Shown: positions 1 to 64,000, counted from the first letter of the stretch. The stretch is 64,000 bases of DNA from Microthyrium microscopicum (GCA_010405405.1 MU004243.1:367340-431339); one strand, 5' to 3'. Numbers and translations: made by a program. Notes: a model not told the origin generated them from the sequence alone.

Positions 1-2
1 TC

Positions 3-1034
3 ATCAGTCAGGCTGGACGTAGTCTTTCTTTCTTTGATCTAGCCTCAGGCGAACGAGTTTTACATGTTTCCAATCTTACTGCTGAACCACACGAAGTCGC
101 CTACGACTCAAAGACCAAGAAACTCTACATATCCCACACATATGAGTATGGCTTTTACAACAGACATGGGGACTATGGTAATACAATTAGTGTCTTCGAC
201 ATTGAGCAGCAGATTGTATCCGGCACCATTGACATCTCACCATATCGCGGTCCGCATGGTCTGCATTTGTCATGCAACGCAGACATTCTGTTCATCAGCG
301 TTGAAGGCGGTTTTGACGGCACTTTTGGTCCTGGTGGCGTTATCGGTATCGAACTTTCGAGTGGAGATTACCAGCTCGTTAAAGCTGTAGCCAGCGTAGC
401 TCGTTCTCACTGGCTTGTTGTCTCTGAAGACGGAAAGAAAGCATATACCACCAACAAGGAACGGGAATACATCTCTGTACTGGACTTGGCTGATGAAAAG
501 CTAGCCAAGCAGATTCCAATCCCTGGCAGCGAGGACGGGGATATTTCTTCCGATGGCCGCTTTGTTTATTATCCTTTCCCAACTTTGGACCTGAAATTGA
601 CAATGCCGCTGGGAGAATTCGGTTTCAAAGTCATCGACACTAAAACAGACGAAGTCACTCGGACAATGCTGACAGATCTACCAGTCATGTCGATCAAATG
701 CACCTCAAAAGGAAAGCTCGCAGTTGGACAATACGCAACTAAAATCGATGCGATTTCCCAACAGCTTGTTCCGTTCAATGGAAAAGTGACGATTTATGAC
801 TCGCAGAGTCTAGAGGCAGAGGGCGAAGTGACAGTGGGTTTATTTCCGTTGACAATGTTAGCGAGTCTAGACGGGGACACTCTGTTTGTTGCTAATATGG
901 CTTCTGGGACCGTAGATATCATAGATATGAACGGTAAGAAGACTTTGAAGACTTTCCTTGTAGATGCTGGAGCTGGCAAAGTTGAAAACGCGCCAATATA
1001 TCAAGGGGCACATGGCATGGCATTAATAGCTTGA
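3..1034 (+). CDS. YVTN/YncE-type beta-propeller repeat protein, 5' end outside the window
   Basis: The frame is open from base 3 (ISQAGRSLSFFDLASGERV...EPHEVAYD...GPHGL) into ORF 267..1034. Repeated propeller blades (KKAYTTN..ISVLDL, GRFVY, DGDTLFVANMASGTVDIID, GAHGMALI). No intron in the visible part. Confidence 0.75.
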   Translation: MSQAGRSLSFFDLASGERVLHVSNLTAEPHEVAYDSKTKKLYISHTYEYGFYNRHGDYGNTISVFDIEQQIVSGTIDISPYRGPHGLHLSCNADILFISVEGGFDGTFGPGGVIGIELSSGDYQLVKAVASVARSHWLVVSEDGKKAYTTNKEREYISVLDLADEKLAKQIPIPGSEDGDISSDGRFVYYPFPTLDLKLTMPLGEFGFKVIDTKTDEVTRTMLTDLPVMSIKCTSKGKLAVGQYATKIDAISQQLVPFNGKVTIYDSQSLEAEGEVTVGLFPLTMLASLDGDTLFVANMASGTVDIIDMNGKKTLKTFLVDAGAGKVENAPIYQGAHGMALIA

Positions 1035-2093
1035 CGGAAGTTAAATTTGATTCCTTCTGTCACTTCGTTATTTATAGCTTAAAAATGTCATGCAATTCGT
1101 GGGTACTACTCCTTCATTGGATGCTATTGTGATCTTCAAGCTCAAGAAATTACAACCATAGCTCAGGCTAGCGCGTTCGTCAGATTCAATTCAGAAGAAA
1201 CAGTCTCTTTGCACATATTTCTGCTCTCCATGAAATGTTCTTGCTAGGAATCTTTTTTGAAGACCTCTTCAGTCATTGGTCAAGGTTCCAATAAGAGGCA
1301 ATAAAGGAAGGAACATATGCTGCCCGTGACCTTTTCTTGTAATAACACACCTAGGTAGGTAGGTATTCAACTTGCTATGTCGCTGATAGTTGAACTCTAC
1401 GTATTAGTTTCAAGTTCTTCTGTACTAAGTAATACAACCTGGACAATGGGTTTCGCCAGATTTCAAATACAATATGAACTAGAATACTACTTTGGCCTCA
1501 ACACTCGACTTAGAACATCAGGGTTTTGGTGAAGTCAGGTAAGTAGTTCAAGTTTGTAGTACGATTTGGTGTTTCGTATCGCACAGTTTCTTGAAGTAAA
1601 TAAGCGAGGTTGATTTATCGAGAATCCGTTGATTGAGTTCATGACGCCTTGAAGTTGAGAAGTTCATCCGATTACAGGCCCCCTAAGCTTTTGGTGCCCA
1701 CCGGAAGTCACTCCGCCAATGCACTTCGGACGTATCAATCAACCCTACGAGCAGTAGGCTGCAGGGAACCGGGTGAACTCCATCAAACGGGACATTATGA
1801 GCTGAGGGCGTCGATAGTAGAATGTATGATTGCTACCGCTTTTCTTTGTATTTATTGCCAGGGAAGCCCACTCGAATACTGATTTGATCATAATATCCCA
1901 CCATCTAATTCCTCATTGCACCAGTCCAGCTTGCAAGTATACCATTTGATTCATTGTTAATTCCACTGCTGGTCTTTATTTATTGCGAACCAATTGTATT
2001 CCAGGCCTCATTCCTCACCAACCAATCACATTTCAATATTGTTCAGCCTTGTCCACCCACAACTTCACTTTTTACCACTTTCTGCCCAAAATT

Positions 2094-3083
2094 ATGACGG
2101 ATACGACTTTTGAGCCCGTCCGATCCATTCCAGATCTAACTGGGCGTGTTTACTTTGTTACCGGAGGTTGGTGCTCTCTCACTGAGATGTAAATATATGA
2201 TTAACATGACAATATAGGAACAACAGGGCTTGGTGCTGGATTCATATCCTTCATTGCAGCTCAAAACCCAGCCAAGATTTTCTTCAGTGGCCGAAATAAG
2301 GCCAGAGCCGAGAAACTAATCTCCGACGTCAAGGTCATATCTCCTTCCACGAAGGTCGTTTTCATCGAGTGTGATCTCTCAAATCTTAGCACTGTTCAGC
2401 AAGCGGCCAAGCACTTTCTATCAAAATCGGATCGACTCGATGTCCTGATGTGCAATGCAGGAGTCATGGTTCTGGATCCAGCCCTCAGTGTGGATGGCTA
2501 CGAGATTCAATTTGCGACAAATCACCTTGGACACGCTCTGCTGATCAAGCTACTCCTTCCAGCAATGCTGAAAACCGCCTCGCAAAGCCCGGACTCGGAT
2601 GTGCGCATCATTAACTTGTCGTCTACAGCATATACGGCCACCCCAGGTAGTGGTATCGAGTTTGATACACTAAAGACAACCCAAGCCAGCCTCGGTCCGT
2701 TCTATGTACCTAGCAAGTTTATGCGGTATGGTCAAAGCAAGCTTGCCAACCTGCTCTATCCGATTGAGCTGGCTCGTAGACATCCAAGCATCACATCTGT
2801 TGCCGTCCATCCCGGATTTATCAGAACGGAACTGCATAGTCATGAGAACTTCATGGATCGTTGTCTTGTCAGCATGGTTTCAGGAGGCAATTGGACCCCA
2901 GTCCAAAAAGGGCCATACACACAAACATGGGCGGCAACCACAGTCAAGACAAATCTCGAGAATGGAGCTTACTATGAACCGATTGGTGTAAAAGTGGAAC
3001 CTACAACGGCACTGGCTAAAGACAAGACTTTGGCAAAAAAATTGTATGATTGGACGGAGCAGGAATTGGCAGCGTATTTTTGA
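2094..3083 (+). CDS. Short-chain dehydrogenase/reductase (retinol dehydrogenase/WWOX-like), 2 exons
   Basis: ATG at 2094. Intron 2167..2217 joins VTGG-TTGLG (TGxxxGxG). Also CNAG, QFATNHLGH, the catalytic YGQSK (YxxxK) and VHPG. Confidence 0.9.
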
Positions 3084-3805
3084 TTGAAGCTCGATTGAAC
3101 ATGTTCATGTATTGTGTTAAGACGAGACTTCTTGTAATTTGTCTTGTATTGCCAATTCTGGCCTTCAGTTCATTATTTCTAAAGAGCCATAGAGAGCAAT
3201 ATCCATTGTGCCTTGCAGCATGTATTGTTTTTAGCATTGAGTTGTGCTAATTAATCCTTGCTAGCGCAGCCTCATTGTCCAGTCTCAGCCTTGTTCATGG
3301 ATAGAAATGCGCAGCTCTTCTCCTCATTCCAATTTCAGTACACGTTCACAACCAGAACAGGATTTATAACGGAAATTTTGTATTTTCAAAAGAACTAACT
3401 TTTAGCTAGAACATGGAGTAGCAGTAAGCAAAAAAAAGGCAACGAAACCGCCCAACACCTCGCTTCTCAAGCAAAAGGTCATAATCATTATACCGTGAAC
3501 TCGTGAATTTGTGAAGGATTGTGTAAGCCGAATCGAAGACTGGTGAAGATAAGACATCTTCGACAAGTGAGAAGCGAAAAAAAAAGTGGTGAAATAGTAA
3601 ATCAACAAAACTGGCTTCCGCGAACAAACCATACAAATATGGAACATCATGGCAAGCCAACCAGTGGCTAATGGAAGGGTCTAACTTCATGAAGTATTCC
3701 AACCGCAGGAGGATGAAAAACCTTGAATCGTCAATAATTCAAAGAATAACCCAAATATAGTGCCATCCTCAATAGCACTGTAACAACATGAGAGACATGG
3801 CGAAC

Positions 3806-4772
3806 CTAGGACATTGCTTCTACCAAGCTTTCACCCAGGAGATGATTGATGATATCTTCATCTTCAATCTCGTCGACTGGGGCAATAATATCTTCCTCAG
3901 TAGGCACTATCCAAGTCTTGTCAAACGGAAATGCCTCCACGTGGCCATTCTCTTTGTAATCGACGTTGTAGCCTGGCCAGCCCGGTGGTAGACGAGGAAT
4001 AGGTGGCATGCGACGGAAACGACCCCCTTCCGTAGATAGCCGCGAATCGCCCTCCCAGACTTGTTCGTTGTGACATGGCCAGTTGGCTTGCGGATACCAT
4101 GGAACTTCTGGCTGGACACACCAAATGGTCTCTTGACAAAGCACGGCGGAGCGATTGATAGGATTGGCGATGCTGTTTTCGTTGCCAAATTTGTAGCCCG
4201 CGAAGCATGGGACGATGGGCTGACCGTATATGTTGTACTCGATCGAATCGTAGTTGGGATTCTCGGTGGGGTTGTCGGGATGGTGCTGGTTGACTGAAGG
4301 CTGGTAACGTGAACGGCCTTGAGAGCGGAGTAAAGAGTAGTCGTTGGTGCTCGTGGGACCGCTGGAAATCGAAGAAGAGTCAGACAAGGTAAGACCTTCG
4401 GTGAGGGTAGGCATCATGGCTGCTGAATGAGCAGTATAGTCGCGATGATATGGACTGAAGCCTGGTGGTGCAAACAATCCACGATAGCTTTGTACTTCGT
4501 GATGCATTTGGTACATATGCGGTTGAGTGACTGGTCCGCCATGCATAACAAGCTGGTCCAGGGAAGCTGTTGGTTGTGTGAAAGGCTGCGAATAGGCATC
4601 CTGGAGTCCGAATGGAAGTCCTCGGCCTACTTGATAAGTTTGGCCAATGTTCTGGCGACGAGAAGTTCCAGCAGCCTGCTGTTGACTGCTCTGTTGCATT
4701 TCTTGTTGAATTTCCAATACTATATCTTGCGCGCTTTCTGCGAGGTAATCAGGAAGCTGAATTGGACGGGAC
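3806..4772 (-). CDS. Hypothetical protein, Q/S/P-rich; 5' structure unresolved
   Basis: Open frame of more than 300 aa, with an intron-like segment (GTCAGT...CTGAC...CAG) at about 4773..4825 upstream. No recognisable domain, and I could not join an upstream ATG in frame. Confidence 0.4.
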
Positions 4773-5729
4773 TGTAATGGGTCAGTATGCTACAAACGGC
4801 CCACCAAGGGAGAGTGAGCACTGACCGAAGTGTTGAAGGTTGCCGCGGGTGCCTTCTTGCGGCGGCCTGGTAATACCATTTTGTTCATCTGGTTGTGATG
4901 GTGCTTGCGTGGTTGATGCAACTGGCGCTGTTGTTGGAAATTCATCATTGTCTGGAGCATGGCGAGCCTGGATATGCTGACAGAAGAGCAGTAGAGCTTT
5001 GCGGAGTTCTGAAGAGCGGGTCTGAATTACGCTGAATAGAAGTATTGAATGAGTTGTGTTGCTCTATGAGCTTTCATTGAGCCCGATTTCTCAATAGCAT
5101 GTGCGGATTGTTCTTGGAGTAGCTACCAGATGTAGAAGTAGCTAACGTGATGCAATGAGGATTGCCCCGGTTACAGAAACCAACAGTAGCGACTACGCGA
5201 TCAAGGTGATGGTAAGTTGTGTTGCTTATGAAGATGTATGAAAAGCTATTGTTCTGTGCGGGTTGAATACTAAGAGGTATCGCTCTAATATGCACGAGAA
5301 CGCATTCGCATAGAGAAACATCAGAGAGCTTAATCTGATAATGAATGAATCAATTTCTTCGTAGTCATGAACAGCAGACCAGTAGCTACATTGTATAGAC
5401 CATCAAACCGTCTCCTAAAACGGAATTTTGGAGTGAAGTTAATACCGGTCTTTGCGCCTTCCACGTGGAGTCATATACCTACGTGACTTCCTCATGGAGT
5501 TTTACCCAAAGGCGACCTACGTGCAAAGCAACCGACGACATAACCGCCTTAAAAACACCTCTGGAGCCTTGGAAGTGACTACGCTCAATATCAGGAGGCC
5601 TTTCAAGTGACAGGTGAAGTTGTAAAATTGTTAATATACCATCGCGCTCATCGTTCTATTGCAGATTCTACACAACTGCAACAACATCAAGCCTGAATCC
5701 AAAAGAACACAACCCATCCCAAATCCAAG

Positions 5730-6214
5730 ATGTTTAAACAACTCACCATCCTCCTGCTCGCTCCTCTCTTCATGCTCGCCAGCGCCGACAACGCCTGTAC
5801 CGATCCACGTTTCGATCTGGCTGTGACTGAAGCCATCCCATTCCAGGACGGAAACTCTGCCCGCCACTGTACGTCAACACTTCTTCCCATGGACCTAGAG
5901 AAGTAGCTAACGTATAACAGGGTATGTCTACGACAACAATTGCGGTCAGGTCGACTACTATAGCAACGACTGGGCTGGCTTTGGCAGTGGCCCTACTAGC
6001 AACGTGTGCACCCAATCCGTCATCTTCGGCTGTTCACCTCCTCCGGTCTTCATCAACCACTACCACAATCAGCTTTGGAACACGAACTACGAGTGTCATC
6101 GCGCAGAGCGTGCCTATACCTGCTTCGGTCGTCCGATTCAGTCATGTGTATGTTTGTTTGAGATCATTGTTTTGGAATGCGACTAACAAAAGCATGTAGT
6201 GTCGTCGTGTCTAG
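5730..6214 (+). CDS. Small secreted cysteine-rich protein (126 aa, 8 Cys), effector-like, 3 exons
   Basis: Exons 5730..5868, 5921..6147 and 6200..6214 with canonical GT..CTAAC..AG introns. Translation MFKQLTILLLAPLFMLASA-DNACTDPRFDLAVTEAIPFQDGNSARHWYVYDNNCGQVDYYSNDWAGFGSGPTSNVCTQSVIFGCSPPPVFINHYHNQLWNTNYECHRAERAYTCFGRPIQSCCRRV*. Confidence 0.85.
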
Positions 6215-6532
6215 GCTCGTGGTCGCTTGGTACTGGTGTTGCATGTTTAAGCATTGCGGTCTCCAAGCTGTGGTCGAATCATCTGTGGTTTGGTGGATGA
6301 TTGGTATCAAGGATAATAGACTCCATGTAGCTCAGCAGTAGTTGCAAGGTTGCATTAGAATCAAATACCATGTCTCAAAACAATCCCATCAAAGCAGGCT
6401 ACAGGAGCGAGGAGCACTAGACTCAATGGCTTTTATTTAGTGATACTGATCTTAGGTAAGAGAGCCATTTATCGTTGTCAGAAACATTTATAGTCATCAA
6501 ACAGAGAGAGGAAGTACAGCAATACCCACGCC

Positions 6533-9500
6533 TCATTCATATTCACCGCTGCGACGACGCCCATGATGACGGCGTCTCTTCTCCTCATCAGAATCATCAT
6601 TGTCAGAATCACGCCGTTGGTGATGCTCTCGACGACCATGATGTTCCTCACGCTCAGATTCACGTCCATAGCCGGAATTGCCACCATAGCCACCGCTTTC
6701 TTCACGACCGTAAGACTCCTGCTGGCGTTCTTGACGACCGTAGCCACTGCTTTCTTGACCGTAAGACTCCTGCTGACGTTCCTGGCGACCATAGCTTGAT
6801 TCTTGTTGGCGGCCGTAGCCAGAGTTTCCACCATAGCCACCGCTTTCCTCACGACCGTAAGACTCCTGCTGGCGTTCTTGGCGACCGTAGCTTTCTTGAC
6901 CGTAGCCTGATTCTTGCTCGCGACCGTAGCTTGATTCCTGTTGACGACCGTAATTGCCGCCCTGATTATCATCGTCATCGCGACGGCCGTGGTGTCTACA
7001 ATATGTTAGCTTGCTGCATTCCATGTGATTGCACTGAACACTTACAGGCCACCGTGCTGCTCCGTCCGTGTTTCTGTCTGATACTGTCCACCAGTTTGGT
7101 ACTGTGTTTGCTCCGTCGTCTGATATCCACTCTGCGTGGGGCGCGTATTGGTGGTATGGGTGTAGCCATAACCACCGGACTGGCCAGAGTTGCCATCTTG
7201 CTCGTAGCGACTGAACTCAGTTCGCTGTCCACCGTCTGGATACTCGGTTTTCTTGTACTCAGCCTGGCCATAAGCACCTTGAGTGCGGCCTGTTTCGGCA
7301 TAGGTTGTCGTGCGGCCACCAGTACTTGAATCGTAGCTCTGGTTCTGATAGCTTTGTTTCTGGACATTATCGTCATCGTCGTCGCCACCACCGAGTCCAC
7401 CAAGCAATGAGCCACCTACACCACCCAAGACGCCGCCGAGGATTCCACCGAGAGCTCCACCACCAACCGCTTCACTAGCGAACTTGCCAATATCGTTGGA
7501 GGAACTACCGGTACGTCCACCACCGAACCCCTGTCCTCCTCCACTGCTACCACCGACAGCCTCACTAAGACCTTGCTGAAGACCACTATAAAGAGCGCCA
7601 GCCAGGGCGTTGTTGCCACCACTGCCTCCGCCCATACCAGCAAAGCTGAGTGGCTTGCCACAGCCGTGACCCTTGTCATGCACGCCTTCTTTGTGATTGC
7701 GGCCTTGGAGAACACCATCGCGGCTGAGTTTCTGGCGGAAGTCTTGCTTTTCGCGGTCGTCCTTTTCTTGCCACCATTTACCGACGACGTCAAACATCTG
7801 CGTGCGGCAGTCACGAGCGCCATCATCGCCTTGCTCGCGAAGAGCTGGGTGATGGAAGACACCGTTGATGATACGATTGATTGTGCGATCAGCATCAGCG
7901 CGAGGGTCGTCCCAGCATTCGACGATTTGCGGAATGGCCCATTTCAAGATCTGGCTAGCTGTCTTTCCCGCAGGCTCGTTGAGAATGTTGCTGAAATGAT
8001 CCTTGGAGAGCATGGAATGTGTTGGATCGCTGCAGTTGTCGTCGTTGAAGACAATGTGCTGAGCCTTTTGACTACTCTCGATAATTTCTGAAGAGCCGGT
8101 GGAGAGCTCAGCTTTGATTTGGCCAATGATAGGTAGGATAAAGGGAGCAATAACGGAGAAACAGAAGATGCTGATCTGGTTCTGCAATTCTTCGATCAGA
8201 TCGGGCAGAACAGGTATTTTCTCAATCATCTCGGTGATATTACGCATAAGCTCGTCATGGAATTCCAGGACTGGGCGAACTTGTTGTGTAATCATGTCCA
8301 TTTGACGAGTAAACTCTTCTGGTTGTTTTGGTGCTACAACACCTGGTTAGTACTTTTTCTAGTTATGGGAGATTCGACTAACTTATTCGGACATTCTGCA
8401 TTTGAGAAGAGGCAGCATTCATTTGGATCTCATCAACTTTGGATTTTGAATCATCACCACCAAATAGACCTGGAGGTAGCTGGTCCAGAAGTTCCTTGAT
8501 CTTGCTAACATTTTGGTTACGTTGGGCCTCATTGATAGAGCCCTCAAGCTCATCAATCTCGCTTTGGGTGGCCTTGTCTGAGAGTTCACCGCAAACGGAG
8601 TGCAAAAAGTCAACGCCGCCGAATGTTCCCGTGATGATAGGAAAGATTGCATTTCGGGCTCCTCGAACTTGTAACTGCGTACGTCTTCCTACCGATAATC
8701 AGCTCAAATGTACGTCTGGTAATGAATTCAAATGTCTAAAGCGGAAATCAAGGGGTATGATTATGAAAGTAAAAATGGCAAAATACGTACCGACATGTGG
8801 GAAAACATCGCGCTCGCCCATTTCAATCAAGCAGAGCTCGACGTAGTTGGAATGCGCGGCATAATCTTCCATACAATGAGTAGCAGTACCAAGTAGACGC
8901 AAGGCCTCAAAGAACTGGGAATCATCCTTGTTTCGTGATCGTCGAGCAAGGTCGATGCAGCGGTGGAGCAAGTTCCGAACCATACCAGCCGATGTGGTGA
9001 TGCCACGGTCTTCAGAAGCGATGTACACCTTTAGGCCAGTTCGCTCGTCGATGGCAAGTTCGCGGCGCTCATCCACGGGGCCACGCAGGCGGGTATCATA
9101 TTGGCGAGCGTCGAGATTGTCAGCATAGTCCTTGGGATTGTCGATGTGCTCCTCCGGGCGGTAGCAACCCAGGCGTTCAGAGGTGACTTCGAACTCGCGG
9201 GTACCGTAACCAAAGCTCATGAAGCCAAGAACCCAAAGTAGAAGGCGGATGGCTTCCGCGCTGACATATTTGACGGTACCCACGTCGACGGCCTGGGAGT
9301 AGTCGCGGAGCCAATTACCGAAATAGACGCGTTTGACATCTGTTTTGCTGAACTTGCGGCCACCACCAATGCGAGTGATGAAGAGACCAAGTAGTGTATC
9401 TTCAATGTCGCCATGACGCCAATTGGAACCTTCAATGCGGGCAGTGGATGCAATGTTTCCAGCACCAAAGGCGTCAACGGGGTTGATGAGGACGAGGCAT

Positions 9501-9550
9501 ACGACAACGGCACATAGCCAGAACAGAGTAGAGCTCCTCTCTGAAGCCAT
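6533..9550 (-). CDS. het-c: Heterokaryon incompatibility HET-C family protein with Gly-rich and repeat-rich C terminus, 4 exons
   Basis: Signal peptide followed by AFGAGNIAS, WRHGDIED, VYFGNWLRDYSQAVD, RPEEHIDNPKDY, HCMEDYAAHSNYVE and DPTHSMLSKDHF. Exons about 9550..8791, 8688..8383, 8333..7046 and 6995..6533. Confidence 0.93.
6660..6960 (-). repeat. Coding imperfect tandem repeats (YGRQERQQES / SYGREESGGYGGNSG) in the het-c last exon
   Basis: A block of about 64 nt (CCACCATAGCCACCGCTTTC...GACCGTAGC) occurs at about 6681 and about 6828, together with many shorter GACCGTAG/GACCGTAA units. Confidence 0.85.
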
Positions 9551-11150
9551 GATACGAGGCTCACTTCGGATTCTGATAATGGAGGGGTAAATTTCTTCAA
9601 AGTGCTACAAAACGTCAGTGCTTCATCAGCGGGTCCTTCTGATATTGGCGTCTGCTTACAAAATCTTGGGTGAAGGCGGAGAGGTAGGAGCTGAACAGGA
9701 TATCAAAGTAGTCAAGTATCGAGTCAAGAAGGTTTTGAACCAAAAATATAGCTTGTTTTAGGTGTAGGAGGGGAGAATTGAAGGAGAGTTGGTGGGATGG
9801 CGGGATGGATGGGCAAAGCTTCTGCATCTCAGCCTTGGCGACAACGTTTGTTGCCTTTTTGTGGTGTTGCCAAGAAGGCAGGTCTTACCCCTTATATGAT
9901 CCATGATCACCAACTGTACCACCACCTTGGGTGACCCTCGACCCACCCCTTTTACTACCTGGCGTGCCTGGGTAGGTACGGTACGGTATCGCAGGTACTT
10001 TATCCTGAGCCATTGGCAAGTATCGTGGACCACATTACCTTTTTATCGTCCTCTGGCTACTAGTTTTGAGTGCAATCGGCTACCATAACTCCCTCTTTTA
10101 CCAACAGGTACCAAAGGACTTCTATTGGCGATCCATGACCGCTTCCTTTACATGTCGATGATAGGTTGTACTCAGCATTTGATGTAACGAGTTGGATCAA
10201 TACTGCCACCAGTCCGCAGCATGGTCGACTTTCTCATGGGCCATGTGGTTGACAAGAGGAAAGGGGAGGCCTTCATATTCAAAGACGCCAATTCAATAAA
10301 GATACATTTAATGTCTACACTGCCCATTTCCAGGTAGTAAGGTACCTCTGGTGTACGTTCCATCAAAATCGCCAGTCCAGTCTAGCCAATCACGCACGTG
10401 TCGCACTGCCATATCTACACCTGCAGGCTACCACCAGGCTGAGCCTCTGCGGCTGACATCAAGATCTCTCTCAACTCTTCAACAGCTATGTTAGGTACCT
10501 ATCTTCAACTATTTTCTTGAGCGGCCAATTAGCACCGAATTATGAGAAGCCCACACTCGGTAGAGAAAATGGAATATTAAATCGACCTATAATCTGAACG
10601 TCATCATCTGAAGGTTCAGCTGCACCCTTGATGACTGCAGGACGCCCATTAGAGGTAACGTTACAAGGTGAAGCACAAAGCTGAGAGAAACAGCTTGCAT
10701 GATCAAACCTGTACCAATGTTAGCAGAAAACGGACGCAGTATCCGAGCTTCTTTGCAGAGAGGCCGGCCAATTTCGATTATCGTCAGCTATAGTACCCAA
10801 TCGACACATATTAGTCTGTTGGTGGTTTGAACCACCAATTGCGAGAGACCAGTAATGTCTCGTGAATACCTATCCTCCTAGCGGACTAGGAAAAGCGGTG
10901 CGAGGCTTAATGAACATGCCAGGATGTGCAAGAAACCCGGATTCAGCTGGTAACGAAAGAATCACTTTTACAAAGGCAATCATTTAGCGTGCACCACCAT
11001 GCAGAGCAGTTGAGTAAGTTCGTTGACTTGGACAGTGGGCACAGAATGTAATACATGGCTAAGCCTAAGTGAAAGGCAAGCAGTCTAATAGCTTGTCAAA
11101 TATTTCCCCCCATCTCTTCGAATCTGCTTTCCATTTTTCCAGTCAGCAAA

Positions 11151-12846
11151 ATGCGTTCCATCGGCTTTCTGGTTGTCTTCGCGAGGCTGGTACAGCGAGT
11201 ATCATCTCAGGCCCTTACAGCCTGGTATACCAGTATTGGACCGCAGATTATCTGGCAAAATGCATCATCGGGAGATATACTCTATTCCACCAATATAGGC
11301 AGTGGTACTGCAGGCGGGTTCACACAATGGGCTAAACTTCCGTTGACCTTTCCACCCAAAAACGGAACTGCTCTTGCCTCTACTGGTTTTACAGGAGGAA
11401 ATGGAAACTTATATGTAAGTGAATTTCACATCAGCCTCACCACCGATGGACAAGATACACTGGCGTGGCCCTATCAGCTCTATTTGATCCCGTCAGTTAC
11501 ATCCTATCATTGAGTGTTTTATGTCTGCAGAAGACGTTCCGATCTGAACGTTTCATCGATCGCAATGGAAATCATAGCATCTCTTGATTAGTAGCGATGG
11601 TGAGAACCATTGCCGTTGATGGGAGGGCTCCATTCATTATGTCAGCCTTTTCACTTGGCTCTTTTTGTCTGACTCAATGAACTAGGGACAACTCTTCTAC
11701 TTTTCCGCATCGGGAAGGATAGTTGAGGCTGCAACAGAGTGCGTTCTTTCGACTGGCGTTTGTAATTTACAAGGGATATATGTCATCTCCAACGCTGTAA
11801 CGACCGGGATTGACAACTCTACTGGGCTGTCCGCATCGATCCGATCCGCGAGTGATGGGTACAGGGTCTTCTATCATGATACTCTTGGAAGAACACGGAT
11901 GTTGAACTATAGCGGCCCTAAGAATATCACTTGGGGTGATGGAGCGTCTGTCATTGACTCAACGACGAAGAGTCCATTGGCGCTGGCAACAGATGGCGGC
12001 AACAATATTACTACATATGCGGTTGTCAACAACGGCTCAATGTTCGCTGCGACACTCAGGTCGGATAACACATGGCAAGCCTGTAGGTTATAACGCTTGG
12101 GTTTGAACGGATTGCAAGCTCACAAGAATGCAGTAGGATCGCCAAAGGATCTTCCCGCTTGGTCGCCCGCAAATGTCAGCCTCGCAGCCGCAGATTCTGC
12201 AAACAGTTCACTAAGATACGTATACTACATTGGCACTGACCGCGTCCTCCACGAAATCGCTTCCAACGATACTGGCCTAACATGGACCGTCGCTGCTTCT
12301 CCGAGCACTGGCAGTTTCCCCTTGGCTGACGAGCCCAACGCTAGATTTGCAGCTGCGAGCACAGATAACACTGGCACAACGACCAGCTTCTTCTACATTT
12401 CTGGAGGAAGTCTAATCCAAGCCGTTAAAGATAGTGGGAATTGGCGCGCGGCAAGTACAGTCTTCACCAACTTAGACGGGACCGCGATCTCAAATGCAAC
12501 GACCAGACCCTCCGCGTCCGCGTCCGGGCCCGCAAATTCAAGCCCTTCTGGTCGTGCTGCAAAAATCGGGGCAGGTATCGGTATTGGTCTGGGCATACCT
12601 ATTCTAGCCGCCGTTGCGGGTTTTGCTCTGCTGCGTTCGAGGCGTCGTAACAAAGATCTAACTGAGCAAACTATGAAGAAAGATGCGATTGACGAAGCTC
12701 CACCGTATGCCCGTGAGAAGGCAGCGCAAGAGATGGATAGTCCACCTGTAGTGTATGAGCTGCACGGCCCACCTCCAGTCCATGAACTTGGTGATGATCA
12801 TGAGTACGAGCTACCAGGAGAGCCGATACAAGGCGATGGCGTTTGA
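11151..12846 (+). CDS. Type I membrane protein with a fungal fucose-lectin-like propeller ectodomain, TM helix and ELxG-type cytosolic tail, 3 exons
   Basis: Signal peptide. Exons about 11151..11414, 11686..12081 and 12134..12846. Lectin-propeller-like strands (PPKNGTALA, YRVFYHD, LRYVYYIGTDRVLHE), S/T linker, TM IGAGIGIGLGIPILAAVAGFALL-RSRRR, tail YELHG/HELG/YELPG. Confidence 0.7.
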
Positions 12847-13100
12847 TTTGATTGAGACGGAAGCGCGAAGGCGAGATAATAATTATCATGCACGCAGATT
12901 TTTTGCTTATTGAATTGGATATCGCACCTTTCATGTAATTATGATCGATGGACGTCACAAGGCATGATAATTTTAGTTGCATGTAGGTACTAACTAATCC
13001 AAGTGTGCTCGTTCATCGTTATGGGTATCTATATCCAAATCATTCCCTATCCAAACGCCATAGAAAGCCTCAAGAGCTTTGAGTTACTCTCTTTAACAAC

Positions 13101-14711
13101 CTATTCGTCTTTCTCTCGAAACGTCTGAAGAGCCGAAAGAGCCTCAAAGTCTCTAGTCTTCTGTTCTTCCCGCTTCCCTGTCAAACGATTGAGCCCACCT
13201 TCAACAAACTCTAGGTGTTCCTTGAGTTCCTGAACAGTCATGGCCTCTCGTGTTCGGGGCTCATTTAATCTGGTCTGAATATCCGCCATGCTTGCCTGAA
13301 TTCTTCTCAGCTCCAACAAAGTCAATTTGACGTGCCGCGCTGACTCTCGCGTAGTAGTATCCACTCGGTCTCCAATCTTAATGTTCTTTTCCACAAACTT
13401 CCTGTCCTTCAAGTTTCCGCCTAGCTTTGTCCAAAGCTGAGAGAATAGCTCTTCTTTCCGGACCTCCATCGTTGCAGAGTCCTTACTGATTGTGCTTCGC
13501 ATCATATCCACATGATCGTCCATGGTTTGTAGGTGAAGATCAACTGTCGTTCCCTCGCTGATCAATGTCTTTACAACTGCTTCGACTTCCTTTGCATGCC
13601 TAAGGTACCGATCCATGATTTGGTCTTTGGTGATTTTGCTGTACGAAGCCGGGAGGATAGCGTTCCAGACACCGTCCAACATTCCGTCTAGACCTGCTCG
13701 ACTCTTCAGTTCCTCCAATGAATGTAATGTGAAGCGTTTGGCGGATATGATCTTGTCTACAGAACGTCCGACATGCTGTGAGTAATCCGTGAGTTGGTAG
13801 GTGAGTTGTTTCAAGAGCTGATGGTATTGAGTAAACTCCTGAACTAGTTCAGCTTTACTGGGAAGTTGTGATTGGTACCGGATCAAATTCATGGTATCGG
13901 CAATGGACATCTGGTCATGAAGTAATTGTGCAGAAAGTGCCGACAGAACGGGTTTTGCTTCGAGCATTCGTTCAGCCGAATGGTCGATTTCTCCGAATTT
14001 CTTGAATAGCAGCTTTTCGTTTTCGATTTGCTGCTCACGGGACAGCGGTTTTGGTAGAGAAGACGAAGGGCGGCAAAACGGAACGAAATGCTGTGCTCCT
14101 GGTAACGAGCATGCTGAAGGGATCCTCATATTCGTTGATAAGCTGGGAAGACCGGGGACATTTGATAGGATCCATTGGGGTACAAGTGTGGTCAGGAACA
14201 CAGAAACAATGGCAAGCGCTATAACGATCGATATCGGCATTCGCAAAAGTGATAAAGCGTCCAGAAAACATTTGAAGAAGAAAAGCAGAGGAGGAAATAT
14301 GACATCGTTCCAAATAGATGCGCTGTCCTGAACTTGGGACGGTTGCTTTCTAGTTCGGCGCGAAACTGGTCGAGATTTGGGTGTGCTAGTTGTAGACGAA
14401 GACGGATGTCTTCTTCGCCTTGTGGCTATTGGGGTAGCGTCGGGTGATGGCATGATGAAGATGGGCTCGGACATCATAGGGGAGTAGTATTGGTTGGGTG
14501 AAATGGATGACCGCGAGGAGACACGGAGACCATTGCGCCTAGGGGTCGTTAGCTGTGAGGAATGCAGTTTCCGTGCGCTTCGACGACGCGGAGATGGCTC
14601 CGGCTCGGGAGATTCTGATAAAGAGGCATCAGAGAATGAGGAGTCTTCTGATGGTTGTTCAATTTGGGCCCATGATTCTGTGAGGGATTGCCTCATTTTG
14701 GAGGTAGACAT
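13101..14711 (-). CDS. Fungal membrane-anchored coiled-coil protein of unknown function
   Basis: Intronless 536-aa ORF: S/R/P-rich N terminus, hydrophobic segment (ISIVIALAIVSVFLTTLV), CSLPG...PFC motif, and a long helical region containing LWTKLGGN. Confidence 0.75.
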   Translation of the reverse strand: MSTSKMRQSLTESWAQIEQPSEDSSFSDASLSESPEPEPSPRRRSARKLHSSQLTTPRRNGLRVSSRSSISPNQYYSPMMSEPIFIMPSPDATPIATRRRRHPSSSTTSTPKSRPVSRRTRKQPSQVQDSASIWNDVIFPPLLFFFKCFLDALSLLRMPISIVIALAIVSVFLTTLVPQWILSNVPGLPSLSTNMRIPSACSLPGAQHFVPFCRPSSSLPKPLSREQQIENEKLLFKKFGEIDHSAERMLEAKPVLSALSAQLLHDQMSIADTMNLIRYQSQLPSKAELVQEFTQYHQLLKQLTYQLTDYSQHVGRSVDKIISAKRFTLHSLEELKSRAGLDGMLDGVWNAILPASYSKITKDQIMDRYLRHAKEVEAVVKTLISEGTTVDLHLQTMDDHVDMMRSTISKDSATMEVRKEELFSQLWTKLGGNLKDRKFVEKNIKIGDRVDTTTRESARHVKLTLLELRRIQASMADIQTRLNEPRTREAMTVQELKEHLEFVEGGLNRLTGKREEQKTRDFEALSALQTFREKDE

Positions 14712-15177
14712 TTTGAAGACTGTTGGTGTAGAAGTGGATTAACCATGGAAATCGTATACATTAGGGGACGAGAGGCGGCTTTTGAGCTACAGGCAGGTGT
14801 TACCTGTAGTTGTGATTATAACACAAGGTAAGATCCATCGCTTGGAAGGTGATTGTTGTCGCAGATTAAGACATGAATCTTGATCTTGATTTGCCTCACT
14901 GTTGGTGTTGAACCCAACCACCTCGTGCTCCCCACGCGTGAGGTTGAAACATGACATCACACTAGGCAACACACGCGATGCGAGACCAGTTCCCACGCGC
15001 CTATATCCCTGTATCCCTGTAGCATTTCGGATTTCCTCCATATCCCTGCATTCGCATTGTAACAGAACCATTGACACTAGCTCCCCTCCCATATATGACC
15101 AAGGGAAAAGTTCATCTGCACTTGGCCATCTCAACTCAAGAACACTCAATTCGACCCGCCCTAGCAATGAGCCTCAA

Positions 15178-16623
15178 ATGATCCTATCGCGCCCGTTCGC
15201 CGTCGCTCGCTTATCAAGAAACCATGTCTCCAGCACTCCAAAGCTCTTCCTTCGCCGCTGCAGTGCTGACCACCGCGAGCTTGCCCATTCTCAACAACTC
15301 CTCACAGGCTCCATCTACAGTCCTGGCTCGCCCCTTTTCCTACCCAATGGCGCTGATATGATGAACAAGCTGACCGCTTGTCTTCGTGCACACTATCCAC
15401 TCTTTGGCTTCCGCGAAGTCATCACACCAAACATCTATAAACGATCACTATGGGAGAAATCTGGTCACTGGGACAATTATGCGAACGACATGTTTGAAGT
15501 ACGAGGTCGTGGGGCTACGGGTGTAAAAGAGAACGCAGATATTGGCGAGGATGAGGTTTTTGGGTTGAAGCCTATGAACTGTCCTGGCCATTGCTTGCTG
15601 TTTGCTAGCCAAAATCATAGCTATCGAGATCTTCCCATTCGATATGCGGATTTCAGCTCGTTGCATCGCAACGAAATTTCTGGTGCTTTGACGGGCTTGA
15701 CCCGGGTTCGGCGATTTCATCAGGACGATGGTCATATTTTTTGTCGACCGGATCAGATTGAAGCGGAGATCAAAAAGACGATGGATTTCATCGACTTGGT
15801 CTATGGGGATATCTTTGGCATGCGCGAGTATAGACTAGTTCTATCGACTAGACCTGCGGAGAAATATATTGGTTCCGTCGAGGATTGGGACCGTGCTGAA
15901 CGGCAACTCAAATCTGCGTTGGACTCGAGTGAAAGAGACTGGACTTTGAACGAAGGCGATGGAGCTTTCTACGGCCCCAAGATAGATATAATCCTGAAGG
16001 ATGCCCATGGCAAGGAACACCAAACTGCGACAGTCCAGCTCGATTTCCAATTGCCTCAAAGATTTGAGCTGAAGTATGATGCCCCAGGCAAAGATGGCGA
16101 AGACTTGAGTCGGGAGACTCCGGTTCTCATTCATCGTGCGGTATTGGGCTCTTTAGAGCGCTTCTTGGCTCTTATTATTGAACATTACAACGGTCGATAT
16201 CCGTTCTGGATATCACCGCGTCCGCTAAAGATACTCAGCGTGTCTCAAAAGCCAGAGGAACTGCAGCATATTGAAAATGTTGCTGCAGAACTTGCTGGCG
16301 TACAGGCAGGCAAAGCACGGAAAATCCCGAGCCGAAGACCAAATATCCAAGTCGAAATAGACACTTCAGCTCGTCCGCTGGGCAAAAAGATCCGTGAGGC
16401 AAAAAATGAAGGGTTCAATTTCATCATTGTTATCGGTCCACAAGATGCAGAGAAGGGTGGCTTGGTTTTGAGAATGTTGAACCAGTGGGACGAAGCCAGG
16501 AGTTTGGAGATTCTTGGCCTGACTCTTGGCCCAGATGGACTGGCTAAAGATCCAAAAAACATTCGGACGAATGCGCGAGATGTCAGAGCATTTTTGGAGA
16601 AGCTTCAAGATGAATATATGTAA
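15178..16623 (+). CDS. MST1: Mitochondrial threonyl-tRNA synthetase (lacks N-terminal editing domain)
   Basis: Presequence-like MILSRPFAVARLSR, then LWEKSGHW, LKPMNCPGHC, HRNE..GLTRVRRFHQDD, GAFYGPKID, QLDFQLP, IHRAVLGSLERF and a C-terminal anticodon-binding domain. Confidence 0.93.
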   Translation: MILSRPFAVARLSRNHVSSTPKLFLRRCSADHRELAHSQQLLTGSIYSPGSPLFLPNGADMMNKLTACLRAHYPLFGFREVITPNIYKRSLWEKSGHWDNYANDMFEVRGRGATGVKENADIGEDEVFGLKPMNCPGHCLLFASQNHSYRDLPIRYADFSSLHRNEISGALTGLTRVRRFHQDDGHIFCRPDQIEAEIKKTMDFIDLVYGDIFGMREYRLVLSTRPAEKYIGSVEDWDRAERQLKSALDSSERDWTLNEGDGAFYGPKIDIILKDAHGKEHQTATVQLDFQLPQRFELKYDAPGKDGEDLSRETPVLIHRAVLGSLERFLALIIEHYNGRYPFWISPRPLKILSVSQKPEELQHIENVAAELAGVQAGKARKIPSRRPNIQVEIDTSARPLGKKIREAKNEGFNFIIVIGPQDAEKGGLVLRMLNQWDEARSLEILGLTLGPDGLAKDPKNIRTNARDVRAFLEKLQDEYM

Positions 16624-17497
16624 ATCATTGCCACTGTTAACATCCCCGTCCTGGATCAACATGAGTACTGGAACGCCATGGACCGCGGAAGATCAGGCAC
16701 GTATTCACTATTTTGCGGAACATTCACAAGAACAGATGCGGAGTGCATATGGAACCTTTGTATGAATGCCCAGACCTGCCCTTTGATGAGCAGATGGGAT
16801 CCAACCGAGACATCATTCCATCTCCAGAAAATAGAGGATTAACGGATCGGCTTAAGGATATAAAACCTCAGTTGCGAAGCGTGCCATAATAATTCTGGCC
16901 CATATTATGAAGTAGATTATGAAAAGGCTGTCATTACTTGACTTTGATTTGACACCAAAAATCGAGCTCCACAGCGACAGTTCACTCGAAAACATTCTTG
17001 GACGTGGCCTAGACCACCAGTGGGACAAATCACTGTCTCGCGGGGTTGTCAACGACCCAAAATAAGAATCAATATTCTGCCCAAGTAGGCGAATTTTGTT
17101 TTGGTGGCTTGGTATATTTGTTTTAAAACACACACGACATAGCTGGGAAGTGTGTTTTTTGCATTGTGATTGGTGCGATGCTATTCTCAGCTGAGGTCCC
17201 CCATGAGTTTGCATCAAAGGGGTAATCGAGTCTCTGCACTGCCAGCGCCTCAAGCGCCCATGGCGGGCAGAGTCAAGAGCATTAATCGGAGTGATTCCCG
17301 ACAAGCTTGCTTGGCTCTTGAAAGTGCTTGCAACTCACTATTTTCTTCAGCCGAACGACGAAACGCGATTCCTGATATACGCTCTGTTGACACGGACTGA
17401 TGTCGTTCTTTTAAACCACGAAACGCTCTCTAAATCATCACGGTCTTTATACAACAGTACGGTTCTTTATACCATCAATTCAGCACCAGTTCCTGTC

Positions 17498-18164
17498 ATG
17501 GCTACTTGCGACACACCCGGTCATTGTCAGTTGGGGGATGCTTGTACCTGGGATTTCGATTGCTCTGGAAGTAAGCAGGCCTTCAAAGCACTAGATCTTT
17601 GTATTGTTTCTAATATATGCGACAGATTGGACGTGCCTCGATGCAAAGTGCTCAGACACCAAACAGAACAACTTCAAATCGCCAGGCTATATCGCAGGCG
17701 GCGCGGTCGGCGTCGTTGTCATCCTAATACTAATCTGTGTTGGCGTATGGCTATGTATTCGCACACGACGACGCAGAAGACTGCAGCACGACGAAGAGCT
17801 CATCCAGAAAACGATACAACAGGAACAATTCAAAGCCTTGTCAAGTCGACCAGGCACAAGCCACCACCAAGATCTTGATTATCCTGCAGTAAACTACGGC
17901 TCTTCACCTGCTCCGACGTACGCGAGCGGATACCATAACAACGTTTCTCCAATCTCGCCCGACACTGCGTATTCTATTCCCATGTCAGAGTTGATGGGAA
18001 GTCCCGCAATACCTGGGAGTAAACATGACACCACCGTAGAAATTGTTGAATTGGAAGGAGACAGCATGATATCAACTCCTCGAGCAAGGAGTGACTCGCA
18101 AAACAATGGCTCCGCTGGATTGGGATCACCTGAGAGCTCGCCGAAGGAAAGAGGAAAGAAGTAA
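17498..18164 (+). CDS. Small single-pass membrane protein with a 6-Cys N-terminal module, 2 exons
   Basis: Intron 17571..17625 gives MATCDTPGHCQLGDACTWDFDCSGNWTCLDAKCS..., then TM YIAGGAVGVVVILILICVGVWLCI-RTRRRRR and a tail with SELMGS/VELEGD. Confidence 0.7.
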
Positions 18165-18627
18165 AAGACATCATTACCACGTCTTGTTTGTTTTATATCG
18201 CCCTTTCGGTGTCCATTATATCGTGGAATAGTCCTGTTATCGGTTATATTGTACCTGGAAAAGACAAAACCACTGCAAAAGGAATACACCAACAGAGAGT
18301 TTTGGCCCAATCCACTTTACGATCTCATGAACGACTGCGCAATAACCATTACTCAATGATCGACGTCATTAAGAGCCGTATGAAGAGCACCTGAATAGAT
18401 AGGTCCAATCATCTCGGGTCCAGCTTCACATTCCATGTATGTGCCAACTTTGTGGTGCCATTCCTTCAAGAGATGCAACATCAAACATTTCAGAGGTTCC
18501 AGTGTAACGGAGAGTACTCCGGGCAAGGTTCGAAAGCCATGCCATGTATGTATATCAGGAACGAATAAACCGTTGAATAATGAAGTATTTTCAAGCATAT
18601 TTTACATTAACTATCTTTGCCAGCAAA

Positions 18628-21600
18628 ATGCCTCCAGTGGATCGATATACCGCTGGGCTTGTCATTCTCTACTATCTTTCTTCAGTCTCTGCTGTTCCAG
18701 TAACTCCTGATGCTGTACACGATCACGAAAAGCGCCAGCTTGCGGGTCTGACAGGCGCTCTCCCCATCGGCTCAACTAATGGCATAAATACTGGAATCGT
18801 CAAAGGCGGTCCTATATCTGGCCTCTCAGGCTCAGCTCTTCCTCTTGCTGGAGCTCCACTTCCTGCTGGTCCTGCGGTACCCAACGTTGGAGTCTTGACT
18901 GCACCTGTGACCGGACTCGTAGGCATAGGAAGTCAAGCAATTCCCGGCCTAGTAGGTGGCCTTTCTGCAGGTCTAGCGAATGTTGGCCCAGGGCTGAGCG
19001 GGCAGAGTCCCGCCGGGCCGCTGCAGGGCATTCAGCAAGGGGTTGTCAACGGAGTTAGCTCCCTCTTGCCTGGCCTTGTTGGAGAACTTCAATCAATCAT
19101 CAAAGTTATCGCGGCGCTTGTTCCTGCCAATCTACTTGGTCCTACCATAAGCAATGTGTTGCAGAGTATTCCAGGATACATTCCAGGTACCACTTTCTCA
19201 TGTCCAACCCTTCTTTGACAGTGTTGATTGATCAAGGAATGCTATGTCCAGGCTTCTGTTCTACTATCAATAACACGCTCACATTCATGCTATTGGTGAT
19301 TTACATTGATCCTTACTGACATACTCAGGTCTCCTCCAGACACCTGGACCTGTATTGAGCAACCTCCCAGTTGCTAATGGATTGACAAGTGCTCTTCCTA
19401 CCGGTGGCCTTGGAGGTCTCGGTGTAGTGACTGGAGTTCTTGGTTCTGTTCCCGGAGCTGGTTCGTTACCACTTCCTGTGCCAGGCGTTGCTAGTCCTGC
19501 TACTGGACTGACTGGCGGCGTTCCTGCTGCCCTCGGAACAGTTCCTGGACTTGATTCACTGCCTATTCCTGCTCTGCCTGCTGCTCCTGTTGCTGGAATG
19601 ACCGACAACCTTCCCCTTGATGTTCTTGGAGATCTTCCTACAACTCCTCCACTACCTGACCTTGGTGAGTAGCTCCATCTACTCGGTGTCTCACACCCTG
19701 CCTGAATACCCAAATATAAATTTCGGTAGTTACGCGAACTGAAAACATGGCATCACCGATAGTTGTTTAGCAGCAAGTGATCGAGCATCACACCCCTTTC
19801 CCTCCACCTCCTGTCTTTCACTCGCAATCCCGCGTCGAGTCTGATTTCCTTTAGCTAATACAGTGCAGGTAGCACGCTTCAAGGGCTAAGCGCTGGAAGT
19901 AATGCTAGAGTCGCTGGTGCTGATGGTACAGATGCATCTCTCCCATCTGCCATTGCTGCTGTCTCAGGTCTACCAGTAGCTGCTCCTGCTCTACCAGCGT
20001 TACCTAATGTACAGTCTCTTCCCAATTTGCCAGTTTCGGGCTTGGCTATCCCAGGCCTTGCGAACAATCCCACAACAAATTTAGTCCATTTCTTTGGGAA
20101 GGGTGTGGACCCGCTTGCTAGCCTCACGGACCTCCAAACAGAATGCGCCAGCCCAGAGCTCGGCATCATCAATGCTGTTGCACTTTCTTCACTCACTTCC
20201 ACCGTGAGCAGTGGACCTGGCTGCACGACCACAGATTGTTCGGCCCTTGGAGCTGCCCTCGTTAAATGCCAACAGCTGGGAAAGAAAGTTCACTTGACGT
20301 TGAATGCTTTCAGCACTAGCTCGGGTTTCGTTGATAGCAAAGGCAATCTCCTGAGCTCCAACTTTGCTCAGACCTTCTACCAGACCTTTGGCCCATTGAC
20401 TAGTCAGGCTCCTGGGATCACATCATCCAGTACTAGGCTCTTGGGTTCTTTCGTGCCCGATGGTGTTCAGGTTGTCATGTCTGTGGTCAAAGGCGCAAGA
20501 GCAGATGCGGCGACCGATGCCAGCAGTGCCGCCGTTACTTCTGGTTTAACGGCATTCATTTCCAAGCTCAAGTCGCTATTTGCGTCTGATGCTCTTCCTT
20601 TTGCAGTAGCAGGAACTGTACCTTGCGTAAGTTTGCATGAAGCATATCCCAGACCCAGTTGGTTCATATTATGATTTACTCTTCGTCCAATTACACATGC
20701 CGTGTTGTACTCCAGGTTGTTGGAAATATACTAACGATTTTAGTCCAACCCAGACATTCTGCCAGCCGATGCGAAAGCAATGCTGCCTGGCCAGACAGCG
20801 CCAGTCTTTAACAGCCTCACACTTTCCTTCTGGAACCAGCCTGCTTGTGAACTTCAAGGCTTTGCATTCGGGAGCTTCTTGAATGGCTTTGCTTCGGGCC
20901 TGTTGCCCATTCCAAGTGTACCGGGTAACTTAGTTCCCACTGCCCCGTTGACTGGAGTTCCAATACCTGGTCTACCTCAGGGAGGTAAAGGAAAACGCCA
21001 GATCCCGAAAGTTCCAGTGCCCCAAGCACCACCACCACTACCGCTGCCGCCAGCACCACTTCCCGTTGCTGCCCCAGTGCTTCCTATTGCTGCCCCAGCA
21101 GCTCTTCGACCTGGAGCACTCCCAGTAGCCGCTCCAGCCCTTCCCGTCGCTGCTCCAGCACTCCCAGTCGCTGCTCCAGCACTGCCAGTAGCGGCTCCAG
21201 CACTGCCAGTAGCGGCTCCAGCACTGCCAGTAGCGGCTCCAGCACTGCCAGTAGCGGCTCCAGCACTGCCAGTCGCTGCTCCAGCACTCCCAGTAGCGGC
21301 TTCAGCACTCCCACTGCTAGCTCCAGCACTCCCTCTCGCAAGTGGTCTACCTATCGCAGGCGGCCTACCAATTCCAAGCGGTCTTGCTGTGCCAGGCGGC
21401 CTACCAATTCCAAGCGGAATTCCTATTCCAAGCGGTCTTCCAACGCCGTCTCTGCCTTCAAATATCGTGCCCAACCTACCACTGCCTGTAGCTCTGCCTA
21501 CGGACATTCCGGCCGCGCTTTCTCTCTCCAACTCAATGCCGAGCTTCCTTATCGGGCTTCCGTCTTCCTTGAAGTCACAAATCTCTTCTGGTAGTGTTAC

Positions 21601-21805
21601 AAACGAACTGAGCTCTCTCCTGGGAACACTGACATCCATTTCTTCCGTAGTAGGATTTGGTGGAGTATCATTTTGGGGTCCTCCTGCGTCAGAGCCACTG
21701 TTGGCTGCCACTGTGCAAGCTGTGTACGGACAGCCGCGGGTTATTAATTGTTTACTCACTCCTGCAAATCCAGCATGCTTAGCTGTGAGTATGAAACGTC
21801 GTTGA
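18628..21805 (+). CDS. Secreted Pro/Ala/Gly/Leu-rich protein with a degenerate GH18 class III chitinase-like domain, multi-exon
   Basis: Signal peptide and EKR site. GH18-III-like segments NLVHFFG, ECASPELGII, CSALGAALVKCQQLGKKVHLTL, RLLGSFVPDG, AGTVPC-SNPD, FNSLTLSFWNQPAC, FLIGLPSS and FGGVSFW. Intron 20627..20743 is clear; the 5' introns (about 19188..19328 and 19666..19868) are approximate. Confidence 0.7.
21125..21313 (+). repeat. Coding 21-bp minisatellite, about 9 copies, encoding VAAPALP
   Basis: GTAGCGGCTCCAGCACTGCCA occurs in four identical copies, flanked by variant copies (mostly synonymous; the last encodes VAASALP). Confidence 0.95.
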
Positions 21806-22043
21806 AAGGACTGATGGTCATAGTGTTTTTGAACAATTTGCGAAATCTAACTTACACTTCTTGTAACGCGCAAGCGACTTTTCTACGGTGCTCGACTTTA
21901 TGTTCTTGATCGTTGATCTTAGGTTTATTATGCTGTCCCTTCTTATGATGGGAAAGAAAAGAGTGAAGGATATTTGAAAGATACTATCATCGTAAAATTA
22001 GCTCTAATTGACTTTATTTAGTTCGTGAATCTTACCATCATTT

Positions 22044-22748
22044 CTAATTCGCTGGCGTTCTCGCTATAACCCACAGAAACACACCTGAATCTGCCGTGTC
22101 CTTTTGAACTTCTTGCTCAACAATTTCGAACTTGGCATCTTTCAGCTTTTGAAGAGTTCCTGCTTCACCCCATCCACTCCAAAACATCCACCCCTTTTCG
22201 TGGAGCCAGTTGGGAATCGAGGCTGCGGGCATGTCTACAGCAGAGAAGTTGGCAAGCAAATATCCTCCAGGTTTAAGCCATTTGATGATATTCTCGAGTA
22301 GCTTCGGTTGTTCCTCGCGAGGAAGATGGATGATACTGTAAAAGCCAAGGACAGCGTCAAGAGAGCCATCAGGAAAGGAAAGAGCCATCATGTCGCCTTC
22401 AACGAAAGTGACACGGTCAGCAGTCCCTGGGTCAATGTTGCTTTTTGCTATGGAGATCTGCGTGCTGGACATGTCATTTGCTGTGACGGTCATTTTCGGA
22501 TGAGTGAGGAGAGTTGTCGTGACTGGCTTTCCACCACCACATCCAAGCTCGAGGACCGCAGTAGGCTCCTTGGTATTCAATTTGGACAATAAGCTGTCCA
22601 GAAATTTGAGCCTGATTGTGTCATGATGTTTGTTCGTCCATGAGTTATAATCATTGGCTATAATGTCGTAAGAATCCTTGAGGCGGCTTTTGACATCCAC
22701 GGGAGTCTCAGCCGATGAAGCCATAGTGGGAGGTGTGGTAGAATTCAT
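22044..22748 (-). CDS. Class I SAM-dependent methyltransferase
   Basis: VLELGCGGG (motif I), VTAND, FVEGDM, FPDGSLDAV, HLPREEQ and WLKPGG. Intronless. Confidence 0.9.
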   Translation of the reverse strand: MNSTTPPTMASSAETPVDVKSRLKDSYDIIANDYNSWTNKHHDTIRLKFLDSLLSKLNTKEPTAVLELGCGGGKPVTTTLLTHPKMTVTANDMSSTQISIAKSNIDPGTADRVTFVEGDMMALSFPDGSLDAVLGFYSIIHLPREEQPKLLENIIKWLKPGGYLLANFSAVDMPAASIPNWLHEKGWMFWSGWGEAGTLQKLKDAKFEIVEQEVQKDTADSGVFLWVIARTPAN

Positions 22749-23357
22749 TGAAGTTTAATTGTGTAAAATAGTTCGCGTTTTGAGGCGGCTTAAAGTACGA
22801 GATAGCTGAAGCCAGAACAAGAGGAGCAGCTGGTACTGAGCAATGATCCTTGTAAATAGTCCTCGGTTATATCATCGCAGGACTGGCAATTCAATCACAA
22901 GCGGTAACCGGATACGGTCAACGTAACAGAAACAAAACGTAATACTACTTCTGAGGGATGCTACAGCTGCATTCCACTTAGCCTTTTATGGTACTTATCT
23001 GAGTCCATGCTACTCCGTACGCAGATTAGGTCACTCAATGGCTAGTCTCAAAAAGATATGAGACCAAACACAGTTATGTTTGAACATGAAGCTTTTAAGA
23101 ACAAAAGTGTTCAAGAGTTTGCATTGAAATCGACTATTGTAATGCAGAGGCAAATGAAGACTGTTATCTCAAATCTGAAGTATTTTCCAGCATACAATTC
23201 CATTCATTCATAAATTTTACGTGGAAGTCCTGCTCCTTTTTAAGATGTTGAAGATACATCAGCATCTCGGGTTGAGATCTTCAGAGAGGGTTGAACAATA
23301 GCCACTACTTGAAAGCGTCAGCTATTGCTTATGAGAAATCTTGCCGTTTTCTCACGA

Positions 23358-23648
23358 TCAATAGTCTTGACAAACGCCCTGTAAAGCTCCACCAGCATAA
23401 CTGCATGTTACACATCCTTCGTCAACACAGGTGTCATCAGCATAACATGGAATAGTAGAGCATTCCGCCCGCTTCTTCAACATCTCATGTGCCACGTTGT
23501 ATCTCTTGGACATGCCGTCTCGCTATTTTGTTGTTTTAGTTAAAAGTATGCTAGCATTTAGCAAGACACGGCTTACCTTCACCTCGGCAGCTGGCATAGC
23601 CAATACGCTGGAAATAAGTACAAGGAGGGAAATGATTGAGTAACGCAT
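23358..23648 (-). CDS. Prepro-peptide (78 aa) releasing a 36-aa, 6-Cys knottin-like peptide, 2 exons
   Basis: Exons 23648..23577 and 23522..23358, intron GTAAGC...CTAA...AATAG. Translation MRYSIISLLVLISSVLAMPAAEVKRDGMSKRYNVAHEMLKKR-AECSTIPCYADDTCVDEGCVTCSYAGGALQGVCQDY*. Not in the ORF track. Confidence 0.85.
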
Positions 23649-24502
23649 GATGGATTGATTGTAGTTTGAGGTGTTTGATCCTGGGGTGCCTTCAAGTGAC
23701 AGAGTGAATGGTTGCTAGGTAGGTTTATTGGATTTGTATGATGTTCACTTTGTGAATCGTATACTTCAAAGATTTATCAATAAACTCTTTTATAGTACTG
23801 TATCTCTACGATTTTCTTTTTCTTAGAATTCTTATCAGCATCTTTTCTCGTCGAATGTTCATACAACAGTTCGGTGGTATTGCAGCGATCGGCATGAGAA
23901 CTCATTTTCTTTGGACGCCACTTCGCATTAGAACAGGGAAATGAAGTAATACTACAATGTGCTTTTATGCTGGCAGATAAGTCTGCAGGATTTGATTCTT
24001 CGGTCGACGATGATCATTTAGTCTCCTAACAGAAGTATGCACATTCGAAATGGAATTCTTTGAAGATCTGGACAAAAAGCACAACTTAAATACCTTGATT
24101 CATGCCATTGGGGCATTGGACCGTGAGGAACACAGCGTGTTTCCATATGAGGTATCAAGAGCGAGGGAGCGCTGAAGACAAGAGGCGGCACTCATACTCT
24201 TGGAATAAGGTAAGATTTGGTGCCGGGCTTAGATACTAGTTGTGCGAGAGCCTGTAGGTAATGAAGTTGGTGACGAAGTTGAATGGGAAGTCGAAAATGA
24301 CGAGGAGTAGAGTACGTAGTAACGACGATGAAAGTGGAGATTAGCGTGGCCAGGACTTTAACCCCGAGAAAAATTGATGACTTACAAAAACATCTACACC
24401 AGACCTATTTCCAGCTTGATCATCGCTTCAATCAAGCATTATATTCGTTAATTATGCGATGACCTTTTTCTCTTGAAACTTTCCTTCCTCAAGTCTTCCA
24501 TC

Positions 24503-25576
24503 ATGATCCGCTCTTCGCCTACGACCACCCGCCTCCTGTCCGCTCTACGCCATCAATCACCCCGAAGCTCCTTTCGCGTTTCCCATGCACCAGCTCCTAG
24601 ACGATTCGCATCTACATCTCCAGCTTCAGCACCAAGCTCATGGCGTTCCTTTTTCGTACGACTCGGCCTAGCTGGTGGTGTGATATACTACTACAACACC
24701 AGCCCGGTATTCTCCAATGAGCCAGCCAGTATGTTGTCTCTTTGTCTCATCATACATCACAAAACTCCAGTTTACTAATCCCACTTTAGTGCTCCATATG
24801 GGCCCCGAGTCATCAGAATCTTCCCTTCCCACTCTAGAATCCATCGCTGCAAAAAAGCGCCAACAAACTCGCCAGGCGCAGACCGCCTCTTCTTCTGCAC
24901 TTGCACAGCCTGAATCAGCCAGTGGCATCTCCGATGGCGGCCCGCCTTTGGGTAGCGAAACACCGATAGGAGATCCTAGTGCGCTTGAGGATGAGGCTGG
25001 GCAACAGGGCGCGTTTAATCCAGAGACTGGCGAAATCAACTGGGACTGCCCATGCCTGGGAGGTATGGCACATGGGCCTTGTGGCGAAGAGTTCAAGGCT
25101 GCGTTTAGCTGTTTTGTGTACAGTGAAAACGAACCAAAAGGCATGGAGTGTGTAGACAAATTCAAGTACGTTTTCAATCTCGATTGTCAAGAGCAAAGCT
25201 AACATGACATAGGGGTATGCAGGATTGTTTTAGAGCGCACCCAGACGTGTATGGCGCGGAATTAGAGGATGATGAGGAAGCAGCAGATGCATCCGTTGAT
25301 CATGAAAAAGATAAAAAGACTGAGGGAGACGAAAATTCAAAGTCGAAAGATACAAAAAGTGTAGTGGATAAACCAGCGGCCGCGCCGGCTCCACTTGAAA
25401 GACCAAGTAAAACTACCCCAGAATCATCTGAAGATCGATCTATTCAAACGGTAGCCAAGGATGGTTTAAATGATGCATTGAAAAGCGCCAAGGAGTCTGT
25501 CACATCAGTTACTGACAGCGCAAAGGCCGAAGCGAGAGATTTTGCGCAAAAGTCGTCCGATAAATCCATGAAATGA
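24503..25576 (+). CDS. MIA40: Mitochondrial intermembrane space import oxidoreductase Mia40, 3 exons
   Basis: Presequence and TM anchor, then [39 protein letters not shown]...[17 protein letters not shown] (CPC plus twin CX9C). Confidence 0.95.
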
Positions 25577-25909
25577 GTCTGGAGCTGGCTTAATTCTCGA
25601 GCTTATGTATTGCCAGGCCTGAGAAATGATGGCATGGCTGTAAATTATGTACATTTAGTGTAATTGCAAGATATAGACTGGATCCAAGGGAAGACGAATA
25701 GCAGGATCCTCGAAAGATCTCTACTCTATCATGTGAAACATGAGGCAGGGTATATTCCTAGAGTGGAAAGTTGATTACTACATAATACCGTGAAACTGCC
25801 ATGAGCTTAAACGGTATGCTTCAATCAAAGCGCCAATGTACCATAATACCGATGCAAACAAAAGACATGTGCCGACCGCTCATCGTCGCCTATCAACTTC
25901 GCTGAACGA

Positions 25910-26541
25910 TTACTTCTTTGGTGGGTATTTCTGGAACAGATATCTGCTTTGAGTTAGTAAAGCTTTAACCTCTAGAAATCACCGTTACTTACTGGGTAGC
26001 ATAAAAGTCCGCAACGCCAAATACACCCAAGATTGCGGCACCAAATCCGACAACCTTCCATGTCAATTCGCCTACGCGATACTTGGTGTACGCGCCGTAT
26101 CCCAATGCTCCAAAAAGAGCTACAGACAACAAGGTATTTCCGATGACGACGGGGTTGTCTGCATTGTCGCGCACACGATTGCCGCCGGTCCGGGCCTGGT
26201 CTCGGAGCGACTTGGCCTTTGCCTTAGCCTTTGCTTCTGCTTGTCGGGCCTTGTCTTCGGTTTCGCGCTCAATGCGATCGGCTTGCGTGCTGGTCTTGAT
26301 GTCTTGCGACTCAAAGTTGCTGGGGACTGACGAGATGTGCGGGGAGTCCACGTCAACAAGCGAGCTGGTGGAAGTGGATTCGGTGTTCACGAGTTCAGGA
26401 ACTGGGTTGGCCCGAGCCTGTAGCGGGTTAGACGAAGCTCTTGAGAGGAACCGACGGAATGTGCCAAAGCTGGCATGGGAGAAGACTTACCTCTTCAGGA
26501 GTCTGCTCAGAATTCTTGGCGGCAATATCAGCGTACGACAT
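25910..26541 (-). CDS. Mitochondrial outer membrane protein OM14-like, 3 exons
   Basis: MSYADIAAKN...STSSLVDVDSPHISSVP...IKTSTQA...NPVVIGN plus two hydrophobic segments, ending YLFQKYPPKK. Introns at about 26418..26490 and 25944..25991. Confidence 0.7.
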
Positions 26542-27296
26542 GTTGGGCGGGAATTGAGATAATTGTGAGAGGGTATGTGGGCGAAGAAGGTGAGGAGGAA
26601 GAATCTGTTATCGTAGAAGCCTTAGACTATCAAGACAAGATCATGAGACACATGCCAAGACAGACCTTGGTGGAGGTTGGTCGTTATTCCTGCTGCAAAA
26701 TTCGCCTGCGTCATTGTCTTGGCACTTGGTGCACGGACTGTTGACTTTTCCCCCAACACCAAACTTGGTATCGCGAAGCCCCTTTTCCTTTGCTTTCCCA
26801 TACTTCATGATTACTTCTCCATCAGGCTGTGCTTTGAGCAGAGCACATACCATTATTTTGCTCGTATTACACTCTTTCTGATCCCTTGCTCCAACTTTGT
26901 TTATGCAATCGTCCTATACATGCGCTTGAAGTGCACATGGTGAGCCATGAGTCTCATACAACTTCTAGCAGCTTGTATACCTAGGTTGAGTATGATTGAA
27001 AATGATTGACATAAATCAAAAGCGTGCTTTATGCGTAGTAATCTGCCTTGAAGCGAGAATGAAGAGGCAAGATTCCGGGCGTACGAGGTCTTGGTAAAAT
27101 AATCTTGTGAAATCTACTAAACTTAGAGCGCAAGATCCGATGGTAACAGCCTTGTCAGGTTGCATCTCATCCTTAGATCTTCTCCTAGCTATTCAGTCAT
27201 TGAAAGTTCAGCAGCTATCGATGACGTAAATATATAACTTGGACTGTGTCTGGCTTAATAACTGTCTCATAGTTTCATCTTCTTCCTCTATTTACA

Positions 27297-28199
27297 ATGG
27301 CATTTCAGAGTCTTCGAGCTCGAATGCAGCATCTATCTAATCGAGAACTGCGAGTAATAGACCATGTTCATCTTTGGTTGAATGTTCTACTTTTCATCTG
27401 TTTGCTTGCTATATTTTTCACACTAGGTTTGGATATGCTCTTATTCCGCCTTTTCCATCGTGGATGGCAGAATGCGCACTTGACAGGGATAGCTGCGATC
27501 ATGGCTTGCTCCTATCATACAAAGTCCTTGATCCTTTGTGACAATGCTAACGCGACGACTAGATCACCGTGGTACTTGTCTATGCTTGCGGTTCTTGTTG
27601 CTGTCTGTGCGGTGTGAAATGTAGGAATCGAGTAGACGAGAGAGGTTATCTCACTGGTATACAAGACATAGTTATATTGTTTCCAATGTACTTGGCACTT
27701 GTTGTCCTCTTCGGCCTTGAGGGACTTCCTGTCTCTTGTCAAAAGGTTATGTACTACGATGATTCGGAGCATCATGGCAAGCGAAGCGTGACTACACGAT
27801 CCCTTAACTTCACTGACTGTGGCGGATTTATGGGGGTATTCTATCCTGCACAGAGTGGGCAAAAGTTATAACTCTTGCGGGCCATCGCCCGCGGACATGG
27901 TTCAGACGTTCAGCTCCGCATGCGTAATACTGCAGGGAGGATATGCCACGGTACTTGTTGCGTTGTATGGGCGCAATTCAAACTCTCAAAAACGCGATCG
28001 GTTAACCAGATACATATCTTGCAGAGGACTTCTCATACCAATTGCAACCGCATCTTGGACAGTGGCTCATAACCGTTTGCGCCATACAGTTGTACCTGCT
28101 CATGGGGATCAGTCTATGCTCGATCGTTCAGAAACTACAAATGTAGTCCTGCCAGGAGGAGAGCCGGAAGGAATAGAACGAATACGAGCAATACACTAA
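27297..28199 (+). CDS. Hypothetical multi-TM (about 4 helices) membrane protein, multi-exon
   Basis: Hydrophobic segments are spread over three frames and separated by intron-like sequences with branch points. The first donor appears non-canonical, so the model is uncertain. Confidence 0.45.
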
Positions 28200-28998
28200 C
28201 ATGTCTACCCCATTGCTACAATTGAATGAAAGAACAATACCATGAAAAGTATTAATCTTAATGTTTTTGTTTCTTTTGCACGTTGTTGAACTCGTACCTT
28301 GTAAACCATTGAAGCATATTTCGACATGAACAGTCACGTTTTGCGTGCTTTAGAATAGCAAGGATATAAATTTGTTCTGTCTCAATAAACGTGTTTCAAA
28401 CTTATTACCTTGCCATATTCAATCAAAGCTTCTAGATCAACCTATAGAAACAATTCAGTACCTCCGAGAAACTGGCCGAATAGTCTCAAAAACAGCTCTT
28501 GAGACTCGCTAAACAGCTGCTTCAAACAGTTTGTTGTTTACTCCATGGTTCATGAATATTCTCAGCGAATCAACAGTCGTCTTCTACAACATGTGGAAGC
28601 CCCAATTGGTCGCGTACAATTAATGAAAAAGAGACTCGGCCGGATTGACCTACTTACCAGTAGATACTTCGAAAGGCAACTGCAACAGATTAATAACCTA
28701 CGACCTTGGCTCCTATCTAGAGACCATGACGGGTTAAATGGAATTCCAACCCCTGGTTTTAAGGATTCCGAATTGCTGACTAACGCCCTGCAACCGCAAA
28801 GGGGTGGTTCGCAGCATCTCCACCTCCAACTTTTTCTCCACTTTCGAACACTCTTGAGTCTTGCCGGATTGTGGGACAAGAGATAACGTTTCTCAAGGTT
28901 TCAAGATGATCCGCGGCTTTTTAGCCTGCGCAAACCATTAATCAAGGAGACTTTTGGTGAAATTTGACATGACGCCGACGCGCACGCATGCAGAGGGC

Positions 28999-31421
28999 AT
29001 GCCCCACAGGAAGCTTGCTTGTCAAGTTTGTGGCACTGTTTACGCCAAAAAAGAACATTTAGAGGCAAGTCATTTTCAAGCAACATTTTCAAGCCATATC
29101 AGTGTTAACTGGTCACCAGAGGCACACCCGAATACGTAAGACTCGGCCCATGATTTAAGGTGACGCCAATGCTTACCATGTTATGCCCATCGCAGATACT
29201 GGTGATAAGCCATTTTCTTGTTCGATATGCGGACGAGCCTTTAGCCGTCAGGACTCTTTGGCACGACACAAAGGTCTGCATCAACGCCAGCGGCCTGGTC
29301 GAGCCCCAAGCAAATCTTCCCAGGAAAGGACGACGCGTGAGAGGGATCTCCCTCAGCCTTCAGTTGCTCAAAATCCTTTGAATAAGCAGATTCGTAGCAC
29401 GCCTTCAGCTACTACAGACTTCAATTCGATCTCCTCCGAAGGTGGAAATATCGGATTGAACAGAACTCCAATTCCAGATCCACAGCTGATGTGGCCCGAC
29501 TTGGAACACCTGTATCAAAGTGTGATAAGCTATGATACTCCAACACAACCTCAACCAGAGTTAGATCCGTTACAGTTTCCTACGACTGAGCCGGGCCATT
29601 TTGGAGTTGCCTTGCATGGATTCCATTCATCCGCAGGAATTTTAGACCAGAACGGTGGACTCATCACTCAACAAAGACCGCAGGCTGTACATTATGTTAG
29701 CCGTATGGTATCGGCCGCAGTATGTCTAAGTTGCTCTCGTAGGATAGATTTGTGATCGATTACTAAAACTTCGCAGTCAGAACAAGTCAACGAAGAAATC
29801 AACGCTTCTTCAATAACTTCCAGATTCTTCGATGAGTGCTTACATATGTACTTTACACGCTTTAATCGAACATTCCCAATTCTTCATCAGCCAACCTTTG
29901 TACTAAATGACTGCACACACCCACTCTTATTGAATGCAATTGCATTAGGCTCACTATATCTCGGAACTCCCGATGCTGTCGCGAAAGTGCGTTTGAGCAA
30001 CTGTTCCTCGATCATATAAATAGATTTTAACGATAATATTAGGGCGAAGCATTATGGCGACTGGCACACACGGCCGTTGCAACATCCTGGCAAAGCTTGA
30101 TTCAACATCGTGGGCAGTACGATTCGTGCAGTGGCATTCAGTTGGTGCTGACAGCACTTCTTGGGCAAACTTATGCCTATTTGTCCCGAGTAAGTACTGG
30201 TATTGGCTACTATTGAGACCATACTGACTGCTCCAGAATCGTGCCCTCAGAACTACTGGTCATGTTTTCCACTCCCTTGGCTTTTTCTGGGCGAGACATA
30301 CAGGAATGTTGGACGTACCGCCGATAATCCTTCAAGAGGTACCTTCGAAAGATGCCCCAAGAGCTGAAAAAACACATCGATGGCAAATATGGGCTGCCAA
30401 CGAGATACAGAGACGAGCCATTCTAGGTCACTACATACTTGACGGGCAAATTGCGACTTTAGCCTGCAATCCAACAACCGAAAGACATGCGTCCAACAAG
30501 CTTACGTTTCCCATTGACGAGGATGCATTCGCAGCAGAAACAGTGGAAGAGTGGCTGTCAAAAATGAAAGTAGACGAGCTAGGACGTGACAACAGCTTCA
30601 GCGCGTTGTTCGTCAGGCTATTCTCGCCGAATGCCGATTATACGGCCATCACTCAGCAAGCCACTCCGATATCACTGAGAGTTATTTTAGAGGGCATACA
30701 GTCCATTGCACAAGAGTCTCGAGGTTCACCAACCTCTATTCTGGGTGTTCCTTCTGCTGAAGATATCAAGTTTGCCTTGAGTAAGACATTTGATATAATC
30801 ACAACAAGTCCACAAGTTCCAGAAATTGATAGACTGGAAGCAATCGTGAGGTGGCACGGGATCTGTTTGGATTTTGAGGTGGATGCAGCCGCAATGTGTC
30901 GAGCCTTGTGTGCCCAATACGGCGTTCCGCAAAATATATTCCATGGGGGTGTCCCTCTTAGGTATTTCCAGACAGATCTGAGAACATGGGCGCGGACCAA
31001 GAGTGCACGCAAGGCGCTTCTCCACGCAATAACAATGGTGGAGATTATCGAACAATTACCTCAAGGGCGTTCTAATGATATACACCTTCCCGCATCCTTA
31101 TTTGCAGCTGCAACGGTTTATACGGCGTTTTCTCTTGGAGGGGAATCTACCGTCGTTCTTCCTACAATCATTCCTTGGAGAGATGTGGATTCTGTGGGGA
31201 ATGGTACAGAAAGCATGGAACAGCCGCTGCACGACAGCATACATACCTTGGACAAGTATCTTAATCAGCTTCCTCTGACCAATAGTATTCTCACTCGGAG
31301 AAAAAACCTGCTATACGAATTAGGCTTTGTACCAAAGATGTTGCGGTGCATCGCGGAGCAGTGGGGAATTGCCTATGAGATGGCAGCAATCGTGGACCGG
31401 TGGGTCGCGACTTTTCGGTAG
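28999..31421 (+). CDS. C2H2 zinc-finger transcription factor with fungal MHR (Fungal_trans) domain, multi-exon
   Basis: Spliced CQVCGTVYAKKEHLERHTRIH-TGDKPFSCSICGRAFSRQDSLARHKGLH, then YFTRFNRTFPILHQPTF, LLLNAIALGSLY and WAANEIQRRAILGHYILD. Confidence 0.9.
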
Positions 31422-32102
31422 GTTACTCAAGTAGCCTGTGTATAAATATTTCAGATCCTGTCAAACAATCAAATAAAGCCAGCTTGGCTTTCCCTACCCA
31501 AATCATACAAGCGTTTATAGGCGTAGAAACAGTTAGACACGGAACACCCGAGCTACTCTGGGAGTCTGGGGATACTCTCTCGCATTTGGTGCAAAAGGAG
31601 AAGAGCGATTAAAACAAAATCTCCAATCCCCACAATCTCCACAACAAGCTAATGATGATTACCAGTACATACGGTGGATATATTTAGGCCTTGATGCACC
31701 GTTGGGTTGAATATATGTTCAAGCTCTCGATATGCTGTGAATTCGATATTAGTATTGATACGTCAGGTCAACAATTGAAGCCCTCGGGCAGATGCCAGCC
31801 TCTTGTTCAGGCTATGTTTTTTGATCAGTAAGGTTATGCGTCCTCATAAAGGAGAAAGGCGCAGAACCCCTTGAATTTATTGGCTTTTAAGATCGCCATT
31901 CTAACATCATTGTGTGTAGTAGGGTAACAATACATAGGTAAGTACTTCTTATTGTCAACCGGTTTACCTACAGGTACTACCCACAGGTAGCACCAAGAAT
32001 TTTAGATATTATTAGCTTGTGGAAAAATCTCTTTCACTGCTTGGCATATTAAATAATACGCATCGAAATGTGGTATGTACAATTTCTCCGTGAGATTAGA
32101 AG

Positions 32103-32822
32103 CTAGATGTTGGCTGCACCAGCTTTTGAGTACTTCTTATATAATTCTGGTAACTGGCTTCCCAAGATTGACATTTCTTCAGATGCATGCTGTAGCAAAC
32201 CGCGGGCAAGGGAGGGATCAATTAGCTTTGCACGCTCTTCTACCGTTGTCCAGAGCGGTTGGCCGTCAATAGGCTCGAGATCACCTAGCCAGAACCTTGA
32301 ACGCATTCGGCAGCCATCAGCAGTATCCTGCACGAGATGTATAAGATGTCCGAGCCGCATCCTCCCCCCAGATTCATCGTCCCATGCATTGACAGTACCG
32401 CAAACAGCGGTGGAGTAATTGTTGATCTTGAACTCTTCTTTCCAGTTAGCACCAAAATAGGATCCAGGATCTAGAAATGAGATTGCCAAACTCGACGTCT
32501 GAGGTCCAATTTGTTCTTTCACAAGATGTGTTCCTCCAATGTAGGTCGAGTTGTTATCCCTTGGGCCATCCCAATCGCTAAAGAAGTGATCTCTTGGATG
32601 CCACCACTTGTATTGTTCTGTTGTGTGGATGAAGCCAAACCACCAATCGATCATTTTGCCGGAGGCGCCTTTCATGTATGTGTGCGCCGCAACATGGTGC
32701 ATCCCATCAGAAGTGACGGCATAACCCGCTTCGAAGGGCAAGTAATCATTGGACAGTAGTAAATTGGCGTCTCTGAGGAGGATTGGGTGGGCCTGGCCCA
32801 AAGGTTCATAGTTGGTAGCCAT
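32103..32822 (-). CDS. PhlG-family C-C hydrolase (2,4-diacetylphloroglucinol / phloretin hydrolase-like)
   Basis: YLPFEAGY...DG...VAAHTYMKGASGKMIDWWFG...YKWWHPRDH...GGTHLVKEQIG...GHLIHLV...GCRMRSRFWLG...LLQHASEEMSIL..LPELY, matching the PhlG pattern including H/E/H..E metal-ligand positions. Intronless. Confidence 0.85.
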   Translation of the reverse strand: MATNYEPLGQAHPILLRDANLLLSNDYLPFEAGYAVTSDGMHHVAAHTYMKGASGKMIDWWFGFIHTTEQYKWWHPRDHFFSDWDGPRDNNSTYIGGTHLVKEQIGPQTSSLAISFLDPGSYFGANWKEEFKINNYSTAVCGTVNAWDDESGGRMRLGHLIHLVQDTADGCRMRSRFWLGDLEPIDGQPLWTTVEERAKLIDPSLARGLLQHASEEMSILGSQLPELYKKYSKAGAANI

Positions 32823-33550
32823 ACTGTAGAACAAGTGAGGTTGAATTTGGATTTAATGTGAAGTTTAGTCCGGCGAGATGAACCAGTGACAGGGACGGAT
32901 GTATATTATAAAGGCCAAACAGACGTATGCGATACCGAACAACGTACACAAGCACATGCCGCTCTCATGCCTGCCATCCAATGGCGTCCTTACGTTCTTA
33001 AGAATAGGGCAAATCGGAACGGCGCCCGTTCGTATCAATTCATTGAATAGTTACTTAGCGTCGGCTACCTCGTAGAAAGAATCACTGTTCTCTACTTTTT
33101 TGAATAATGGCTTTAATTTAGTGTGATACTATCTACGCCGCAGTCTGACGAGCAAAGAATCTACTTTGTGTCGAACACTGTAAGATTAATCCCTCGCACA
33201 TAAGCAGACGAAACAAATTCTTAAAAGCACGTCTAATAGAGTGGAAAGTCACAAAAGATTGCCAACCAAGTACAGTAGGGATGCTAAGGCAACTATCGTG
33301 ATGAATGGAGCGTAGCAATGGCTCTGTCGAGCATACTTGTATCAGCTGTTGTAAACGACTCCGAGATACAATATTCTCTTCATAGCGGAAGGCGACTCAA
33401 GAGAGCCTGTCTTGACGTTAGTCGAATTACAAGAGAAAGACTCCATGTGGAGAACATCTCGATGGCGGTATCAGAAAAGTATTGATTAGAACATTGAAAA
33501 GAAAAGACTACTAATTATACGTCTGACCGGATTTTCTGGGTACAATTGCC

Positions 33551-34144
33551 TTATAATTTGGATCTAGTATGCTCTAGCAAAAGTGGTATGTTATCCTTGA
33601 GATATTCTACAACAGCATCCGGGCCCTTTTCAACCTGTATGTACCTGTCAACAATAGTTGCACTACGAGTATTCACAACCTACTTGCAACCCTTGAGGAA
33701 TAGAGTGGGTTTTGATATTCGGCACGATGCTCTTCGCTTCCGCAATGATTGACTGAGCCTGCTCGGGTGTCCACATTGATGCAGTGAACTACATGCGTTC
33801 AGTAATAGTCTAGGATCTTGATGAGGCATTTTAGGACACTGACTAGAAGTTCAGGCTTCTCCTTCTGAATTATTCCACGAACCTTAGAGTATTAGTATGT
33901 GGCCATGATTGTATCGGCCGCTCAAATGACCTATAGCAAATGACACACACTCTGCTTGTACATCAAATGTAAATATTCTTGCGGAGAAACTTACTGCTTG
34001 CATACTGTCGGCATTTCCTGCATGGATAATCGTATAGCTTTCTTTTAGATCCTCAACCACCCTCCCAATAAGTCTTTTTGCTCTTTCCGGGGCTGTATTT
34101 ACCGTAACAAGGCGGAAGGGTCCAAGAGGTTTGGAGATCGTCAT
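33551..34144 (-). CDS. Small conserved fungal alpha/beta protein of unknown function, multi-exon
   Basis: MTISKPLGPFRLVTVNTAPERAKRLIGRVVEDLKESYTIIHAGNA...FTASMWTPEQAQSIIAEAKSIVPNIKTHSIPQGLQV...GPDAVVEYLKDNIPLLL, joined across GT-AG introns. Confidence 0.75.
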
Positions 34145-34318
34145 AACGACAGAACGTACAATGTGTGGAGAAAACCAGTTTCAAGTCAACGTATTCTACC
34201 TTGGGCTTTGTAACATTTTTTTCCAGCTTGAGTCGGCACTTCCGCCAGAGCCGATCAGTTTATGGGCTAAGGAATCGTCAAGGCTTTCCCGAGATATTCC
34301 TTTCTATATTCTTCATTG

Positions 34319-34343
34319 CCCCACAATCTCCACAATGCCCCAC
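34319..34343. promoter_or_regulatory. Clustered SYGGRG-type C2H2 binding sites (CCCCAC/CTCCAC/CCCCAC) in a divergent promoter
   Basis: CCCCACAATCTCCACAATGCCCCAC lies between the divergent starts at 34144 and about 34640. It is the reverse complement of CreA/AmdX-type SYGGRG sites. Confidence 0.45.
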
Positions 34344-34639
34344 GGACGGTTCACCTCATGAGGCTCTTTTTGAGCTTAGGTCAAGTTGGAATAGGTTGTA
34401 TCCATGTCTGGACCAAAATCGGCTCATTCGGATTGGAGCATGGACTTCGTTGTAGTCTGTTTTTAACTTTTCAGATGTCATATTCGATATGGGTCTCGGG
34501 TGATATGGTGGATATATGGTATTGCGAACGATATTTCTAATGAGTAGGGTAGATAATAGAGCCTTGTCCATGTATTTGACTAGCAGCAAGTTTTGAAGTA
34601 CCTTTTCTCCTATGATAATTTACGATTGACGAATGTTAG

Positions 34640-36587
34640 ATGAAGAATGAAATGGGAAACACTGGAAGCAAATGGCTTTCAGGTTGGCTGGGACTGAATC
34701 ACGAAGAGGCCGAGAAGAATAAGCCAGTTCAGGACATCCCTATCTTAATCATCGGTGGTGGCCCGACTGGGCTGTTGCTCGCACATCTCCTGTCAGAGTT
34801 GAAAAGTATGATATACCTACCTAGTCAGCTCATTAGCTCCTGAGACATTAACGCAAAGTTAGTAAAATCTCTGGTCGTCGAAAGATATCCGCATAGACTT
34901 GGAGCTCCCAAAGCACATGCACTATCGCCGAGGTCACTGGAGATTTGCCGTCAGTCAAATCTAGACGTTAGAAAGATAAGAACCTTGGGAACATCCAGAA
35001 AAGATGCTTTCTGGGTCAATTTTGTCACCAGTCTCAGCGGAGAGAGAATTGGTGTTCTTCCCTACGAACGAATGGACACTAAGGTCTTGGAAGTTACTCC
35101 TGAAATGATTCACAATATACCACAACCAGACTTTGAAGAGTTCTTGAGCGAGAACCTGACCCACAGCGAGTATGCGGAAATCCGGAAAGGCGCCTCCTTC
35201 GTTGCATTGAACCAGTCACCTGGATCAAAGACAGTTATGACCACGGTTGAAGAGCGCAAGACTGGAAGACAGTATCAAATACAATCGCGCCATGTTATCG
35301 CCTGCGACGGAGCTCGGAGTAAAGTCAGAGCCTTCCTAGGCATTGAGAGCGAAGGAGAAGAGACCTACGACACCATGATGACTATACATTTCAATGCCGA
35401 TCTGCGACACATACTAGGAGACAGAGTTGGTATGCTCCATTGGGTTATGGATCCCGAAGTGTCGGGATTTGTGATTGGATACGATCTATCTGGCAATCAA
35501 GTTCTTATCTGTAATTTTGATCCAAGGACAATACCGTTAGAAGATTGGAATGAGCAACGATGTCGTCAAATAGTAGATAAGGCCATAGGAAAGCAGATCA
35601 CTTACGATATTCTTGGCTTCAGACCCTGGACTCTCAGCCGAAAGGTTGCTAAGGATTACCGAAAAGGCAATGTACTTCTGGCTGGAGATGCTGCCCATGC
35701 TTTTCCACCAACAGGTGGACTCGGGCTGAACTCAGGGCTCGGCGACGTTCATAATCTTGCATACAAACTGGCGGGTGTACATAAAGGCTGGGCATCAGAG
35801 TTCATTCTTGATTCTTATCAGTCAGATCGCCAAATGGTTGCGAACGTGAATGCCCAACAAAGCGTGGAGAATGGTAAGCGGATATTCGGACTTCTGAAGT
35901 CGATAGGGACTGCAGGAATCAAAAACCCAGTTGATGCGCGGGCAAACTTGATGAAGACCATACATGATCCCACTAAACAACAAGAGATACAGGAGCAGAT
36001 CGAAGCCCAAAGAGAGCATTTTGACAATGTAGGCATTGCTCTTACTTCTTGAAAGCTCAATCTAACATTTCTTCCAGCTCGAACTTCATATTGGCTACGT
36101 CTATGATAGTAAAACAATTCCACCTCACGCCTCTAATTACACTAGGAAATGGGTCAAGGGAGCAGTATTCCCTCACACATGGATCTCTCTTCGGCAGTAT
36201 TCCTGTCACTTTCCCAAAGATCCTGTTGATGTTTCCTATGTGGACGAGTTCTCTGAGCCCGACATTCAATCAAGGAAGTTCTCAACCTTGGACCTACTGG
36301 CATTGGATAGCTTTACGATGATCGCAGGTCCGGGCATAGATTGGAAGAGGAAAATTAGGGCGTTGCACCGTGTACTGCCAAAGGTCGCCCCAAAGGTACG
36401 AATATTCTGTTTGGATGAAGATTTTGAGCTCAGCACTTCGTCTGATGTGCAGTGGGCCCGAGAGTCTGGGCTACGTGATGGACGGGCATATCTGATCAGA
36501 CCAGATCAGCACATATTGGCATGCTTCGACCAAAGCACGACGGAGGTGGGGATTTCAAAGGCTCTAAGAAGTCATGTTGGTCTTTAG
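34640..36587 (+). CDS. FAD-dependent phenol monooxygenase (2,4-dichlorophenol 6-monooxygenase-like, FAD_binding_3), 3 exons
   Basis: ILIIGGGPTGL (GxGxxG), PKAHALSPRSLEI, VIACDGARSKVR, LAGDAAHAFPPTGGLGLNSGLGDVHNLAYKL and a C-terminal LIRPDQH. Introns about 34806..34862 and 36029..36077. Confidence 0.92.
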
Positions 36588-36630
36588 TTCATCTGCTGGA
36601 CAGCAATAGATATCAAAATATAGGCTGCAT

Positions 36631-39057
36631 TCAAGCTTGCTGTCTAGCGATCCACTCCTCATGAAGCTTCTTCTGCTTTTCCCACTCCTTGAGCAGCTTC
36701 TTCCGCTTGTTTTTCGCCACTTCCTGACCCTTGGCATCCTTGGTTGGAATGCCATCTGCGTCCCACTCTTTGTATTCATCTGTCTTAAACATCGTCAAAT
36801 GGCTCAGTTTTGCCTTTTCTTCCAGTAACTTCTTCTTCTCGGCCTCTTCCGCCTCTCTTCTAGCCTTGGCAGCCAGCTTGTCTTTAGCAGCCGAGTCTTT
36901 CTTTGCAAGTGCATCTTCGAGCGCCTTGTTCAATGGTCTCACCATAGCTGGCTGTGTATCTCGATCTTCGAGGTAGATCTTGAGCTTCCAAAGATGGGAG
37001 TCGCGCAGCTTGTCGCATAGTGCAAGTAGGTCCTTCGCCGCAGCCTTTTCGTCTGCGAGCTTTTTAACATCGGCACGGAATTGGACGAGCACATCTTCGT
37101 AAGCCTTAGAATCATTGCTATGGGCTGATGATGGCACCGAAACGTTTTCAGTTAGCTGTGCTATGGATGCGTAGTCAAGCACTCCAGAGCGAGCTGCTTG
37201 CCGGACATGATCCCGAAGCTGGGCTACCGGGTATACGAATGGCACCGCGGGCGCTGGAATGTCGACACCGGACCAGCCGACGCGATTCGTGTCTTTGAGG
37301 TCGCCTTTCTCATCTAGACCAAATATTGTGACAATTCGCGTTATGAAACGCGCAATCGATAGTGTAGTTTCATCAGCTACGCCTTTTGTTGAGTTGAAGT
37401 CAGTGACTAATTCGGATATTATTCTCATAGCCCCTGCTGTGTTGAACGAGTCACGCAGAGCCTCGTCTATGTCCGATTTCGCCTTTTCTAATTTTCCAAG
37501 AAGCTGTTTGTCTACGTCGGTATTCTTTGCACTAGCTGGTGATGGATTTCTGGTAGTGTCGATAGCTTTGAGGAAGAAGTTGTTTAGCTTGTCTTCCCAG
37601 CCTGCTGTTGTCATAAGGAGAGCATCGGTGATTTCTACACCATCCTGCCAAGGGCTCATCAGTAAGCAAATGCGTAATGATCGAGAGTTCCATTCTCCTG
37701 ATTGAAGAGCTTGTTTGATGGTAGTAAAGTTCTTGAGGCTCTTGCTCATTTTCATGCCTTGAATGCTGAGGTGCCCCATGTGGATGAAGTAATTTGACCA
37801 CTGCTCTTTCGAGCCCTCTGAGGACCAGTATGCCTCTGATTGGGCGAGTTCGTTGTCATGATGAGGAAATCGAAGATCTACACCCCCGGAATGAATGTCG
37901 ATTGTTTTGCCGAGGACTTCCGACGCCATAACAGAGCATTCAATATGCCAGCCTGGTCGTCCATTACCCCAAGGACTATCCCATGACGGCTCGCCTGGCT
38001 TGCTTGCTTTCCACAGAGCAAAATCGCTTTGATTGCGTTTGGCTGCAGCTTTATTGGACAGCGAGCCTTCACCATCAGCCACCAGACTGGTGTCATTTCG
38101 ATTCCAAGGTTCTAGTCTGGCATATGGATTTCCCGCCTTTTCAAAGGCTTCGATGTCGAAGTAGACTGATCCGTCGCTCGTAGCGTAGGCAAAGTCATTC
38201 GCTATAATCCTTTCGATAAACTTGACAATCTGGGGTCCAAACTCTGTGACTCGAGTCACAACATCAGCATCCAAGACATTTAGGTTATGCATATCGTCGA
38301 GGAAACGTTTTTCGAACTTTTGGGTAAGCTTGGTGAAAACGGTATGGTCTTTAGAGTCAATGGTTGACCCATGCAACGAGTCTAGATATGGGAGAAGAAC
38401 ATCCTCAGCTTTAATATAAAACTCTTCTTGAGCGGGCTGTAGGCCGTTCGAAGAGGCTAAGAGCCCTCCTGCAGCTGTGCGAGCAGTGTTGATGTGCATT
38501 CTGATCTTGGCTTCCTTGTCTGCAGGAGACTCTGTATCGCTCTCAAGGGCCTTGCCATCGAGCACTCTCTTGTAATAGTGGATGACTTCCGCCTCAAGGT
38601 TTTCAGGCGTGGTGTCGGAAGGTAGTAGAGGAAGGTTCTTTTGGATGTATTGTGTGAATGCGTGGTTTGTGTCTGCGACTAACGAGTCATCGATGCGGTC
38701 ATGTTCCATTTTGTATTTTTCAAGCAGGTATTGCTGACGGCCTCTAAGGATGATTTTGTCGTCGACGTCCGTTATGTTCATAACAAACTTGACTTGAAAG
38801 CCGAAGTAGTCTTTCATGATTCGACGAAGGATATCGGTTGAGACATAATTCCTCGCATGGCCTAAGTGTGCATCGTCGTAGACAGTTGGTCCGCAAGTGT
38901 ACCAAGTGACCACATCTCCTTGAGGGTCAAGTGGAACAAAATCATCCTTCCTTCTTGTCAAACTGTTGTACACCTTGAGGGCCGGGATTTGGATGCCAGC
39001 TGCGGGTGCTTTTGGAGGCGCCCATGGTGGCTGCTGACGAGCTGTTTTTGATGCCAT
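36631..39057 (-). CDS. CRS1: Cysteinyl-tRNA synthetase (in-frame upstream ATG at 39246)
   Basis: WYTCGPTVYDDAHLGHAR (HIGH), MNITDVDDKII, DFALWK, GRPGWHIECS, DIHSGGVDLRFPHHDNE and KMSKS. Confidence 0.97.
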   Translation of the reverse strand: MASKTARQQPPWAPPKAPAAGIQIPALKVYNSLTRRKDDFVPLDPQGDVVTWYTCGPTVYDDAHLGHARNYVSTDILRRIMKDYFGFQVKFVMNITDVDDKIILRGRQQYLLEKYKMEHDRIDDSLVADTNHAFTQYIQKNLPLLPSDTTPENLEAEVIHYYKRVLDGKALESDTESPADKEAKIRMHINTARTAAGGLLASSNGLQPAQEEFYIKAEDVLLPYLDSLHGSTIDSKDHTVFTKLTQKFEKRFLDDMHNLNVLDADVVTRVTEFGPQIVKFIERIIANDFAYATSDGSVYFDIEAFEKAGNPYARLEPWNRNDTSLVADGEGSLSNKAAAKRNQSDFALWKASKPGEPSWDSPWGNGRPGWHIECSVMASEVLGKTIDIHSGGVDLRFPHHDNELAQSEAYWSSEGSKEQWSNYFIHMGHLSIQGMKMSKSLKNFTTIKQALQSGEWNSRSLRICLLMSPWQDGVEITDALLMTTAGWEDKLNNFFLKAIDTTRNPSPASAKNTDVDKQLLGKLEKAKSDIDEALRDSFNTAGAMRIISELVTDFNSTKGVADETTLSIARFITRIVTIFGLDEKGDLKDTNRVGWSGVDIPAPAVPFVYPVAQLRDHVRQAARSGVLDYASIAQLTENVSVPSSAHSNDSKAYEDVLVQFRADVKKLADEKAAAKDLLALCDKLRDSHLWKLKIYLEDRDTQPAMVRPLNKALEDALAKKDSAAKDKLAAKARREAEEAEKKKLLEEKAKLSHLTMFKTDEYKEWDADGIPTKDAKGQEVAKNKRKKLLKEWEKQKKLHEEWIARQQA

Positions 39058-39538
39058 GGTGAAATGAGTATTGCGATTCGGAAGGAAATCTAGGTCTCTA
39101 TTGGGAGTATTGCGCAAGTATTGTCCGCATTGCAAGCTATGGGCTCGAGTTAGCGAGAATGAAGAAGAAGAGCGTATTGAAATATTATACCGCTTGGTGA
39201 CAGGAATGAGTCTAGCCGGCGACCATTTATAACCGCAAAGGATCATCAGCGGAACAGAGGGATTTAGTGTTCAGTCCGTGAGTCACTGACAGGCTGAGCA
39301 CATATTTGGTCGTCGCATTTATGGACCATGGTTGTGCATCCAACTGCAGGGATGAGACTGAAGTTATGACGGACTCGGCCCGATCGGCTCTTTCGCTACT
39401 TCGGGTCGGTCCGCACTCTCGGCCATTAGTTGGTCGGCGATACTTTAATCCGCTGCCCACACCCAGCTGAAGCTCCCTCAACACCAAGAAAAGTTCACGT
39501 CGACTTATTCAGGTTCATCCCGTCAATCACAAGCAACC

Positions 39539-40353
39539 ATGTCGAACGCAGCCTTGAACAAGATTGCTCACAACAGCCCATCGCGGGCCTCTCCTTCGGA
39601 GATTGAGACCAGCATTGCTACTGCTCTCCACGATCTCGAGACAAACATCCCCGATATGCGCTCGGCGCTCCGTCCCTTGTCGTTCGTTACTGCTCGCGAG
39701 GTAAGATAACAATAGATCCTTTTCATCGCACGATATCTATCGTATACTCCTCGACCTTCGCATCGCATCGAGAATTGTACAATACCATCAATCATGAAGA
39801 GGAGTTGGGCACTGGGCGGCATTATGCTGACACCAGGATTCTTAGATTGATGTTGGTCACGGTCGCAAGGCAATTGTGATCTTTGTCCCCGTTCCTCTGC
39901 TTCCTCAATGGCACAAGATCCAGCAGCGGTAAGTTTATGTTAGCTCACCATTTCTATCGTGCCAAACTAAATCCCTTCAGTCTCACCCGTGAGCTCGAGA
40001 AGAAATTCTCAGACCGTCACGTCATTGTAGTCGCTTCTCGCCGTATCTTGCCTCGCCCAAAGCGTTCCAACCGCAGCCGCAACAGCCAAAAGCAGAAGCG
40101 CCCACGTTCCCGCACTCTCAAGGCTGTCCATGAGGCCGTCATGACCGATCTCGTCTACCCCGTCGAAATTGTCGGTCGTCGCATTCTTCAGCGTGAGGAT
40201 GGAAGCCAGATTCTTAAGATTGTCTTGGATGAGAAGGAGAAGGCAACAATGGAATACCGCGTCCAAACTTACGAGGAGGTCTACAAGCGCTTGACTGGCA
40301 CCAACGTCCGCTTCGAATTTCCTGTACCTCAACCCCAGGCTTACTACATGTAA
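39539..40353 (+). CDS. RPS7: 40S ribosomal protein S7 (eS7), 3 exons
   Basis: [10 protein letters not shown]...[28 protein letters not shown]...[12 protein letters not shown]...RRILPRP...QKRPRSRTL...[12 protein letters not shown]. Introns 39701..39845 and about 39929..39980. Confidence 0.96.
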
Positions 40354-41469
40354 ATGTGGTGTTATCGCCCAGCGTTGTCCACCAGGGAGAGTCATTACAT
40401 AAAAGCTTCAGTCATGCATGAAAGGCGTCTAGGGGTGCTTACAGCACAGGCGTAGCAAATGAATACAATCTGGTCCATGAGGCTATATCATCAACGTTTG
40501 AATTATGCTTCTTAATGAATGTTCCTACGCATCGAATCTTATCAATTGTCTCGGGCTCGATTCTTGGGGTCATATAGCTTCTCGAGTCTTCTACATTTGT
40601 CTAAGCGTTTTTGCAGTCATGTTACCAGATTTTCCAGCGCCCCATGTAATCCCAATCTTGCAACAACATGGTCCGCTGGCTTTCGCGTGTTGATTGTATT
40701 GCCATTTTGCACTATCTGTTTCACTCTTGTTCCTACTTACCATTTGCTCAGAATGAAGGAAGAACTAGGAAGATGAGTACAACTGGCCGTCTGAAGGAGG
40801 CAAAGGGCTCGAGCCCAGCATCGTAGCATTTCAGATGCTGGAAGGGCCGCCCTGACCACTATACATCCATTGCCCTCGAAGATCATATTAAATCTATTTC
40901 CAGCATCGATCCAGACAGTCCAATCTTAAGCTTTGATTGGCTTACAAAAGTTATAACAGGACTTTAGCATTTTGAAAGTCTCAGAATAACCAAGGAAGGC
41001 TTCAGTGGTGGACTTGATACTCCCCAGTGTCAATCTAGTAATGGCATCGGCTTGTACGCTCTCAAGTGTATCACGTAACTAGGCCAAACATCCAGTTGCT
41101 ACGAACCCTTTCTTTATAGGATCTAGCCTTGTACATTCGTACTACAAGGCGATGTCCGAAAACTGACCCTGGACTTGGATGTAACATACAATATGCAGCT
41201 TTCGTCGCTCTTACACTGACTAAAGGACCTGTCTAGTTTGTTCCTGTCAGTGGTCACAAGGAACAACGGTTGGCTCTGTACTTCCTACGGATATACCCTA
41301 TGCTCATACTCAACAGCTGGTGTGCACAAATGACTAGCTGGACTATATAGGCTGTCGGCGCACCTTAACTGGTATTGTCAGTCAGCAATTCCAACAACTT
41401 CATTCTTCCAAGTTTTATACTATTGTTCATAAGTCACCTAAGATTTGTGGTACATTCATTCACAACACC

Positions 41470-41970
41470 ATGCATTCTTTCCAAGTTCGTTCGCCATGCT
41501 AGAGTATCACTCAAAACCAAATACTGACAACCCACAAGACTATCTTTAGCCTCGCGCTTCTATTCACAACCAGCTTCGCCAGTCCCATAATTCTCGACCC
41601 AGGTCAATCAGCAGCGACTTGCGGCAACAACCACTATACATCAGCCCAGATCTCGTCTGCGGTATCGACCGGTTGCAAGTTCTACCACTCAGGTACTGGC
41701 GCTGGTGGTTCGACATACCCTCATGCGTTCAAGGACTACGAGCACATTCCAATGTCTAGCAACGGTCCGTGGGAGGAGTTTCCTATTATGAAGAAGGGAG
41801 ACTACAATGGAGGTAAGAAGTACCTTGGAATGTTGTTGACCTTATGGCTAATTACTGTACTTCAAGGTGCTCCTGGGGCAGATCGAGTTGTCTTTAATAG
41901 TGCTTGTCAGCTGTCAGCGGTGGTAACGCATACTGGTGCGAAGGGGAACAATTTTGTGTCTTGTAACTAG
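41470..41970 (+). CDS. Secreted guanyl-specific ribonuclease (RNase T1/N1/F1 family), 3 exons
   Basis: Signal peptide, TCGNNHY, YPH, WEEFPI, PGADRVVFN and THTGAKGNNFVSC. The T1 catalytic Tyr/His/Glu/Arg/His residues are present, with 4 Cys. Confidence 0.92.
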
Positions 41971-42303
41971 AATTTATGCTTTTTGAGACTATTCTGGAGT
42001 AAATATTGAGAGTTCATCGACCACTATATCGTATTCAAATAGAGTAACTATTGAGTGTTTGATTGCTTTCTGCAAAACTTGAGGCATAAGTATTCTTCAC
42101 ATCATACGAAAATGTCGCTGGTGAACATATTTTTTTGTGGTCGCCACTTTGCCCACTTCACAGCTGATTGTTTGGTACCTACTCCGTAGAGGGAGCTTGA
42201 AGCTTCAACTTTGATCTGACTCAACTTCATGCCTTCCACCCACCGATTCTAAAGACAGAGCTCATCATCAATTTGAATGAAACAAATTTAGTAGATAGGA
42301 TTC

Positions 42304-43764
42304 ATGGAGACCATTTCCAGAATAACTCAAATCGAGCAAGAGCTAGGAAACCATCGGGCAGCAATAACAAAATTGGAAAGCGAGCTATCTCAACTCCGCG
42401 CAACCCAAGATCAACAACCACAAGATCACCAACCTCAACATCAAAAAGACACATCCAACTCATCTCCAAATGGCTCATCTACGACTAACTCAAAGCCCGA
42501 TACACATCCCCCAACCACAAACCCGACTCAACCCAAAAAATACCCCCTCCTTCACAGCGAATACACCCGCTACGGCCGCCAACTAATCCTGCCCGAAATA
42601 TCCCTCCACGGCCACCTAAAACTGAAAACCTCCTCCGTCCTCCTAATCGGCGCCGGCGGTCTTGGCTGTCCCGCCGCAATTTACCTTGCTGGTGCGGGTT
42701 TAGGCCACATTGGCATCGTGGATGGCGATACCGTTGACGAGAGTAACTTGCACCGCCAGATATTGCATGGTGGGAATGTTGGTGTAAACAAAGCAGTGAG
42801 CGCGGTGGAGGCTATGAGGAAGCTAAATCCGTTGGTGAAATATACAGCGCATGAAGAAGCGCTGACGGCGGAGAATGCGATAGATTTAGTCAGCGGATAT
42901 GATATTGTGCTAGATTGTAGCGATAATCCAGCAACACGATATCTCGTTAGTGATGTGTGCGTTGCGTCGGGCAAACCGCTTGTTTCTGGCGCGGCGTTAC
43001 GGACGGATGGGCAGTTACTTGTTCTCAACGCGCCGCCTAATATCGGGCCCTGCTACCGCTGTGTGTTCCCTGTGCCGCCGCCAGCGGATAGTGTGCCGAC
43101 GTGTGGGGAAGCCGGTGTGCTGGGACCTGTGGTGGGCGTTATGGGCGTGCTTCAAGCATTGGAGGCGATTAAAGTATTGGTTGGGCAGATGCCGGACCGC
43201 GCGGAGATGTTGTTGTTTGCTGGGTGGGGAATGGGGTTTCGTAGTATACGGATGAAGGGCAAGAGGAAGACGTGTGTGGCTTGTGGGGAGGGGGTAGAAA
43301 GAGATGCGTTAAGGGAGAGGATTGGGGATGGAAGTGTGGATTATGTGCGGTTTTGCGGTGGTGATGGGGTGGCTGATGGGCTGGGCGAGCTGGAGAGGGT
43401 AGATGCGAGGACGTATGGGAAGGTGGTGGAGAGGGGAGAGAAACATTTGTTGGTGGATGTTAGGGAGAAGGTGCAGTTTGAGCTTTGCGCTGTGGAAGGG
43501 AGTGTAAATTTGCCATTCTCTGAGATTCCTGGTCGCGTGGATGGCGAGCAGGGAGAACGGCTAAGAGTGCAATTGGAGGAGCTGATGGAGAATACTGGAT
43601 CTGATACCCCATTGTATGTGGTGTGTCGACTGGGGAACGACTCACAGGTAGCTGTGAGACGTTTCCAAGAGTTGGGCATAGATAAAGAGCGGTGGATAGG
43701 GGATATAAGAGGAGGTTTGCGAGCATGGAGACGAGATGTGGATGTAGACTTCCCAGATTATTAG
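42304..43764 (+). CDS. UBA4: Adenylyltransferase/sulfurtransferase Uba4 (MOCS3/CnxF): ThiF plus rhodanese
   Basis: RYGRQLILPE, VLLIGAGGLGCP, SNLHRQ, DCSDN, CYRC, C..C and the rhodanese motif VCRLGNDSQ, ending FPDY. Confidence 0.95.
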   Translation: METISRITQIEQELGNHRAAITKLESELSQLRATQDQQPQDHQPQHQKDTSNSSPNGSSTTNSKPDTHPPTTNPTQPKKYPLLHSEYTRYGRQLILPEISLHGHLKLKTSSVLLIGAGGLGCPAAIYLAGAGLGHIGIVDGDTVDESNLHRQILHGGNVGVNKAVSAVEAMRKLNPLVKYTAHEEALTAENAIDLVSGYDIVLDCSDNPATRYLVSDVCVASGKPLVSGAALRTDGQLLVLNAPPNIGPCYRCVFPVPPPADSVPTCGEAGVLGPVVGVMGVLQALEAIKVLVGQMPDRAEMLLFAGWGMGFRSIRMKGKRKTCVACGEGVERDALRERIGDGSVDYVRFCGGDGVADGLGELERVDARTYGKVVERGEKHLLVDVREKVQFELCAVEGSVNLPFSEIPGRVDGEQGERLRVQLEELMENTGSDTPLYVVCRLGNDSQVAVRRFQELGIDKERWIGDIRGGLRAWRRDVDVDFPDY

Positions 43765-43966
43765 CAGACATGCACTTGTTCGAAACAAGCGATTGTAAGA
43801 TCATTATCACATTATCCTATCAAACTGCATTATCCCAAAATAATCCTCAAAGTGCTGATTTAACAAGTGTAGAACGTAATTTATAAGTAGAATCCCAGAC
43901 CAAACCGAACGCCATAGTATGCTTGGATATCTTTTGCAGTTGGGGATAGTAATAAAGGAGAGCGAC

Positions 43967-45961
43967 TTAGGTAAGCTCCTGCTCAGGTTGAGGGACCGGT
44001 GGTGGTTCTGATGGGGGTTGTTGCTGTGCTTCCTCAGGCATATTTGCTTCCCCTTTGGCACCTTCAGCAGCGGGCGGTTGTGCTGATTGAGCTTGTTCAG
44101 TTTGAGATTTTGCTGCTTCAGCTTGAGATGCGGCCTCTGAACCCGGCGCAGGTGTCTCTGTCGACTCATCGAACTCGTCCTCCTCAACGACTTCCTTAGG
44201 CTGCTCAACGGGAGGTGCTGGTTCGGGCTTTCTCTCAGACTCGGGCTTTATAGGCTCTGGCATTGCAAAAGGGAACTCCTTCTCGCAGGTTCCAAGGCTC
44301 TGTCCGAATTTCTTTACGCGATGAGGAAGCCAGCCACTCTTCATTCTACGATCAGCGGGTACTGCTTCTCCCATGCGGAAAGTCGTGCCAATTCGGCACT
44401 TATTGGGCTCATGAACGTACTGAACGCACTTGGAGCGGATATCGCAGGCAGCTCGGCATGTCTCGGGCGACGAATGCGCATATGAGGATGTTCGTGACGT
44501 GTCGGTATAAACGTGCGATTGAGAGAGGTTGTCCCAATCAGTCCGGTTTTGTGACTTAGCGACGAGTGAGACGATGAAGCCTTCAAAATAGTCCTTGTAC
44601 AGAATTGGTGGAATTCCAATTGACTTTGTAAAGTCTTCCATTTTTACAGCAGTGGGAGAAGGTGACGCAGAGGTGGTACTAGATGCAGAGGATGTCGCCG
44701 TTGCTTCGCGCTTGAACCATCCCCGGGTAGTGCTTGTAGATAACGGAATCGCAGCTTCATTAGCTGCGACAGCCTCGTTATTGTGGTGAATTGTCCAGTT
44801 GCGCTCGAATTGCCAGAGCATATCCATCAATGGAGGGGTGATACGGTGCCATGTTACAGCTGCCTTGCACCAATGTCGACTGCTCCAGTCAATTGAAAGT
44901 GGAGATTCGCCTTGTGTATTTGGCCAGCTGCGAGTGAGTGTAACGTTGGCTTCATTAAGAGCCTCGGCCAATATCTGATCTCCACAGCATCGTTTGCCAG
45001 AGAGAATTTCCCATGCGGCTTTACGCTTCTCGAAAAGCGTGGCAAGATTTTTCATCGCCGCATTGGAAAGGACTATCCCTGAAGAGCTGCTTCCCAGCTC
45101 CACATCTCCAAGCATTGTTTGCGCGCCAGCATAAAACGGAATGGTATGATCCAACTGACCGATCCAGGCGAGAAGATTTGGTAGTGAAAGATAGGTATCT
45201 CCCTCAATATAGACGAACCATTTCTTTTCGGGGTTCATCCGATAAGATTCGACAAGAGATGGGATGATAGACCATCGGTCCAAGTTGTGATCGGTGTCCT
45301 CAACAATGGTTGAGAAGTCCTGGAATGCATTTTGAGCAGTCTGTAGGCGATGATACAAATCAAAGTCTCTGTTTGCTTGACGAGCTTTAACGGTGACATT
45401 GGCCAAAGCGTCGTGTATCACGTATGAACCAATTTTATGAGAGACATATGACCAAAGTATCATGGGCGCACATCGCAGATTGGTTAAGAACCTAGTAGGA
45501 AGTTGATTGTATAATTCGGATGCTGGTGTCTTGATGACGACCAAAAGGTCTTTGGTTCCTTTGGAAAAGACGGCGCATACTGGATCTCCAAGAGAATCAG
45601 AATCGAATTCGAGTGGAATAGAGGAAACGGGAACGGGAGGAGCTTCGATAATGGCAGCTTCGGTTGTTTCTGGTGCGGCAGGATCGCGATGGTGGCCTAG
45701 GTAATTGAAGAATTTGTCGCTCACAGTGTCAGCATCCTTCTCGCGAATTTGGCTGGTAGTGGCCTCCTGAACGATATCCTTCCCGCCAAGGTCGTGGACT
45801 GGCTGCTGATGGCCGACTGGATTTTTATAATCAGCAGCGGCAGGGCTAGGCGCGCTCAAATAGAAAATTAATAAAACTCCAACCAGGATAGCGGCGATTA
45901 GACGGGGACCCTGGAGTACTCCGCCGCGTCGCAATAAAGCATGGATTGAAGCGGCAGACAT
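43967..45961 (-). CDS. Glycosyltransferase family 31-like type II membrane protein with a PAN/apple-like Cys module
   Basis: N-terminal TM, LLVVIKT, LDRW, KKWFVYIEGDTY, GIVLSNAAM, CCGD.ILAEAL, WCKAAVTWH, DWDNLS and CRAACD...CVQY...C. Confidence 0.8.
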   Translation of the reverse strand: MSAASIHALLRRGGVLQGPRLIAAILVGVLLIFYLSAPSPAAADYKNPVGHQQPVHDLGGKDIVQEATTSQIREKDADTVSDKFFNYLGHHRDPAAPETTEAAIIEAPPVPVSSIPLEFDSDSLGDPVCAVFSKGTKDLLVVIKTPASELYNQLPTRFLTNLRCAPMILWSYVSHKIGSYVIHDALANVTVKARQANRDFDLYHRLQTAQNAFQDFSTIVEDTDHNLDRWSIIPSLVESYRMNPEKKWFVYIEGDTYLSLPNLLAWIGQLDHTIPFYAGAQTMLGDVELGSSSSGIVLSNAAMKNLATLFEKRKAAWEILSGKRCCGDQILAEALNEANVTLTRSWPNTQGESPLSIDWSSRHWCKAAVTWHRITPPLMDMLWQFERNWTIHHNNEAVAANEAAIPLSTSTTRGWFKREATATSSASSTTSASPSPTAVKMEDFTKSIGIPPILYKDYFEGFIVSLVAKSQNRTDWDNLSQSHVYTDTSRTSSYAHSSPETCRAACDIRSKCVQYVHEPNKCRIGTTFRMGEAVPADRRMKSGWLPHRVKKFGQSLGTCEKEFPFAMPEPIKPESERKPEPAPPVEQPKEVVEEDEFDESTETPAPGSEAASQAEAAKSQTEQAQSAQPPAAEGAKGEANMPEEAQQQPPSEPPPVPQPEQELT

Positions 45962-46724
45962 GATGGCGCTACAACATAATAAACTTAGTGAAGGAGAGGG
46001 TAAAGAAGAGAATGAGAGAAGGAATGAGGGTGGGACAGAGGTGGAGGTTAACAAAGTTAAAGCAAGGGAGGGAATGTGGTATGAAAGAAGGTTGTGTTAC
46101 TGTACTTGTTGGTGGGAGCTGGGCAGTGGGCAGTGGCACAACTGCTCAAGCTGGATTGGTGAAAAAAAGGGGCGCAGGGCCTGAATATCAAGATGTCCCT
46201 GAGATACTATTGGCTATACCATTGAACATTTAGAGCTACTTTGTTCTAAATCTGGCCAGACGCCTCGTACCGCGTACATGTCTCCCTGTAATATGCAGTA
46301 CATACTGTACTAACAGCGGGTACAACGCGATTCATAGTCTCACGGGCTAGCGATCGCTTCCTTTCGCCTTGGCGGGTTACCCAGATCTTGATTAATAGGT
46401 GGGGTGATGGGTAGACAATACAATGACACGACCGAGGGAAAGAGGAATATGAGAAATCCTACAAATTGTCGTTGACACCCTGACGGTACCGTGTTGCTTG
46501 CTGTTGAACTTGGAGTCGCGATTAATTGTCCCTGGGTACAGTAAGGCGGCGGTTCCGTAAATGGACAAATGGATAGAGAAGGAGCCTCTCGCTTGCACTT
46601 TCCCTAACTTGGCTAAGTGCCCACGTTTTTGCCGCGACGCGCTAACTTCCACCTCTCCCCCACCAAAAAAAAGTCTTAGATTAATCCAACAGCAGCAAAA
46701 TCTCAACACCATCTCGACTCCAAT

Positions 46725-47403
46725 ATGGCAACTAAACGACCTCACGATGGCTCGGCTGATGAGCCTCCTAAGAAGAAGAACATTCGAACTGGTTTCCGAG
46801 TTGGACCTGAGAACCTCCCAGATGGAACCTACCGCCGCAAAGGTATGAGATCACTCTATTATCTGGCTATAAGCTGGCAACTAACGCCGACTAGTCAAGA
46901 AGATCAAGACGAGCTTGATTAAGAAAGCAAAAATAAAGCGCGAATTTGCGAAAATCAAAGCACATCACGATCAAGATGATATATCCCGCCCAAAGCCTCC
47001 ACAAGAAGAATCCAATGCCCCAATCGAGGAACCAGCATCCTTGGAACTTCATCCCGACAGACAAGCCATGCTGGACAATGATGAACCAGAGCCAGAGCCA
47101 GCTCTTTTCCGCCAACGAAACACACAACGGAATACACAACGGGATACAGAGCGTGGCCGCTGGGCCAAGACGAATCCATTTTCTAAAGAGGCCGATCTGG
47201 CACAAAAGAAGCAAGCAGAGATTGAGAAAAGGCAACAAGAGTACAAGGAAGCTGAAGCCCAAAGAAGACAAAAGATTCAAGATCGGCAGAGATTGCAAAA
47301 AGCCATGGCAAAAGCTAGACAACCTGGCAAAAATGGTCAACGTAAGCTTGGCCGTGAGAGCGTGGTGCTTTTGGAGAAGGTCAAAAAGCTGGTCAACGCT
47401 TGA
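46725..47403 (+). CDS. FYV7-like basic coiled-coil rRNA-processing protein, 2 exons
   Basis: GFRVGPENLPDGTYRRK|VKKIKTSLIKKAKIKREFAK...LHPDRQAML...GKNGQRKLGRESVVLLEKVK. Intron about 46843..46894. Confidence 0.7.
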
Positions 47404-48543
47404 ATTCTACACGAACTGGACTCTAGACCTATTTGGGCAATTTGCCATGCCATTTATCAGCATAATTTCTGATAGCGAGGACCTGACAGCAAACCGGAGA
47501 GCTTCCGCGGCCAAACGTCAATGATATGGGAGAGACGAAGGTCAGCGCTCGTCCTGCATAGATTCAACAGATCTTACAGGAGCGACGCAAGCATATGACT
47601 GGTTACGTGTGCCGATTGACCGAACGTTCGTTCCGATCACATCGTAAATGAATTGACCATCATTTGATCCATGCTAGTTGAGGCTCACTCATCTCTTTTA
47701 TCTACAACCCGCCGTCCACCAGCCTACCTACAGCTGATAATAGCACTCTATTTGTCTTCGATTCGACTTCCTGAATTCTGAAAGTCAAACACATGAAATG
47801 CTTGGCACCACAACGAACCAAGAATGCGAAGAATGCGGAACCAAATTTTCCATCCTTAGGGATTTACCCTAAATTGCTAGGATCAAAATTAAAGTATTCG
47901 GCTGTCTGCGAAGCGGCTCGCCGAATAAGTCCCTTTACGGTAACCGTATTGGCTCAGGCCATTTACAGATCCCGTGGAATTACAGCAGCTGTGTGGGGAC
48001 GATCGCCAATCTGCTTGTATGACAGACATCAAGCTTCGATCAACGACGCTGAGAACGCACTTTAGGTCTACATCCCTGGAACATGTTGTTTTACTGGGAT
48101 TGCCATCAAGGGTAAGCGGAGGTTTATTGAAGAGCAAATTAACTCAGGGCTTGGATCATAGTATTGGGTACGTAGATCGCCCCAGCTGGCTGTATATCTA
48201 ACACTATACCATCCAATATCCATTTGAATTGCAGTCGTTCGGTAACCAGTACTTACGCACTAGATCTTAATACGCTCCTTGCCATTGGCAGTACCGATCG
48301 CCATGGTTCCTAGCATGCCAGGGAAGTCTCCTAGTGATTACATGTCTAGTAGTAAAACCTACTTCTAGTACTAGCCTTGGGTCGTGCTATAGTTTAATTC
48401 GACAAGATCTCACATTATTTCCCATTTCCGAAAAGCCCCTCTTACACAAACTTTATGTTTTTAAATCGCTCTGGGCCTATTTTTCTCAGAAATCGACGAT
48501 AGACTCATGAGGGCGAGCCCTATGTACTCCAATTGAGCCAAGA

Positions 48544-50556
48544 ATGGCAGAAGTAAATGGGAGGACCTTGGAACCACCATACCGCGGGCTATCAGTCATT
48601 GGCGACGGCAACAAGGCTAGAGCTACACAACTAGAACACGCGAGCAGCAGCGACAGCAATGGCGTGCAAGAAGACTCGAATGGTATCGGCGGCATCAGCA
48701 GAGCAAAATGGCTCGCCATCATCGCCCTCTGTCTCTCATACACAACCACAGTACAGCAAAATGCATGCACTGCTGCCATCGTCAAACACATCGATGCTGA
48801 ACTAGGTCCGTCTATCACCCTACAATGTCACATCAAAACTAACACTTGCCTCAGGCCCAACAAACTACTACAACTGGATCCTCTCCGCCTACTCAATCTC
48901 CGTCTCCGTCGCCCTTCCCCTCGCCGGCGGTCTCTCCGACATATTCGGCCGCAAACCCTTCTTCCTCGTCGGCACGCTAATCGCACTCGTCGGCACCGTC
49001 GTCGCGCTCGCCGCACAAAACGTCCCCATGATCATCGCCGCCATGGTCCTCAAAGGTATCGGCGCAGGATCTCAGCAATTAGCCTTGGCAGCGATTGGGG
49101 AGTTGGTGGAGAATCGGCAGCGGGGAAATGCACAGGCGGCGTTGGATATTGTGACGTTGCCGTGGAGTATTTTCGGACCGTTGACGGGGAATGCGATGGT
49201 TAAGTATCAGAAGTTGAGTTTTAGGATTAATTTTATTGTGGGGATCGGGTTGAATGTTTTGACGTTGGTTGCTATACAATTTTGGTATCATCCGGTATGT
49301 CCATGAGGAGGTTCGACGCGTGGGTTTTCGCTAACGATTGATGTAGCCGCCGGCAAGGTTGGTGCCGGGAGTTACGAAGAAGCAGCGTTTGGCTGCTCTG
49401 GATTGGATTGGAGTCCTTTTCATGGCTTTTGGAATCGTGTTGACTTTGATGGGACTCGCTTTTGGCGGCGTTCAATTCCCTTGGTCTTCTCCTGGCACGA
49501 TAGCCCCGGTCGTTCTTGGGATTATGTCCCTTATAGCGCTTGGAATTTGGGAGTGGAAGTTTGCAAAGGAACCATTCTTTGCGCACGAACTATTCATTGG
49601 AAAGGCTAGGACATTTACGATTCTACTACTTCTCACATTTGTTGGCGGAATGTCCTTGTATACAGCAGCCGCATTCTGTAAGCCTTGAGCATATATGTTA
49701 TGCGCGGCTTGACACTAACATATTATAGGGACTCAACAGTGCCAGTACATGTTCTTTCGCGATCCCATCAAGATAGGTGTATCTGCAATACCCGGCGGAG
49801 TAGGTGGAGCAATCGGCGGTTTCCTAGGAGGCATACTCATTGGAAAGGGGCCCGGTCTTGGTTCCAACAATATCCTCATATACAGCTCCGCCATGAAACT
49901 AGTCAGCGATATAGTCTTCACGTATGTCATTCCTCTCACTTTCCCCTGATCTAAAGTATACTAAACCTACCCACAGCACACTCACCCCCTACAAATTCCA
50001 ACTTGCACTCGGAATGGGTTTCCTAGCAATGTTCGGCATGGGCTTCTCCCTAGTCGCCCTGATAGTCTGCGTCCAACTCGCCTCCGAAGACCACCACCTC
50101 GGCCTCGCCACCCTCGTCCTCGGCTCAATCCGCGCAATCGGCGGTTCCGTCGCCGTCACCATCTACTCCAGCATCCTAATGAACACCATCCAAGAAGACG
50201 CCGGTCGACGCGTCGGCAACCGCGTGATCCCCATGGGCGCACCACGCTCCTCGCTACCAAAACTCATCCCCCTATTGACCGCTGGTAAGGATTCAGCGGC
50301 GTTGAAGTTGCCAGAGATTACGCAAGATATTGTGGACGCGGGGAATGAGGCGTTGAAGTGGACGGGGACGTTGGCGTTTAGGAGGATTTATTATTCGGCG
50401 TGTGCGTTTTCGGCGCTGGCGTTGGTGGCGAGCTTTTTTGTGAAGGATATTTCGCATAAGATGACGGATAATGTGGCTATTAGGCTGACGAATGAGAAGG
50501 GCACGGCGAGGGAGGTGAGGAAGGGGGAGAGTGGTAATAGTACTTCATTTCGCTGA
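48544..50556 (+). CDS. MFS efflux transporter, TRI12-like (14-TM DHA2-type), multi-exon
   Basis: GGLSDIFGRKPFF (MFS motif A), AAIGELVENRQRG, LDWIG, FPWSSP and LGSIRAIGGSVAVTIY, with multiple GT-AG introns. Confidence 0.88.
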
Positions 50557-51388
50557 GGTACAAGTAGTAATTGTATTCATCGCGACTACCCTATGCTTAT
50601 CGTGGGCTTTAGCTCGACATGAGGACCACCACTGGCGTCGGCAACTTTTCACTGGATGGATCTGATCGCAGGTAGATCGATGGAAGCTCATCAGCATACC
50701 TCGCAGCTCGTGTGAAGCTCCTAAGGACGGGATCTCAAGGCAACTCTGCCAGGAAATTATGGCTAATGAGAAGTGCGATATGAAATTCTCATATCTTCTT
50801 GTCCGCTCAGTTTAATTCCGTGAAAATTCTACGATTTTGTGACTATATAACAAAAAATATCTAGGCTATGAGACTGATGCTTAGACATGAAGGATCTAGC
50901 CTCTGGCTGCTTGAGGCTCTCGAAAGTGTCAATGTCACTGGAGGAAATGGAGCCATACCATTGGTAATACCATTCAGATTCGGCTCAAGCTGAAAGTCCC
51001 AAATCACCACGGAGTAGAAATAAGTGTATCTTGGACCGGCGATCAAGCAGAACCTTGGCGAGTCCATCAATGGACGGAGAGACGAAGCAAATGTAAAGCA
51101 TCAGCTCAGCTTCATTGTTGTCTGTCATTTACCTACGTAAGCCAATAGAGATGAAAAACAGTCGTTCGTGCGGGGTGAAGAGCTTACCTAGACGAGGCCG
51201 GGCGCCTCTGAATCACGTTTGAGTTTTTACCTTATATTGGCCATGCTAACGTCCCTTGAGCAAACCTTTTCTGTCTGCCTTTGTAGTGTTGGAAACATCT
51301 GCTAGTCGGTAGTTGACTGCTACCAAAGATCGACCCGTTCGACGAAACTGCATGACATCTATTCCCTGCACTATCATTGACTCAAAGG

Positions 51389-52045
51389 ATGTCCGATGAA
51401 CCAAAGATCATAGTCGAGCAGGCCTACGACCATATAGCAGATTGGTATCTAAACTGGGTCAAAGACCAGGATTCTCCACGAGAAAGATACACCGACAAAG
51501 TCTTAAAAAATGCGCCTGCAGCGCCCCGCATTCTCGAACTCGGCTGCGGCCCTGGCATCCCCATAACGCGCATGCTTCTCGATCGCGGAGCTCAAGTCAC
51601 GGCCAACGACATCTCCACTAAATTCATCAACATGGCGAAGGAACGATGCCCGGAAGCGACATTTCTGCCAGGCGACATGATGGCTCTGGATTTCGAGCCT
51701 GCGAGCTTCCACGGCATTACTAGTTTCTTCACGATCTTCCACCTTCCACGAGAGGAGCAAAAGACAATGCTCTCCAAGATCAACTCCTGGCTTAAACCTG
51801 GCGGCATGTTTGTGATGAACCTCGCAACTATGGACGAGGAAGAGATTCATGGAGAGATGATGGGCTACGGCATGTTTTGGAGCAGTTTTGATGTTGAGGA
51901 CAATAAGAAAATGGTGACGGATTCGGGGCTAGATTTGGTCGAGACGGAGTTGCTAGAGGCAGGGGATGGGAAGCTGGAAGAAGATGATCCAGATTATGGT
52001 GTCAAGTTTCTATGGCTCGTGGCCAAGAAGAAGCTCGATCTTTGA
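51389..52045 (+). CDS. Class I SAM-dependent methyltransferase, paralogous to 22044..22748
   Basis: AYDHIA, ILELGCGPG, VTANDIS, GDMMALDF, HLPREEQ, WLKPGG and GMFWS. Confidence 0.9.
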   Translation: MSDEPKIIVEQAYDHIADWYLNWVKDQDSPRERYTDKVLKNAPAAPRILELGCGPGIPITRMLLDRGAQVTANDISTKFINMAKERCPEATFLPGDMMALDFEPASFHGITSFFTIFHLPREEQKTMLSKINSWLKPGGMFVMNLATMDEEEIHGEMMGYGMFWSSFDVEDNKKMVTDSGLDLVETELLEAGDGKLEEDDPDYGVKFLWLVAKKKLDL

Positions 52046-52476
52046 TAGGGAATAGACTGGGCTCTTCTTTGAGGGCTCTAATCTCACTGCTCGGCTCCTT
52101 CAAATTAGGTAGTTCACGACTTCCAGTTGACTTCACGGCGCTCTTGTCAAATGCATAATGCTTCTTAGAACGAATGTGTAGGCTTAGCATCACACATACA
52201 TTATTTAGCGGGGATAAAGTCTGAGATTTTTGCAAGTCCAAACTTAAAAGCTCAACGTACAGTTTACAAGTCTAAAATCCCACGCGGTCACTTGTACCAA
52301 GGCAGAACGAGATGTAGTTAGAACAAGGCTGAGAGTCAGCCTTGTGCACGAGCCAAATCTAGCACTATTTCTAGATCTGCTTCTGATTGGCTCTCCAAAT
52401 ACTAACTTCGACATCAGAGCATCATTGTTCGAAGCTCACAAAATGTGAATACCTTTGCAACATTTGTCCTTTCCAT

Positions 52477-53660
52477 ATGTATAGGTCGTCCCTCCGGCAC
52501 CTAGCAAGATCTCTTCAACTGCCGCACCGGAATGTAATTGGGTTGCGATTCTACGCAGTCCAGACCCCCGGCGCGCCAATTGTCGAGGTCTTCAACAATG
52601 CCGTACGCGATTCTTCGACATAAATAATAGAGGGAGCTCTGCTAAACATTACAATCACAGACGAAATGGGCACAGAAGGAGCGCGCCGCTCAGAACGTCG
52701 AGCTAAGCCGACAGGTCGACTACCTCCGAGATGAGGTTGCGTCACGACTATCTGAGCGTCTTCTCGTAAGCTCAACATGCCTCATCTCCATCCAGAAACT
52801 AATAGGAACAGGATATAAAACGCGACTTCGACCACGTTCTCGATCTTGGCGCAAATGCCTGTCACGTCGCTCGAATGCTGACCAAAACGAATCCCGACGA
52901 CTACTCCGCACAACCAGTCGCCGAGCCACTCGCCTCACGCATCGGCCGCATAACCGCCGCTGAAAACTCGCGCTCCCTCTTGTACCGTGATGCTGACCTC
53001 GACTTCAATAACAAAATGGAGATAACGAGGGATGTGCTGAAATCACCTGAAACGCTGCCTTATGATGCAGGCACGTTCGACGCAGTTTTGAGCTCGCTAT
53101 CGTTGCACTGGATCAACGATTTGCCATCCGTGCTGGCGCAAATTAATTCTGTTCTCAAACAGGATGCTCCCTTCATTGGCGTCATGTTTGGAGGAGATAG
53201 TCTCTACGAGCTGAGAACATCCCTCCAGCTGGCTGAGCAGGATCGACGAGGAGGCGTCAGCACACATACTTCTCCACTGGCTGATGTGAGGGATATTGGA
53301 GGCCTGTTACAGTCGGCTGGCTTCAAGCTTCTTACCGTGGATGTTGATGATATCGTGATTGATTATCCTGATATATTTGCACTTATGCAAGACTTGCAGG
53401 CAATGGGCGAGTCCAATGCTGTTCTAGGCCGCGAAGGGTCAGGAATACGCAGAGACGTGTTAGCTGCTGCGAGTAGTATATACAAGGAACTCCACGGGAA
53501 CGAAGACGGGAGTGTACCAGCTACATTTCGACTCATATACATGATTGGCTGGAAAGAAGGCAAAGGACAACAAAAACCATTACCACGAGGAAGCGGCATG
53601 GTCAGCATAAAAGACGTCTTAGAAGGCAAAACAGAGGGCCCAAAACCAGATGATAAATGA
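52477..53660 (+). CDS. NDUFAF5: Mitochondrial complex I assembly factor NDUFAF5 (methyltransferase fold), 3 exons
   Basis: Presequence, QKERAA..VDYLRDEVA.RLSERL|DIKRDF..VLDLGA, SSLSLHWINDLP, GGDSLYELRTSLQLAEQDRRGG, DLQAMGESNA and PATFRLIYMIGWK. Confidence 0.92.
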
Positions 53661-53712
53661 TCAAAACATTGTATACGTATCATTCATGATTACTCATCCC
53701 TATCCCCTTCCA

Positions 53713-54483
53713 TCACTGCCTATCCAACTCTGGATAATCCCTAAATATTCCCATCCCATACTTCAACCGTCTCTCACTCCCCAAATACTCCTTAATCCCC
53801 TTCTCACCCTCCACACTCGGATAAAACGTGCCAAATAACAGTGGATAATCGCCCTCCCGTGCCTTCATCTCCTTTGGAAATGCAAACTTCAGCCCATTCA
53901 ACACCTGCCACACCGTCGTATCCGCATAACTCAAACTCTTGCCAACCATATACTTTCCTTTGCCCTTCCCCTCATTTCCCTTCAACGTCCTCTCAAAAAG
54001 CGAGCAGAACTTCGGAATCCTCATCTCTCTAAAATTACCCGCGGCACGTAACGCCTCCTCCTTCTGATCCTCATAATACAACGTAGTACCAACCGGATGA
54101 TGCGTATCATGAACCTCATTATTCAAATCCAGTGCCGTTAACGTCAGCGCATTGACGTAGTATGCATCCACTTCATCATCGCCGTTGAAACCGAGCGTTT
54201 TACTGAGATATAAGAGGATATTGGAAGTTTGCGTAAGAATCAGGTCTTTGCCATCTTTGCCTGCGCCAGCAACTTTCAGCATGGGCGGTGAAAAGGCGGG
54301 TGGGTTGCCATCGATGCCTGTGCACTCGGGTTTGCAGGATGCGTAGACGGGAGAAGGGTCGCCAGCGTTGGCGGGGTCGGTGTAGGGTGTGGAGGAAGCT
54401 TCCAGGAGGAGACGGATGAATTCGCCACGGCCGGGGACACCGCCGTGGTAGAGAAGGGTGTATTTGAGGTCGTTGGATGGCAT
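53713..54483 (-). CDS. Glutathione S-transferase
   Basis: YTLLYHGGVPGRGEFIRLLLE, FSPPML, LTQTSNILLYL, EVHDTHHP, LSYAD and GIFRDYPELD. Confidence 0.9.
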   Translation of the reverse strand: MPSNDLKYTLLYHGGVPGRGEFIRLLLEASSTPYTDPANAGDPSPVYASCKPECTGIDGNPPAFSPPMLKVAGAGKDGKDLILTQTSNILLYLSKTLGFNGDDEVDAYYVNALTLTALDLNNEVHDTHHPVGTTLYYEDQKEEALRAAGNFREMRIPKFCSLFERTLKGNEGKGKGKYMVGKSLSYADTTVWQVLNGLKFAFPKEMKAREGDYPLLFGTFYPSVEGEKGIKEYLGSERRLKYGMGIFRDYPELDRQ

Positions 54484-55354
54484 GATGGCTGATTGAGATG
54501 CTTGTTAAAGTTGGTGGAGAGGAAGTGGTGTATGAAGTTCTAGGAGGCGGACAGGAGGACCTTTTGGGACTTTGTTGGCGTCAGATGTTGATCAATCGAT
54601 CAATTGACGTTAATGATCGCCGGAGCTGTGGACGGGATTGGTGTTTAGGTCGATTCTAAGCTGTCAGAACTGCGGATCGTACGCAATCTGACATGGAAGC
54701 CCCGCAAAACCCCGCGGGTGGGATTGTCATAGCTCCTCCCGTTGAGCCTCAATGTGACCATCATATCCATTGGATGAAACTAGTACGGCTGGAGTATGTC
54801 ATCATACACTAGAAGGAGCGTAGGAGCCGATTGCTTCGAACAGGACTAGGGCGTATGTGAATTGAAGATGTGTTGGAGGTCAGATTTCGTGGTATCATCA
54901 TCACAGCGAAGCAGCTAGAAAATATCAGATCACAGTAAGAAAAGTCTGTCTCGCCTTGATTGGGAGCAGAAGGGGTTCTTATATTGGTATCTATAAAGAC
55001 ACTAGCGCAATCGATCTCAAATGATGCCACCCATCCAGTTGAACACTGATATAAAAAACCGTTTTCCCCACTGGTGCAACATCAAAATCCGCACGCTCCT
55101 CCGTAGCGAGCTCAGTAGCCTGCCAATTGCCACAGGCATGAAGATGGAATAAAATATGTAGGCGCAAAATGGGCGGATCAAGAACATGGCCCAGAATGAC
55201 GTTTGCCCGTCGCTAATGCAAGAAGAAAGCAATCCCAAAAGTGGGTCGTAAAAAGTTTCAAAGTAGGGTATATCGTGTCGTAGCAGCCGAGTGTTGAGGA
55301 CAATTAGTATTACAATTGACGAAACATGGTTGTTCGTCGGAGAAATGGGGTTCA

Positions 55355-58316
55355 TCAATCAGCAGTCGTTAAGCTTTGCCGATTAGTGCTGAGGCTTGCG
55401 GGTCGGAGAGACGCGCTGCGACCCAAGGCAGTGTTCGACGATGAGCCCGAGTAAAGATTAAGGCTGCGTCGCTTTGTTTTCTTTTCCTCGGCTTCGGCGT
55501 CATCAGGAGCAAGTCGATCGTTGCCAAATAGACGACTCGAGGCGCGGGCAAAAGACGCTGTCGAATTGGTAGGAGATGGTAGTCCGCCATTGGTGACTAC
55601 TCGTCGCAGCGCACTGCTTTGTTGTGTGGAATGTTGAGGAGTATAGTGGCCCTCAGAGTTGCGTGGAACTCCAAGATTAGAAGAGAGTCGGTCACTTCGT
55701 TTGCGAAGCATTGAACCAACTTCTGTCACGGCACGAGAAGGCGCCCGAAAGCTTACAACTTCGTCGTCATCGTCAGCCTGAGCTCGCCGCGCTCTAAGAG
55801 ACGTGCCAGCGCGCATCAATGCGGAAGGTATGGGCGAGGATTTAGGATGTTCTTGTTGGCCAAGTCGTTGTTGAGCTGTTTGTAACGACTCACGTGGACT
55901 ACTCGCAGCCGAATTAGACCCCAGATTAGAAGCTCGACGAGCTTCGAGACGTTCTAGCGCCCGGCTAGATGCAGGTCGTGCCTCTCGTTCTTCGGGTTCA
56001 AGACTCATATGCCTACTATAAGTTCTAGGGGCAGATTCGCCGGGCGTTTGGGGGGTGTTTTGTGCTGAATCTCGACTCGCGCGGTTCTGTCCAAGAGTCT
56101 GTATTGAAAGCCGTTTTGTAGCCTCGGGAGATACAGGTCGTGGGTGATCATCAAGGAGTGCCACACATAAATCTGTTATATTACGACAGAGGTTGTCGGC
56201 TTTTCGCTTCATCTGACGATCGCCTGCGAGCGAATTGGTTCCTGTAGCCGATGAATAGACAGAACCGCTGGGAATAACTCCTCGTGCTGCCATTGCCATT
56301 TCTAGTGCTCCAGATGCAGAAGTTTCTAGAGCTCGATAGACTGCTGGGCTGAGAGTAGTCTTGCATCGTGCTAGCGATTGGTGTAGATTGGGATGTATAT
56401 TGGAGGCTTCTTGCCCTCCCTGATTTCCATTCGCAGTAGACTTGAAGCCCATTGGAAGCTTTGGGGATGATGAGACTGTCGTTATGGTAGTTGTCGCGGT
56501 TCGTGGTCGTTCCCCGGAGCCATTGGATCCTGCCGCTCCTGAATAGCCTCTGCCGTGGTCTATTCTATGCACATGTGATTTTCGTTCAGCCATTTCGTCC
56601 CAAACATTCGACTGAACAGTGGAAACGACAGATTCACCGTCTGTACGAGGATCCTGCTGATAGCTGCTCCGCGTCGCCTTGGGTGACTGTTCAGTTGGAG
56701 TTGTGGAATAATTCAACCTGGATATCCGCTGGTAGGATCGTCCGGGAAATTGGTCAGCAACAGAAGCGCGACGCTGATTTGTTGATGTGTATTCCGAGGC
56801 TCTAGAAACAACAGAAGGGGTTTGAGGTCCAGAATACCGAGGTCGATAAGAGGCGATATTTTGTCTATCCTGAAGAGTTGTTGACGTACGTGTGGAGACA
56901 CCAATAACGGATGCGGCACCAGAAGGCCTTCGGTAGGCAGTCATATTTTGCATGGCAGAATATCGACCACTATCTCCAGTATCCAGTGGACTTGAGTTTC
57001 GTCGGCGAGATAATTGAAGGTCGTTTTGTAACAAATTCCGTTCAGTAGGACGGCGGCCGCGAATCTGGATGGAGTCAGACGAAAGGCTCAGGAGTATGAA
57101 AATTTGAGGGAGAGGTTTGTCGTGGAGGGGTACAAAAGAACAATCGCGGTTGTCAATAAATGACTTGAGGTTGCCTCAATCATATTGTCACTATCATTTG
57201 GAGGTGCTCGAGTTCTTGGTGCCAATGACCCAATGGGGAAGGAACGATGTGATGGGACCTAAAACATACCTGAAGATGGTCTAATTGGCTCGTCACATCT
57301 GCAATCTCTTCTTCCTCCTGTCTATGCGTCTCTTCTTCTTGCAATGTTCCCTCATCGCCCAATTTTAAGAATAAATCTTCACTGCTTTGACTTGACTCGA
57401 TGCCTTCTTCCGAGGGTTGCCGCTGCGCTCGTTGCATTTTACGATGTACAATGTCAAACGCCGATTCCGATGGAGCAGCTTGTCTCCATTGCGACTGATT
57501 TTTCCTCATTATTGCGTCTAGTGATTCCATTTCGTTATGTTCAAAGGTTGTGGGAGAAAGCAGACCTTGTGCCTGCTGCTGTGCCGAGTCAGAGGATTGG
57601 TCTCTCGAGCGCGGTCTCGACGAGAAATCCGATCGAGCAGCAGAAGTGTTGACGGTTAGAGGCAAGGTTCCCGAGTTATATGGTTTTTGCTTTTGCGCTG
57701 CAAAGGTCGATGCAGCAGGATTTTGAGCAAGCCTTGCAAGTTCAGAATGATAGGAACCTCTGGTTATTAGAGCGGGAGGAGGACCGTAGGATGTCTCAAT
57801 GCCATTCGCACTAAAAGAAGCGGGAGGACGTCGTGCTGAAGAGCCTCGCCTTTCAGATGTAGAAGAGGATCGTGATTGCGCTCGCGATTGCGCAGGATTG
57901 GCGGATGTGGGTGAAAGAAGGCCGGATAAGGATGGAGAGGGATTGACAGTGGCTCGACTTGAAGAGGGTCGCTTGGAGACGTGAAGATCAGAGACAGTGG
58001 GCGACTTTCGTATGGCAGCGGGTCGCGAAGATCTGGGTGCCTTAGTAGATGCGGAGAGGTCGGAATTGGCTTGCGAGCCTTGAGGTCCTGGCGCTGTAGA
58101 GGGGCGCTTGTCTAGGTTGGACGGAGAGAGTAGTGGAGAAGAAGGCGAGGGCAGCGGAGGGGGAGAATAAGGGAGTTGGAGTTGGCGGGAGGAAGAAGAA
58201 GAGACATGTCGCGATGTTTCTTGGGGGAAGTGTGGAGGCACAAGATAGTGTTTAGTGTTTGCAGCATGCATGTGGTCAGTGAATGGACCGGGATGTTGTC
58301 TGGAAATGGAAGTCAT
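55355..58316 (-). CDS. Large S/R/P-rich, mostly disordered fungal protein, probably 2 exons
   Basis: ORFs 57180..58316 and 55355..57034 are probably joined by an intron starting at CAG|GTATGT (about 57269). A conserved-looking helical core is IHPNLHQSLARCK...ALETSASGALEM...RQMKRKADNLCRNITDLCVAL. Confidence 0.7.
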
Positions 58317-60817
58317 GCTTCAGTCGAAGTCGGTGGTCGCGCTTTCCTTTGCTTGCTTTGGGGCATAAGGCAGGGCAGGTGCACCTTGCAGACCCACTAT
58401 ACCGTACTACTGCAGGCTCGCGCTCAAGTCCAAGTCAAGGTCCCAAGGGAATTGATAGGAAAGGCACTGCAAATGCTGGCATACGATCCCGAAAAAAATA
58501 CCTGGCCCAACTTCCAAGATGCTGACGATGTTGTGATAGCTGAGGTTCATCCACGTCGGGACCGCAGGCCTGTCTTTTCACAGTCTTTTTCTCGTCTGTC
58601 ACACCTACTCCCACGGAGCCTTGCTTCTTGCGACACTTGCGCTCCAGGGGATTTCGGAGACTGGAACCAGGCGAGCTGCTGAAGACCACCAATCGCTTAC
58701 TGCTTTCAGTCGCGTAGAATAAGCTCAATTGACTCCTTGACTCTTGTCGCGCGGGAATGTCTTCTTTCGCGAGATCTGTAATTACACAAGGACTGCGCGG
58801 TGCAACAAAGGTTATCCGAAGAATCGATTATATCATGGTATCCACCGCGATTGGCTGACTGAGCCTTGCGAGAGCTGGCTAATTTTGATATTGGTTGAGT
58901 TGTTGAAAAGACGAAAATGACAGACTAGAGAAGAATGACAGAAGAAGAACGATGAGCATATTGCTTCAAATCATTCTGGACTCGAATCTCTTTTGAGGCT
59001 TTGAAGGATTCCTTCTTTTCTCACCCAATTCAGAACATCAATTTTCTATCCTGGTCTGGCTTCCCCAAGCTATCGTTATCCATGCAAGCCATCAAGCCAC
59101 AGCAATCACAAACTCTTGAACTGCTGAGCGGCTCTGAGTTTCGGACCTTCTTTACGACCACCTGCAAGTCTCCATCCCATTCCCCACATTAAATCTATCA
59201 TTTTGTAGAGCCGCGAACGCGAGATATCATGTTCCGCGAAGATTACCTACCTGTGTAGATATCTCATGCGCAACTACTGCAATTCACCCACCTCAATCAC
59301 GGGAAATTCAATGCCTATCCAAGATTATGCAAGGTTCCAGCAATCAACAAAATATAAACATATTCCCCAATTCTGAATGGTCGATTGTGGCAGGTTTCAT
59401 ATTTTTACTGAAATGTGCCTTCCCGCTGCAGGCCCCAGATTTAGCTGCGTAAAGCCTGCATATAACCTGTACGACGCCAGACGCGACTTGAAAGGAGAGC
59501 GTGTTTTCCATATTCCTGTTGTACCAAGTCTTCATCGTGTTTGTTGTCGAAAAATGAAGTCAATGTCTTCCAATTCATTCGAAAGTGCGCTGGACGTTGC
59601 AAGGCTTGGTACCGAAATCGCGTATATCATGATTCATATGCCCCTTTTCAACGCGCCTAACTCCCATGTCTTGATGTCTCCGAATATTCCTAACTTCCAA
59701 CTTCCATGTGGGCAATCTCTAGGTTCAATATCAAAAACAAAACTCCAAGTCTTGCGCACAAGGTTCCTTCCAAACCATCCCTGGCATGAGCCGTCCATCT
59801 GACACTCCAGCTTCTCGCCAAATACCCAGCATTCTTCGCCGAAAGATCGTGAGACTTCCATCACAAACACGGCGTCCCATCAACAAAAACGATCTACAAT
59901 TACCTCGCACGTTTAGCAGTGCTCCTCCTCGCCAAATATTGACGCCTTGTCTGGGCAGAAAAACGTGTCTAACGAACCAACCAGCAGCTCTCAAGTCCTC
60001 ATCCCGCCATCGCGTCGGGAACACGGGAAGCTTAAAAAACGTTATGAGGCTGACTTTCAAACTGACACGAACCATCTCTTTTCTTTTTCTCCTCGTGAAG
60101 CGGCTCCTTTTGAATTCAATTTTGTCACTTCCATGACCATCAAATACCATGCCTCGTCCCCAGCACAAACCTTCGCAATCTTCCCAGGGATATCGTTTGA
60201 TTTTCCCTACGTATCGGAAAATCAGTGTTATTGTCCCTTGGTGACTGCATGGCATGCATGGTACCTTTTTTTGAGTTTGTTCGTCAATGCTCAGCAAAGG
60301 AGTTTGCATTAGCCAATTTGACGATATGTCTGCCATGCAGGAGAGACACAAATTAGTGCTTGCAGAGTGCAGGTAGGATGCAGCGGTCTTTCTCCATACT
60401 TTGGATAGGCAATTTATCGCTAAGATTGGCGGGTTTTCTGCGTTGGCTCCCGGTGCTACTGCCAATAATTACTGTAGTTTTAGGTACATCATGAGGTGTC
60501 TCAGTAGTGGTGATTATTGAAAGGCTGCTTGGGCCGGTTGTGGTACAATGCTTTGTTTTGTGCTGGCTTATGATGACAATTTGGAGAAGAGCATGGCTTT
60601 GAAGATTTGGATAAGCACGACTCGAAAATGTTCCAAGCTGGACATTATTTCAGAATCAATGAAGGCGTACTGCCATTGAGTACCTCCCGTTCCTCCTTGA
60701 AAACTGCTCTTAAATCGGGTGTTGATTTTTTGATAGATCAAGACAGAAGCAACCAGTCTCTAACTCCCAGTCTCCATTTCCAGCAATTCAAAGTCTTTAT
60801 TGAGCGTCATTCGGGTT

Positions 60818-61759
60818 TCAATCCTTTTGAAATTCTATGTCAACTACAATAGGCTTGTTCATCACCTTTTGTGTGCCCCTGGAAAAGCTCTTAGCCATAA
60901 TTGCTGCGTTGACCACGCAAGTACTGTTTCCAGTAGAATTTTCCCGGCTCAATTCCATCTCAAGGAGTTTGTTAATTGAGGTAACGTCTTCTCGAATCCA
61001 AGAATCCTGTCCTTTCTTTCCAGTCAGATCTACGAGGCTCAGCTTCTGTCGACTTGCTACTCCAGGATCGTTCCACCTACAGAGTCTCTCAACTTGGCCA
61101 TCATTTTCACTCCAGGCTATTGAATATGCTCCTCGACCTTCATGCCGATGTCCACAAACGTGTAGTCGAGGTCTGACTCGCTGTAGTGTCTTCAGCAGAT
61201 CAGTGCATCCATCACTCTGCCCCTCTTTCGTGATGTCGCAAATTCCCTGCGGTGGACCATGAGTTATGAGGATATCAGTATCCAGTGGAACTTCCGACCA
61301 CAGGGCTTCTGCTTCTGATGGTTGGTAGCCGAACGCCCATGTTCCATTGGCCAGTGACCATGGGCTCCCAAAGATATTGAGTGTCACTTTGTGGTCGCCA
61401 ACAGGCACCTCCAAGCTCTTGGACTCATGGCATAAGTAAGTGACCGAGTCAGCTTTTGTGACCATGTCTTGTATCTCATCAACATCCTGTGGGTTTTGAT
61501 TGTGCATTCGCACTCCGTGCGTCGAGTAGAATTCCTTATCTAGCGTAACATCATGGTTTCCAGCCACGAGGATCTTTGCGACGAAACCTTTCCGTGATTG
61601 AAGCCAGTCAAGTTGTTTTCGCAGCTCTGCTTTCGTGCCTTGGTTTGTGAGGTCACCAGCATGGATTAGAATGTCGCCAGCCGGGAGAGATGGCGTTTGA
61701 TTGTGGGTGTCCGAAACGCATACAATTCTGAGTTTCGAGGTTTTGCCGTTGACTGACAT
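60818..61759 (-). CDS. Calcineurin-like metallophosphoesterase (MPPED/239FB-like)
   Basis: VCVSDTH, LIHAGDLT, AGNHD, ILITHGPP and HVCGHRHEG. Confidence 0.92.
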   Translation of the reverse strand: MSVNGKTSKLRIVCVSDTHNQTPSLPAGDILIHAGDLTNQGTKAELRKQLDWLQSRKGFVAKILVAGNHDVTLDKEFYSTHGVRMHNQNPQDVDEIQDMVTKADSVTYLCHESKSLEVPVGDHKVTLNIFGSPWSLANGTWAFGYQPSEAEALWSEVPLDTDILITHGPPQGICDITKEGQSDGCTDLLKTLQRVRPRLHVCGHRHEGRGAYSIAWSENDGQVERLCRWNDPGVASRQKLSLVDLTGKKGQDSWIREDVTSINKLLEMELSRENSTGNSTCVVNAAIMAKSFSRGTQKVMNKPIVVDIEFQKD

Positions 61760-62701
61760 TGCTTATAGCCCTATAGGATAGAGCAGTGACAGGTCTTGAG
61801 ATATCCCACCCTTGACTTATTGGATGTTGTTCTTTGGGAGATACCTTTTCATGACTCATTATAGCCATGGATAGAGAGACATGAAGCAAGAAAGAGGGGT
61901 AGACAGACCTACAGTAATAAGTTTGTCCGGTGAAGAACTTGGTCGAAGCACTGAGGTTGCAATAGCCCCCGATACATGTACTATTGGCACTTGTTCGCAA
62001 TACATTTTTTTGGGCAGACAATCAATCTCGCTGATCTAGCTGTATGAGCAGTTATGCTGATGCTCATTTTGGTCAATCAACTTTTTTATCAATCACTGGT
62101 GCCTATCAGCCAAAGCGTTGGACTTTCAGCCTATTTACGAATAGCAAGTTGGCCCACCCGCCGTTGAGTTGCACGCTACCCTTTTTCTTTAAAACTGAGA
62201 CCTGCTTTGTGGTCGTGGCACACAGTATACTTGATTGCTTCAGCCAGCCAGTTTCTTGCAACCCTTTCATATTCATTATGGTCGGTCGTTCCAACCAAGC
62301 AAGTCACCGCAGCCTGTCGAATACAATGTGAAATCGTGGCTCCTTTTAGCAGACTCGTTGTTATCTGATCGTTAACTTGAGGCACCTCAAATCTCGGCAG
62401 AGGAATTCAAGTATGTTCGTGGGCATTGCGGTTTCGTGAGCACCTTTGAGGACGAATCTGGTTTGCGATCTATTGAAGAGCTGCTAAAGACCATTCCTAC
62501 TGTTCAAGACATGGTTCCGGTTTGAGCTAAGGTAATAATCTCATCGTGTGCGACTTTGTAAGAAGTAATTTCCCTATTTAGAGCTAGAGTTCAGTTATAA
62601 CAGCTTTCATATGCTTGGCAATGCAGTGTCACTCTTATCATTGTTCGGGCTACTTTGCAGACAGCAGCTGAAAACTTCTCGAAAACTACAGGGCGCAGCA
62701 A

Positions 62702-64000
62702 TCAAGCCGAGTTCAACAATGCATCCAAGACAGCCGGCATACCACTCTCCACCTTCTTAACCACTTCGGGCAACATCTCTGTCAACTCCTTCGCACTTCC
62801 TGTCCTCACAGCCCATAGCTCACCTCCCGCAGCAGCCTTCGCAATGCCTCCATAATCTGGGCTTGGATCGAAATCAAGATTCATATCCTTCCTCGAAGCC
62901 TTACTCGCCATGCCTTCTGGATGTACCAACAACAACGAGCGCCTTGGTGCATGCCAGCCCTTGTTGTTCAATACCACCGTCAGCACAGGAATTTTGTACC
63001 TTCTTGCAATCCAGTAGACGCTGCCGGGCACACTGAACAAATACGAGCCATCGCCAACGATCTGGCACACAAAGCGAGGACGCTCAGATGCCTTCATAGA
63101 GGCAAGTTTGATACCGAGAGCTGCGCCGCCGCTCCAGCCAAGACCGCCGCCGCCACAGTTGAGCCAAGTGCCGGGGAGGGTGCATTGGAGTTGGTCGGCG
63201 CAGACAAGAGTTTGGGTGACGGCTTCGATGACCCATATTGTGTCCTTTGGAAGATGTTGGCGTAGCTGGGCGACTAAGAAAGGTGTGTCGTAGGTGTCAT
63301 TGTCAGTAGGTTTGGCGACGTCGGATATGCTGGTCAACAGAGCTTTGTAAGAATTGTCGCGGGCTTGACGACGCTCCGAGTAAGCGGAGGATGATAGGGT
63401 GGTAGTGAAGGAGCTCTCGGATTTGATGTAGGAGGTGATTTGGTTGATGGAAGCGGCGGCATCGGCCTTGTAGCGAGCGAGTGCGTTGATATAGAAGACT
63501 GGCTGTTGCTGTTTCAGCGGATCGACGTCGATGTGGTAGATTTTTGCATCGCTGTTTGGTATATTTTGGGTATTGATCCAGGGGACGTCGCAGTCAAGGA
63601 CGAGGATGACATCGGCTGTGGTGATAGACTTGTCTACACTGAATCGTGTACTGAGCCAGCCCCTGCGAGTAAATGTTAGTGATGATGTGGGTTGATGGCC
63701 AGTGGACTTACGGGTGATCAGCTGGGAAACACATATCGCAGCCACCAGTATCCAGGACTCGAAGTCCTGATATAGTATCGGCGAGTTTGACTAGCTCGCA
63801 AGGGCAGGACTGATCTCGACCAGAATAGCCAGTTACAATCAATGGCTCTTTTGCATTCACCAAAGCCTCCGCAATCATCTTCACTGCAGATATGGGTAAA
63901 GCACCAGATACAACTGGTGTCCAGTACCGTTGATCAAGTTTGTATGGCTTAATGTCCTCTTCCATCGGCTCTCGAGCGCCATACAAATATACTGGACCTT
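62702..64000 (-). CDS. Thiamine-diphosphate-dependent enzyme (acetolactate synthase-like family), 5' end outside the window
   Basis: PLIVTGYSGR, ADVILVLDCDVPW, GGGGLGWSGGAALG and the ThDP motif GDGSYLF...VLNN. Intron about 63664..63712. Confidence 0.9.

Follow-up and report, generated by a model that had tools for sequence, protein, structure and literature searches.

The analyzed window is a stretch of 64,000 nt from the genome of the leaf-litter fungus Microthyrium microscopicum (GCA_010405405.1 MU004243.1:367340-431339), and all coordinates given here are window positions. It harbors four adjacent genes, which encode a C2H2 zinc-finger transcription factor, a hydrolase, a short protein and an FAD monooxygenase (FMO); the latter two are divergently oriented (Table 1). 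A previous interpretation made from the DNA alone (hereafter the sequence-only reading) had described such a set of four genes, and their existence was confirmed by models backed by spliced contigs and by Pfam matches or identities to database proteins. Splice joints were taken from contigs of run X1, presumably an RNA run. The contigs bridge all introns of the transcription factor gene (5/5) and of the small gene (3/3) as well as the first FMO intron, each with GT..AG ends, and an unspliced X1 contig (31968-32828) covers the hydrolase gene. The models of the FMO and of the short protein are identical to the M. microscopicum database proteins P0241 and P0121, respectively.

Table 1. Genes, exons and intergenic region of the M. 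microscopicum cluster (window positions)
Feature	Position	Strand	Basis
C2H2 zinc-finger transcription factor, 725 aa	28969..31421	+	single-exon Pfam, X1 contig joints, longest ORF of joined exons
Transcription factor exons (6)	28969-29064, 29120-29135, 29196-29719, 29777-29986, 30043-30189, 30237-31421	+	
Short-form enzyme of the DAPG_hydrolase (PhlG/phloretin-hydrolase) family, P0001, 239 aa, single exon	32103..32822	-	PF18089, PDB search, AF2/Foldseek, contig
'No-domain short protein' P0121, 125 aa, putative AN0331/ATEG_04855 family	33551..34144	-	gene model, contigs, relatives
Small-gene exons (4)	34144-33995, 33882-33844, 33788-33684, 33634-33551	-	
Divergent intergenic region, small gene/FMO (presumed bidirectional promoter)	34145..34651		position only
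Group A FAD-dependent aromatic monooxygenase P0241, 609 aa, ATEG_08831 type	34652..36587	+	Pfam, PDB search, homologues
FMO exons (3)	34652-34805, 34863-36028, 36078-36587	+	

The flanking genes have housekeeping functions (CysRS, ribosomal protein S7e, Uba4-like). CysRS had been named as a boundary and was recovered downstream (tRNA-synt_1e, E 2.5e-107), and the upstream ORFs at 27273-28199, formerly described as a membrane protein, gave no Pfam match. The ORF scan of the window covered two sets: outside 19-47 kb, non-overlapping ORFs with a length of 130 aa or more; within 18.5-46.1 kb, 13 chosen ORFs of 110 aa or more. Among these, neither PKS, NRPS or terpene synthase matches nor a DUF3500 ring-cleavage gene or an FAH-like gene were found. 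The window is also devoid of an MFS transporter gene, and a k-mer search of the cluster promoters did not disclose a common motif.

The second exon of the transcription factor gene is a micro-exon of only 16 nt. Position 28999, which the sequence-only reading had taken as the start of this gene, had to be corrected, as the coding sequence begins 30 nt earlier; the gene itself stood. Its product contains two C2H2 fingers (zf-C2H2, E 1.2e-5, 25.9 bits at a cut-off of 25.2), and a weak match to the Fungal_trans (MHR) domain (E 5.5e-4, 19.5 bits) lies under the cut-off of 23.

The hydrolase matched nearly the entire profile of the Pfam family DAPG_hydrolase (PF18089, which we take to be IPR041526, the entry of Aspergillus terreus ATEG_08829) with E 4.9e-46 and 157.5 bits (cut-off 22.7, profile positions 4-223 of 223). 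Searches of the PDB by sequence yielded the phloretin hydrolase of M. abscessus (5xe5, E 2.6e-20) and Pseudomonas PhlG (3hwp, E 8.8e-13). The same two proteins were the best Foldseek matches of the AF2 model (pLDDT 92.9), with E 3.1e-16 for 5xe5_A and E 2.0e-13 for 3hwp_A and a TM score of 0.73 each, followed by Bet v1/SRPBCC proteins. In the model, the catalytic domain adopts a Bet v1-like fold. Both structures carry His/Glu/His/Glu opposite the residues H79, E103, H212 and E216, and these four are invariant in all 32 aligned fungal homologues. We take them to be putative zinc ligands by comparison with the ligand residues of PhlG, the numbers of which were reportedly given by He et al. in 2010. 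The HMM and structure comparisons with PhlG and Phy that the sequence-only reading had proposed thus gave a match to both, and its assignment to the PhlG family was borne out by profile, fold and the four aligned putative metal ligands.

In PhlG and Phy, the catalytic domain follows a segment of approximately 55 to 70 residues that is missing at the N-terminus of the window hydrolase: the PDB alignments begin at chain residue 61 (5xe5) or 73 (3hwp), opposite residues 16-18 of the window enzyme. Most aligned fungal homologues (28/31) comprise 215-258 aa and share its start, the other three being gene models elongated at the N-terminus (274, 276 and 254 aa). By these alignments, the fungal hydrolases form a short-form subfamily of DAPG_hydrolase, of which Venturia nashicola possesses at least three paralogues. 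Since the N-terminal segment is absent and the identity (Foldseek) amounts to only 24% to PhlG and 27% to 5xe5, a transfer of the substrate from PhlG or Phy is weak.

Phloretin hydrolase (Phy of Eubacterium ramulus; 5XE5 and 5XEY of M. abscessus) shares the Pfam family, the Bet v1-like fold and the aligned His/Glu/His/Glu residues, and 5XE5 is the best solved match. However, the window enzyme is eukaryotic and about 55 residues shorter at the N-terminus, and its partner is an oxygenase, not a reductive phloroglucinol pathway. PhlG agrees in family, fold and aligned ligands as well, but belongs to the biosynthetic phl cluster with its TetR-type regulator and is DAPG-specific. It is zinc-dependent, cleaves a C-C bond and does not accept MAPG (PMC8003664). 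Because of this high specificity and the low identity, PhlG specificity cannot be assumed for the window hydrolase. In one bacterial locus (L009), a short-form homologue with 38% identity to the window hydrolase is encoded directly after genes for Cyclase, SDR, 3HCDH and BKACE, the four families that make up the reductive pathway of phloroglucinol, and DAPG_hydrolase has been remarked in Mycobacterium phloroglucinol clusters (PMC10470551). This neighborhood speaks for phloroglucinol as a product of the hydrolase. Such bacterial clusters (PGR, DPGC, TfD, TAL; PMC10470551) resemble the window in that a C-C hydrolase lies beside phloroglucinol-consuming genes. They follow a reductive, anaerobic-type route, whereas the window combines the hydrolase with a flavin monooxygenase and, presumably, the oxidative 1,2,3,5-tetrahydroxybenzene (THB) pathway.

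The FMO showed a strong match to FAD_binding_3 (E 7.7e-64, 216.5 bits). Its sequence contains GGGPTG, CDGARS and GDAAH, which we take to be the dinucleotide-binding GxGxxG, DG and GD motifs of Group A hydroxylases. At the C-terminus, a weak Rng_hyd_C match (19.9 bits, E 9.5e-4) lies under the cut-off of 27.5; several homologues carry PF21274 in their precomputed annotation. The nearest PDB relatives, RubL (E 9.5e-48), GrhO5, 6u0p and HbpA, are aromatic hydroxylases. Over 433 aa, the FMO is 62% identical to P0317 of A. terreus. The latter protein (435 aa, corresponding to 1308 nt) contains both translated ATEG_08831 primers and was, by species, length and primers, identified as ATEG_08831. Among the matches listed, homologues with more than 60% identity occur across very many Pezizomycotina. 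The primers of the two assayed A. nidulans monooxygenases do not match this family.

ATEG_08829-08831 have been reported under 'gallate and related gene clusters' (Table S5 of Martins et al. 2023, PMC10832562). On gallate, ATEG_08829 (IPR041526, 744 nt, 247 aa), the MFS gene ATEG_08830 and the monooxygenase gene ATEG_08831 (1308 nt) showed log2FC values of 8.9, 11.7 and 11.6, respectively, i.e. a 470- to 3,300-fold induction (PMC10832562). The co-regulation presumed by the sequence-only reading was thereby corroborated for the A. terreus counterparts, but its statement that no fungal cluster of this composition is known did not hold, as the hydrolase-MFS-FMO trio had already been tabulated. 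In that study, ATEG_08829 and ATEG_08831 were given no function, and the hydrolase was never discussed in the main text (PMC10832562). The cluster type is already known in Aspergillus, while a role for its C-C-cleaving enzyme had never been assigned before. The trio represents one of three types centred on a flavoprotein monooxygenase (PMC10832562), and by its identity to P0317 the window cluster has the monooxygenase of one of these core types. Like the window cluster, that of A. terreus combines a hydrolase-like protein (IPR041526) with this type of FMO. They differ in that A. terreus carries an MFS gene between them and has the short protein and the C2H2 factor elsewhere (ATEG_04855, ATEG_04858), whereas the window includes both. 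Gallate, the sole published inducer of the trio, is no acylphloroglucinol (PMC10832562), which speaks against acylphloroglucinols as substrates.

For the short protein, 377 relatives were found at E<=1e-3, with 70-90% identity in exon 1, and no Pfam family matched at E<0.01. S67 is nearly invariant in the family alignment, and the fold showed just a generic CheY/flavodoxin-like resemblance. ATEG_04855 (357 nt) likewise has no domains and a conserved Ser64 (PMC10832562). Like the window protein, the AN0331/ATEG_04855 proteins (approximately 118 aa) have no Pfam domain, a Ser near 64-67 and a distribution confined to Dikarya. The published primer translation KVPGLL occurs exactly in family member P0236, and AIPQGL was found with at most one mismatch in 25/120 family members and in 0/120 FMOs. 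Thus, by size, serine, lack of domains and primer motifs, the short protein appears to match the AN0331/ATEG_04855 family. The label 'uncharacterised' in the sequence-only reading can be dropped for this family, as deletion of AN0331 leads to accumulation of 5-hydroxydienelactone (PMC10832562). ATEG_04855 adjoins FAH-like, MFS and C2H2 factor genes, whereas the window gene adjoins those of the FMO and the hydrolase.

Conservation of the gene order was studied with 16 loci, eight of which are distinct fungal-like metagenome loci (identity of 51% or more; L004 and L013 are one sequence). In four of the eight (L002, L003, L004/L013, L005), the hydrolase gene has an FMO homologue at a distance of up to 6.2 kb; among these are all three loci whose flanks reach 5 kb or more. 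L001 showed a weak C-terminal FMO fragment. A homologous C2H2 factor gene accompanies both genes in L003, L004/L013 and L005, and an MFS transporter gene is present in L002, L004 and L005. DUF3500 and FAH-like genes were found neither among the scanned neighbor ORFs of the latter three loci nor in the window scan. In Penicillium lividum, hydrolase (N7490_000453) and FMO (N7490_000454) have adjacent locus tags. The linkage is seen in varying gene order and orientation, and the hydrolases of the loci are only 59-69% identical to each other. This recurrent synteny shows that the genes are not adjacent by chance, and it supports transcription factor, hydrolase and FMO as a conserved, co-located module. 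Co-location in other fungi, on which the sequence-only reading had made its module depend, was found for these genes, but the fourth member was not confirmed: the short protein is encoded in 0/16 loci. Its linkage to hydrolase and FMO is therefore special to this window. THB-pathway genes, those of the short protein, the DUF3500 enzyme and the FAH-like protein, are described as often, though not always, part of such monooxygenase cluster types (PMC10832562).

Taken together, we favor, with a probability of roughly 0.55, a catabolic cluster that feeds plant or microbial phenolics into the THB pathway and is the Microthyrium counterpart of ATEG_08829-08831 plus short protein and C2H2 regulator. 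The zinc-dependent hydrolase would cut an acylphloroglucinol at its aryl-ketone C-C bond, releasing phloroglucinol and a carboxylic acid; its substrates would most likely be dihydrochalcones of the phloretin type, with mono- or diacetylphloroglucinol as further possibilities. The NAD(P)H/FAD monooxygenase would then hydroxylate phloroglucinol to 1,2,3,5-THB, whose ring would be cleaved by a DUF3500 enzyme encoded elsewhere in the genome. The short protein would convert the resulting 5-hydroxydienelactone, and the C2H2 factor would turn the cluster genes on. The direct basis consists of family membership, fold, conserved putative metal ligands and synteny, to which the co-induction of the A. 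terreus orthologues and the genetic role of the short-protein family add support (PMC10832562). From these we infer the substrate, which of hydrolase and FMO acts first, what the FMO produces and that the transcription factor regulates the cluster; C-C hydrolysis followed by ring hydroxylation, as suggested before, is still the best mechanistic reading. Normal growth on phloroglucinol was reported for A. nidulans mutants of the DUF3500, FAH-like and short-protein genes (PMC10832562), hence phloroglucinol need not be routed via THB in that species.

It is less probable, though to be taken seriously, that the cluster serves gallate or tannin catabolism proper. The FMO would then be a second, redundant hydroxylase converting gallate or 2,4,6-trihydroxybenzoate to THB, and the hydrolase would cut a non-aromatic beta-diketone after ring opening or a gallate-derived ketone. 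Chemistry of the PhlG type, a retro-Claisen cleavage of a beta-triketone tautomer, speaks for this reading. The strong induction of the A. terreus trio occurred without acylphloroglucinol in the medium, and a mutant deleted for AN4576 is still able to consume gallate and to grow on 2,4,6-trihydroxybenzoate, which the authors read as redundancy (PMC10832562). However, this pathway already owns an FAH-like C-C hydrolase (PMC10832562), both solved relatives (5xe5, 3hwp) cleave aryl ketones of phloroglucinol, the bacterial short-form relative in L009 adjoins a phloroglucinol-consuming gene set, and the induction by gallate could be a cross-induction via THB or a later intermediate.

A dedicated detoxification of the bacterial antifungal 2,4-diacetylphloroglucinol (DAPG), with the hydrolase as a functional PhlG equivalent, is unlikely. 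The enzyme belongs to the PhlG family, and some strains of Fusarium oxysporum can remove the acetyl groups of DAPG, giving MAPG and phloroglucinol, through an enzyme that the source (PMC5373426) describes as unknown. But the hydrolase is closer to the M. abscessus phloretin hydrolase than to PhlG, and Fusarium, which has the FMO, is not represented among the 120 of 153 hydrolase matches listed. Moreover, the cluster is tied to a carbon-source pathway and gallate-induced in A. terreus (PMC10832562). DAPG, the first option of the sequence-only reading, was not upheld, since nothing points to this compound in particular, given 24% identity to PhlG and the fact that gallate alone has been published as an inducer of the orthologous trio (PMC10832562). 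The cluster is connected to a central pathway of nutrition rather than to a stand-alone detoxification step.

That the genes are mere neighbors without a common function is very improbable and already largely refuted by synteny. The small gene is missing from all 16 related loci, a common promoter motif was not found by the k-mer search, and in P. herquei and A. wentii the FMO match resides on a different contig from the hydrolase, although an adjacent FMO paralogue could be missed there because 120 of 1115 FMO matches were listed. Yet the linkage recurs in shuffled arrangements around divergent hydrolases and extends to P. lividum and A. terreus, where the A. terreus genes are co-induced. Least probable of all is a biosynthetic secondary-metabolite cluster with hydrolase and FMO tailoring a polyketide, for although polyketides are tailored by RubL, GrhO5 and the 6u0p protein, the nearest solved relatives of the FMO, the scanned window ORFs contain no PKS, NRPS or terpene synthase match between the housekeeping flanks, the wide conservation of the FMO family among the matches listed is typical of catabolic enzymes, and the orthologues respond to the carbon source (PMC10832562).

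The acylphloroglucinol-degrading cluster proposed here may, at slightly less than even odds, supply the phloretin/acylphloroglucinol hydrolase that has long been missing in fungi, along with a hydroxylase dedicated to phloroglucinol. Besides gallate and 2,4,6-trihydroxybenzoate, the funnels into THB recognized so far, this would be a third and new one. If true, it would account for the use or disarming of dihydrochalcones, and possibly of bacterial DAPG, by litter fungi and by pathogens of apple or pear.

The four genes were modelled from open reading frames and Pfam matches, from splice-site reading, annotated proteins and the contigs of X1, a sequencing run guessed to be RNA, whose contigs served for exon joints only and not for expression levels. 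Together, these sources bore out the four adjacent genes that the sequence-only reading had described, namely a C2H2 transcription factor, a hydrolase, a short protein and a FAD monooxygenase (FMO). The one correction is the start of the transcription factor gene, which was moved from 28999 to 28969. The 125-aa and 609-aa products were 100% identical to database proteins of the Dothideomycete Microthyrium microscopicum. Joints in X1 contigs span all five introns of the transcription factor gene, all three of the short-protein gene and the first one of the FMO gene; the hydrolase gene is covered without a joint. The transcription factor gene includes a micro-exon, for which the contig shows 16 letters between the two joint sides.

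Positions of genes and other features in the window
Feature	Position	Strand	Description
C2H2 zinc-finger transcription factor gene	start 28969	+	725 aa, six exons
Micro-exon of this gene	29120-29135	+	16 nt
Introns flanking the micro-exon	29065-29119, 29136-29195	+	
Hydrolase gene	32822-32103	-	239 aa, single exon
Short-protein gene	34144-33551	-	125 aa, four exons
FMO gene	34652-36587	+	609 aa, three exons; divergent from the short-protein gene
X1 contig bearing the CysRS gene	35479-36700, on to about 39250	-	3,675 nt; antisense to the final third of the FMO gene
Intron of this contig	35509-35605	-	CT..AC on the plus strand; within FMO exon 2
Group of neighbouring genes	49915-54504		TRI12-like efflux pump fragment, two methyltransferase genes, GST-like gene
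Het-C heterokaryon-incompatibility gene	7045-9604	-	two open reading frames, Pfam Het-C E 2.9e-126 and 2.6e-79

Downstream of the cluster, the CysRS gene already named as a bounding gene was found, together with genes for ribosomal protein S7e, a ribonuclease and a ThiF/rhodanese protein, while open reading frames without a Pfam family and genes for a CHCH protein and a methyltransferase are located upstream. The X1 contig that runs antisense into the FMO gene represents either a long spliced 3′ UTR of CysRS, an antisense transcript over the FMO or an artefact in which convergent transcripts were joined during assembly. Elsewhere in the window we noticed a Het-C gene and the closely spaced group around the efflux pump fragment, which may be another small detoxification or secondary-metabolism group.

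Metagenome contigs were scanned with the hydrolase alignment, which yielded 16 loci (L001 to L016). Their neighbouring genes were identified by tblastn and tblastx with the genes of the window, and other families by Pfam. Eight distinct loci were fungal-like (at least 51% identity, GC 44-53%), L013 being identical in sequence to L004, which in turn shares approximately 88% DNA identity with L005. Hydrolase and FMO genes were linked in four of the eight, including all three with a flank of at least 5 kb. In L003, the FMO gene lies 0.4 kb from the hydrolase gene, on the other side of which a C2H2 factor is encoded. The order is FMO, C2H2 factor, MFS transporter, hydrolase in L004/L013 and L005, and MFS transporter, Zn2Cys6 factor, FMO, hydrolase in L002. 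L001 contains a weak C-terminal FMO fragment, and the short contigs L011, L012 and L016 disclosed nothing beyond the hydrolase. Since gene order and orientation vary among the linked loci, whose hydrolases are 59-69% identical to one another, the linkage argues for selection and not for one inherited block. In Penicillium lividum, the hydrolase and FMO genes carry consecutive tags (N7490_000453 and N7490_000454, respectively), and contigs of equal length, 9,026 bp for the database proteins P0002 and P0245 and 53,732 bp for P0054 and P0263, may point to two further linked pairs. Thus, the module proposed for the four genes recurs with respect to hydrolase and FMO and, in L003, L004/L013 and L005, to the C2H2 factor; the short protein was absent from all 16 loci.

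The hydrolase matched the whole Pfam profile DAPG_hydrolase (E 4.9e-46). A search of PDB sequences gave three distinct sequences in all, the closest of which were the phloretin hydrolase (Phy) of Mycobacterium abscessus (5xe5, E 2.6e-20) and PhlG (3hwp, E 8.8e-13). Both structures were also the top matches (TM 0.73 each) of an AlphaFold model made with 32 homologues (pLDDT 92.9), followed by generic Bet v1-like proteins, so that profile and structure searches upheld the suspected kinship with PhlG and Phy. Residues H79, E103, H212 and E216 align to His/Glu/His/Glu in 5xe5 and 3hwp, which we take to be the zinc ligands of PhlG, and do not vary among the 32 fungal sequences aligned. Because the first approximately 55 residues of the bacterial enzymes are missing and the same start was found in 28 of 31 aligned fungal homologues (215-258 aa; the other three gene models are longer), we regard the protein as a member of a short-form subfamily, which occurs in Penicillium, Aspergillus, Venturia, Exophiala, Coniosporium, Cadophora and others. 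By word-indexed search, 153 proteins were obtained at E≤1e-5 (best non-self match 67% identity); when the representatives were searched exhaustively, 660 proteins scored E≤1e-3, 298 E≤1e-10 and 23 E≤1e-30.

At least three short-form paralogues (P0031, P0064, P0066), one of them annotated as 'Phloretin hydrolase', were found in the pear scab fungus Venturia nashicola, whose genus lives on dihydrochalcone-rich hosts. The nearest non-fungal relatives are bacterial proteins of 205-225 aa with 44-50% identity (P0086-P0120; loci L006-L010), one of which is named for a Rhodobacter/Paracoccaceae MAG. They are closer to the fungal short forms than the long PhlG/Phy forms are, and to judge by these identities an ancient gene transfer linking the bacterial and fungal lineages may lie behind them.

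A hydrolase-like gene of Aspergillus terreus, ATEG_08829, is assigned to IPR041526, presumably the InterPro entry for the DAPG-hydrolase PhiG domain. Both its length and its location next to an MFS gene and an FMO of the type studied here agree with our loci. According to the supplement of Martins et al. (2023; PMC10832562), its companions ATEG_08830 (MFS) and ATEG_08831 (monooxygenase, 1308 nt) showed log2FC values of 11.7 and 11.6 on gallate. The accessible sections of that paper describe a fungal central pathway via 1,2,3,5-tetrahydroxybenzene (THB) with four proven genes; the pathway genes include those of the gallate monooxygenase AN4576, a FAH-like hydrolase and the DUF3500 protein AN10530, to which ring cleavage is probably due. 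Three cluster types were distinguished in Ascomycota, often with FAH-like, DUF3500, short-protein, MFS and transcription factor genes, and the supplement gives ATEG_04855 to ATEG_04858 as short protein, FAH-like protein, MFS and C2H2 factor. Two of the types supply THB, with gallate and, by inference, 2,4,6-trihydroxybenzoate as starting compounds. In these sections no role is assigned to ATEG_08831, and the main text as accessible does not name ATEG_08829, IPR041526, DAPG (2,4-diacetylphloroglucinol) or phloretin, though the hydrolase gene may be drawn in its Figure 3. As far as these sections go, the cluster type was already published in 2023 with the A. terreus trio, and the claim that no characterised fungal cluster of this composition is known has to be withdrawn. 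The cluster in the window is a further member of this type, in another fungal class and with a different gene arrangement.

The FMO contains FAD_binding_3 (E 7.7e-64) and a weak C-terminal match to Rng_hyd_C. Its closest solved relatives are RubL, GrhO5, the 6u0p enzyme, RebC and 2-hydroxybiphenyl 3-monooxygenase, the Trichosporon phenol hydroxylase being distant (E 2e-11). The family comprises 1115 proteins at E≤1e-20, with 60-70% identity across Pezizomycotina among the matches listed. One member, P0317 of A. terreus NIH2624, has 435 aa corresponding to 1308 nt with the stop codon and contains the two peptides obtained by translating the qPCR primers of ATEG_08831 (PWILSR, GDVHNL), while the translated primers of ATEG_08220, AN4576 and AN7684 matched no member of the family. 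Over 433 residues, P0317 shares 62% identity with the window FMO, and 12 residues within the GxGxxG region as well as the entire C-terminal third of the 609-aa protein are missing from it; judged by this comparison, the A. terreus gene model is probably mis-annotated.

The short protein was linked to the THB-pathway protein AN0331/ATEG_04855 by translated primers and family traits. ATEG_04855 (357 nt) encodes 118 aa, and its reverse primer translates to KVPGLL, the C-terminus of Aspergillus leporis P0236, which is 61% identical to the window protein. The AN0331 reverse primer gives AIPQGL; of 120 family members, two have this peptide exactly and 25 with no more than one mismatch, compared with none of 120 control FMOs. 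No Pfam domain was found in the family, whose near-invariant serine is S67 of the window protein and whose Atlas clusters contain Ascomycota only. A fold search produced only generic CheY/flavodoxin-like matches (best E 4.6e-4, TM 0.5-0.62), and an Atlas structure search (TM 0.64-0.71 to receiver domains) yielded no mechanistic lead. The idea of an unrelated housekeeping gene, based on its high conservation and its absence from the loci, was dropped after the link to AN0331/ATEG_04855. In the window this gene lies head to head with the FMO gene, and its presence ties the hydrolase-FMO pair to the recently discovered THB pathway.

For the third cluster type, which combines a C-C hydrolase of the PhlG/Phy family with a phenol hydroxylase, a two-step role is probably the simplest one. 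The hydrolase would free phloroglucinol from an acylphloroglucinol, and the FMO would hydroxylate phloroglucinol to THB. Independent support that short-form relatives deliver phloroglucinol came from the bacterial-like locus L009 (548-10633, GC 61%). Its co-directional array comprises Cyclase, SDR, 3-hydroxyacyl-CoA-dehydrogenase and BKACE genes in a row, directly followed by a short-form hydrolase gene (38% identity to the window enzyme), an ABC transporter (periplasmic binding protein, permease, ATPase) and a second hydrolase copy (44%); a LysR regulator is encoded nearby. These are the exact families of the reductive phloroglucinol pathway according to the accessible part of the paper defining it, which also notes DAPG_hydrolase in Mycobacterium versions (PMC10470551). 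The set was present in one of the seven bacterial-like loci. L006 contains aldehyde dehydrogenase, Amidohydro_2 and Zn-ADH genes, L014 TRAP transporter and SnoaL-like genes and L008 an ABC ATPase gene, and L007, L010 and L015 showed no informative neighbours.

Several points speak against the acylphloroglucinol reading. The inducer of the A. terreus trio was gallate, though cross-induction through THB is possible, and in A. nidulans, mutation of the DUF3500, the short-protein or the FAH-like gene leaves growth on phloroglucinol normal (accessible sections of PMC10832562). Moreover, the hydrolase is 24-27% identical to the characterised enzymes and devoid of their N-terminal segment. A k-mer search, in itself uninformative, disclosed no promoter site common to eight hydrolase or FMO upstream regions: the most widespread 6-, 7- and 8-mers occurred in eight, five and three regions, which was equalled or exceeded in 14, 133 and 200 of 200 shuffles, respectively. 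As to the substrate, no finding puts DAPG ahead of plant dihydrochalcones. The specificity of PhlG is narrow (PMC8003664), and although some Fusarium oxysporum strains deacetylate DAPG (PMC5373426, as far as accessible), no Fusarium protein was among the best 120 of 153 hydrolase matches. The interpretation given by the sequence-only reading is thus upheld in part: synteny and the tie to THB sustain its catabolic cluster, whereas a role specific to DAPG is not supported. That the genes work together as a conserved catabolic cluster linked to the THB pathway is likely in our view (probability about 0.8); for the specific chemistry from acylphloroglucinol via phloroglucinol to THB, the chances appear roughly even.

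Cleavage of phloretin to phloroglucinol by fungi has long been described biochemically and is the basis on which toxins arise from phloridzin in apple canker. A study of Valsa mali from 2021 describes the genes by which phloridzin and phloretin are degraded as largely unknown (PMC8361449). Among the matches listed for 'phloretin hydrolase' in the literature, no fungal enzyme was the subject of a title or abstract opening, and neither phloroglucinol nor phloretin comes up in the main text of the 2026 paper on FAMeDB, a curated database of fungal aromatic metabolism. The idea that THB is fed through a third funnel, made up of a fungal acylphloroglucinol hydrolase and a hydroxylase for phloroglucinol, was found neither there nor in the literature searched. 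The window and its relatives offer a concrete, conserved gene pair for testing. If confirmed, the pair would provide biocatalysis with a C-C hydrolase of eukaryotic origin and extend the central THB pathway by a peripheral branch. It would also assign a function to ATEG_08829 and ATEG_08831, two induced genes that still lack an explanation.
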